From the IMG/VR virus record IMGVR_UViG_3300012940_001458, positions 1-42,060 of that record: a stretch of DNA of 42,060 nucleotides. The stretch is one strand, 5' to 3'. The notes under the pieces are model-generated. The model did no database searches and was not told the origin of the DNA. It worked only from the letters and a program-made list of their open reading frames with translations. Each line of letters starts with the position of its first letter. Positions within the stretch are counted from its first letter, which is position 1. Below, one piece after another: positions 1 through 42,060 of this stretch. Position numbers and translations under genes: made by a program. The stretch is from a virus (taxonomy: Duplodnaviria; Caudoviricetes).

Positions 1-138
1 CTAGGCTAGCTTGCGGGCGTCACCGTCACCGTACTTGTTCCAAGCCGCCTCGATAGCGTTCATGCCATCGATTTGTGCTTGAGTGAGCGTCCCGCCATAC
101 AACGACGAGCGCACCGCGTTGAGGAACGCAGCGTTCAT
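1..138 (-). pseudogene. Truncated endolysin (GH19 chitinase-like lysozyme N-terminus), 45 aa
   Basis: Hand translation MNAAFLNAVRSSLYGGTLTQAQIDGMNAIEAAWNKYGDGDARKLA*; GGAGAG RBS at 145-150; resembles the N-terminus of alphaproteobacterial phage GH19 endolysins, which continue ...LAYxLAT; TAG sits where Tyr is expected. Confidence 0.7.
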
Positions 139-157
139 GCCGATCTCTCCAGATATG

Positions 158-179
158 AAAAAAGCCGCCCGGAGGCGGC
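158..179 (-). terminator. Intrinsic terminator upstream of the endolysin
   Basis: Minus strand GCCGCC-TCCG-GGCGGC-TTTTTT. Confidence 0.85.
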
Positions 180-214
180 ATGGGATTTGTCACAATGGAC
201 GGGGATGGACTGGC

Positions 215-595
215 CTAAATGGCGTCCATTGTTCGTCTGGCTTCCGCGTCAGGAACTGCCCTGTCGGTGCTTCGATCCAAATTGAGCGCGATAGCGAAAT
301 AGTTGTGATACGGCACCAGCATGTACGCGGTCTCCCTATCCAGCCAACCAATGTAATAGATTGCGCTGCTGGCGACTAAGCCGATAATCGCCGCATATCC
401 CATAATGGCAGTCTGCCGGCCTCGTACCATTGCGATGACTGCCACCGGGATAAGCAGGTAGATCATGCGGTTTCGAATGATCTGGATATCGACCGCGACC
501 AAAATCACCAACGCGGTCAACACTGCGATCCGAGCCCCTATGAGCGGGTAGAGATAGAATAGCCACGCCCCAGCGGTTGATGCGATATCACCCAT
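215..595 (-). CDS. Small multi-pass membrane protein (126 aa), accessory gene divergent from the wzy-like gene
   Basis: About three hydrophobic segments; G-rich RBS-like run before the ATG. Confidence 0.6.
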   Translation of the reverse strand: MGDIASTAGAWLFYLYPLIGARIAVLTALVILVAVDIQIIRNRMIYLLIPVAVIAMVRGRQTAIMGYAAIIGLVASSAIYYIGWLDRETAYMLVPYHNYFAIALNLDRSTDRAVPDAEARRTMDAI

Positions 596-680
596 ATTGC
601 CCCCATCGGTTTTTGCGTTGGACGAGATTGACGAATTGGGGCACCTTATTCCACCATTTCTAATCCAGGCTTACCAATAA

Positions 681-1955
681 ATGGAAATAGCATTGCTGGT
701 CATAGCCGCGATCATCGCCATCGCGCCTATGCTCCTCAACGTTTGGCGGTGTGGCCTGATCAATCCGGTTTCCCTATTCAATGCGGTCTATTTGGTCTTC
801 GCGCTCGGCAAGGCAATCTACATCGTCTCTGGCGGCCACCTGAACCGGGCGCCGATCTCGGAACCGACGACGATTACGACCCTTCTTTTCCTTTCAGTCG
901 CGATGGCCGTCCTGAATCTGAGCTATACCGCTATTTTCCAGAAGGATGATGCGCGACCGTTAGCGCGCGAACCTGACCTTAGTGCGCTGCCAATAACGAG
1001 CCTCGCTGTAATCTTCCCGTTCTTCCTCGTGGTGTTCCTGTTCGTGGCGAACGCCTACGGCGTGGATATAGAGCATCTGTTTACCCACCGCGATATCGTA
1101 GATGCAGACGGTCGCGTGGAGACGATCCCCTACCTCGGCTGGAAGCTGACCAATGTGGTCAAATTCCCATTCTATGCGGTGCTGGCGGCATATGCGGGAG
1201 GCTATCGAATATCGCGACCGGCGTTCGTCGTCGGAGCTGTGTCATTCGCTGCCGGCGTGATCCTGCACATGATCTTCGCCCAGCGCTCCGGCATTACCCT
1301 GATGCTGATGGACGCCGCCCTGCTCCTCGCGATCTATCGACGCCTGAAATGGCAGATACTTGCGGCAGCGGCAGGCTTGTTCATCCTCGCCAATTTCATC
1401 GTCATCGCCACCAGAATGCCGCATCTCATCTGGCGGGTTTTTCTCGAAGCGATCTTCGGTCGCTCATATTTCTTTGATGTGGTGAAGATCGAACGGATCC
1501 TTGATTACGCCACCCCGGACGCATTGCATCAAGGCGTAGGGGCTTTGCTCGTGGCCTTCTATCACGCTCCGTTTATCGTCTCCGGGGAACTCCACCACTT
1601 CATCGCCCGCGAAGTCTTCGGGCTGGACAACGCTATCCCGCCTTCCATGATTGGCGAACTCATCCTCAACAATGGCCCCGGCTTTGTCGCCCCGGCCATG
1701 ATCATACTGGGGGCGCTGATGGCAGGGTTGATGGTTCTCGCGAAAAAGACGAAATTCCCGCTGGTGCAGCTGGTTGCGATTGTCACCGTATCTCGGTTGG
1801 CGTTCTTTTGTGCCAACTCGAATATCGACGGGGCGATCAATCGCATAGCGATGGATGTCTTAATCCTCGTGGGCGGCTTTCTCCTGCTCTGGATATGGCC
1901 AAAAATTTGGTCAAAGAATTGGCTCAAAGGGAGGTTGACGCGTGATAAAACATAA
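681..1955 (+). CDS. Wzy-like O-antigen/oligosaccharide repeat-unit polymerase
   Basis: 424 aa with about 10-12 TM segments, two periplasmic loops, a QRSG Arg after a TM pair and IPPSMIGELILNNG (typical Wzy C-loop pattern); opposite strand to the late operon; next to an acyltransferase. Confidence 0.7.
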   Translation: MEIALLVIAAIIAIAPMLLNVWRCGLINPVSLFNAVYLVFALGKAIYIVSGGHLNRAPISEPTTITTLLFLSVAMAVLNLSYTAIFQKDDARPLAREPDLSALPITSLAVIFPFFLVVFLFVANAYGVDIEHLFTHRDIVDADGRVETIPYLGWKLTNVVKFPFYAVLAAYAGGYRISRPAFVVGAVSFAAGVILHMIFAQRSGITLMLMDAALLLAIYRRLKWQILAAAAGLFILANFIVIATRMPHLIWRVFLEAIFGRSYFFDVVKIERILDYATPDALHQGVGALLVAFYHAPFIVSGELHHFIAREVFGLDNAIPPSMIGELILNNGPGFVAPAMIILGALMAGLMVLAKKTKFPLVQLVAIVTVSRLAFFCANSNIDGAINRIAMDVLILVGGFLLLWIWPKIWSKNWLKGRLTRDKT

Positions 1956-2097
1956 CCTCAAGTTCGCTGCACTCACTATAGGCGCCATTATCTATTTGGC
2001 GCTTATGAGTTTTTGGGCGTTTGATGACGGGAAGTCTGGACTGCCCAACCCGATAAGAGCATTCGGGCAGTCCATGCATGAACCGCCCGTAATGTAA
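1942..2097 (+). CDS. 51-aa single-TM peptide (not in ORF track), candidate Iap-like polymerase inhibitor
   Basis: GTG at 1942 with GGGAGG at 1929-1934; MIKHNLKFAALTIGAIIYLALMSFWAFDDGKSGLPNPIRAFGQSMHEPPVM*; overlaps the end of the wzy-like gene. Confidence 0.7.
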   Translation: MIKHNLKFAALTIGAIIYLALMSFWAFDDGKSGLPNPIRAFGQSMHEPPVM

Positions 2098-2109
2098 CGC
2101 ATCCCTCTA

Positions 2110-2460
2110 TCAGAGCAGCTTGTAATTGAAGCTGAATTTTATCGTGTAGGCGGTCGTGCCAGGGGCAACGAAACGCAGCTGGGCACGATCGTTGGTGGCA
2201 TCACCTTCGACAAGGCCGTTCGTTCCGGCAACCGAGCCTGACGCCACCCCAGACAGGTCATTCGCCGACGCAAGGGCGGAAACTACCGGCAGCGAGATAC
2301 CAATCGTCGTCGCAGCTGCTGCCGTTGGCGTGACCGCTAGCGAGCCCCAGCATTGGACCTCATCGCCCTGACGGGAATAATAGCAAACTGCCGCCGTCGA
2401 ACTCGCCACGTTGTCGACCCCGGTAAGTGTTGGCGTCCAAGAACCGCGAGAATTTCGGCC
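2110..2460 (-). pseudogene. Orphan C-terminal domain of a tailspike/tail fibre
   Basis: Frame stays open upstream of the GTG at 2409 and reads GRNSRGSWTPTLTGVDNVASSTAAVCYYSRQGDEV..., the GxWTPxL...YxRxGxxV...F-x-Y pattern of tail-protein C-termini; no clear RBS; abuts the acyltransferase stop. Confidence 0.6.
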
Positions 2461-2461
2461 C

Positions 2462-4303
2462 TTAGGGAAGTCCTTGCATCGCGCGATCTATAGCACCCGC
2501 CATGCGTACCTTGCCGGCGCTCGTCAGGTGAATGCGATCACGCACGATGAAGTGCCCGTCCAGAAACACCGGACAGAGCTCATCGCAGAAATAGTCCTTC
2601 GTCGCCAGGAACTGCACGCGGTCATATTTTGCGTCTAGGGTGCGCTGGAACTTGTCGAACTCATCCTCGGTGTCTTTGGCACGCATCTTTTGCATCTCGG
2701 CATTAAAGCCGTCCGCATCCATGCGGTAGAGCATAGGCAGAGCATCGCGAACTGAGCGATCATAGAGCGGGCTATAGTCCACGAGAACTATCGTCGCTTT
2801 CGTCGTGGCGACCAGATTATCGATCAATTCGGACAGGCGCTTTTTTACCTGCTCGTCGCGCGCTGGCACGCCACCCCAATGCCCGTCCAGAAAAATAACA
2901 TCAGGACTGCCAAGATCGGCATAAACCTTGTTGAAGTATGCTTCGCATTCTGCCGCTTGCGGCGTTCCTGCGCTGTAGCTCAAGGATGGCCCTGGCAGAG
3001 GACGGCAGCCACCCATGCCATACTTTTCCAAGCGGTAGGAACTGTACTTCTTGAACTGCTCCGACAGCAGAAAAGCGTCGAAAAAACCATTGATCACGGA
3101 GTCGCCAATAAACACCACACGCTTGGGGTAGGTTCGCGCCTCAACCTCTTTCGTGCGACCGGCAATCTGGTTCTCAATCGGCTCGATATAGGCGGTGGCA
3201 GAGATGTCGAAGCGCCAAGGCCAGCCGGTGCTAGCCGCGCTGACGGTCGGGACCGCAAGAGCCACCACGCACGCTATGGCGCCCGCAAACACCTTCCGAA
3301 GACTGACGCGGGCGCGCCTCAACGGTTGCTCAACGACGACATAGGACAGCGACGCCAGGATGATCGTTGCTATCGCCAGCCCAACCTTTTCCCATCCCGT
3401 GATCGGATAGAACTTCCAATAGCCATAGAGGACTATGAGGGGCCAGTGGATCAGATATATCGAGTAGCTGATCCTGCCGAGCCACACCGCAACCGGGTTT
3501 CGAAACAGATAGCCAGCATAGCGCGCCTCCCCTCCGTAAATCACAAGAGCCGTTCCAATGCATGGCAGCACTGCGGACCAGCCGGGGAAGCGCATTTCGG
3601 CTTGATAATAGTGGACCGAATAAGCGGTCACCGCGAGGCCAATGAGGCAGGCGATTTCCGCAAATCGCTTGGTGCTCACCCATACAAGCGCCGCGCCGAT
3701 AGCGAATTCGAACATTCGGAACGGTGTTAGGTAGAACGCGGCGTCACTGTCTCGACTCAATACGAATTCGCAAGCGATAAGGCTGACGACGCCGACAATC
3801 CCGACCACATAAAGCACCGCCTTGGGCTTCAATTTCATCGTGAGAACGATGGCGGCGGGCCATATCAGGTAGAACTGTTCCTCCACGGCAATCGACCATG
3901 TGTGCAGCAAGGGTCGGGTGGATGAAGCTGCGTCGAAATAACCGGAGTTGAGCCAGAAAAAGACGTTAGAAGCAGAGATCAGCGTCCATTCCGCTGATGA
4001 TGCAAAATCGCTCAAATCATCTGGCGCTAGTAGGAACGCCGATGCAATTGTCGTTGCAACCAGCACCATAGCAAACGCCGGCAGAAGCCGCTTGATCCGC
4101 CGATAGTAAAAGTTGGAAAACGTGAACTCGCCTGCCTCTACTTGCTGGCGGATCATTCTTGTGATCACGAAGCCGGAGATCACAAAAAAGATGTCCACCC
4201 CGACAAAACCACCTCGGAAAATGGTAAATCCAAGATGGTACAGCAACACCGCCATAACGGCGTAAGCGCGAAGGCCGTCCACATCGTCGCGGTGATTTTT
4301 CAT
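2462..4303 (-). CDS. OafA/OatA-type O-acetyltransferase (Acyltransferase_3 plus SGNH domain)
   Basis: DGLRAYAV, GGFVGVDIFFVISGF, RRIKRLLPA, HTWSIAVEEQFY, GRISYSIYLIHWP; C-terminal GDS and DxxH (DRIHL). Confidence 0.95.
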   Translation of the reverse strand: MKNHRDDVDGLRAYAVMAVLLYHLGFTIFRGGFVGVDIFFVISGFVITRMIRQQVEAGEFTFSNFYYRRIKRLLPAFAMVLVATTIASAFLLAPDDLSDFASSAEWTLISASNVFFWLNSGYFDAASSTRPLLHTWSIAVEEQFYLIWPAAIVLTMKLKPKAVLYVVGIVGVVSLIACEFVLSRDSDAAFYLTPFRMFEFAIGAALVWVSTKRFAEIACLIGLAVTAYSVHYYQAEMRFPGWSAVLPCIGTALVIYGGEARYAGYLFRNPVAVWLGRISYSIYLIHWPLIVLYGYWKFYPITGWEKVGLAIATIILASLSYVVVEQPLRRARVSLRKVFAGAIACVVALAVPTVSAASTGWPWRFDISATAYIEPIENQIAGRTKEVEARTYPKRVVFIGDSVINGFFDAFLLSEQFKKYSSYRLEKYGMGGCRPLPGPSLSYSAGTPQAAECEAYFNKVYADLGSPDVIFLDGHWGGVPARDEQVKKRLSELIDNLVATTKATIVLVDYSPLYDRSVRDALPMLYRMDADGFNAEMQKMRAKDTEDEFDKFQRTLDAKYDRVQFLATKDYFCDELCPVFLDGHFIVRDRIHLTSAGKVRMAGAIDRAMQGLP

Positions 4304-4348
4304 AGATCGCCATTTACCGTGAGAGCCGGCGTGCGTCTAGTCTTCCGA

Positions 4349-6730
4349 CTAAGCCACGACCAGGCTCTGCCGGATCCATTTTCCACCCCTGCGGGCGAAA
4401 CTAGCGGTTAGCATCTGGCCCGTTGTCATGGCCGATCCCGTGAGCGCTGAACCGTCCTGCGCCACAAAATCCGTGCCCCATGAGACAGTAATCGAGGCGT
4501 TGGCAACGAACTGGTATCGGACCTCGCAATTTGCCGGCGTGTTCGCGGCAGCGGTGTTTGCGACGGTGAAACTGGTGCCGCAAGCCGTCACGTAATAATC
4601 GGAATAGACCTCGGGATACGTCAGCGCCGATCCAATATTGGCATAGGTATCGTTGAACGTCCTGCGCTTGCCAAACTCTGTCCCGAGGTTGTTGCGGCGG
4701 GACACGTCAACCAGCATGCCTCGCTGCCCGGTCACGCTGGTTTGGCCAAAAGCTTCGGCGTCGAAATAGCCGACCTTGCCGCCGATAGCAGAGGCGCCAT
4801 CGTACCAGGTATAGAGCTGGTTGTGCATGATCTCCGGCGTTCGGAGCGGATCGATCAGACGTTCGACAACCAGATTTTTCCCGAGGTTCACGATGCCGCA
4901 CCGCTGCGTTGATGTAGCAGCTGCATCCGAGCCATTGTCAGGTACATGCGCCGTCCCAATGGTCAGACCGTCGCCGGTAGCGGCATACACCAGGCCGGCG
5001 CCAACGTTATCCTCGGAACGAAGGTAATCGATGCGGCTCGCATCGTCCGCCAACCAATTGATGCCGTGATTACCATTCGTGTATGCGTGGATGTGAAAGG
5101 CATGCAGATAGCCAGACGTGAAATTGAAGCCGTATCGACCGTTATGCTGCAACCTTACAACGCCAGGCCATTGGGCATCGCCAAAGGCCCCATTGATGCC
5201 ATCGCGCCCGCAATTGTATATCTCAACAAAGCCTTTGAGCATGATCTGATTGTTGTTGCCGCCACTACCAGCGTTCGTCTGAATGCCGTCGATCGTGAAA
5301 TCTCGAATGTAAATATTTTCTAGTTGCACATCCTTAATCGTGCCAATGCCGATGCCAACGCTAGCAAGGCCGCTGCCGTGCAACATGACGTTGCGCAGGG
5401 CCATGCCGGAGAAGACGCGATTGGATGCGGTATACGTGCTGTCAAAAAGGACAAAGAACGACTGCGCCCCCGTGGCTCGGAGGATCGTTCCTCGGAACTG
5501 GCGATCAGAAGGAGGCGTTGAGCCGCCATCTGGCCCGGTAAAGCGGGCAGCCGGCATCACCCCCACGATGCACTTGCCATCGTCAACACCGTCTTCGGTG
5601 TCGGGGCTGTTGTTGAAGCTCACGTAATCGATCAGGTATTCCTTGCCGAGCAGGCGAGTGATTGATCCGATATGCGAGCGCTTCATGGCTGTGCGCACGT
5701 TGGAGGCATCGCTACCCCAATGCTCTGGCCGCACGTCCTGTGTTACACCGATAGAGATCGTGCCGGTTCCAGACTCGACAAAGCATTGCGTTGGGGTATC
5801 GCAAGCATAGCCGCCGCCTAAAACAATTGCAGCATTGTCCGCTTTGATGGTGCCGCCTTGGAAGACCGGAATAGCATTCAGCGTGAGCGCTGTGGCAAGT
5901 CTGATTGAGGCCCCGCTTGATACGGCAAACGCATCAAGACCAACCGCATCAATCCCTGCCAGAGCCGTACTGTCGTCTGTCGTTCCGTCGCCGGTAACGC
6001 CGAACCACGCCGGGGAAGCCAAGCCACTGATTTGCCGCACCCACGCCCCGCTGGCTCCGGTCGTATCGCTGGTCGGAGGGACATAAATGCCCTGCTGCGT
6101 ATCGGCAGTGACAAGCGCTTCAAGGTCTAATCCGAGTTCGAAAGCCTTTTCTGGAGACAGCCAATAGAACAGGCCTTTGCGCCCCGCTTCCATGAGATCG
6201 ATAGCCACATAATCCGTGCCATCCATCCCCGCCAGTGCGGTGCGATCGGCGGCCACGCCCATGATCTTGTTCTTGAGCGTGGTGGCGAGGTCACCATCCT
6301 CAACAGGGCTTTGAACTGCCGTGTCTGCCAACGCCCCCTGTGCTGCTGTAGCAAAGTCTGTCGTATCGGCGGCAGCGGCAGTGCCGAGCGTCGGCTTATT
6401 GGTGAGGTCGTCGTAGTCACCGCTGGTTGCCACGCTAGCAAGATCATCCGGCTGCACCGCCGTATCGGCCCTATCGCCTTGGGCTTTCGAGGCTGTAGAA
6501 ACACCAACCTGGGCAACAATGGCCTGATTGGTCGTAAGCGGCGTCATGGCCTTGGTGGCCTGTACGCCTGCCTCGGCTTCGGCTTGGGAGGCGAGCGGAC
6601 GACCAGCAGCAACACCTTTTGCCCATGTCACCGACGAGACGGTAACGCCATCATCGCTCACAACTTCATCGGTTGCGTTCGGCGTATCATTAGACGGCAA
6701 AGCGGAAGGACGAACAATTTCACCAGCCAT
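4349..6730 (-). CDS. Tailspike / receptor-binding protein with pectate-lyase-like right-handed beta-helix
   Basis: N-terminal fibre motifs (ASQAEAEAG..KAMTP, SGDYDDLTNKP); WFGVTGDGTTDDSTAL beta-helix cap; repeated NGxxGI rungs. Confidence 0.88.
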   Translation of the reverse strand: MAGEIVRPSALPSNDTPNATDEVVSDDGVTVSSVTWAKGVAAGRPLASQAEAEAGVQATKAMTPLTTNQAIVAQVGVSTASKAQGDRADTAVQPDDLASVATSGDYDDLTNKPTLGTAAAADTTDFATAAQGALADTAVQSPVEDGDLATTLKNKIMGVAADRTALAGMDGTDYVAIDLMEAGRKGLFYWLSPEKAFELGLDLEALVTADTQQGIYVPPTSDTTGASGAWVRQISGLASPAWFGVTGDGTTDDSTALAGIDAVGLDAFAVSSGASIRLATALTLNAIPVFQGGTIKADNAAIVLGGGYACDTPTQCFVESGTGTISIGVTQDVRPEHWGSDASNVRTAMKRSHIGSITRLLGKEYLIDYVSFNNSPDTEDGVDDGKCIVGVMPAARFTGPDGGSTPPSDRQFRGTILRATGAQSFFVLFDSTYTASNRVFSGMALRNVMLHGSGLASVGIGIGTIKDVQLENIYIRDFTIDGIQTNAGSGGNNNQIMLKGFVEIYNCGRDGINGAFGDAQWPGVVRLQHNGRYGFNFTSGYLHAFHIHAYTNGNHGINWLADDASRIDYLRSEDNVGAGLVYAATGDGLTIGTAHVPDNGSDAAATSTQRCGIVNLGKNLVVERLIDPLRTPEIMHNQLYTWYDGASAIGGKVGYFDAEAFGQTSVTGQRGMLVDVSRRNNLGTEFGKRRTFNDTYANIGSALTYPEVYSDYYVTACGTSFTVANTAAANTPANCEVRYQFVANASITVSWGTDFVAQDGSALTGSAMTTGQMLTASFARRGGKWIRQSLVVA

Positions 6731-6746
6731 GGGCTAGCTCCATACG

Positions 6747-6769
6747 AAAATGCCGCCTCAAAGGGCGGC
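6747..6769 (-). terminator. Intrinsic terminator before the tailspike
   Basis: Minus strand GCCGCC-CTTTGA-GGCGGC-ATTTT. Confidence 0.65.
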
Positions 6770-6796
6770 GGAGGTGGTCGGGGATTAGGGAGGCGG

Positions 6797-7591
6797 TCAG
6801 GTCTTGATCAGCACCGGATAGGCGATGTTTTTCACGCGCGTTTCAGGAGCACCGGTATAGGTCAGCGTTACATCGTGCTCGTGGTCAGGGACCGTATCAG
6901 AGCGCGCAGTCCCGAGATCGCGGCCCGTGGAGGTAATGAAACCTTGAGTTGACGGGCCGTGGCTGGTTGTCGCTGGGAGGTCAACCCTATGCCCTCCCGC
7001 TTCATCTGTCGTGCCGGAGATAGAGTGCGTCTTGATCGCGTCAGCCTGCACCGTGCCAATGCCGCGCCCATCGCTGATCGGACGGATAAAATATCCATTA
7101 TCTGCATAGAGGTTCGGCAGTGTGAAGGTTGTCGAACCGTCGCCCGGCCCGTACTGCCCGTGGGTCTTGGCTCCCTCGCTTGCGGCAAGGTTCGTTCCGG
7201 CCTGCACACTCGCCCACAGATTGGGATGATCAGCGCGGGGCACTGTCTGTCCATTGGCATAAAGCCACCCCTCAGGCGCGTCGGAGTAGCCCACGGTTTC
7301 GGGGACCATGATGCCGGGGAAAAATCCGCTCACGGCCGCAATCGCGTCCTGCATCTGGGATAGGGTCACATAGTCCTGCTGATCTACGGCATCGCCGGCG
7401 CCGGTCACCCGCCTGCCATTGGCGTTCTGGTTGCCGGTCCATGCCTTGCGCCCATCGGCAAACAAGCGACGTGACAGCGCCGCAGAGGCGTCCTGCACGA
7501 ACAGATTGTGTTGCGAGGCTAGTGCGGTCTGCCCGTCAACGGCAGTTGTGCCGTTCGGGGCTGTGTAATTGCCCTGCGGATCGTCAGACAT
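6797..7591 (-). CDS. Tail fibre with phage tail-collar domain
   Basis: APEGWLYANGQTVPRADHPNLW and GDGSTTFTLPNL collar motifs, HxH motifs, ETRVKNIAYPVLIK C-terminus. Confidence 0.9.
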   Translation of the reverse strand: MSDDPQGNYTAPNGTTAVDGQTALASQHNLFVQDASAALSRRLFADGRKAWTGNQNANGRRVTGAGDAVDQQDYVTLSQMQDAIAAVSGFFPGIMVPETVGYSDAPEGWLYANGQTVPRADHPNLWASVQAGTNLAASEGAKTHGQYGPGDGSTTFTLPNLYADNGYFIRPISDGRGIGTVQADAIKTHSISGTTDEAGGHRVDLPATTSHGPSTQGFITSTGRDLGTARSDTVPDHEHDVTLTYTGAPETRVKNIAYPVLIKT

Positions 7592-7604
7592 TCATGTCTC
7601 CATG

Positions 7605-7630
7605 AAAAAGCCCTCGCTTGCAGCAAGGGC
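7605..7630 (-). terminator. Intrinsic terminator before the tail fibre
   Basis: Minus strand GCCCTTGC-TGCAA-GCGAGGGC-TTTTT. Confidence 0.8.
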
Positions 7631-7654
7631 CGAATGCGGGTATTTATCAGGGCG

Positions 7655-7843
7655 ATGATCCGCCCCTTTGATATCGTTGCGCTCCTCGGGAGCGCTTGGT
7701 TTATCGGCTACATGACATGGGTCGGGACCAACCCCGCCCTACATGACATTGGCTATCTGGCATTCCTGCACTTGGCAGTTGCCTTCCTGCCCAATGCGAT
7801 AATCTTCGCGTGGGTCTTTTGGCCTCGAAAGCGCCGCCGCTAG
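7655..7843 (+). CDS. 62-aa two-TM membrane protein (moron), candidate superinfection exclusion factor
   Basis: Two hydrophobic helices and an RKRRR tail; TTGCAG-17-TATTTA at 7618-7646 lies 8 nt before the ATG at 7655 (ORF track starts at 7634). Confidence 0.6.
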   Translation: MIRPFDIVALLGSAWFIGYMTWVGTNPALHDIGYLAFLHLAVAFLPNAIIFAWVFWPRKRRR

Positions 7844-9420
7844 TTCAGCCCTTGCAATCGCAATAGCTCCTGCAAGACAGGAGATTGCGGCTCATTCTGG
7901 TTGGCTGCACTGCCCATGATCAGCGCCGCCAAGGCCTTTTGCGTATCTGGCGCGACGAGCGGGATGTCCTGCTGAGCGCCCGTCGCTAGAAGCGAGCGCA
8001 ACTTGTCGGCTCGCTTGATCGTGCCGCGATCGGCCAGGAACTTTGCCCCTTGCGCGACAACCGGAACTGCCGCCATGGCCGGGTTATGGGCGATAGCCCC
8101 AACATTCAGGGCCGTCATCAGCCCGTTTCCGCCCGGCGCCATCTTGCCGACGCCGCGCAACAGGTTTTCCCCCCTGCCCTGCGTAATGAGGAGCTTGAGC
8201 GCCGCCAGTTCGTCGGGAGAGTACCCCATCGTGCGCTTGGGGTTGTCGAGGATCGCTCGCGCCTTCTGCCGGACGGCATTGTTGACATTGCCACCAGAGC
8301 CCGAGGATGCGGCGGCATTACGCGCCTTGTCCATGGAGCGGTCGAAGTCCTCAACCTTACGATAGCGTGTGTTCAGGGCGCGTGCCTGGTTGATCAGGCT
8401 GTTCGCAGCAACCGGATCGCCGGCCAGAACGTCCTTACCCCCGGCCTTGGCGATAAAGTCATCAAGGGCATTGTTGAACTGATAGCCCCAATAACGCTCC
8501 GCGCCATCCGACGACTTAATGAGATCGCGCGCAATCGTCTGCCGCAGCTCGTCCAGTTGTCCAAGCGTAGGCGAAGTCCCTGCCAATCCCTCGATTTCCG
8601 CCAGCATGGATGCCGCCTTAGGGTGGCGCATCGGGTTGATTTTCGCTCCTGCCGTCTTCATGTCCTGCACAAGCCGATTCATAGCTTGCGGGGCATATTG
8701 CACGCCAAGATCATCGGCCGCTTTGTAGGCGGCGCTTTTTTGAGAACGCAATTCGTCCAGTGTCGGGGCAGCTACCTTCATCCCGCCGCGTTCGATGGCA
8801 TTTGAGATAGCCAGCGGGGTCATCCCGCCAATGGCCTCACCAGCTATCTCAGCATAGGGATTGTCCGGGAACGCTTGCTGCATCCCTGCTGCGCCTGCTC
8901 CGGCTCCGAGGGCGCTCGCAGCTTCGGTTACAGCCACACGCGCCGGAGAAGTGGCCTTTGATACTGTCCCCAATCCGGGGATAAGCATCGCGCCAGCCTC
9001 TTGCCCGACACGGCGGGCGAATCGCCCCATGCCGTCATCGGTTTCCGGCTTGATCGCCCCAAAAGTGTCGGCAAGATCGCGGTAGCGCGCGCCCATGTCA
9101 GGCAGGATGCTTTCAGTCGGCAGCTGGACATTGCCGCCCATCGAATTGACTACAGCGGGGCCGATGGAGCGCAATCCAAGCTCTACCGTGTTCGGCAGGC
9201 TCAGGGTGTTGGCGATGCCCTCATTGACACCGGATAGCCCTTGCATGAGCGGGCTATTGGGATCTGATGGCATGCCGCTCAGAGCGCCTGCCCCGGCGTC
9301 AATGCTCGGATCGATGAGAGGCAAGCCCATGAAGCCGGTCGGGCGCCCCTGCGGCTGCGCTGATGCCTGCGCCTGCCGGGCCCGGGCAAGAGCAATCGCC
9401 CTCTGCTGTTCAAGCGTCAT
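7840..9420 (-). CDS. DNA ejection (internal virion) protein, P22 gp16-like position
   Basis: Ala/Gly-rich helical protein, last of three ejection genes; ATGA overlap places the start at 9420. Confidence 0.75.
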   Translation of the reverse strand: MTLEQQRAIALARARQAQASAQPQGRPTGFMGLPLIDPSIDAGAGALSGMPSDPNSPLMQGLSGVNEGIANTLSLPNTVELGLRSIGPAVVNSMGGNVQLPTESILPDMGARYRDLADTFGAIKPETDDGMGRFARRVGQEAGAMLIPGLGTVSKATSPARVAVTEAASALGAGAGAAGMQQAFPDNPYAEIAGEAIGGMTPLAISNAIERGGMKVAAPTLDELRSQKSAAYKAADDLGVQYAPQAMNRLVQDMKTAGAKINPMRHPKAASMLAEIEGLAGTSPTLGQLDELRQTIARDLIKSSDGAERYWGYQFNNALDDFIAKAGGKDVLAGDPVAANSLINQARALNTRYRKVEDFDRSMDKARNAAASSGSGGNVNNAVRQKARAILDNPKRTMGYSPDELAALKLLITQGRGENLLRGVGKMAPGGNGLMTALNVGAIAHNPAMAAVPVVAQGAKFLADRGTIKRADKLRSLLATGAQQDIPLVAPDTQKALAALIMGSAANQNEPQSPVLQELLRLQGLN

Positions 9421-11237
9421 TGCCATAGGGCGCGATCCTCTGGTGACATGAACTTCCAAAGCGCAGGGTCGCCCGACCACCCTTCAGGCGCAGTCGGGGC
9501 GCTGTAATCGATGCTGGACTTTTGGGACCGTGAACTGCCTGGCTGCTCAAGCTCGCCCGTATCCAGATTGTACCGAGGCCCATTCCCCTTGCCGTCGATA
9601 ATGTCGCGATAGATGTTAGACACGCGCTTGAGATTGTATTGAAGCTGAGCCGTATCTTGGCCTGGGTCCAGATTACCAATTGCGGCCTGTAGCAGCTTGT
9701 TTTCTTGCTCGGAAACCTGCCCAAGTGCGCCGCCAGTCGGGGATGCGTCACGCATGGCCTGCAAGCGGTCAAAGCCGGCATTGGCCTTCACCGTGTCGAT
9801 AAGGGCGTTGGTCTGGTAGGCGGGTAGGCCTGGCAGGCCCTTGGTGACGGCAGCCCCCATGCCTGTGGTCAGCATCGGATTGGCATCGATCTGCTGCAAG
9901 GCGCGGTCAATGTCGTCAACAACGATCCCGGCAGATGTAGCTTTTGAGGTCTGGCCCGCCGCCTGCTGTTCTTGAGCGAGGCGGGCCTTTTCATCTTGAG
10001 GGCCGTTCGGGACGGTGACGATTTCCGGCAACCCGGTTTGCGGATCAACCCACACCGAACCATCTGGATTGCGGCGGTAGTCCTGTCCAAAAGGTGCCGC
10101 CGCAAACTGTTGGCCATTGGGGCCGACGCTGATGTTCGTCGCCCCCGCCTTGCGCATATCCTTCTGGAAGTCTGCAAAGGAGCCTTGATAACCCTGCCCG
10201 ACCGCGAAGTTATATTCGCGAATGTCGTCGGTATCCTTCGGCGTCGGGTTGCGCAGCGCATCGATTTCAAGCTGCGATTTCTCAAGACCAAGCTGATATG
10301 CCGGGTCTTGCTGCTTTAGCTGCGTTTCGATCATCGTGTTGATCGCGCCACGCTGCCCTTCCGAGAGCCAGGGGTTGGCGGAAAGCATCAGAAGCTCGTT
10401 GAGGTCGGGACCGGACTGTTGCGGAGGAAGGGAACCCCCGCCGGGAAATGGCTGGCCTGCCGCCATCGCAGTAGTTGCTTGCTCTGGCGTGTTGGCGACA
10501 TCCGGAAGGTTCAGCGAACGGGCGATGCTGCTCACTGCCGGCAAATACTCGCTGCCCGTAGCGTAGCCGGACTCACCTAGAGCCTGCAATTGTGCATCAA
10601 GGCCGCGAGCATTACGCAAGGCGCTATATCGAGGGTTAGAGAGGATGAAGTCGGCATAGCCAGCAACGCTGTCTTCCGGGCTGTCATAGGCCCGGAAACT
10701 GTCCTGCGTGCGAATGCGCCTGCCGTTGACTTCCTCGTCGGTCGCAAGCGTGTTGCCGCCCGGCATCCCATGGCTCTTGATGCCAAAGAAGTTGTTCCCC
10801 GGCGCATGCCGTCCCCATCCTGTCTCCTGTGCCGACTGCGCAATGATGATGCGCGGATCGATGCCGGTGCGCTTCGAGGCTTCCAAGGCGCTCGGGAGCA
10901 GCGCATTGACGAACTCTTGCTGATCACCAGAAAACGAAACCGGGGAGGAACTTGCATCAGGTGAAGCCGTCGCAGGCCCATATCCGCCAAGGGCCGAGGG
11001 GTCGCCCATCAACGCCTTGGTGAAGGCGTCCTGAGCGCTCGCTGTGCCTGCCTGTTCCGCCGCATCGGCGCGCTGATTGGTGATGTTGGCGACGATTCCG
11101 TCAGCAATGGCGCCGAAGCCCTCGCCCACGTTCTGAGGCGACAGCGAGCGCCCCATGATCGCCTCGGCAAGAGCGCGCTTACGGGCGACGGATTGCGGCG
11201 TTTCGCCTGTGTTGCCACCGAAGATATACTGAGCCAT
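9417..11237 (-). CDS. Ejection protein with GH73 glucosaminidase (FlgJ-like) peptidoglycan hydrolase domain
   Basis: IIIAQSAQETGWG, NNFFGIK, FRAYDSPEDSV..Y, NPRY and GYAT motifs. Confidence 0.88.
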   Translation of the reverse strand: MAQYIFGGNTGETPQSVARKRALAEAIMGRSLSPQNVGEGFGAIADGIVANITNQRADAAEQAGTASAQDAFTKALMGDPSALGGYGPATASPDASSSPVSFSGDQQEFVNALLPSALEASKRTGIDPRIIIAQSAQETGWGRHAPGNNFFGIKSHGMPGGNTLATDEEVNGRRIRTQDSFRAYDSPEDSVAGYADFILSNPRYSALRNARGLDAQLQALGESGYATGSEYLPAVSSIARSLNLPDVANTPEQATTAMAAGQPFPGGGSLPPQQSGPDLNELLMLSANPWLSEGQRGAINTMIETQLKQQDPAYQLGLEKSQLEIDALRNPTPKDTDDIREYNFAVGQGYQGSFADFQKDMRKAGATNISVGPNGQQFAAAPFGQDYRRNPDGSVWVDPQTGLPEIVTVPNGPQDEKARLAQEQQAAGQTSKATSAGIVVDDIDRALQQIDANPMLTTGMGAAVTKGLPGLPAYQTNALIDTVKANAGFDRLQAMRDASPTGGALGQVSEQENKLLQAAIGNLDPGQDTAQLQYNLKRVSNIYRDIIDGKGNGPRYNLDTGELEQPGSSRSQKSSIDYSAPTAPEGWSGDPALWKFMSPEDRALWQ

Positions 11238-11239
11238 GG

Positions 11240-12226
11240 TTATGCCCTCAAGGCGAGATCATAATCGACGTAGCGCAGGCCCTTGCGGTGCTTGACGGCC
11301 TGTGGGTTGTCGCGCTCGACTTCCGAGGCCATGAGGCCGATGCGCTTCGGCGCGCTGTCCGGTTCGCCCTTATAGCGATAGGAGTAGATGCCAAGGTCTT
11401 TGCCGGGGACCGTGCCGATCTTCTTCTTGGCCCTCTTGGCATTGTCATCGCTGAGCGAGATCAGCTTGCCGGCGCCGCCCATCAAGCCCCCCAAAAGGGC
11501 CTGATTGTTGGACCATTGATTGACGCGGTTCTGATAGTCGGACTGAATGATGCCAGCAACATCGGTCGTTGGGATTTGCGGCTGCGTCGTGTTGACGTAA
11601 TTGGGTTGGCTGACCTGTGAGCCGGAGAGCAGCGCCGAAATCGTATTGACCGGCAGCGTGTATTGGTCTCTGGCTTCGTTGTAAGCCTGCGAGCGGCCCG
11701 ATAACGCCAACTGGTTCAACTGGTCGGTATTGGCGTTCGTGAGCCGCTGCATCTCAGCGTTCCATGCCGCCGATCCCTCGCGAATGCCGGAATTGAGCAG
11801 TTTTGTCCGCAACGCTTCCTCGTTGCGCTGCTGCTGCGGCAGGATACGCCCCGAAGCGATGTCAAAGGCCCAATTCTCAGCGTCGTGATTGTCGAAGCTG
11901 AACGGGTCCTGTAGCCCTGCCTGCGCATTGCTGCTTAGGGTATTCGCCAGCCCAGCCAGATTTCCCTTGGCGCCGTTAACCTGTTCTTGGATGGCCTGCT
12001 GTTCCGGCGAAAGCGTCTGCGTGGCCGTGAAGGTCGGCACGTCATAGGTTTTGCCGGTATAAGGGTCCTTCCAGGAGTACGAGCCGGTCTGATCGTATGT
12101 CAGCGAGCCATCAGGCGTAATCTGGTTCACATTGCCCAGATTTGCATTGGCAATGGCCGTGGCGACGTTTGTGCCGGTAGAGGCTGCGGCGGTCTCTTTG
12201 GGATCAGGGGCTTTTGGGGCGCACAT
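11240..12226 (-). CDS. Ejection/pilot protein with C-terminal peptidase S74-like (intramolecular chaperone) domain
   Basis: Gln/Asn-rich body; C-terminal SD..K..I..IYSYRYK..IGLMASEVE..P.AV..VDY. Confidence 0.75.
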   Translation of the reverse strand: MCAPKAPDPKETAAASTGTNVATAIANANLGNVNQITPDGSLTYDQTGSYSWKDPYTGKTYDVPTFTATQTLSPEQQAIQEQVNGAKGNLAGLANTLSSNAQAGLQDPFSFDNHDAENWAFDIASGRILPQQQRNEEALRTKLLNSGIREGSAAWNAEMQRLTNANTDQLNQLALSGRSQAYNEARDQYTLPVNTISALLSGSQVSQPNYVNTTQPQIPTTDVAGIIQSDYQNRVNQWSNNQALLGGLMGGAGKLISLSDDNAKRAKKKIGTVPGKDLGIYSYRYKGEPDSAPKRIGLMASEVERDNPQAVKHRKGLRYVDYDLALRA

Positions 12227-12228
12227 AA

Positions 12229-12705
12229 TCAGGCCTCATCAAAAAAATACGTCATGGCTTCGGCGGTATGCTTGAAGCCCATTCGCTGCCAGATTTTGCC
12301 GACGCGGAGATCGGTCATCGCAGTGACATGCACCCGCTGGATGCCGCGCTTTTGGAGATCGGCAAGAATGAACTTCACCAACTTGCGCCCCACGCCATTG
12401 CGATGCTCAGGGACAACGAAGATCGTGTCTTCCTGCGCAATTGGCGTGCTGTTGTGCATGTCGAGTGCGAGATAGACGTTGCTGTAGCCGACTGCATCGC
12501 CGACCTCAGTGCGGACGGTGTAGTTGAGCAATTCCCCCGCCTGCCACGCCCGCACATACGCATCGATACGCGGGTTGAACTCCGGCACAGTCATGCCGTC
12601 ACGCTCAAGGCGCTCCCGCATTTCCCGGTAGTGCTGGGCATAGAGCGGGAACAACTCGGGCAGGTTTTCCCAGCCGCGCTCCTCGGCAAAACGATATTCT
12701 GTCAT
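12229..12705 (-). CDS. GNAT-fold acetyltransferase-like virion morphogenesis protein
   Basis: IFVVPEHRNGVGRKL acetyl-CoA motif A and WQRMGF; ATGA overlap start at 12705. Confidence 0.85.
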   Translation of the reverse strand: MTEYRFAEERGWENLPELFPLYAQHYREMRERLERDGMTVPEFNPRIDAYVRAWQAGELLNYTVRTEVGDAVGYSNVYLALDMHNSTPIAQEDTIFVVPEHRNGVGRKLVKFILADLQKRGIQRVHVTAMTDLRVGKIWQRMGFKHTAEAMTYFFDEA

Positions 12706-14627
12706 GTGACCGGATCGCCTGCGGTAAACAGCACATCGGTGCGGATGATTTCGATATCGAGCGGCGTCAGTGCTGCCGAGGTGATCTGGATAGCCGGGGC
12801 ATGAACTTCCCCCGCCCCGAATTGCATGCGCCACTTGTCAACGATCTGCGCATCTGGCGACACGCCCCAGGAATCGACGCCCCAAATCATCGTTCCCCAA
12901 TTCGAGCCCCTGGCCGGAACCGTGGCAGCAGGAGCGGCGGGCAGCTTGACGCGATAGTCGGTCTGGTTGGCGATCTTTTCCTCGACAGCCTGCGCGCTGC
13001 GAAACACGGCGCGCGCCATGCTGACGGTCTTGTGCCCCGGCACGTCCATCTGATCCCAGACCGGCATGTAAACGCAGGTATAGGGCTCGCCATCATCCGC
13101 GCCGGAAACATTGGCCTCGAACACACAACCGTTTTCAGCGCCGAAAAACAACCGACCGTCGAAGACATGCAGGCACGTCGCGGCCCAATTCGTGAACGGC
13201 GCCCATTTCCCCGTGCGCGAGTTCATTACCCAGAAGCCGTCAGGACGGCCGGCAAATCCGGGAAGCGCTACCGCCACCATCTGGGCATCAGTCCATAGCG
13301 TGGCCTCCCACAGGGCTCCGGGACGGCGCTGCACCTCTTTCGGCCATTCCGCTTCGATAGGGGCAGACAGGGACGATGCTGACAACTGGCTGAAATCGCG
13401 GCTCAGCGCTTGAGAGAGAGGAACAAGGCCAATATCGGTTGCAACGGCAAGATCGCCGCCGATCTGCACAAAACAGCGGTCCCCGAGAGGCTTGCCGGTG
13501 CGATAGATGCCCACCTGAGCCCATGAAGCGGCATCGCCAGGATTGTCGCCCTGATAGACCGCAACCTCGCCCTCGGACGAGAACACCGTCCACAGCGCAT
13601 TGAGGCCGTCGCCAACGTCTTGTGACCAGATGGCGCCGAAAACCAGCGTACCGCCAAGCGGCAATTCACCACCGAGCGGGAATTTCTTCAACTCGCCCGC
13701 GAGCTGCCCAACCGGCAGATACCAAACGTTCGTCGTGCCCTTCTGGATGAAGAACAAACGCTGCTTATACATCCAGACATAGGCCAAATCGGCAGTCGTC
13801 AGGCTCGTTGAGCCATCAAACGTCATGTTCGTGGCCGGAACCAGCGAGCCGGCGCCATTGGCTGTTGCGCCGCCGCCCTCACCGTCCGTTATGGTCTCGT
13901 CGTCCTGAAAGGGCCCGCCCGTGATGCCGGTGAGGTAAAGCGTGCCGGTATCGTCGCCATTGTCCACGATGCGATAGATCGTTGCCGTCGCGCCTGACGT
14001 GCCGCCGGTCAACGTTTCGCCTTCGGTAAAGGCAGCCGTGGCCGCGTCATAGTCGAGCCCGGTTACGCCGCCCGAAACCTGCGGGAAAAAGGTCGTGCCG
14101 TCATAGACGAAGCTATCGTCCGTACCATTCACGCCGATCAGGTATTCATCACCGCTCGAAGACTGGAACCGCGCCACGATCCAACGGCCATTGGTGTTCG
14201 GGAACACGTCCAGCCCATCGGTGGAACTGACGCCGATATAGTCGTCGTTTTCGGTGACGATGTAGTCGTCGTCCTCCGTCCCTATCGTCATATTTTCGGG
14301 ACTCGGAACCGTCGTGATGTTGTAGATTGCCTCGTCGTCCGAGGCGAAAAGCTGCTTGTTGTTCCCGCTGATGTAGGAGAACACCGAGCGCACCGTGTTC
14401 AGCCCCGAACCGAGCGTGGCGTACTTCATCTTGCCGCGCCTGGTGATGGCGCCGGTAGGGGTCGGGAACCAGTTTTCCAGCCTATAGGCCGCGCCGGGAA
14501 CGGAAACCGCCAGGTTGTTCGTTGCCAGCCATCCAAGGGACGGGCCTTGAAAGGTGTAGGCCTTGTAGCTCTTGGGCTTCTTGGCAGATTTGCGCGGATC
14601 AACGCGAGCGGGACGAATGAAATTCAT
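12702..14627 (-). CDS. Tail nozzle / packaged-DNA stabilization protein (P22 gp10-like)
   Basis: 641-aa beta-rich protein (LENWFP..., YKQRLFF) between adaptors and ejection genes. Confidence 0.75.
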   Translation of the reverse strand: MNFIRPARVDPRKSAKKPKSYKAYTFQGPSLGWLATNNLAVSVPGAAYRLENWFPTPTGAITRRGKMKYATLGSGLNTVRSVFSYISGNNKQLFASDDEAIYNITTVPSPENMTIGTEDDDYIVTENDDYIGVSSTDGLDVFPNTNGRWIVARFQSSSGDEYLIGVNGTDDSFVYDGTTFFPQVSGGVTGLDYDAATAAFTEGETLTGGTSGATATIYRIVDNGDDTGTLYLTGITGGPFQDDETITDGEGGGATANGAGSLVPATNMTFDGSTSLTTADLAYVWMYKQRLFFIQKGTTNVWYLPVGQLAGELKKFPLGGELPLGGTLVFGAIWSQDVGDGLNALWTVFSSEGEVAVYQGDNPGDAASWAQVGIYRTGKPLGDRCFVQIGGDLAVATDIGLVPLSQALSRDFSQLSASSLSAPIEAEWPKEVQRRPGALWEATLWTDAQMVAVALPGFAGRPDGFWVMNSRTGKWAPFTNWAATCLHVFDGRLFFGAENGCVFEANVSGADDGEPYTCVYMPVWDQMDVPGHKTVSMARAVFRSAQAVEEKIANQTDYRVKLPAAPAATVPARGSNWGTMIWGVDSWGVSPDAQIVDKWRMQFGAGEVHAPAIQITSAALTPLDIEIIRTDVLFTAGDPVT

Positions 14628-15232
14628 GGCATCCGCTCCGCGCCGTCTGCCGTGGCCCTATCGGACAACATGGCTTCGAACTCGGCAAGATTGTCCTGAT
14701 AATCAGCCCCGATATGCCGGCGCAGGCGCCAGATAGCGCCGCGCGTAATCAGGTTCTCATCGATCACGGCAGTGTCGGTGTTATCGGCCATTGCCGTTTT
14801 GTTGCCCGCCACCCAATTGCCGGAGATGTATTGGATGCGGATGTTCACACCTTCTGCCGGATAGGGGAAAAATCCGACCTGCTTGCCGGAAATGCGATAA
14901 AAGCGCGGCGTGCCCTGCGTTTGGTCCAGAGAGAACCATTCGTCGGCGCTGAGACCGCCCCGGATGGCTGCGCCGCCCGCAATCCGCATGCTCATGCCGC
15001 GAACGAGCCGGGCATAGTCATCAGCGAGCGGATACATGGCATCAAAGCCGGTGGCCTCGATATTCTGGATTTTGCGCAGCACGGACCAATCGACGCGCCG
15101 GGCGCATTCGTCCCCCGCCTCGTTGATGAACTGCACCAGCTTGACGATATCGTCGTCATCGCCTTGAGCCGTGTCAGGCGGCTCAAGGCTGGCGTTCTTG
15201 GCTACCGCTTGCGCTATCGTGAGCAGGGTCAT
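14624..15232 (-). CDS. Head-tail adaptor protein
   Basis: MTLLTIAQ start with ATGA overlap; YPLADDY, GTPRFY and FFPYP pattern; position. Confidence 0.7.
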   Translation of the reverse strand: MTLLTIAQAVAKNASLEPPDTAQGDDDDIVKLVQFINEAGDECARRVDWSVLRKIQNIEATGFDAMYPLADDYARLVRGMSMRIAGGAAIRGGLSADEWFSLDQTQGTPRFYRISGKQVGFFPYPAEGVNIRIQYISGNWVAGNKTAMADNTDTAVIDENLITRGAIWRLRRHIGADYQDNLAEFEAMLSDRATADGAERMP

Positions 15233-15759
15233 GGGGTGCACCCCGCGACACGAACGGACTTATTGCTGTAGCGCGCCCGCTCATCTTCGACCTTGATCGC
15301 CATAAGCTCGCCCGTAAGCGCCTGATCCATTCCGGTCGCGAGATCGGGAAGGTTCAGATGCTTTGCGGCCTGATAGGCCGTTGCGAACAGGTAGGCATCG
15401 GGGAACTGCTCCAAGAGCCAGTTCGAGGACGTGGGAGAGGTCGTGATGGTCGGAATCTTAGCGTAATAGCAGATGCCATCCGGAAACGTGCGATACGGCT
15501 TGCGGTAGAGCGTGCCATTCGACGCGCTGAGCTGATTGTCGCTGCCGACAAGCTGCTCGAAATCATCGGGCAGCGGGGCTTCGTTGCCGGTCCATGCTGG
15601 CGTGAACTCGACAATCTGCCATTGCGTGCGCAGACGCCGGTTAAGGACGATTTCCGCCTGCAAGACGAGGCGCTGCATGACGTCCGAGATTTCGCGGCTA
15701 CCGACGAGATCGGAAACCGCAAAGCGGAGGTCCAAGTAGTCAGCAAGAGGACCGGCCAT
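15229..15759 (-). CDS. Second adaptor-family protein
   Basis: QAE..LNRRLR, PLPDDF, YYAKIP, SNWLL..PDAYL. Confidence 0.7.
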   Translation of the reverse strand: MAGPLADYLDLRFAVSDLVGSREISDVMQRLVLQAEIVLNRRLRTQWQIVEFTPAWTGNEAPLPDDFEQLVGSDNQLSASNGTLYRKPYRTFPDGICYYAKIPTITTSPTSSNWLLEQFPDAYLFATAYQAAKHLNLPDLATGMDQALTGELMAIKVEDERARYSNKSVRVAGCTP

Positions 15760-16092
15760 CTATACCCTGCCTTCCTTGACGCGCCATGCGGCGTTGTCGC
15801 TATCGTTCAGCCAGCGCGACAGATACTTGTCGTCGCCCTGCTGGATAGCTTTGTTGAGCCCAAGATTGTCGTCGTAGAGCAATTGCATGGGAACGGAGGC
15901 GATGCGGTGATAATCGCCCTTCCAGCCGGTCGGGGCAGCGTTGCGAGCATCGGTGTTGGCATCGATGGTGGCGGCAACGGGTGTGTCGGTGCGGATGACC
16001 ACGTTGCCGCGCTCATCATAGGTACGCCACACCGTGCGACCGGTAGCGGCGTCCCAGTCCATCAACTCCCAATCGCCGTCCATCACCCGCAT
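15760..16092 (-). CDS. Conserved phage virion-module protein
   Basis: 110 aa, IASVP..., WLNDSDNAAWR; tightly packed. Confidence 0.7.
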   Translation of the reverse strand: MRVMDGDWELMDWDAATGRTVWRTYDERGNVVIRTDTPVAATIDANTDARNAAPTGWKGDYHRIASVPMQLLYDDNLGLNKAIQQGDDKYLSRWLNDSDNAAWRVKEGRV

Positions 16093-16095
16093 GGT

Positions 16096-16410
16096 TCAGC
16101 CCTTCACGCGGGACAGCGCGCCGGACTCGATACCATCAAGAGCCGCTTCGACCGTGGCATCGAAAATGCCACCCTTACGGTGGCGGACGCCGTTTTCGTC
16201 CCAGAAGTCGCGATTGATGCGCACCGGGACAGTGGCAGGCGCGGCACCGCCGGGCTTGCCGTCATGATCGTGATCGCCCTTGCCGCCGAACGGCTCATTC
16301 TTCGCCGGCTCAGCCAGCTTCGCATCGATTTCCTGCTGGATGCGCTCGTCGTTCCAGCGGCCATCAATCTTGATACCGAGTTCTTCGGCCTGCTTTTTCA
16401 GGTCGGACAT
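16096..16410 (-). CDS. Virion-module hypothetical protein
   Basis: GGAGA RBS before MSDLKKQAEELGIKIDGRW. Confidence 0.7.
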   Translation of the reverse strand: MSDLKKQAEELGIKIDGRWNDERIQQEIDAKLAEPAKNEPFGGKGDHDHDGKPGGAAPATVPVRINRDFWDENGVRHRKGGIFDATVEAALDGIESGALSRVKG

Positions 16411-16423
16411 TGTTTTCTCCATG

Positions 16424-16450
16424 AAAAAGGCCCCGCCCGAAGGCGAGGCC
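16424..16450 (-). terminator. Intrinsic terminator after the major capsid gene
   Basis: Minus strand GGCCTCGCC-TTCG-GGCGGGGCC-TTTTT (cUUCGg loop). Confidence 0.9.
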
Positions 16451-16475
16451 CGATGATGTGGAAAGCCAGGATGGC

Positions 16476-17468
16476 TTAGGACGCGTCGGTCAGGCCATAG
16501 AGGTCCGCCACAACGCCGATACCGGCCTCGTTGTGAACCTTAAGCGTGCCCTCACCGATGAGGACGAACTTCTTGTTGTCACCGGTACGCGCCACGTTCT
16601 TGTCCTCGTGAATCTTGCGAAGCCAGAGGAAAGACAGCATGGACGTGTCGGTGAAGAAGGCATTTCGGGCCACGGCAGCCGAGGTAGCCATGACACGGTT
16701 CGGCTTGATGTAAACCTTGCCGAACGGGCCTTCATAGATATCCGCATTGGCAATGATGCTGTTGCGGTTGCCGTCGCTGACAGCCTGGCGCCAAGCGGCA
16801 GTGTTCGACGCGCCGATGAAGGTGACGAATACCGACTTCACGTAGGGCGACACATAGACGTTGCGGAAGTTCGCGCCGGACAGATAGCCCTGCTGCATCA
16901 CGTCATCCATCTGAGCCTTGGTGAAGGCGCGCTGCGTGCCGTTCGTCGCGGCCACGGTGAGGCCGGTATTGATATCGAAACCGCCATTGGAGCCGCCAGA
17001 ACCGCGATCCACGTTGGTTTCAATCCAAGTCGGCAGGCCGCCAAACTCGCGAGTAGCACCGGCAACGGACGCGTTGTTGGTGACGATCGCAAGCTCGACA
17101 TCCTTGCGCAGTTCGACGCCGCGCTTGGCCTTCTGGCGCTTCACCTTATTGGCGTTGCCAGCCTGCGTCACGGCTTCCTGCGTTTCGGAAATAATACCAG
17201 TCTTGCGCATGATCTGCGTGTAGTTGCCGATCCGATCCGGGGTGTCGCCAGCATCGAAGGCATAGTCGTCGCCTTCGGTCTGGATATTCTCGCCAGGCGC
17301 CTTGAGTTCGTCCACTTCCCATTCAGGGTGAACGGACTTGGAAGTGCCCTTGGCAATGTCCGAATAGATCGGCGTATCTTCCGGGGTGATCATGTTGATC
17401 ACGTCCGAAAGCTCTTCCTTGTTGCCCACCGAGGTCGTGGTGAGCTGGGTATTAGCGGGAGCGGCCAT
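16476..17468 (-). CDS. Major capsid protein (DUF5309/SU10-like)
   Basis: EELSDVI.MI.P.DTP, HPEW..D.L, NYTQI.RK, ELRKDVE; strong AGGAGG RBS; follows the scaffold gene. Confidence 0.9.
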   Translation of the reverse strand: MAAPANTQLTTTSVGNKEELSDVINMITPEDTPIYSDIAKGTSKSVHPEWEVDELKAPGENIQTEGDDYAFDAGDTPDRIGNYTQIMRKTGIISETQEAVTQAGNANKVKRQKAKRGVELRKDVELAIVTNNASVAGATREFGGLPTWIETNVDRGSGGSNGGFDINTGLTVAATNGTQRAFTKAQMDDVMQQGYLSGANFRNVYVSPYVKSVFVTFIGASNTAAWRQAVSDGNRNSIIANADIYEGPFGKVYIKPNRVMATSAAVARNAFFTDTSMLSFLWLRKIHEDKNVARTGDNKKFVLIGEGTLKVHNEAGIGVVADLYGLTDAS

Positions 17469-17493
17469 TATGGCCTCCTATGATGAAGCCGGC

Positions 17494-18483
17494 TCAGTCC
17501 CAATCGACGGCTAGAGCGTCTTCGAGACTGCCGGACTGCCTGAGTTTCTTCATCGCTTCACGATTGCGCTGACGATTTGCTGCATTAGCGCTCTGCTGCC
17601 GCTTGTTCGGCGCCACAGGAGGGGCATTCACCACCTTCTGCTTGGCCTTGGCTTTGGCAGCTTCCGCCTGCATGCCGAGACGCGCGTAATGCGCCAGCTT
17701 GAACAGGCGGTGATCAACGGCGGAGGCGATTTCGTCGTCGGAATAGCCAAGTTCCCGCGCCGTCTGTGCGGCGGCATCGAAGAACTTCTTGTGGCCTTCC
17801 TGCGTCTTGGTCTGCGGGAATGCTTCGTTGAGCTTGGCAGTTTCGGCCTTGATCAGGTCCGCGTGCTGCTGCTCAGTCAGCTTGTTCGTCGCATCCTTTG
17901 GCGCCTGCGCCATTTTCAGCACTTCCGCGATGCCGGCCATAGCCTGATCGTGGAGAGCTTTTTTGCGGACATACTCACCGGGATACGTCACCGCGAGTTG
18001 CGGATCGGGAGCCGGCGGCAGGGTTTTCGTCAGGTGTTCAGCGATGGCGTTGACCGAGTTGGTCACGCTGGTTGCAAGGGCCTCAAGATCGCGCCGCTGG
18101 GCAGCGGTTTCCTGCGTCTTTCGGCTGTAATCCGCCTGCCGCATGTAGCCCGACTTAAGTTCGCTCAGCGCGACCTTTTCGCCGGACGGCAATGCGACCG
18201 TCACGTCATCCTTGGGCTCGGCTTCGCCCGCCTCATCGGCGGTTTCGGCCTCGTCCTCGTCAACGGTGGCGTCTTCGTCAGCGGATTCCTCTGTCTCTTG
18301 GCCGCTTTCTTCATCTTCGGCCTCAACAGGCTCATCGTTCGACTGCTGTTCCTGCTCGACTTCTTCGTTGTCCTCGGAAGGGTCGTAGAAGTCGAGATTT
18401 GCAGCGTCATCGAGGCTGATTGAGGGTTGCGAAAGAGCACTCTCGCCCGCGTCAGCGGGAGAGTTGGTGTTTTCTGTGGTCAT
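17494..18483 (-). CDS. Scaffolding protein
   Basis: Acidic N-terminus, V.LSEL..GYMRQADYSRKTQE motif, directly before the capsid gene. Confidence 0.85.
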   Translation of the reverse strand: MTTENTNSPADAGESALSQPSISLDDAANLDFYDPSEDNEEVEQEQQSNDEPVEAEDEESGQETEESADEDATVDEDEAETADEAGEAEPKDDVTVALPSGEKVALSELKSGYMRQADYSRKTQETAAQRRDLEALATSVTNSVNAIAEHLTKTLPPAPDPQLAVTYPGEYVRKKALHDQAMAGIAEVLKMAQAPKDATNKLTEQQHADLIKAETAKLNEAFPQTKTQEGHKKFFDAAAQTARELGYSDDEIASAVDHRLFKLAHYARLGMQAEAAKAKAKQKVVNAPPVAPNKRQQSANAANRQRNREAMKKLRQSGSLEDALAVDWD

Positions 18484-18511
18484 GGTTCCTCTAGGAGGTT
18501 ATGCGCCGGCC

Positions 18512-18751
18512 CTATGCAGGCGCTTTTCGGCCCACGTCGAGGTGCCCATCGCTGGCGATGGATTCGAGCTGTGAGCGAAGCTTGCGAACGACAGAGGCCT
18601 CCAGCGCTTTGTGCTGCCGGGCTTCGTGGTCGTTGTACTTGGCGTTGAGGCAGCCGGTGATTGCCGACTGCTCGATTTCGTTCATCAGGTCCAGAAAGAA
18701 CGGGATTTCGAGGACCGTTTGCGCGGCGCGCTTGCGTTCGTCAGGAGTCAT
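18512..18751 (-). CDS. Small conserved protein between portal and scaffold
   Basis: MTPDERKRAAQTVLE..., helical, 79 aa. Confidence 0.7.
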   Translation of the reverse strand: MTPDERKRAAQTVLEIPFFLDLMNEIEQSAITGCLNAKYNDHEARQHKALEASVVRKLRSQLESIASDGHLDVGRKAPA

Positions 18752-18947
18752 GACGCCCACCGTCCCTTCTGATTTCCCAATCTACTCGCTCATCTGCCGG
18801 CGCATCTTTCGACGGCAGGGAGAATTTGACCGTATCGCCTGCCCGCTCGTAACCAATGGACTTCGCCCATTCGTTGAAGCGCGCATAAATTTCCTCAGAT
18901 GAGTTGGCCTGCCCAATGATCTCGCGTACCGGAGGAAAGCCCGTCAT
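18741..18947 (-). CDS. Hypothetical protein (68 aa)
   Basis: ATGA overlap with the portal stop. Confidence 0.55.
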   Translation of the reverse strand: MTGFPPVREIIGQANSSEEIYARFNEWAKSIGYERAGDTVKFSLPSKDAPADERVDWEIRRDGGRHDS

Positions 18948-21190
18948 TTATCCGCCCTATCGTTCTTCTCCAGCGCCTTACCGACGCTACGGGCCTGTTC
19001 ACGCTGAATAGCGGCCTGATTGGCCTCACGCGCCTGCTGCTGACGGGCGGCAAGGTCTTCGCGGTGCATCGTGTATTCCAGCGCCATGCCCTCGCGCTCA
19101 AGCTGCCTATCGGCTTCCTCGCTGATGGCTCTGGCCTGAATTTCCTGCTGGTCGATTGCGGCTTCCCGCTCCAGTTCGGCCATATTGGTCGCCAAATCGG
19201 CGTCCCGCTGCTCGCGCTCGCGGTTTGCATCCACCTGCGCCTTGAGCTGCGCCTCGTCACGCTTGGCCTGCGCCTGTACCTGCGTCTTGACCACCTCGCG
19301 CTGCGTGCGCTTGTCTTCGACCTGCAATGCCGTCTGAGCCTTGATCTGTTCTGGGCTAGGCTGGCTCGCCTGCGCCTGAATAGCCTGCTGGATGGCCTTC
19401 GGATCGGGCTGTGTGAAGTAGAGCCCAACAGACTTGAGCCCCGCCGCTTCAACCAGCTTGGCGACGGAATTGTAGATGTTCTCCGGCGTCACATACTGCA
19501 TGCCAACAGCCGGACCCATCTGCGTCAGAATTTGAGCCTGCAAGCCAATGACCTGCTGCATCATCATCATGTCGCGCTCGCGCGTGCCGGCGCCAAGGCC
19601 GATGTTTACGACCGCATCCATGTCCGCGTTCCAGGCGCGCGGATCGAACGTCACCCACTCATCCCTGAGCCGAACCGTGCGGGGCTTGTCCTGATGATCG
19701 ATGATCAGCTTGAGAAGGCCACGGAAGACGGGTTTCAAGCTCTCCGCAATGCAGCGGACCATCATCTCGGTCTGCCCGATGCCGGCCTGTTCAATCATGG
19801 CCGAAGCCTTGGCGGTCATGTTCTGCAACGCATCAGGGGCAAGCCCGCTGGATGCATCGGAAATGCCGGTCCTGTCCGTTATCTCTCCATCCATGTATTC
19901 GAGCATGGCGAAGGATTTATCGGCCACCATCGGCACGATGTTGTAGCCCACGGCCTCACGAACGTCCGTCCCCTCAGGAACGCGGATCGGCTTGCCGAAT
20001 GAAGGCCGCAAAACCGCGTCGGGGTTGGAAACCTTGCCCTCTTGCACAATCGGCTGGAGGTTGTTCTGCCAGTAGAGGTTGTCCATGGTCTGCCGCAACA
20101 GCACGGTCTTGACCTTCTGGACTTCCATCACCTCGTCAGTGACGGAATTGCCCTCCCATTGGTGCGGGCGGCGCTCGGAAATGATGTTGGCGTAGTTCGG
20201 CTCGTCCCATTCGGTGTTTTCGAGCATGTATTCGGCCTTGAAGCCGCCCGCGAACACCATCCGGCGAAGCTCGGAAACCCCGTCCCCGTCATAATCGATG
20301 CGAACCAGCAGGTCGTAGTAATCGATCTCCTGCGAGGCCTTGACCGTATCGTCTGCCGTCTGTTGCTCAAGCACGTTGCGACGGCGCGTGTCTTCCTCGC
20401 TGTCCTGTTCCGTGCTGTTTGAGCGGGCCTCGGGCAAGCTATCGACCAGATCCCGGTCATAGCCCATCTTGACCAGATCGGAGCGGCGCAACAGGATGTT
20501 TTCGCCAAGGACAACGGCGTCCTCAAAGCATGTCGCCTCGGAATCGATCAGGAAATTCTCCGGCGCAATCACGCCGATGCGCGGCAACCGGCGAACATAG
20601 GTGCGCTTGATCTTGCAGTCATGGACAGGGACAGTCACAACACCCTGCTTGGTCTCAATCTGCTCCTGGCGCTCGGTATGTTCGAGGACTTCAACCTCGT
20701 CATCGGCAACGAGCTGCGAAAAGGCCATGTCGTCCAGCCCGGAATGGCGGGAGAACTGCACCTCAGTGCATTCGTCGTACCACCACTTCATGATGCCGTT
20801 GCGCAGCCGCACCGCGTCATTGATGGCATCCTCGATATGCTGACGCCCGTTGCACTCCGGCAGCGCGATGTAGTTCACATAGTCGCCGGCCTGCTTGGCG
20901 CCTTCCTCGTCGCCCTCACCGATGGGCGTATATTCAACAACCTCGTCATTGCCGAGAATGGTGCGGAGAACGGACGGCAGCACCTTGCGGACGGCGGCGC
21001 GAACGTCACGGCTGACAACGCGGGAGCGATCATCATCGGCGGGGATATACTTCTGCAGCTTGTCGCTATCGCCGTCGAAAAAGACCATCATCTTTTCGCG
21101 GTCGGACGAGCGGTCGTTGCGGTATTCCTCCGCATCCTTGACCATCGCTTCGACAGTGGCGCAAAGCTGGTCTTCCTTCATTTCAGCCAT
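18944..21190 (-). CDS. Portal protein (P22-like, long coiled-coil C-terminus)
   Basis: About 748 aa after terL; TAATG overlap; Gln/Ala/Glu-rich barrel C-terminus. Confidence 0.92.
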   Translation of the reverse strand: MAEMKEDQLCATVEAMVKDAEEYRNDRSSDREKMMVFFDGDSDKLQKYIPADDDRSRVVSRDVRAAVRKVLPSVLRTILGNDEVVEYTPIGEGDEEGAKQAGDYVNYIALPECNGRQHIEDAINDAVRLRNGIMKWWYDECTEVQFSRHSGLDDMAFSQLVADDEVEVLEHTERQEQIETKQGVVTVPVHDCKIKRTYVRRLPRIGVIAPENFLIDSEATCFEDAVVLGENILLRRSDLVKMGYDRDLVDSLPEARSNSTEQDSEEDTRRRNVLEQQTADDTVKASQEIDYYDLLVRIDYDGDGVSELRRMVFAGGFKAEYMLENTEWDEPNYANIISERRPHQWEGNSVTDEVMEVQKVKTVLLRQTMDNLYWQNNLQPIVQEGKVSNPDAVLRPSFGKPIRVPEGTDVREAVGYNIVPMVADKSFAMLEYMDGEITDRTGISDASSGLAPDALQNMTAKASAMIEQAGIGQTEMMVRCIAESLKPVFRGLLKLIIDHQDKPRTVRLRDEWVTFDPRAWNADMDAVVNIGLGAGTRERDMMMMQQVIGLQAQILTQMGPAVGMQYVTPENIYNSVAKLVEAAGLKSVGLYFTQPDPKAIQQAIQAQASQPSPEQIKAQTALQVEDKRTQREVVKTQVQAQAKRDEAQLKAQVDANREREQRDADLATNMAELEREAAIDQQEIQARAISEEADRQLEREGMALEYTMHREDLAARQQQAREANQAAIQREQARSVGKALEKNDRADK

Positions 21191-22491
21191 TACACCACCT
21201 TCCGAGACTGGAAGTTCCAATCGTCGTTCTGAGCCTTGGGCGCTTCATAGGCCACGCACATGAGGCCGAATGCATCAGCGCTATGACTGGACCAGTCATG
21301 TTCGGGCCCAAGCCCAATATCGCGCTCGTCGTCTTTTTTCTCGTGATACCAACCAAGGGCATCGCGCCCGCCTTCCGTGGTATCAGCATTGAACCAGATA
21401 GACGGAAACAGCCGCCGCGCGGCTTCCACGCGCATCTTGGCAGCGCCCTTCCCCTGGTTGGGCACAACCGTGACCTTGTATCCGGCCTGTCGAAAGAAGC
21501 CCTCGTAGGAGGCCGAAAACACCTTATCGCCCTGCTCGCCATCGTGCGGCAGCCAGATTTGGCAATTGCCGGTCTCGTAGCCGTTGGAGCGCAGCCAGTT
21601 GAGGTGCGTTGCCCCGTCCTGCCCCTGCGCCTCGTAATGGTCCAAGACACGAATTTCCTTGCCGATGAACTGGGCAATCCAGATAACGAAATTGTCGGCC
21701 CGAGCGCCTGTGCCGCCAATGTCAACGAAGGCCCGAAGCGTCATTAGCGGATCGCGGGCCACTCGCCCTATACGGCCCTGCTCTTTGGCCTCGGCAAGCG
21801 AACGGGCGAAGTACGCCCCCTCAACCGCCGTAACGTAATCGCCTTCCCAGATGTGTGCGTACTGGTCGGGCCGCTGCTGCATGTCGCGCTGCCGCTGCCG
21901 CTCAAGTATGGCCGGGAAGCGCGGATTATCGCGGAAGTTCAACTCCACGATCTTGTATCGCGGGTCTTCGCTATCTCTGAACCGCTTGTTCGTCGCGCTC
22001 TTTTTGCGCTCCGGGTTCCACGTTACCCAAAGCTCGCTATCTTCCTCGCGCAGCGTCGGGATCAGCTTCGTCCACGCCTCGTCAGTGACAGGCTCGGCTT
22101 CGTCCACCCATGCCAGCAGGATACGGGCCTGCGACTTGACGCTGTTGATGTTCCGGTCAAGGCCGATGAAGGTGTAATAGACCTCACCGGGCAGGCCGTT
22201 TGTCCTGATGTACGTTTCGCCGATATCGAAGAACGGCCTAAGCCAGTCCGTTTCCAGGATCGCCTGCTTGATTTCCTCCAGCGAGGAATCCGCAAGCGTC
22301 TTCATGAACTGGCGACCGCATAGGATTTGCCCATTGCGCCCCTCAACAGCCCACATATAAGCGCGAACCGCCGTCATCTTGGCAAAGGATCGCGTCTTGC
22401 CCGAACCTCGCCCCCCGTACGCCCCCCTTACGTCTGCCTCACCGGAAAAGACCGGTATTAGCTTTGGGGGGAGCTCAATTTGAGCCGTCAT
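21190..22491 (-). CDS. terL: Terminase large subunit (PBSX-type)
   Basis: YGGRGSGKT Walker A, WVDEAE Walker B, TWNP, C-terminal HDWSSHSADAF nuclease motif. Confidence 0.95.
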   Translation of the reverse strand: MTAQIELPPKLIPVFSGEADVRGAYGGRGSGKTRSFAKMTAVRAYMWAVEGRNGQILCGRQFMKTLADSSLEEIKQAILETDWLRPFFDIGETYIRTNGLPGEVYYTFIGLDRNINSVKSQARILLAWVDEAEPVTDEAWTKLIPTLREEDSELWVTWNPERKKSATNKRFRDSEDPRYKIVELNFRDNPRFPAILERQRQRDMQQRPDQYAHIWEGDYVTAVEGAYFARSLAEAKEQGRIGRVARDPLMTLRAFVDIGGTGARADNFVIWIAQFIGKEIRVLDHYEAQGQDGATHLNWLRSNGYETGNCQIWLPHDGEQGDKVFSASYEGFFRQAGYKVTVVPNQGKGAAKMRVEAARRLFPSIWFNADTTEGGRDALGWYHEKKDDERDIGLGPEHDWSSHSADAFGLMCVAYEAPKAQNDDWNFQSRKVV

Positions 22492-22903
22492 CAGGCATCA
22501 GCGGGACAAGCTCCACCTTGTGGTGGTGCTGGATCGGCTTGTCGGGGTCGCCAACGTGTTGCACCGAAGCGAGCTTGGCATGGACATAGGGCGCGGCGTC
22601 ACTTGCCGCTGCCTGAGCCAATTGTCGGAAACCGGCGGTCTTCTTCACCTGTGCCAAGAGGAATTTGAACTGCTCCTCCGGCGTAGCGTCCTCTGGCACC
22701 TGGCTTGAGAACTCATCAGCCGTCAGGCCTTCAAGAGTGGCCTCCGCATCAAGCGCCACCTTTTGGAAATGGCGCATGTTGTCGAGCATAACATCGAGAG
22801 GTGTCTGTCCGGTCTTGTGCGCCTTCTCCGCAACCTCGCGAGTGCGCCTTGTCACCGCGCCGGCCGGACGGCCAGCACCGTCACGTTTACCGCCACGGGC
22901 CAT
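22475..22903 (-). CDS. terS: Terminase small subunit
   Basis: MARGGKRDGAGRPAG start, TPLDVM, AAPYVHAKL; directly upstream of terL. Confidence 0.85.
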   Translation of the reverse strand: MARGGKRDGAGRPAGAVTRRTREVAEKAHKTGQTPLDVMLDNMRHFQKVALDAEATLEGLTADEFSSQVPEDATPEEQFKFLLAQVKKTAGFRQLAQAAASDAAPYVHAKLASVQHVGDPDKPIQHHHKVELVPLMPDDGSN

Positions 22904-22932
22904 GTTTGATTTCCTTTGATTTAATTCAAAGA

Positions 22933-23361
22933 TCAGGCTGCCGCGACAACCAGTGTGAAAGTATCGAGCTGCGACACTTCGCTGTCGGCGTCCGTGACCT
23001 TGACCGACAGATTGGCGAATGTGCCGGCCTCGGTCGGAGTACCTGATACAGCACCCGTGCTGCTGTTGATGCTTATGCCAGCAGGCCACGTACCAACCAA
23101 TGCATAGGTGTACGGCGTGGCGCCGCCCTTCGCGGTGGCCGTGAATCCGGTATAGGCGCTGTTCTGCGTTGCGGTGAGAACAGGCGTCCCGCTGATCTGC
23201 GGGCCAACGATACCGCCACCCATGCGGGCCAGGTCAGCCGGGAAGCTCGGGCCGCTGCCCTTGAGCATGTCCTGCGTCATTGAGCCTTCGACATCGCCGC
23301 CCATACGGGCGAGATCGCCAATGAAAGAGGGGCCAGAGCCCTTGAGAGCGTTGTTGTCCAT
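22933..23361 (-). CDS. Putative Ig-domain (He_PIG-like) protein with duplicated N-terminal motif
   Basis: [38 protein letters not shown]; two [17 protein letters not shown] repeats; CAGGAG RBS. Confidence 0.85.
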
Positions 23362-23439
23362 GTCAGGACTCCTGAGGTTGAATTGAGAATGAAATGCTCT
23401 CCCGTCGAAACGGGGTTGGCATTTCGCGATATGGATTTT

Positions 23440-23658
23440 CTAATGAACCGCGAGCGAGCTTTGCCCGTATGCCCGCTGGACGAATACATGCAGCATTGCC
23501 TCGTGAGCCGCCGCCCGCTCGCCTGCACCATTGACCAACTCGGCAAGCCGATCCAGGTCCCAAGCGGACAGCCAAATGCCCTTGCCGGTTGCTGATGCTT
23601 TGTTGATCTTGCGAACCAGCCGAGCAATCTCCCGCTGGCGCTTGTCGAGATCAGCCAT
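23440..23658 (-). CDS. Hypothetical protein (72 aa)
   Basis: GAGG RBS, compact helical ORF. Confidence 0.55.
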   Translation of the reverse strand: MADLDKRQREIARLVRKINKASATGKGIWLSAWDLDRLAELVNGAGERAAAHEAMLHVFVQRAYGQSSLAVH

Positions 23659-23677
23659 TGCTCACTGCCTCTATGGG

Positions 23678-24019
23678 TTAGGAGGCGGGGAGGCCGGGGA
23701 TGACGAACGGGTGCCATTCACCATTTACACGCATGACCATGCCGTCGCGGTAGTAGGCGATGAAGCCGTCCGGGAGGTCCAGAACATGACCACCAAGCCC
23801 ATGCGTATAAGTGTGCTGGTGTCCCGGGTCCATGTAGCCACAAACCGAATGCGAATGCGCCGACAGCGAGTGAGTGTGCGCCCCTGGTGTTACTGGCGAG
23901 GCGGCGATTGGAGCGGTGGATTCGGCCTGCACAATGGTCGAAGCCTTTGCGGCAAGCGGGGCAACGGCAGCCGAGGCAACACCAAGACCGAGCATTTTGA
24001 AAAGCGAGCGGCGGTTCAT
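23678..24019 (-). CDS. Tat-signal-bearing His-rich protein (113 aa)
   Basis: GGAGAG RBS; MNRRSLFK-hydrophobic-AKA signal; HTHSLSAHSH..DPGHQH. Confidence 0.7.
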   Translation of the reverse strand: MNRRSLFKMLGLGVASAAVAPLAAKASTIVQAESTAPIAASPVTPGAHTHSLSAHSHSVCGYMDPGHQHTYTHGLGGHVLDLPDGFIAYYRDGMVMRVNGEWHPFVIPGLPAS

Positions 24020-24033
24020 GTCTCTCTCCGATG

Positions 24034-24068
24034 AAATGGAAAAGGGCCAGCCGGTTAATGGCTGACCC
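24034..24068 (-). terminator. Terminator at the end of the late leader
   Basis: Minus strand GGGTCAGCC-N7-GGCTGGCCC-TTTTCCATTT. Confidence 0.7.
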
Positions 24069-24078
24069 TGTTGTTGGG

Positions 24079-24487
24079 AATGACCCTCGGTAATTTCGAG
24101 GGTCATTATCGGTCGAAGCGGTCCGGCCCGAAAAACAACCGGAGGACGAGCCCTGTACGTGACCACAGGCTGCGTCTTATGTCACCTCAGCGCGATTGCC
24201 GCCGCTTCGATATCGTGCCCTTGTGGGGCGAAAGATGAGGCGGGCGGGCCAGCGCTGCCAGATGCTCAGGAGCACCAAAGGGTGGCAGGTAATGGATGCC
24301 GCCAACCGCCTCAACTGTGTCATCGCTATAGAGCGATGGAAAGTGGTGGAGAAAGCCCGCGACAGGACTGGAACTCCTGCGCGGGCCTCCTTGGGTCACT
24401 TGGCGTGTGAACGGCTCCCAAAGTACCCCTCACGCCTCGTGAATCAAAAGAGCTCGGTTGCCCGAGCCCTTATCGGCGCAAAGCGCC
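24079..24487 (-). ncRNA. Structured late-operon leader / candidate ncRNA
   Basis: At least six hairpins and no convincing ORF. Confidence 0.4.
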
Positions 24488-24498
24488 TAAGTTGATTT

Positions 24499-24527
24499 AT
24501 TGGACACTGATTTGCCCCATACGTCAA
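24499..24527 (-). promoter_or_regulatory. Candidate late promoter (pR'-like)
   Basis: TTGACG-17-TCCAAT overlapping the stop codon of the late regulator. Confidence 0.5.
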
Positions 24528-25108
24528 GCGGCTTCCGCATTCGTCAACCGATAATGCCGCGCCAGCGCGTTGAGCGCTTCCCGTAGAGAGCCGACGAGGT
24601 GATGAAACTCCATGTCGCGGATGACGAGGTAGTCGAGAGCCGCAATAAGCACCCCTGCCCCGCGTAGCTCGTTCTGCCGCTCCTGCACCGCTGCCTGCGC
24701 CGCACGCCACCGGCTTGTGGCCTCCCGATAGAACCGCACGTTCTCATAGTCGCCGCTGCCGCCCTTGGTGGCGTTGAGGTCGATTGCTCCCGGCTGGCGC
24801 GGGGCCTGAATGGCTCGGAGATTGTTGTGGTAATCTTCGAGATAGGACATGGCCGCGTCGTATTGCTGACGCGTCATTTCCTTGCCGAGCGTGAGCCTGC
24901 CGACGAACGATCCAGCCATCTGGTCGCGAAGCATCTTCATGGGGACGGCATGCACCCGCTGGCGAGCCTCTAGGCCAGTCGATAGCGCGTCACGCTCAAC
25001 AGCATCCAGCCCGTCCCATTCGCGCTTGGCGACTTCGCCAGCCTTGCGGGACAGCCTGCCGTTCGGCTCACGAAGGCCAGATTTGCGCTTGTGCGATTTC
25101 CTGCTCAT
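24524..25108 (-). CDS. Late-gene regulator / antiterminator at the Q position, DUF6456 (GafZ/GafA C-terminal)-like
   Basis: GRL....T.QQYDAA..Y..DY, then RW.AA..A, ending LREALNALARHY; last early gene before the late leader. Confidence 0.6.
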   Translation of the reverse strand: MSRKSHKRKSGLREPNGRLSRKAGEVAKREWDGLDAVERDALSTGLEARQRVHAVPMKMLRDQMAGSFVGRLTLGKEMTRQQYDAAMSYLEDYHNNLRAIQAPRQPGAIDLNATKGGSGDYENVRFYREATSRWRAAQAAVQERQNELRGAGVLIAALDYLVIRDMEFHHLVGSLREALNALARHYRLTNAEAA

Positions 25109-25129
25109 GCTTGCCTCTTGGTATTGGGG

Positions 25130-25372
25130 TTAGGGAGTGGCGATGGCGGCATCGATCATGGCGCGCCATGCCGCATATGTGCCGCGCTCCTGCCAGTCGG
25201 CAGCGAATACCATCTGTTCGGTTGGCTCCCGCATCGCCTGGATAGCGGAGCGCGCAACGGCGATGAAATGATCCCGGTCCTTCTCCCGAAGTTCCGGCCA
25301 TGGGGTGAGGTAGATATCCCGATCCGGCCCCTCGTAAATCGCTTGCGCAACGCGCTCCACCATCTCGCTCAC
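25130..25372 (-). CDS. Conserved small phage protein
   Basis: MVERVAQAI...ARSAIQAMREPTEQM...WRAMIDAA; GTGA overlap. Confidence 0.75.
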   Translation of the reverse strand: MSEMVERVAQAIYEGPDRDIYLTPWPELREKDRDHFIAVARSAIQAMREPTEQMVFAADWQERGTYAAWRAMIDAAIATP

Positions 25373-25545
25373 CGCTCGTTCTCCTTGCATCCTGGCTCAC
25401 CATCCTTCCATATGCAGCCGATGGTGGTTTTGCTGCCTTCGGTCTTGATCGCGTGGCCGTAGCCGAGGCATTGGTCACACAGGTAGATTTGCTTCATGAT
25501 CGGCTGCCCGTCCTTCTCGCCTGTCTGTTGCTCGATAATGGGCAT
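25369..25545 (-). CDS. 58-aa Cys-rich protein (not in ORF track)
   Basis: MPIIEQQTGEKDGQPIMKQIYLCDQCLGYGHAIK...GCIW..GEPGCKENER*; coupled at both ends. Confidence 0.55.
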   Translation of the reverse strand: MPIIEQQTGEKDGQPIMKQIYLCDQCLGYGHAIKTEGSKTTIGCIWKDGEPGCKENER

Positions 25546-26073
25546 TTAGGCGGCGTCCACCTCGCCGTCATGGTCGCCAACATCGAAGCCAAGGCGTTGA
25601 AGCGTGGCGCCGGACGAAGGATCGGGCGCGAACCGCTCATCGTGGCGCTTCTGCATATCGGCCTTGCGTTTGGCTGCCGCTGCGTCTTCGGTGCGGTGAT
25701 CATCCGCTAGCTTGCTGATCAGTTGGGCAACCTGCGCTTTGACGCGGGCACGGCTCTCCGGTGATTTCTCGATATCGGGCGGCGGCAATTGCGGCCGGCG
25801 CATGCGCTCGCGGTGGGTGGATTCCATCCGCAGTCCCAACTGCCGCCGGCATTCGCCTCCAAGCTCTGCCGAGGTCGGCATGAAACCGCGATGGACACCA
25901 GGGACATTGCCGGCGATGAAGGCGTTTACGGCCGCCGTCACGTCCTCCAGTTCCCACACCTCAACTGCCAGCAGGTAGTTGCGCAGCGCCTGTTCTGGAT
26001 CGTCCGCGTTACCCGCCGTGCGAAAGGCGGAGATAAGCCTGTCTATCTGGTCCAATTTCTGCGGAGCGCTCAC
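25546..26073 (-). CDS. Replication accessory protein (lambda P-like position, helicase loader candidate)
   Basis: Follows the initiator; FMPTSAEL motif. Confidence 0.65.
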   Translation of the reverse strand: MSAPQKLDQIDRLISAFRTAGNADDPEQALRNYLLAVEVWELEDVTAAVNAFIAGNVPGVHRGFMPTSAELGGECRRQLGLRMESTHRERMRRPQLPPPDIEKSPESRARVKAQVAQLISKLADDHRTEDAAAAKRKADMQKRHDERFAPDPSSGATLQRLGFDVGDHDGEVDAA

Positions 26074-26812
26074 CTGTTGCCTCCATTTCTGCGCGAAGGT
26101 TGCTGATCACGTTGCGGATAGGATTGGGACGCGACGGGGAGCCGCGAGCCTGCGGCGTCAAGCGTTCCGACGCCTTCCGGACCCAATTCCGCCATGTCGC
26201 CACCCACTCGGTTTTGACGCCTTTTGACCCAGGCTGCGCTATCCAATAGTCCCGGAACTTGGCGGCTTCCGATTGGGCTTGGGAAAATGAAAGCCCATGG
26301 CTCACCGCAAAATCGATGTCCGGCTCGAAATCGTCGGGCAAACGACAACCGCGTTTTTTCGGCGCGTCAGCGCGCTCCTCCGAACGAAGTGAGGAGGAGT
26401 TACTGGTGTTCTGGTGTATTGGTGTCTTTAGTGCGTCCGCGCTGCGTCCGTCATGCGTCCCGGCTGCGTCTTCTGTGCGTCCGACTTCTTGATAACGCGA
26501 ATAATTACAGATACTTATCTGCGTCTTTCCTGCGTCCGTTTTTGTCTCAATCATGCGTTCGTTTTCGAGCATGGTCAGGAAGGTGCGAACGCGCTTGTCC
26601 GACTTCCATTTCCAGGCTCGTTGCATTTCCCGGAGGGTGAGGAACATGCTGCCGGTCGGCACATCAACAACTGTCTGCCCGATGCGGTGCTTGGTATCTT
26701 TCCATGCAGCTTTCGAGATCAGCCAGATCCAAGCCTCGCGCTCGCTGAACGGGTCAGCGGCGAACACTTCATGCTCGAATATGGAGGTTTGAACCCGAAC
26801 CCAACGGCTCAT
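26009..26812 (-). CDS. Phage replication initiator (lambda O-like)
   Basis: N-terminal wHTH (EREAWIWLI..A, ISICNYSRYQ), iteron-coded linker, C-terminal RLPDDF..FRDYW..WVATWRNW. Confidence 0.88.
   Translation of the reverse strand: MSRWVRVQTSIFEHEVFAADPFSEREAWIWLISKAAWKDTKHRIGQTVVDVPTGSMFLTLREMQRAWKWKSDKRVRTFLTMLENERMIETKTDAGKTQISICNYSRYQEVGRTEDAAGTHDGRSADALKTPIHQNTSNSSSLRSEERADAPKKRGCRLPDDFEPDIDFAVSHGLSFSQAQSEAAKFRDYWIAQPGSKGVKTEWVATWRNWVRKASERLTPQARGSPSRPNPIRNVISNLRAEMEATGERSAEIGPDRQAYLRLSHGG
26432..26536. repeat. Replication origin iterons: TGCGTC at 11-bp phasing
   Basis: TGCGTC at 26432, 26443, 26454, 26465, 26476, 26520 and 26531, with an AT-rich gap between the groups. Confidence 0.85.
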
Positions 26813-27459
26813 GCGGCGCTCGCTTTCTGCGCCTCGAACAGAATGCGTTCAACGCGATCACGGCCAACACCAGCCAATGCGCACGTCGCTTTGACCGACT
26901 TGCCGAGGCCGAAATACAAATGACGCACAAGACGGTCCCGGCGGCTCTCTCGCTCGCCTCTGGCGGCCATGATGGATTCGTAGGTCGGAACGTCCTCAGG
27001 ATGATCTCGAAGGTACGCGCGAATGCCTGTTATGACGGTGCTGTGGTTCTTGTTGACGCGCCGGGAAATGGCGGCCATCGACATGTCTGTTTCGATGAAG
27101 GCGCGGAAGTACAGCTTGCGGCGGGCGGCAACGATACTGTCGTGTTTCCGCTCACTCCGAAGCTCTAACCTGCTAGTTTGAAACTCATCGCAGATCGATT
27201 TCTCAAGTTCATCCCACTGCCCTAGTGGACCGCGAGGGGCGGGGTTTTCGTGCACTTCGGATATCGGCTCAAGAAACAGCTTGCGCCAACGGTTAACGCA
27301 TTCATCGTCTGCCGATATCTGCCTTAGTGTCGGGGTTGCGGAAGGCAGGGCCGGCACATTCTTGATGCGAACTGGTTTGACGGACGGTCTCCCCATCAGG
27401 CGTTCATGGGCGGCGCGATAATGTTCAACTTGCCCAGCAAGTGTGGATAGGTCGCTCAC
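26809..27459 (-). CDS. Protein with DnaA C-terminal-like HTH
   Basis: ELRSERK..SIVAAR...MSMAAISRRVNKNHSTVITGI resembles the DnaA domain IV RDHTTV helix. Confidence 0.8.
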   Translation of the reverse strand: MSDLSTLAGQVEHYRAAHERLMGRPSVKPVRIKNVPALPSATPTLRQISADDECVNRWRKLFLEPISEVHENPAPRGPLGQWDELEKSICDEFQTSRLELRSERKHDSIVAARRKLYFRAFIETDMSMAAISRRVNKNHSTVITGIRAYLRDHPEDVPTYESIMAARGERESRRDRLVRHLYFGLGKSVKATCALAGVGRDRVERILFEAQKASAA

Positions 27460-27590
27460 TTCCCCCTCTCCTTTGCAGCAATGCGGATTTTGGATTTGGA
27501 CGAACTGATACGCTTCTTGTTCGGATGCCAGCCTTTGGGCTTGGAAAGACCAAGAGCGCGTTCAATGGATTTGGAGCGGATGGGCGTCAT
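27456..27590 (-). CDS. 44-aa basic peptide
   Basis: MTPIRSKSIERALGLSKPKGWHPNKKR...; ATGA and GTGA overlaps on both sides. Confidence 0.5.
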   Translation of the reverse strand: MTPIRSKSIERALGLSKPKGWHPNKKRISSSKSKIRIAAKERGK

Positions 27591-28570
27591 GCGACCGCCT
27601 CGGCAAAGAGGTTGTCGGTCTTGGCCTTTTCGAGTTCGGCAAGATTGCGAACAGCCTGGGCGAAGTAGGAGGCTTTCAGTTCAAAGCCGATGCCCTTACG
27701 GCCCATTTCGACGGCGCTATAAACCTCGCTGCCGATCCCAAGGAACGGGGTCAGAACGGTTTCGCCGGGCAGTGACCATAGGTCGATGCAGCGCTCGATA
27801 ACGTCCAACTGCAGGGGCGAGATATGAACCTCGTCCTTTTCGTCGCGGGCGTTGCGATACTGCAGGGTACGGGTCTGGTTAATGTCCATCCAGACGGGGG
27901 AAGCGTAGCGCTGCCACACAAGGATCGATTTCCACTTGTCATAAGGCCAAGGCTCGCGGCCCTCAGCACGGAAGGCCGCAACCTCTTTGGCGTATGCCTC
28001 GGGGCTGACATCAACATCGGTGCCAATGTAGCGATCGAATGGGCCGGAGACGGGCGCGGCGTTATCTCCCGGCTTGCGGAACGTCACGATGTAGTCTGCA
28101 AGGCCCTGCCCGCTTATGGTGCTGTCTTTGAGGACTTGGGCATGCAACAGGCGAATGGATTTCGTGCGCTGCTGCGCAACAACCGGGTCTTTCCAGATGC
28201 AGACTTCGGAGTGGAAAATCCAGCCGGCGTTGACATAGGCATTGACCACTTCGCCGCGAAAGTCGCGCATGCCGATGAAACCGTCGCGCGTCTTGCTGGT
28301 CGGCAGTTGCATGCAATGAACGCTATGCAGGCGACCCGGCTTCGTTACACGCAACAATTCCTGGATCAGAAAAGCGTAGTGGGTCCAAAAGCCGTCTTTG
28401 TCATTGTTGGAAATGTCGCGGTCGGAATTGCTGAACCGGTAAAGCCCTTCAAACGGAGGGGAGTGAATACCGAAATCAATGCTGTCGCCAGAAACGGCGC
28501 GGATCAACTCGCAACTGTCGCCGTGATAGATGGCATAGCGGTCGGTCAAGACCTGATCGATGACCTTCAT
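27587..28570 (-). CDS. N4/N6 DNA methyltransferase (beta class)
   Basis: Motif IV HSPPF precedes motif I TPFLGIGSE; GRKGIGFEL. Confidence 0.92.
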   Translation of the reverse strand: MKVIDQVLTDRYAIYHGDSCELIRAVSGDSIDFGIHSPPFEGLYRFSNSDRDISNNDKDGFWTHYAFLIQELLRVTKPGRLHSVHCMQLPTSKTRDGFIGMRDFRGEVVNAYVNAGWIFHSEVCIWKDPVVAQQRTKSIRLLHAQVLKDSTISGQGLADYIVTFRKPGDNAAPVSGPFDRYIGTDVDVSPEAYAKEVAAFRAEGREPWPYDKWKSILVWQRYASPVWMDINQTRTLQYRNARDEKDEVHISPLQLDVIERCIDLWSLPGETVLTPFLGIGSEVYSAVEMGRKGIGFELKASYFAQAVRNLAELEKAKTDNLFAEAVA

Positions 28571-29952
28571 GCTGCAACTCCAATCCACTCGGGGAGCGAC
28601 ATAGGCACGGTCGGGAAATAGTCTGACCGCGTGCGCGACATGCCGCGAATGTTCTCTGCCGATAGGTCGGCCATATGCTCGACAAGAGCCGCCGCCATCC
28701 GTTCGGCATCGGCTTCCTTGCGGCGCAGGTTTGCCACTACGGCGCCTTCTGTTTCGGCGCTGATGAAATGCACGGTGACGGGCTTCTTTTGCCCGAATCG
28801 CCAGAAACGGCGTTCGGCCTGGTAAATCTGCTCGAAGCTGTCATTGAGCCCGACAAAGCCGGTATCGGCGCAGTGCTGCCAGTTCATACCGAAGCCGGCA
28901 ATTGACGGCTTGGTCACCAGAACGCGGATTTCGCCGTTCGTGAAGGCGCGCAACTTCGCCTCCTTGGCGTCGTCGCTATCAGATCCCCGCACATCGACGG
29001 CATCGGGGATCGCGGCGCAAAGCGCTTCGCTTTCGGCGTTGAGGTTGCACCACCACACAAACGGCCGGTTGCCATGGGTGATCGATGCAGCGAGTTCAAC
29101 GCGCTCCGATACGGTATCGCGGCGCGCAGCCATGCGCTCTTGCAGGGTTCGCGCTTCCATCGGGAATAAGAGGCCCGTGTCAATGCTTGGGGCGTATTCT
29201 GCTGCAACGACATGCTGCTGCCTTTTGATCGGTGGCAGGTCATACCCATCATCGGAATATCCGAGGTCGGAAGGCTTGCGCAGCATGACGGCCCATGAGG
29301 CCATCCACTTCCAGAACTCGGTTTCGGCATGGCCTTTGAGTCGCCACTTCTGTGTGTCGCCGCCATCATGGGTGAAGAACGTCGCCAGCATATCCGTGTA
29401 GGACATGGCGCCGATGAACTCGGCATGATTGCCAAGCTCCATGAAGTCGTTCGGAGCCGGCGTAGCAGTGGCAGCGAGCCGGAACGGCACATCGGCGCAA
29501 TCTTCAATGAGCTTGGTGCGATATTTCCCGTCCGTGCTTTTGAGGATGGAGCTTTCATCCAGAGCAATGCCGCCAAGCTCGCCTATCGCGAACCTGTCGA
29601 GCTTCTGGTAGTTGGTGACGTCGATAACGCCATCCGACCGGGCCGACACGACGCGAGCAGGAATGCCGAAATTGTCGGCCTCGCGCTCGTGCTGATGCGA
29701 GACTGCCAATGGCGCCAGCAACAGGACGGGCTTCTTGGTGTAGCGCGATACTTCATGCGCCCACACCAATTCCATCAAGGTCTTGCCGAGACCTGTGCCG
29801 GCGAAGATCGCCGCTCGGCCCCTACGCAGCGCCCATTGCGTAATGTCCGCCTGGTGCGGGAACATGTAGCTCGGAAGCTGGATGCGCTCGATAATACCGG
29901 TATCGGGATCGGTCATGCGCTTGCTCTCGAGGAATGAAGCGTATTCGCTCAC
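28567..29952 (-). CDS. SF2 (SNF2-like) helicase
   Basis: GTGLGKT, LDESS, ATATP, GFGMNWQ, QAERRFWRFGQ; GTG start at 29952. Confidence 0.92.
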   Translation of the reverse strand: MSEYASFLESKRMTDPDTGIIERIQLPSYMFPHQADITQWALRRGRAAIFAGTGLGKTLMELVWAHEVSRYTKKPVLLLAPLAVSHQHEREADNFGIPARVVSARSDGVIDVTNYQKLDRFAIGELGGIALDESSILKSTDGKYRTKLIEDCADVPFRLAATATPAPNDFMELGNHAEFIGAMSYTDMLATFFTHDGGDTQKWRLKGHAETEFWKWMASWAVMLRKPSDLGYSDDGYDLPPIKRQQHVVAAEYAPSIDTGLLFPMEARTLQERMAARRDTVSERVELAASITHGNRPFVWWCNLNAESEALCAAIPDAVDVRGSDSDDAKEAKLRAFTNGEIRVLVTKPSIAGFGMNWQHCADTGFVGLNDSFEQIYQAERRFWRFGQKKPVTVHFISAETEGAVVANLRRKEADAERMAAALVEHMADLSAENIRGMSRTRSDYFPTVPMSLPEWIGVAA

Positions 29953-30092
29953 CCCACCCTCCCCGGCACATTGCGAGCGCGCTTGGATGCGAGCAATTGC
30001 GCCGTGGTTTCGGCGAACTTGCCGGCAAGCCGGTAGCGCGACCACTTCTTGGGCTTCCATGAATGAAGGCGGCAGCGAGGATCGGGCTTCAT
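29949..30092 (-). CDS. 47-aa basic peptide
   Basis: MKPDPRCRLHSWKPKKW...; coupled at both ends. Confidence 0.45.
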   Translation of the reverse strand: MKPDPRCRLHSWKPKKWSRYRLAGKFAETTAQLLASKRARNVPGRVG

Positions 30093-30346
30093 TCCGCGGC
30101 CTCGATTTCATCAAGGCGCTTGCGAGCCTGCTCAACTGTCAGCCAGTTATCCTTGCTGCCCACCGACATTGACTTGCTGATGATCCACAGCACCCAGATA
30201 ACGCCGGCCATCCATTGCAGGGCAGCGCTGCTGATCCAAACGCCTACGGCGATAGAAGCGAGCAAAGCGATCGTTGAAACAGCATCCTTCGCGATGGATT
30301 CCGCCAGCGTCTCGTGAACGATGATGATGCGGGGCTTGCTGGTCAT
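30089..30346 (-). CDS. Two-TM membrane protein (85 aa)
   Basis: Two hydrophobic helices; ATGA overlaps. Confidence 0.7.
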   Translation of the reverse strand: MTSKPRIIIVHETLAESIAKDAVSTIALLASIAVGVWISSAALQWMAGVIWVLWIISKSMSVGSKDNWLTVEQARKRLDEIEAAE

Positions 30347-30705
30347 TCCGCCGCCCTGCCCTGTTGCTTGACGTCAGAGGCGGCACATATGGCAGCCTGC
30401 GCGCCAGCCTTGACGGCGAGAACCATCTCGCGACGGGCCTGCAACTGCTGCCGGATCGCTAGCTTGTTGCGCAAGATCGTATCGATTTGACGGGCCTCGT
30501 CCTCGTTCGTGGCCTTCATGTCGGCTTCGACAAGCCAGAGGTCAGATTCCGCCTTGGCGAGAATGTCCTGCTGAGCGGCGATGTAGGTTGCGCGCTCATC
30601 AAGAACGGGAGCGGTAGGAACCGGCATTGCTGCATTCGGCTCCGGCGTAATGCCTTCGATGCTCACGACTGAAAGGGCAGGCTTACGCTTGGCGGTCATC
30701 GTCAT
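30343..30705 (-). CDS. Coiled-coil hypothetical protein
   Basis: GAGGAG RBS; helical composition. Confidence 0.7.
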   Translation of the reverse strand: MTMTAKRKPALSVVSIEGITPEPNAAMPVPTAPVLDERATYIAAQQDILAKAESDLWLVEADMKATNEDEARQIDTILRNKLAIRQQLQARREMVLAVKAGAQAAICAASDVKQQGRAAE

Positions 30706-30710
30706 TCTCC

Positions 30711-31139
30711 TCAGGTTCGTTCGGCAGCCGTTCGCGCTTCTTCGCCCGGCGCAATTCCCAAAAACTGCGCCATATCAGCGACCAGCCGGTCACGAGACGG
30801 CGAAGGCGGGAGGGCTTTGAGCGCGATGTAATTTTCGGCAACTTTGGCCTCCACGGATTCGATGTGAGTGCGATATGCAGCCCTGAGCCGGAAGTAGGTG
30901 GAAGCCCCGACCTCTTGCGGCTTGCGATAGAGCAGCGACCAGATGGTGTTCGGCGTCACGTTGGCCCAACGCGCGGCTGTATGGATCGCGCGATCACGCC
31001 CGCCTGCCCCCAAGTGTTCGGCACGCTGCACGAGTGCCAAGGCCCACTTGGTGGCCCTTTGGACCAAGGCACTCGGCTCGATTTCGCTTGCGGTCAGATC
31101 AGTCAATTCTTGATCCTCACGAAGTGGATTTTTGCGCAT
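30711..31139 (-). CDS. Phage transcriptional regulator (CII-like HTH candidate)
   Basis: AIHTAARWANVTPNTIWSLLYRKP HTH-like segment; start uncertain. Confidence 0.6.
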   Translation of the reverse strand: MRKNPLREDQELTDLTASEIEPSALVQRATKWALALVQRAEHLGAGGRDRAIHTAARWANVTPNTIWSLLYRKPQEVGASTYFRLRAAYRTHIESVEAKVAENYIALKALPPSPSRDRLVADMAQFLGIAPGEEARTAAERT

Positions 31140-31201
31140 TTCGCAAACGCCTTCCCGATAGGTTTTGAACCATCGGTTGAAGGCGTTGAAAGGAACGCGG
31201 T

Positions 31202-31417
31202 ATGGCAATGCAGCGCCTCGGAGACGTGGTTTTGGATGTGCTTGAGGAGCTTGCGATAGACGCGCGAGAACTGGCCCTGGCAGGCGAGTTTGCGCGGGAA
31301 AGAAAAGGGGCGGGTCGCGATTGGAACGCGATCAACGCCCAGTTGCGGCGCGTCATGAACAGGCAGGGAGGGATGTACCTGCTCGAGACTGGTGCGCCGG
31401 GGGGCTGTATTTGGTGA
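31202..31417 (+). CDS. 71-aa protein antisense to the early lytic operon
   Basis: Fills the intergenic gap; amphipathic MQRLGDVVLDVLEELA. Confidence 0.45.
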   Translation: MAMQRLGDVVLDVLEELAIDARELALAGEFARERKGAGRDWNAINAQLRRVMNRQGGMYLLETGAPGGCIW

Positions 31418-31427
31418 AGGGGTGAGG

Positions 31428-32096
31428 TCATGCCGCCACCGAATGCAGGTTATGGCCTGTATTTTGAGATCGGATTTCCCGGATATGACCTGTAAAATTT
31501 CCCCACTGGTCAGCCATAGCAGCCGCGATACCTTCAAAGGTGCGGCTGCGGTCGGCTTTCCGGTTTGGTCCGGGCGGCATGCGGAATACGCGCTGCTCGC
31601 GGCCCTCTACGATGTCGGTGGCCATGAGCGGCGGCAGGCCGCGAAGCCAAAGACACGTAGCCTTGGTTTCTCCGTGGCCGAACATCCAGGGTTGGATGAT
31701 CTGCGTCGGCTCAGGAATGCTGAACAGGCGCTTGGGATGGCCGAGCATGATCGGGTTTTCGACCGCGACCATCGGGGCCGGCGCATTGAGCATCAGGAGA
31801 AAGAATTGAGCAGCAGCGCCCATCTTTGCCCAGCGATCGGGCTCTGGACCGTTGGCAGCGTTCATGCCGGCGTAGAGGTGCTTGGCGCCGCTGTTGGCGA
31901 GATACGTGCATTCGGGGTGGGCAATGATCAAATCCCAGCCGCCGGCATAAGCCGCCGCGACGGCATCACCCTGGATATGGAACGGGCTGCCATCATCAGC
32001 AGGGACAAGATCATTGCTCCAGGCATCGTGACCGAGGCGCCGGAAGGCGGAACGGACAATGCCAGAACGCTCGCATGCAACGAGGACGCGGCTCAT
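31428..32096 (-). CDS. Short phage DNA cytosine methyltransferase-like protein
   Basis: VLVACERSG, DLIIAHPECTYL (PxC), ENP, K.TCLW, RSRTFEGIAAAMADQW. Confidence 0.8.
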   Translation of the reverse strand: MSRVLVACERSGIVRSAFRRLGHDAWSNDLVPADDGSPFHIQGDAVAAAYAGGWDLIIAHPECTYLANSGAKHLYAGMNAANGPEPDRWAKMGAAAQFFLLMLNAPAPMVAVENPIMLGHPKRLFSIPEPTQIIQPWMFGHGETKATCLWLRGLPPLMATDIVEGREQRVFRMPPGPNRKADRSRTFEGIAAAMADQWGNFTGHIREIRSQNTGHNLHSVAA

Positions 32097-32179
32097 ATGG
32101 GCCACCCGGCAATCGCCGGCAGCAGCGCAATGACTGCAATACCGACAAGGATGATGAATACGTCAGATGAGCGGATCAT
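32093..32179 (-). CDS. 28-aa single-TM peptide
   Basis: MIRSSDVFIILVGIAVIALLPAIAGWPI*; ATGA overlaps at both ends. Confidence 0.55.
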   Translation of the reverse strand: MIRSSDVFIILVGIAVIALLPAIAGWPI

Positions 32180-33024
32180 GCGCGAGCCCTCGATTTATCC
32201 ATGACGGCTTCGCCAGTGATGTTCGTCAGCGCATGCGCGATATTGGCGGCGCCAGCCGCATAGAGATTTGCCTTAACCGCGTCCCACCATTCGCCAGGAA
32301 CATGCTCGGCAATAATCTCAGCAACTTCCTTGGCGGCGCGGGCTTTCACATCAGCGTCGATTTTGGAGCGCGTAGCGGCTTTGTTCGCCTCGCGCTGCTG
32401 GCTTTTGAGGAAGGAGAGATCACGCCTTGCGGCAGCGACTTGTTCGTTCGGCGGCAGCTTCTTGAGCTTGTCGAGGTAGGTTCCAGTATCGAGCTTTGTG
32501 CCTCGGATCATTTCGAGGACTTCGCCAATTACCTTTTCGCCTCGCTCTGCGTGGAGTTGAACAACTCGCTCGGACTGTCCCGTTGCCTTTGCGGTGTCCG
32601 CGCTAAACCGCTGAGTTCCAGGTGTCGCAAACTTTGCGACACCATCACCGGCAAGGTTCCCGCCGTGGCGCGTCTCTGGATGCAGGGCTTCGTAAATCGC
32701 CTTGCGGCGAGCCGTCTGCGCCGCCCTGTCAGCGGGACTAAGCTCTGCCCGGCACAGGTTCTCATCGATCATCGCCAATTCGGCGTGGAGGTCGTCGTCC
32801 TCGACTACATCGCAGGCGATTTCCGCCAGCCCGAGAGCCTTGCAGGCTTCAAGGCGATGAACGCCGGCAACAACCTCCCAACCAGCCGATATCTTGCGGA
32901 CCCGGATCGGATTGATGAGCCCGACAGCAGCAATGCTTTCAGCCAAAGCCGCCACCGTATCGGCATTGATCGCGCGGGCGTCAGGGCGCTGATTGATTTC
33001 GTTGGTTGGGAGGTCGCCAAGCAT
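32176..33024 (-). CDS. ParB N-terminal domain protein
   Basis: LAESIAAVGLINPI, VAGVHRLEA, IDENLCRAEL. Confidence 0.9.
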   Translation of the reverse strand: MLGDLPTNEINQRPDARAINADTVAALAESIAAVGLINPIRVRKISAGWEVVAGVHRLEACKALGLAEIACDVVEDDDLHAELAMIDENLCRAELSPADRAAQTARRKAIYEALHPETRHGGNLAGDGVAKFATPGTQRFSADTAKATGQSERVVQLHAERGEKVIGEVLEMIRGTKLDTGTYLDKLKKLPPNEQVAAARRDLSFLKSQQREANKAATRSKIDADVKARAAKEVAEIIAEHVPGEWWDAVKANLYAAGAANIAHALTNITGEAVMDKSRARA

Positions 33025-34062
33025 TTACGCCTCCAAGTCCGGCAGCTTGCCGCCAAGGATCGGCATGCGAGATACGTGCTCGCCACGACGATGAGCGTTC
33101 CAGCCGCGAAAGATCAGTTCGGTTCGCTCTGCAACCGTCAGGCCGCTCTTGTCCATGAGGCGGTTGCGGACATAGAGGATGGGATCACCGCGCTCCAGAT
33201 TGGTGCCGCTAATCAGCGCCTCAATGAAGTTTTCAGCATCGGCCGGATTGGCCCATTTGGTGAAATACCAGCGGCAGAAGGCGAGGACCGGCCGGCCACC
33301 GATCTTGCGAACGCCATACTGCGGGATGCGCTGCACGTGCCGCTCAAGTGCGCCGTTGCTGGCGATGAATGCCATAAGCTCGGCCTTGGTCGGCCGCATG
33401 TCCTTGCTGCGGGTGGTGAAGCCGTACTTTTCCACCTGCCATGCGATATAGGCGGCGCTCGCCAAGATCGGGGCGCCAACATGCCCGTCCATGGTGAGAT
33501 AGTCGCTGATCAGGCGGTTCTTGCCCTGGTCGAGAGTGGTCCGGGTTTCGCGCTCAGGACCGATAACGAGGATGGCCTTGATCGGCATCTTTGCTGCGAC
33601 AACAGCGGAGCAACGATGCTGCCCATCGTTCAGGAAACCGTCATTGGAGACGATGACGCTCTCACCGTTAAAGGTCCAATTGTCTTCCTTGATGTCGCGC
33701 GCGAATTGCTCAACGAGGTTTTCGCTGATCTTCCGGTTTGCCGGATTGCGCTCCAAAAGCGCGGTCGCGAGATCGGGAGTGATTTCCACCACCTGAGTGG
33801 TGACGGTTCCCGCCGCCTTGCTGACCTGATCGGTGAGCCACAGAGAGGCGGAACGGACGCCAGAAATAGTGTGAAAGCGTGCAACATTTGCCGCCTTCTG
33901 CTTGCCCGCAATGGGCGTTTCGGCTATAGTCTGCATTGCATTACCTTGAATGGGGCGGGCGCTTCCGGGCGCGCCGCCCTTTCCTTTGGGCGCCGCCGGA
34001 ACAGCGATGGATGCCCGCATTTCGCGGGCAGAATTGATGAGACGGTCAGCGGCCCGCGCCAT
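33025..34062 (-). CDS. ParB/Srx-superfamily DGQHR protein (start may be 33936)
   Basis: ITPDLA..LLERN..NR, W.FNGESV, LNDGQHR, LDQG..R. Confidence 0.8.
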   Translation of the reverse strand: MARAADRLINSAREMRASIAVPAAPKGKGGAPGSARPIQGNAMQTIAETPIAGKQKAANVARFHTISGVRSASLWLTDQVSKAAGTVTTQVVEITPDLATALLERNPANRKISENLVEQFARDIKEDNWTFNGESVIVSNDGFLNDGQHRCSAVVAAKMPIKAILVIGPERETRTTLDQGKNRLISDYLTMDGHVGAPILASAAYIAWQVEKYGFTTRSKDMRPTKAELMAFIASNGALERHVQRIPQYGVRKIGGRPVLAFCRWYFTKWANPADAENFIEALISGTNLERGDPILYVRNRLMDKSGLTVAERTELIFRGWNAHRRGEHVSRMPILGGKLPDLEA

Positions 34063-34298
34063 TACGCCACCTCCCCATTCGAGGCAGGCTCGTTGCTGAT
34101 GAAGATGCGGGAGAGGTCTGGGCGGAGCTCATGGCGGGAAATGCCGGTGAGGCCTTCCACCTTCGTTACCTTGTCGTACGGAACCCGGCGTTTATCGGTT
34201 TCGTAGCGATGCCATTGCACCCCACTGACACCAACGAGTTTCCCAGCGTCTTCAAGGCTAAGGCGGTTTTGTGCGCGCCATTGTTTGAGCTTCAACAT
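34062..34298 (-). CDS. cro: Cro-like HTH repressor
   Basis: XRE HTH ending GISRHELRPDL; divergent from cI; ATG 7 nt after a -10, probably leaderless. Confidence 0.85.
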   Translation of the reverse strand: MLKLKQWRAQNRLSLEDAGKLVGVSGVQWHRYETDKRRVPYDKVTKVEGLTGISRHELRPDLSRIFISNEPASNGEVA

Positions 34299-34305
34299 GC
34301 CGCAT

Positions 34306-34381
34306 GACTTACCATGACGGTAAATCGCGCGCAAGCGTTTTTACCATCATGGGGGACTACGCCGCGATGCCATCTTGGTAA
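34306..34381. promoter_or_regulatory. Right operator region: three TTACC-N5-GGTAA-type operators overlapping PR
   Basis: TTACCATGACGGTAA 34309-34323, TTACCATCATGGGGG 34341-34355, ATGCCATCTTGGTAA 34367-34381; minus-strand CTTGCG-18-TAAGTC. Confidence 0.85.
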
Positions 34382-34390
34382 AAGCGCGGA

Positions 34391-34771
34391 ATGACCAAGC
34401 GCTACGAGCTAGAGTCCGCCCCGAAAATGCCCCGCTACTTCAAGGAGTGGCGGGACCTGAGGGGCTGGACGCAACAAGAGCTTGCAGACAAGATGGAAAC
34501 CACCGTTGCTATGGTTTCGCGCATCGAAAGTGGCGAGCGGGATTGGGGCAAGAACTACCTTGAGGCCTTCGGCCACATCATCGGCTGTCATCCGTTGGCG
34601 CCGCTTCTTTCTCCGCCGCGTGCAGACGTTGACGTTTCCGCACTGCTCGTCGCGATGGGAATGCTGAGTGAGTTTTCGGAAGAATCCTTGGAAAGGGCGT
34701 CCCGCAGCCTGCAATCTCTAGCCCGCGCATCTGAGCGAGAACAACGTCCCGCTGCCAAGGCTCAGCCTTGA
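34391..34771 (+). CDS. cI: CI-like repressor (XRE HTH, no S24 peptidase domain)
   Basis: FKEWRDLRGWTQQELADKMETTVAMVSRIESGER; only 126 aa. Confidence 0.88.
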   Translation: MTKRYELESAPKMPRYFKEWRDLRGWTQQELADKMETTVAMVSRIESGERDWGKNYLEAFGHIIGCHPLAPLLSPPRADVDVSALLVAMGMLSEFSEESLERASRSLQSLARASEREQRPAAKAQP

Positions 34772-34805
34772 TCCATGCCGCGATGAACGCCTCTGCCTTT
34801 GTCAT
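34578..34805 (-). CDS. Candidate SOS-induced antirepressor (75 aa) overlapping cI on the opposite strand
   Basis: GGGGGCAGGA RBS; MTKAEAFIAAWIKAEPWQRDVVLAQMRG; directly downstream of the LexA box. Confidence 0.5.
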   Translation of the reverse strand: MTKAEAFIAAWIKAEPWQRDVVLAQMRGLEIAGCGTPFPRILPKTHSAFPSRRAVRKRQRLHAAEKEAAPTDDSR

Positions 34806-34818
34806 TTCCTGCCCCCAT

Positions 34819-34863
34819 GTTCTTATTTTGTTCACATTGCGGCAGGAATGTATTCCTAGTCAA
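34819..34863 (-). promoter_or_regulatory. LexA-repressed promoter facing cI
   Basis: GTTC-TTATTTT-GTTC at 34819-34833 (alphaproteobacterial SOS box) just downstream of minus-strand TTGACT-17-GCAATG. Confidence 0.75.
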
Positions 34864-35037
34864 TAGGAAGGACACAGGAAGAGCCAGACGCATTGATGGA
34901 CGTTGTTTTGTCGCATCTGCCATGCGTTTTCTAACATAGAATTCACGTGACAGATGGCTATATATGTGGCTCTTTTGAGCCACAGGGCTGGGGGAGGACG
35001 ACGCCAAGGGGGCGGCGACCAGCTTGGAGTATGACAA

Positions 35038-35298
35038 ATGACCAATATGAAATTCGTCACTGTCGAGATTATCAAGCGCAAGAACTCAGATCTTTTCATC
35101 GGCACCAGCGAGCAGATGAAAGGGCTTTATGTCCATGGCAGGTCTGTGAAAGAACTTGAAGCCCGTATTCCTGGCGCAATCAAGGAAGTCCTTGAAGCGG
35201 AAGGGAAAGTGGGCGTTAAGGTGCTGCCTGTGGCAGACGAAGTTCCTGATGCGTTTATCTCGTCCGGTGAAACACGCAAGTTCGCGCTTGCTGCTTAA
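35038..35298 (+). CDS. HicB-like antitoxin (no DNA-binding tail)
   Basis: FIGTSEQMKGLYVHGRSVKELEARIPGAIKEVLE HicB-fold pattern; GGAG RBS. Confidence 0.65.
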   Translation: MTNMKFVTVEIIKRKNSDLFIGTSEQMKGLYVHGRSVKELEARIPGAIKEVLEAEGKVGVKVLPVADEVPDAFISSGETRKFALAA

Positions 35299-35495
35299 TG
35301 ACGATCGATGAATATCGATCCTGCATTCGGGCGCTCGGCCTTACGCCAATTAAACCCTCCTACTCTGGCGCGACGCTCCACGCAGATCGAGACGGTGAGA
35401 TACACCGCATCATTGACCCGGAAGAGCTAAGCCCAGAGGAGCGCTTGGACTTCTACAATCTGATAAAACGCCGGCTCGGATTTACCGACCACTAG
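35298..35495 (+). CDS. Divergent HicA-like toxin candidate
   Basis: 65 aa alpha-beta-beta-beta-alpha pattern, TAATG-coupled to the HicB-like gene; lacks canonical GSH. Confidence 0.45.
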   Translation: MTIDEYRSCIRALGLTPIKPSYSGATLHADRDGEIHRIIDPEELSPEERLDFYNLIKRRLGFTDH

Positions 35496-35501
35496 AACAG
35501 A

Positions 35502-35528
35502 GCCCCGCCCCACCAGGCGGGGTTTTTT
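35502..35528 (+). terminator. Intrinsic terminator
   Basis: CCCCGCC-CCACCA-GGCGGGG-TTTTTT. Confidence 0.88.
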
Positions 35529-35602
35529 GTTGCCCGCCACCCTGCCCGCATCCTTGCGCTGACGCCCCTTATAGCAGGGTGATTCCTGGTGCGTCAAAAA
35601 TT

Positions 35603-35653
35603 TTACCATCATGGATATTTTCTGCTTGCATCATTTTACCATCATGGTAAGTT
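35603..35653 (+). promoter_or_regulatory. PL promoter with two operators
   Basis: TTACCATCATGGATA 35603-35617, perfect TTACCATCATGGTAA 35636-35650; CTTGCA-17-TAAGTT. Confidence 0.85.
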
Positions 35654-35690
35654 CATCCCCATCGAACAACACCGCTACGGGATGATGGAA

Positions 35691-35978
35691 ATGGGGCTGA
35701 TCCAAAATTACCACGACGCTGATGGGCAAGCTGTTCAGCCGTACTTCGCGGCCTTCATGATCGAGTTCGGCTATTCCCGCGCCTCCGAGCCATTCGAGCG
35801 GGACGGCCACAACGGGCAATACATGGAGTGGAACGCCGCTCGCTGGGCTGAGTTCGAGCGCGCCAAGGGCTACCCGGTCGCTCACCATACCCGCAACTGG
35901 CGCAGTGCCGAATTCATCGAATGGCTTGACCACCGCTCGTTTGACTTCGCCGCCCGCAATTTCATCGAAGCCGCCTAG
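35691..35978 (+). CDS. Hypothetical protein, first gene of the PL operon
   Basis: MGLIQNYHDADG..., aromatic-rich. Confidence 0.65.
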   Translation: MGLIQNYHDADGQAVQPYFAAFMIEFGYSRASEPFERDGHNGQYMEWNAARWAEFERAKGYPVAHHTRNWRSAEFIEWLDHRSFDFAARNFIEAA

Positions 35979-36045
35979 TCCGCATTCCCACCAGCCTCTG
36001 CAACGGGGCTGGTCAGTATGCAGATCAATCCGGAGGGAGAATGAA

Positions 36046-36378
36046 ATGACCAAGGACGAACTGGACGATTTCCTTGAAGCCAACCGAGCCGAAATTACCG
36101 GCGCCATCAAGGCCAAACTGATCGAAGGGCTTCTGACCCAGCATCGATGGGAAATGTCCGAGATCGTCGCCAAGACGGTCAACGAGTTCGTCACCACCGA
36201 GGTTGTGCCGGAGATCAAGGCCTACCTCCAGAGCGAGAAGGGGCCGATCCTTGAAGCCTCAAAGGAAGCCGCCCGTCAGATTGGCGATCTGATCACCAAG
36301 CAGATGGTGACGAACGCCGCAAAGAACCTGCAGGGCTACAACTTCCGCAGCATTCTTGAGCCGATCTTCAAGCCGTGA
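36046..36378 (+). CDS. Hypothetical protein
   Basis: GGAGGGAG RBS, MTKDELDDFLE. Confidence 0.75.
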   Translation: MTKDELDDFLEANRAEITGAIKAKLIEGLLTQHRWEMSEIVAKTVNEFVTTEVVPEIKAYLQSEKGPILEASKEAARQIGDLITKQMVTNAAKNLQGYNFRSILEPIFKP

Positions 36379-36446
36379 CCGCCTACCCGCTGGCCTCCCA
36401 AGCCAGAGGCCAGCCAGCAGACGATCACCCTAATGGGAGTGAACAC

Positions 36447-36755
36447 ATGTCCACCTATCGCTTCTGGTACACGCACAAGGACCCGATCCTCGGCACTGAA
36501 ATCCTTCACGATCTCGAATGCGAGGTTGAAGTGGATGCCGACGATCCGACCGATATTCGCGTCACCGATGTTTTGGTGAACGGCAAGTCACTTCGGATTG
36601 GCGATGCCGTTTCCAAAGCCCTCTCCTACGAGATCATGGACGCTGCCGAGCAGAATATCCGCGAGGCCGGGTATCTCTGGGACGAGATCAAGGAAGCTGA
36701 GGAATACATCGGTCGCCCCGTTGAAGGCATGATGCACTACGCGAGGGCGTTATGA
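36447..36755 (+). CDS. Hypothetical acidic protein
   Basis: GGGAG RBS, MSTYRFWY. Confidence 0.7.
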   Translation: MSTYRFWYTHKDPILGTEILHDLECEVEVDADDPTDIRVTDVLVNGKSLRIGDAVSKALSYEIMDAAEQNIREAGYLWDEIKEAEEYIGRPVEGMMHYARAL

Positions 36756-36877
36756 CCCTCTCACGCCTCATCTACACCTTCTCTCAGTTCATCAGCTACC
36801 GGCCTGTGACCTGTGCAGTTGTGGCGACTGTTGTTGCCTTCTGGCTGTCAGGAGCGATTGATCGGGTGATGCCGTGA
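36752..36877 (+). CDS. 41-aa single-TM peptide
   Basis: MTLSRLIYTFSQFISYRPVTCAVVATVVAFWLSGAIDRVMP*; coupled at both ends. Confidence 0.55.
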   Translation: MTLSRLIYTFSQFISYRPVTCAVVATVVAFWLSGAIDRVMP

Positions 36878-37053
36878 GCAAAGGCAACGCGCTCACGATC
36901 CGCCTGACCGACGAGCAGCGCGCCCGCCTGGACGCTGCATCCACGCTCGGCCCTTACAAAATCAGCCTTACCGAGATCGTTGCGCGGGGCATTGAGCTTG
37001 CTGCGCAGGAATTGGAACGGTTGTTTCCGACCGATGAAGGTGGTCGGCCATGA
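36874..37053 (+). CDS. Ribbon-helix-helix DNA-binding protein (59 aa)
   Basis: MSKGNALTIRLTDEQRARLDAA...SLTEIVARGIE. Confidence 0.7.
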   Translation: MSKGNALTIRLTDEQRARLDAASTLGPYKISLTEIVARGIELAAQELERLFPTDEGGRP

Positions 37054-37163
37054 ACCCCACCGACGAAGCCGAACTCTCCCGCTTCCAATCTGACCGTCCT
37101 GGCTACATCGCCAAGGAACGGGAGAAGGAAGCCGACAAGAACGCGAAAGGACAGGCGAAATGA
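37050..37163 (+). CDS. 37-aa peptide
   Basis: MNPTDEAELSRFQ...; ATGA overlaps on both sides. Confidence 0.45.
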   Translation: MNPTDEAELSRFQSDRPGYIAKEREKEADKNAKGQAK

Positions 37164-37906
37164 ACGCTGTTGCTGAACGCATCGAACAGAATAGCCCGGT
37201 GGCGCCTGCGAACGAAAGCGCCGCCCTGATTTCCATCATCAGCCGAGCCGCGTCCGATCCGAATGTCGATATCGACAAGATGGAGCGGCTTTTGCAGATG
37301 CAGGAGCGCATCATGGACCGCAATGCAAAGGCTGCCTTCACCGCCGCCCTTGCCGAGATGCAGCCGGAATTGCCGATCATCACCGAGCGCGGCGAGATCA
37401 AGCACGGCGACAACAAGCCGGTGCAATCACGCTATGCGCTTTGGGAAGATATCAACGAGGCGATCCGCCCGATCCTGCATCATCATGGTTTTGCCCTGTC
37501 GTTCCGAACGGGCAGCGAGGAAGGCAAGATCGTCGTCACTGCGGTCCTGTCTCACCGTGACGGCCACAGCGAAGAAACGACCATCCATCTGCCCGCTGAC
37601 CAATCGGGCAGCAAGAACGCGGTGCAGGCGGTCGGCTCCTCCACCAGCTATGGCAAGCGCTACACCGCGCTGTCTTTGCTCAACATCACGACGCGCGGCC
37701 AAGATGATGATGGCAAAGCGGCCGGCGCCAGCGGCGATACCGTCACCGACGAGCAGCGCGACGAGTTGTTAACGCTCATCAGTGAAAGCGGCGCCGACGC
37801 CCAACTGTTCTGCCGCTTCTACAAGATCGATGCTGTTGCCGACCTACCGGCCAGCCGGTTCCAGTCAGCAAAGGCCCAGCTTCTCAAGAAGAAGGAGGCC
37901 AAGTGA
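37160..37906 (+). CDS. erf: ERF-family single-strand annealing protein
   Basis: YALWEDI, H.DGH, QAVGSSTSYGKRYT..LLNI..DDDG. Confidence 0.93.
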   Translation: MNAVAERIEQNSPVAPANESAALISIISRAASDPNVDIDKMERLLQMQERIMDRNAKAAFTAALAEMQPELPIITERGEIKHGDNKPVQSRYALWEDINEAIRPILHHHGFALSFRTGSEEGKIVVTAVLSHRDGHSEETTIHLPADQSGSKNAVQAVGSSTSYGKRYTALSLLNITTRGQDDDGKAAGASGDTVTDEQRDELLTLISESGADAQLFCRFYKIDAVADLPASRFQSAKAQLLKKKEAK

Positions 37907-38538
37907 TGGAACAGCGCAGCGATGCTTGGTTCCAAGCCAGATTAGGCCGTGTCACTGCCTCCCGCGTGGCTGATGTTATCGCCAAGACCAAGACCGGCTA
38001 TTCTACCTCGCGCGCCAATTACGCGGCGCAACTGGTGGCAGAACGGCTCACCGGCACGGTGGCGGAAAGCTACACGAACGCCGCCATGCAATGGGGCACC
38101 GACCAGGAGCCGGACGCTCGCACGGCATACGAGTTCCTACACGACGCCGCCGTGGTCGAAGTCGGCTTTGTTCCTCACCCAAGCATCGCCATGTCTGGCG
38201 CCAGCCCTGACGGCCTAGTTGGTGATGATGGACTTGTCGAGATCAAGTGCCCGATCACGGCCACCCATATCGAGACGCTGCGTGGTGCCAGCATCCCCGG
38301 CAAATACCAGACGCAGATGCTTTGGCAGATGGCCTGCACGGGCCGGGAATGGTGCGACTTCGTATCCTACGACCCGCGCCTGCCTGAAAACATGAGGCTG
38401 TTCGTCAAGCGCTTGGAGCGCGACGACGCCCGCATTGCCGAATTGGAAGCCGAGGTAATGGCCTTCCTGTCCGAAATCGACGCCACAGTTGCCGAGCTGA
38501 CCCGCATCTATGGGGCGCCGGAAACGATGGCCGCATGA
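37906..38538 (+). CDS. YqaJ / lambda exonuclease family
   Basis: W...RLG.VTAS, AMQWG..EP.AR, GASPDGL, EIKCP, QMLWQM. Confidence 0.95.
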   Translation: MEQRSDAWFQARLGRVTASRVADVIAKTKTGYSTSRANYAAQLVAERLTGTVAESYTNAAMQWGTDQEPDARTAYEFLHDAAVVEVGFVPHPSIAMSGASPDGLVGDDGLVEIKCPITATHIETLRGASIPGKYQTQMLWQMACTGREWCDFVSYDPRLPENMRLFVKRLERDDARIAELEAEVMAFLSEIDATVAELTRIYGAPETMAA

Positions 38539-38626
38539 GTTTCCCGTAAACGCTAGGGAGCCTGTTCAGAGCGGGGCCGCACCTCAACTGACGCAAGTGG
38601 CTAACAACCAGCAGGTGATAATTTCG

Positions 38627-38836
38627 ATGAACACCGTCCGCAAGAACGCTGACCTCTACACCGAGGCGGCAACCATTCTTCATCGCGCCAAGAGCGAGCG
38701 GAAAGAAGCGCTGTTGCACGAGGGCGCTGCGCTTCTCGATAGCCACGAGTTCAACGGGCTGGCCGAGCATCAGCAGCGGCGGTTGTCGGAGCTTTATGCT
38801 GAGGCGTGCTTCGCGGTATCGGGGATTATGGCATGA
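38627..38836 (+). CDS. Hypothetical protein
   Basis: AGGTG RBS, MNTVRKNADLY, ATGA coupling downstream. Confidence 0.6.
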   Translation: MNTVRKNADLYTEAATILHRAKSERKEALLHEGAALLDSHEFNGLAEHQQRRLSELYAEACFAVSGIMA

Positions 38837-39354
38837 GCGCGCCGGTTTCCTTCACCTGGGATGGCGAGGCCATGACGCCATCCAGCCAGTTCCATGCTCG
38901 CAATGCTGACAGCGAATTCGTCGTTGGTGAGCGCTATACGCTGGTCGAAGAAAAGCAGCGTTCGGACAAGACGCACAACCACGAGTTTGCCGTCATTGCC
39001 GACGCATGGGCAAATCTACCGGAGCAATACGCCGATGAAGCATGGGCGCAGTCCCCGGAGCATTTGCGCAAATACGCGCTGATCAAAGCCCGGTTCTGCG
39101 ACACACAGACCTTTGCCTGCGGCTCCTATGCCGAGGCCGAACGGTGGGCGGCGAATATCCGGCCGATGGACGAATTCTCCCTTGTCGTCGTGCGCGGCTC
39201 AACCGTCATTCGCTACACGGCGAAAAGCCAATCGCGCAAGGCGATGGACGCGGCGGAATTCCAGCGGTCTAAGCAGGCTGTTCTCGAATTCATCAGCGGG
39301 CTAATCGGCGTTGCGCCGGAAACGCTCGCCAAGGAAGCGGGGATGGCGGCATGA
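38833..39354 (+). CDS. NinB/Orf-like recombination accessory protein
   Basis: RSDKTHNHEFA.I..AW..LP and KSQS.KAM...EFQ; context. Confidence 0.6.
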   Translation: MSAPVSFTWDGEAMTPSSQFHARNADSEFVVGERYTLVEEKQRSDKTHNHEFAVIADAWANLPEQYADEAWAQSPEHLRKYALIKARFCDTQTFACGSYAEAERWAANIRPMDEFSLVVVRGSTVIRYTAKSQSRKAMDAAEFQRSKQAVLEFISGLIGVAPETLAKEAGMAA

Positions 39355-39554
39355 TCAAGCTCACCCCGAAGGAATCCACCCTCATCAACCTCATCAGCAA
39401 TATGCCGGGACAGTCCTATTGCCCCGGAGCAGATAGCCGAGCCACGCCCGAGGTCAACAGGATCATCCGTCGCCTTGAACGCAAGGGGCTGCTGGCAGTC
39501 ACCCAAACGGACGATGGCTACCGCTACAGCCTCGCAGGAGGCAGCAATGGGTAG
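39351..39554 (+). CDS. Small winged-helix protein
   Basis: LTPKE..L...IIRRLERKGLL..YRY. Confidence 0.6.
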   Translation: MIKLTPKESTLINLISNMPGQSYCPGADSRATPEVNRIIRRLERKGLLAVTQTDDGYRYSLAGGSNG

Positions 39555-39951
39555 GTCACGCCGCTACGAGTTCAGCAAGGAAGTCCGGCGCGCGGCAGTC
39601 AAGCGCGCTGCTGGCCGCTGCGAGGCCATTGGCGAGGTATACGACCTTGAGCCAGGGCAGCGCTGCAATGGCGATCTGGCGCGTGGCTTTGAGATTGACC
39701 ACTACCCCGCCCCTGCGACCGATCCCGACAGCGATACGCTTGAAAACGCCGTTGTCTGCTGCCTGACCTGCCACGCCTACAAGACACGCACCTATGACAC
39801 TCCCATGCAGGCCAAGAGCAAGCGCATCCGGGACAAGGCCAGCGGCGTCCATAGGTCGAATGCTCGTCTCGGCAACGGCAACAACCAACACACCGCAACG
39901 CGAGCCCTGACCAAAGGGGTTGGGCTGGCCTATTTCGAGGATGCGAAATGA
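39547..39951 (+). CDS. HNH endonuclease
   Basis: RCE...C, EIDH, LEN..CCLTCHAYKT. Confidence 0.85.
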   Translation: MGRSRRYEFSKEVRRAAVKRAAGRCEAIGEVYDLEPGQRCNGDLARGFEIDHYPAPATDPDSDTLENAVVCCLTCHAYKTRTYDTPMQAKSKRIRDKASGVHRSNARLGNGNNQHTATRALTKGVGLAYFEDAK

Positions 39952-40214
39952 CAGAAACGTTTTGGAACGGGGAGCCCTGCGAGGCTCGCATAGTCGAGGT
40001 TATCGTTGGCGCTTCGCCCCGGTCAACGTGGTGGTGTGCAGGGCTTGAGGGGCAGAAGCGGAAAGCCGTCGAAGTTTCATACGCTGGTCAGCCGCCGTTC
40101 TACCTCGACAACGAGGATGGGTCGGGCTGGTTCAAGGTGACCAAGGGGCGCGGCTCGCCTGCTGTTGGTCATTCCTCACTGCCGGTTAAATCGGTTGTCG
40201 AGGCCGCGTCATGA
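39948..40214 (+). CDS. Hypothetical phage protein
   Basis: ATGA coupled, 88 aa. Confidence 0.7.
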   Translation: MTETFWNGEPCEARIVEVIVGASPRSTWWCAGLEGQKRKAVEVSYAGQPPFYLDNEDGSGWFKVTKGRGSPAVGHSSLPVKSVVEAAS

Positions 40215-40323
40215 CCACTGCTGAGATAGAGAGCCTGCCGCATGGCGAGCACATACCGGCCGTCATCTCACGATCCGTCCGTCTGCATCAACGCCGCCAT
40301 CCGCAAGCTAATGGAGAGCAGCG

Positions 40324-40668
40324 ATGAGGCTTGATGAAAAGGCTTTGGAGCGGGCCAAGGAGGTCTACAACGGGCGTTCTCAGCAGACCTTCCGTAACCT
40401 TGAGGCCACCATCACAGCCTACCTCACCGCCATAGGCGAAACGCATGTGCTGGTGTCGCGTGGCGAGGGCTGGCAGGACATTGCGACCGCACCGAAAGGG
40501 CAGCAGATCATCGGCTGGGAGCCAAACTACGGCTGGCTCCTAGTTTGTCACGAGTACGGTGAATGGCGCGTAAAGGGCTCGGGGAACTTTTGGAACTCGT
40601 TGCCCGACACGGTAACGCTCACCAAGTGGCATCCTCTTCCGCTCGCCGCCGCAAAGGAAGGGGAGTAG
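40324..40668 (+). CDS. DUF551-like phage protein
   Basis: GWQDIATAPKG ... TKWHPLP. Confidence 0.7.
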   Translation: MRLDEKALERAKEVYNGRSQQTFRNLEATITAYLTAIGETHVLVSRGEGWQDIATAPKGQQIIGWEPNYGWLLVCHEYGEWRVKGSGNFWNSLPDTVTLTKWHPLPLAAAKEGE

Positions 40669-40673
40669 CGGGG

Positions 40674-40928
40674 ATGAAACCCGTCCTCCCGGCGCCAGCC
40701 AAACGCATGCTGACGAAAGAGGAGGCCGCTGACTATTGCGGCTTTCCCTCCGTCAACAAGTTCGTCTTGATGGTCAGGGTCAGCCCTGTGAACTACGGGA
40801 ATTGCGTGCGCTATGACCGCGAGCGTCTTGACGAATGGCTCGACACTCTCAGCCAATCGCCATCTTCGGATGGGGGCGACATAGTCGAGCGGCTATTCAA
40901 TGAGGACCGTGCGGTTGAAAGGTCTTAA
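40674..40928 (+). CDS. xis: Excisionase-like HTH protein
   Basis: RMLTKEEAADYCG...RYDRERLDEWLD; overlaps the integrase start. Confidence 0.8.
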   Translation: MKPVLPAPAKRMLTKEEAADYCGFPSVNKFVLMVRVSPVNYGNCVRYDRERLDEWLDTLSQSPSSDGGDIVERLFNEDRAVERS

Positions 40929-42060
40929 AGAGTACCGGGACCGGCACGGAAAGCTCAGACGCTATTACCGCCGCAAGGGAGCACCATCGGTCGCCATTTC
41001 ACCAGATCTCAAGGGCGTGGCGCTTGCGGCCGAGATCGATCGCCTCGACAGGCTCTACCAGCCGCTTTCACCGAAGGCCGGCACGCTTCGCGTTCTCGTG
41101 GACGAATACAAGGCAAAGTCCGATCACTGGAAGCATGGACTGCGGGACCGGACGCGCAAGGACTACGAGCGCGTGTTCAAGAGCCTGGAATCGGTCATGG
41201 ATGATGCCCTGATCCGATTCAAGCCGCCCGTCATCGTCGCGATGCGTGACAAGGCTGCATTGGCTCATGGTTTCAAATTCGCGAACCAGATGCTGGTCAC
41301 GCTGAAGGCAGCCTTCGCCTTCGGCGTCGAATACGGCCATGTCACCAGCAACCCGGCCGCCGATATCTCGCCCAAGCCAAGACCTGCCGATCTGCCAGAC
41401 GCCAACCGGCCATGGACGCCGAAGGAAGCCGTCGAATTGATGAAGGCTCCGATCCACATCGCGGCGCCCATTGCCATGGCTGCGTATCTCGGGCTGCGGG
41501 AGGGAGACATTCTGGCGATGCCGACCTCGGCAATCGATGAACGGCTCTTATCGCTGACGACGAGCAAGACCCGCCGAACCATTGAATTGCCGGTGTGCGA
41601 TGATCTCTGGTCGATACTGCTGCGCTTCAAAACGTGGCGCGCGGCCTATTGGGCAGAAAGGCAGAGGAAGCTCGAGCAGAAGGGCTCACGCGAAATCGCC
41701 GAGGACAACGCAACGACGATGTTCGTCAACTCTCGCGGAAAACCGTGGACCTCGGATGGCTTCCGAACGTCATGGGGGAAATGGCGCGATGAACTGGCGG
41801 AGGCGAAGAGGATCGACCCCGGCATCACCTTCCATGGTGCCCGCCACACCGTAGCGACGATCCTTGCCGAATGCGGCTATGAGGCCCACCAGGTCAAGCA
41901 CCTGCTTGGACATGGCAGCGAGACGATGACGGAGCATTACCAAAGGCGAGCGAAGCGCCGCGGAATGCTCAAGGACATGACCGAGGCGGTGCAAATGGCA
42001 TATCGTTTGGGCGGAGAAAATGTGGTTCCGATGGGGAGAATCGAGAACGGAAATGACTAA
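40900..42060 (+). CDS. int: Tyrosine integrase
   Basis: GLREGD (R), KT (K), HGARH (HxxR), LGH, HY; arm-binding N-terminus. Confidence 0.95.
   Translation: MRTVRLKGLKEYRDRHGKLRRYYRRKGAPSVAISPDLKGVALAAEIDRLDRLYQPLSPKAGTLRVLVDEYKAKSDHWKHGLRDRTRKDYERVFKSLESVMDDALIRFKPPVIVAMRDKAALAHGFKFANQMLVTLKAAFAFGVEYGHVTSNPAADISPKPRPADLPDANRPWTPKEAVELMKAPIHIAAPIAMAAYLGLREGDILAMPTSAIDERLLSLTTSKTRRTIELPVCDDLWSILLRFKTWRAAYWAERQRKLEQKGSREIAEDNATTMFVNSRGKPWTSDGFRTSWGKWRDELAEAKRIDPGITFHGARHTVATILAECGYEAHQVKHLLGHGSETMTEHYQRRAKRRGMLKDMTEAVQMAYRLGGENVVPMGRIENGND

What the first reader, a model, noticed from the sequence alone, without database searches (positions are those of the whole stretch)
34391..34863. LexA-boxed promoter fires antisense through a non-cleavable cI: candidate alternative induction switch
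Seen: CI is 126 aa, HTH only, with no S24 autopeptidase. 48-62 bp past its stop is GTTC-TTATTTT-GTTC (34819-34833), covering the likely start site of a minus-strand TTGACT-17-GCAATG promoter. An RBS and a 75-aa ORF (34578-34805) follow, overlapping cI antisense by 194 nt. Known: GTTC-N7-GTTC is the alphaproteobacterial LexA box, and phages 186 (Tum), N15 (AntC) and Gifsy use LexA-controlled antirepressors. Inference: one SOS promoter could make an antirepressor, make antisense RNA or transcriptional interference against cI, and read on towards cro and the lytic operon.
Basis: partly seen in the sequence, partly recalled or inferred. Interest (0 to 1): 0.85.

Follow-up and report, generated by a model that had tools for sequence, protein, structure and literature searches.

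The report
Hidden SOS-gated prophage antirepressor gene
A small unannotated gene overlaps, on the opposite strand, the tail of a prophage repressor gene that has no self-cleavage domain; it lies behind a motif matching the alphaproteobacterial DNA-damage (LexA) site, is conserved as a protein in related prophages, and likely wakes the prophage after DNA damage by binding the repressor, as a known Bacillus phage protein does.

Summary
Observation confirmed. cI (126 aa) is HTH-only. The GTTC-N7-GTTC box, minus-strand TTGACT and 75-codon antisense ORF are where stated. Two related prophages (CI 72% and 54% identical) keep box, -35, RBS and ORF. The peptide family has 8 members with a conserved core of about 28 aa. 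Where the core overlaps cI, selection is on the peptide frame, not the CI tail. The same box precedes lexA in 5 of 5 Devosiaceae genomes. The layout (box, small convergent gene, S24-less cI) recurs with unrelated peptides (44 of 70 loci of a second family are boxed), and three other peptides resemble their own repressor's C-terminal hairpin. Best reading (0.65): a LexA-gated small antirepressor that likely binds CI; antisense RNA and read-through are secondary. Limits: this peptide does not match its own CI tail by sequence, the complex prediction is only weak support (0.57 vs control 0.02), and nothing shows expression. It works like AimX-AimC of Bacillus phage phi106 (2025 preprint) but lacks arbitrium. 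Six paper searches found no alphaproteobacterial case. This scan reported the same layout on other DNA several times.

The parts
34062..34298 (-). cro-like HTH gene heading the lytic (replication, packaging, lysis) operon
   Evidence: Pfam HTH_31/HTH_3; downstream genes are replication, terminase, portal, capsid and endolysin
34309..34381 (.). three TTACC-N5-GGTAA-type sites (34309-34323, 34341-34355, 34367-34381) between cro and cI: inferred OR operators
   Evidence: similar sites upstream of cI in L026 and L017; CI binding untested
34391..34771 (+). cI-like XRE repressor, 126 aa, no S24 domain; predicted HTH (about res. 17-64), helical hairpin H82-92/H97-116 (nt 34634-34738), unstructured tail
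   Evidence: repressor role inferred from position
34578..34805 (-). unannotated 75-codon gene (candidate antirepressor); conserved core about res. 3-30 (nt 34799-34716), predicted helices 3-13 and 16-33, variable tail
   Evidence: homologues in L026, L017, L259 and P0033-P0036; pS>pN in this frame in 6 of 6 pairs; model
34812..34816 (-). ribosome-binding site GGGGG, 6 nt before ATG 34805
   Evidence: purine-rich counterparts before the start codons in L026 and L017
34819..34833 (.). alphaproteobacterial LexA-type box GTTC-N7-GTTC over the presumed transcription start
   Evidence: kept in L026, L017, L345, L348; two such boxes upstream of lexA in 5 of 5 Devosiaceae genomes
34834..34863 (-). 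predicted promoter: -35 TTGACT 34863-34858, -10 GCAATG 34840-34835 or CAATGT 34839-34834; spacer holds palindrome AGGA-N6-TCCT (34844-34857)
   Evidence: TTGA invariant in 5 of 5 aligned promoters, palindrome in 3 of 5; not listed by the consensus scan
35038..35495 (+). two small genes (35038-35298 HicB/DUF1902-like; 35298-35495 unassigned): probable toxin-antitoxin pair in a variable slot
   Evidence: feature score 0.93, structure TM 0.6-0.74, lead level; other TA-like pairs in the same slot of L026 and L017
35603..35722 (.). three further operator-type sites (35603-35617, 35636-35650, 35708-35722) before the early recombination/integrase operon: inferred OL
   Evidence: Erf, YqaJ and integrase downstream

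Best explanation
The minus-strand gene 34805-34578 is a conserved small-protein gene behind a LexA-type box, and it likely encodes a DNA-damage-induced antirepressor of this prophage's non-cleavable CI. Shown: the box, promoter-like hexamers, RBS and ORF; their conservation; selection on the peptide frame; absence of S24 in CI; use of the same box at lexA in the probable host family. Inferred: (1) host LexA represses the promoter in the lysogen; (2) DNA damage and RecA-driven LexA cleavage (established knowledge) release it; (3) the helix-turn-helix core of about 30 residues binds CI, probably taking the place of the partner C-terminal hairpin in the CI dimer, as SinI does to SinR and AimX to AimC (this step alone about 0.5); (4) CI leaves OR and OL, so cro and the lytic and excision operons turn on. 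The overlap pairs each protein's working part with the other's dispensable tail. Antisense effects on cI would be secondary.
For: Box, TTGA, RBS and ORF are kept in the two closest relatives with DNA. The shorter CIs without a tail in L018, L108-L112 (six loci, three with the same protein) have no box within the flank. Tails of 5 of 7 long-tailed CI homologues can encode the antisense PWQRD motif at the same position; 0 of 15 short ones can; chance 4 of 20,342. A profile search of 1.84 billion proteins gave 5 hits, all 59-74 aa proteins with the same core; one stands alone, away from cI, in G113. Over core codons 5-29, pS 0.50-1.00 against pN 0.16-0.33 in the peptide frame in 6 of 6 pairs, and pN>=pS in the CI frame; over CI res. 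66-110 the CI frame is the conserved one (28 of 45 against 10 of 44). Two strict boxes lie upstream of lexA in 5 of 5 Devosiaceae genomes and one upstream of recA in 2 of 5. Cro-selected survey: strict box within 400 bp past cI in 8 of 32 S24-less against 2 of 37 S24-containing repressors (Fisher p=0.037). Second peptide family (phrog_32610): box upstream in 44 of 70 loci, reversed control 1 of 70, background 4 of 673 windows; all 45 convergent HTH genes detected are at most 177 aa with no S24 hit. Peptides of L209, L345 and L366 match their own CI C-terminus (rank 1, 1, 2 of 36; 2, 5, 2 of 2000 shuffles). AF2 gives a short-helix/long-helix pair in both the CI C-terminus and the peptide. Complex prediction: weak support, 0.57 against best control 0.02, contacts at least 89% consistent, partner pLDDT at least 71; the mark was reached by 116 of 157 solved and 2 of 215 mismatched pairs, but at 0.60 or under by only 18 solved and both mismatches. 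Precedent: phi106 AimX.
Against: The window's peptide does not match its own CI C-terminus by sequence (rank 17 of 36; 1235 of 2000 shuffles as good); L026, L017, L259 and L348 are not significant or marginal (270, 225, 318 and 81 of 2000). Profile-profile comparison is weak (probability 1.7%, E 0.03). Against a CI C-terminal profile the four family members score z 0.3-3.5, while an unrelated control ORF scores z 5.3. 24 of 32 S24-less repressors have no strict box nearby, and LexA-boxed convergent genes also occur beside S24-containing repressors (L358, L400, L012), so the layout does not by itself imply antirepression. The survey is ranked by likeness to this cro, hosts are unknown (non-alphaproteobacterial hosts could inflate the contrast), and 11 of 80 loci were dropped (10 with no cI found, 1 too short). 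The G113 homologue sits in a left operon with no adjacent box. The promoter fails the consensus scan.
Confidence: 0.65

Rival explanations
1. The peptide is real and SOS-induced but acts on something other than this CI (a host protein, a co-resident element's repressor or another phage protein); its place beside cI reflects a variable slot for SOS-regulated cargo.
For: No sequence match to its own CI C-terminus; a homologue occurs in another element's left operon; many phage LexA-boxed small genes have no HTH gene nearby; boxed convergent genes flank S24-containing repressors too.
Against: Box and motif track the long-tailed CI subfamily; boxes are enriched next to S24-less repressors; none of the ORFs scanned in the window matched an antirepressor or repressor-protease family (not every ORF was scanned); weak complex support.
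Confidence: 0.19
2. The working product is the transcript: convergent transcription or antisense RNA lowers cI expression, or reads through into cro; the peptide is incidental.
For: 194-nt overlap; no convincing terminator on the minus strand before cro (one weak hairpin without a U tract, z -0.03); near-identical promoter cassettes drive unrelated ORFs in L017, L345 and L348.
Against: Protein-level selection on the core, a stand-alone homologue, no Rfam match; in phi106 and phiW23 the start-codon knockout removed the effect (passages).
Confidence: 0.09
3. The peptide binds CI but as a co-repressor or damper that stabilises lysogeny or delays lysis under SOS.
For: A predicted contact does not give the sign; P1 Lxc is a small co-repressor (PMC11323111 passage).
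Against: A non-cleavable CI needs a damage input and none other was found among the ORFs scanned; the characterised LexA-gated small phage proteins read about here promote lysis.
Confidence: 0.05
4. The box and ORF are chance by-products of the cI tail.
For: Strict boxes occur 4 times in the window, 1.19 expected; the exact ORF is not a called gene in the protein collection; a single-sequence search found no homologue.
Confidence: 0.02

Closest known systems
AimX-AimC-AimL module of Bacillus arbitrium phages, phi106 family (Kabel et al., bioRxiv 10.1101/2025.11.23.689978; read: abstract, sections 10 and 11 in full, 12 passages; supplements closed)
   Same: Short HTH repressor not responding to RecA, divergent cro-like gene, small helical ORF convergent with and overlapping the repressor's 3' end, LexA site just upstream (phi106), proposed occupation of the C-terminal dimer site.
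   Different: No AimR/AimP found next to the module here; alphaproteobacterial direct-repeat box; different peptide (no homology test against AimX was run); overlap 194 nt against 30 bp; function here untested.
SinI-SinR of Bacillus subtilis (PDB 1b0n, top Foldseek row for the CI model, E 1.9e-3; mechanism as stated in the Kabel discussion)
   Same: XRE HTH plus short helical C-terminal oligomerisation domain; a small helical partner as proposed mimic.
   Different: Chromosomal biofilm switch, not LexA-gated (recalled); the structural match is weak and mainly HTH; no SinI Pfam hit for CI or peptide.
LexA-controlled antirepressors of enterobacterial phages: Gifsy GfoA/GftA (PMC3121763, passages), 186 Tum and SPC32H Ant (cited in PMC9437464, passages and reference titles), N15 AntC (recalled)
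   Same: Non-cleavable repressor inactivated by a small protein whose promoter carries a host LexA box.
   Different: Gifsy antirepressors lie far from the immunity region; different LexA box; no Pfam or PHROG match of this peptide to any family.

Membership tests
LexA-gated phage antirepressor (functional class) | Repressor lacks the S24 self-cleavage domain | tested here: met
   model shows HTH plus two helices only
LexA-gated phage antirepressor (functional class) | Host-type LexA box over the promoter of a small gene, conserved | tested here: met
   host family inferred from CI homologues in Devosia/Paradevosia, the host's own lexA was not examined
LexA-gated phage antirepressor (functional class) | Small gene is a protein-coding gene under selection | tested here: met
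LexA-gated phage antirepressor (functional class) | LexA binds and damage induces the transcript | not testable with these tools
   needs EMSA and RNA data
LexA-gated phage antirepressor (functional class) | Peptide binds and inactivates the repressor | tested here: inconclusive
   complex prediction weak support, 0.57 against 0.02; no functional test possible
AimX-AimC extended arbitrium module | aimR-aimP directly upstream of the small ORF | tested here: not met
   upstream lie a HicB-like gene, a 65-aa gene and the early operon; no AimR-like family among ORFs scanned
AimX-AimC extended arbitrium module | Small ORF convergent with and overlapping a single-HTH repressor that is divergent from a cro-like gene | tested here: met
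AimX-AimC extended arbitrium module | Sequence homology to AimX | not tested
SinI-type oligomerisation-domain mimic | Peptide resembles the cognate repressor's C-terminal domain in sequence | tested here: not met
   rank 17 of 36, 1235 of 2000 shuffles; met for L209, L345 and L366 in the same test
SinI-type oligomerisation-domain mimic | Same helical architecture and binding at the dimer site | tested here: inconclusive
   matching helix lengths; hhalign E 0.03 in register; one search gave no interface

The most novel reading that the evidence does not exclude
Alphaproteobacterial prophages with non-cleavable repressors use a swappable cassette, a LexA promoter plus a 'headless repressor' micro-gene written antisense into the repressor's own dispensable tail. 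At least three unrelated peptide kinds fill it (helical C-terminal mimics, phrog_32610, a Cys-rich family), and compact integrative elements such as the one in G113 carry the same peptide, possibly to derepress other prophages. That would be a widespread, arbitrium-independent induction route missed by gene callers.
Probability: 0.3. Interest if true: 0.72.

Novelty: new variant of a known kind. Interest (0 to 1): 0.52.

Why it matters
Many alphaproteobacterial prophage repressors lack the RecA-cleavable domain (32 of 69 in the survey here), so how they sense DNA damage is open. This locus gives a compact, testable candidate: a box, a start codon outside cI that can be knocked out cleanly, and a 30-residue peptide. 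It assigns a likely role to an unnamed small-protein family and to phrog_32610, and shows that real genes hide antisense in repressor tails where gene callers drop them. The logic itself is already demonstrated in Bacillus and enterobacterial phages, which caps the surprise.

Tried and rejected
Single-sequence homology search with the 75-aa ORF: nothing. Pfam/PHROG scans of the peptide and its relatives: nothing beyond two E~0.08 rows. Atlas on residues 1-35: no usable hit. Fold search of the peptide model: best Z 3.5, uninformative. Foldseek of CI: no match at E<=0.001. Rfam: none. No RNA holder listed for the region, which is no evidence on expression. CI scan of genome contigs: 1 useful locus of 80. 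Peptide searches: 2 credible hits in 243 family genomes, 2 borderline hits inside other frames rejected; 1 of 401 order genomes, the seed itself; only L017's contig among viral contigs. Box-plus-TTGAC pattern scan (121 matches from 3 of 64 parts; 40 loci with short flanks): one further cI-convergent case (L209), one unexamined short locus (L257), the rest other SOS genes or chance. PBC5, RHph_I1_23 and ppBjS10J-1 have related short repressors but no box nearby. Rejected: sequence mimicry of the cognate CI tail; GTG 34835 as start (upstream of the presumed start site); the spacer palindrome as a CI operator (it does not match TTACC-N5-GGTAA). Literature: six searches returned no alphaproteobacterial LexA-gated antirepressor; the library lacks most subscription journals, and bioRxiv supplements (AimX sequences, Supp. 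Figs 3-6) could not be read.

Full report
Setting. The window is a whole 42,060-bp virus record with a lambdoid layout: integrase, Erf and YqaJ on the plus strand to the right; cro, ParB-like, replication, terminase, portal, capsid and endolysin genes on the minus strand to the left. The same CI lies on a 1.22-Mb contig, so it is a prophage. Its closest named relatives are from Devosia (72%) and Paradevosia; the host family Devosiaceae is inferred from this.

Observation. CI has HTH domains only; AF2 gives an HTH, a helical pair H82-92/H97-116 and a loose tail. Six TTACC-N5-GGTAA-type sites, three between cro and cI and three before the early operon, mark the inferred OR and OL. The box alone is not convincing (4 strict matches, mean 1.19, 4 of 100 shuffles as many), and the promoter fails the sigma-70 scan.

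Conservation. The two closest relatives with DNA, L026 (72%) and L017=L107 (54%), both keep the box 8-22 bp past the cI stop, a minus-strand TTGAC, an RBS and an antisense ORF with the core F-x-x-A-[WY]-x-x-AEPWQRD. Six loci with tail-less CIs of about 110 aa (L018, L108-L112; three carry the same protein) have no box. For CI homologues without DNA, the tails of 5 of 7 long forms can encode antisense PWQRD at the same place, against 0 of 15 short forms and a chance rate of 4 of 20,342; three of those five are the sequences the motif came from. A four-sequence profile found 5 proteins among 1.84 billion, all 59-74 aa with this core and unrelated tails. One is a stand-alone gene in the left operon of a compact integrase-cI-cro-DnaB element in G113. 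The family is rare: 2 of 243 family genomes, and only the seed among 401 order genomes.

Selection. Over core codons 5-29 the peptide frame shows pS 0.50-1.00 against pN 0.16-0.33 in 6 of 6 pairs with no stops, whereas the CI frame shows pN>=pS. Over CI residues 66-110 the CI frame keeps 28 of 45 residues and the peptide tail 10 of 44 (window against L026 only). Each protein's working part therefore overlaps the other's dispensable tail.

The box. GTTC-N7-GTTC is given as the alphaproteobacterial LexA motif in PMC8565304 (passage). Two strict boxes lie upstream of lexA in 5 of 5 Devosiaceae genomes and one upstream of recA in 2 of 5. The host's own lexA was not examined.

Generality. Of 80 viral loci chosen by likeness to cro (best 80 of 530), a cI was found in 70 and one had too little flank. 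A strict box lies within 400 bp past the stop in 8 of 32 S24-less and 2 of 37 S24-containing repressors (8 of 29 and 2 of 29 after dereplication; Fisher p=0.037 on the raw table). Hosts are unknown and the sample leans to relatives, so this is suggestive only. The boxed S24-less cases carry convergent ORFs overlapping cI, of three kinds: short helical peptides (L341=L017, L345, L348, L366, plus L209), phrog_32610 (L335, L336) and a Cys-rich family (L359, L367). For phrog_32610, 44 of 70 loci (33 of 57 dereplicated) have a strict box within 260 nt upstream, against 1 of 70 for the reversed pattern and 4 of 673 background windows; a convergent HTH gene was detected in 45 of 70, all at most 177 aa and without an S24 hit, and the other 25 were not examined further. 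L017, L345 and L348 share a near-identical promoter cassette in front of unrelated peptides and repressors. Against the link: boxed small genes also flank S24-containing repressors (L358, L400, L012, overlap at most 6 nt where measured), and 24 of 32 S24-less repressors show no box.

Mechanism. The peptides of L209, L345 and L366 align to their own CI C-terminus (rank 1, 1, 2 of 36; 2, 5, 2 of 2000 shuffles). The window's does not (rank 17; 1235 of 2000), nor do L026, L017 or L259, though all four score best on the L366 repressor among the eight tabulated. hhalign places the core on CI helix 97-116 but weakly (E 0.03), and a C-terminal profile gives z 0.3-3.5 with a control at 5.3. AF2 gives the peptide helices 3-13 and 16-33 at pLDDT above 90, matching the CI pair in length. 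The complex prediction gave weak support: 0.57 against a best control of 0.02, at least 89% contact agreement, partner pLDDT at least 71; at scores of 0.60 or under only 18 of 157 solved complexes and both passing mismatches fell in this band, and likeness to solved SinR-SinI or AimC-AimX complexes could contribute. Binding to CI is thus plausible, not shown, and the dimer-site step is inferred mainly from analogues.

Known systems. Kabel et al. (bioRxiv 10.1101/2025.11.23.689978; abstract, sections 10 and 11, passages) show for phi106 a LexA site, a 29-aa ORF overlapping the end of a short HTH repressor in antisense, loss of response when its start codon is replaced by a stop, heterodimer formation, and likeness to SinI-SinR. 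This locus works like that module but is not a member: aimRP is absent. Gifsy antirepressors (PMC3121763, passages), Tum and SPC32H (PMC9437464, passages) share the logic but not, for Gifsy, the position; N15 AntC is recalled only. PMC11323111 (passages) reviews such small proteins. Six searches found no alphaproteobacterial example. Earlier notes of this scan describe the same layout on other genomes, one alphaproteobacterial; they were read after my reading was formed, are unchecked and are not counted as support.

Verdict. Real, conserved, unannotated gene; most likely a LexA-gated small antirepressor of a non-cleavable CI (0.65); other target 0.19; RNA-level switch or read-through 0.09; co-repressor 0.05; chance 0.02. 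New variant of a known kind; interest 0.52.

Noticed in passing
window 34844-34857; L017 and L345 promoters: Palindrome AGGA-N6-TCCT fills the promoter spacer in the window, L017 and L345 but not L026 or L348; it matches neither the CI operator nor the LexA box and may be a second regulator's site.
   Followed up: partly
window 35038-35495; L026 4614-5241; L017 3899-4721: The slot between the box and OL holds a different toxin-antitoxin-like pair in each prophage: HicB/DUF1902-like, Gp49 plus HI1420 antidote, DUF4258 plus HTH.
   Followed up: partly
L259 (G113:C11) 1875-11500; peptide 4416-4613: Compact integrase, small genes, short cI, cro, DnaB element carries a stand-alone homologue of the peptide in its left operon with no adjacent box; possibly a satellite-like element. 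Its ends and any structural genes were not mapped.
   Followed up: partly
L265-L334: phrog_32610 (unknown function) is convergent with short S24-less repressors and boxed in 44 of 70 loci; about 26 lack a strict box, and L007 has a different inverted repeat there.
   Followed up: partly
L359 near 1690-1995; L367 near 1783-2094: Cys-rich ORF family (about 100 aa, TPGC motif) behind a LexA-type box, overlapping S24-less repressors by about 240 nt.
   Followed up: no
L138-L217 (GC-rich subset): Many phage contigs carry TTGAC plus a LexA-type box 14-16 nt downstream in front of small unknown genes or Y-family-polymerase-like genes (label from sequence appearance, not scanned), with no repressor nearby.
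   Followed up: no
window 34762-34818 (-): An out-of-frame ATG directly after the box opens an 18-codon ORF overlapping the RBS and start of the peptide gene; no counterpart noted in L026.
   Followed up: no
window 34806-34848 (+): Inverted repeat flanking the box (arms 34806-34820 and 34834-34848); the plus-strand RNA past the cI stop folds better than shuffles (z -2.3) and could end the cI transcript.
   Followed up: partly
window 2462-4303 (-): O-antigen acetylase-like (Acyl_transf_3 plus SGNH) moron gene.
   Followed up: no
window 27587-28588 and 31428-32105 (-): Two DNA methyltransferase genes in the early lytic operon.
   Followed up: no
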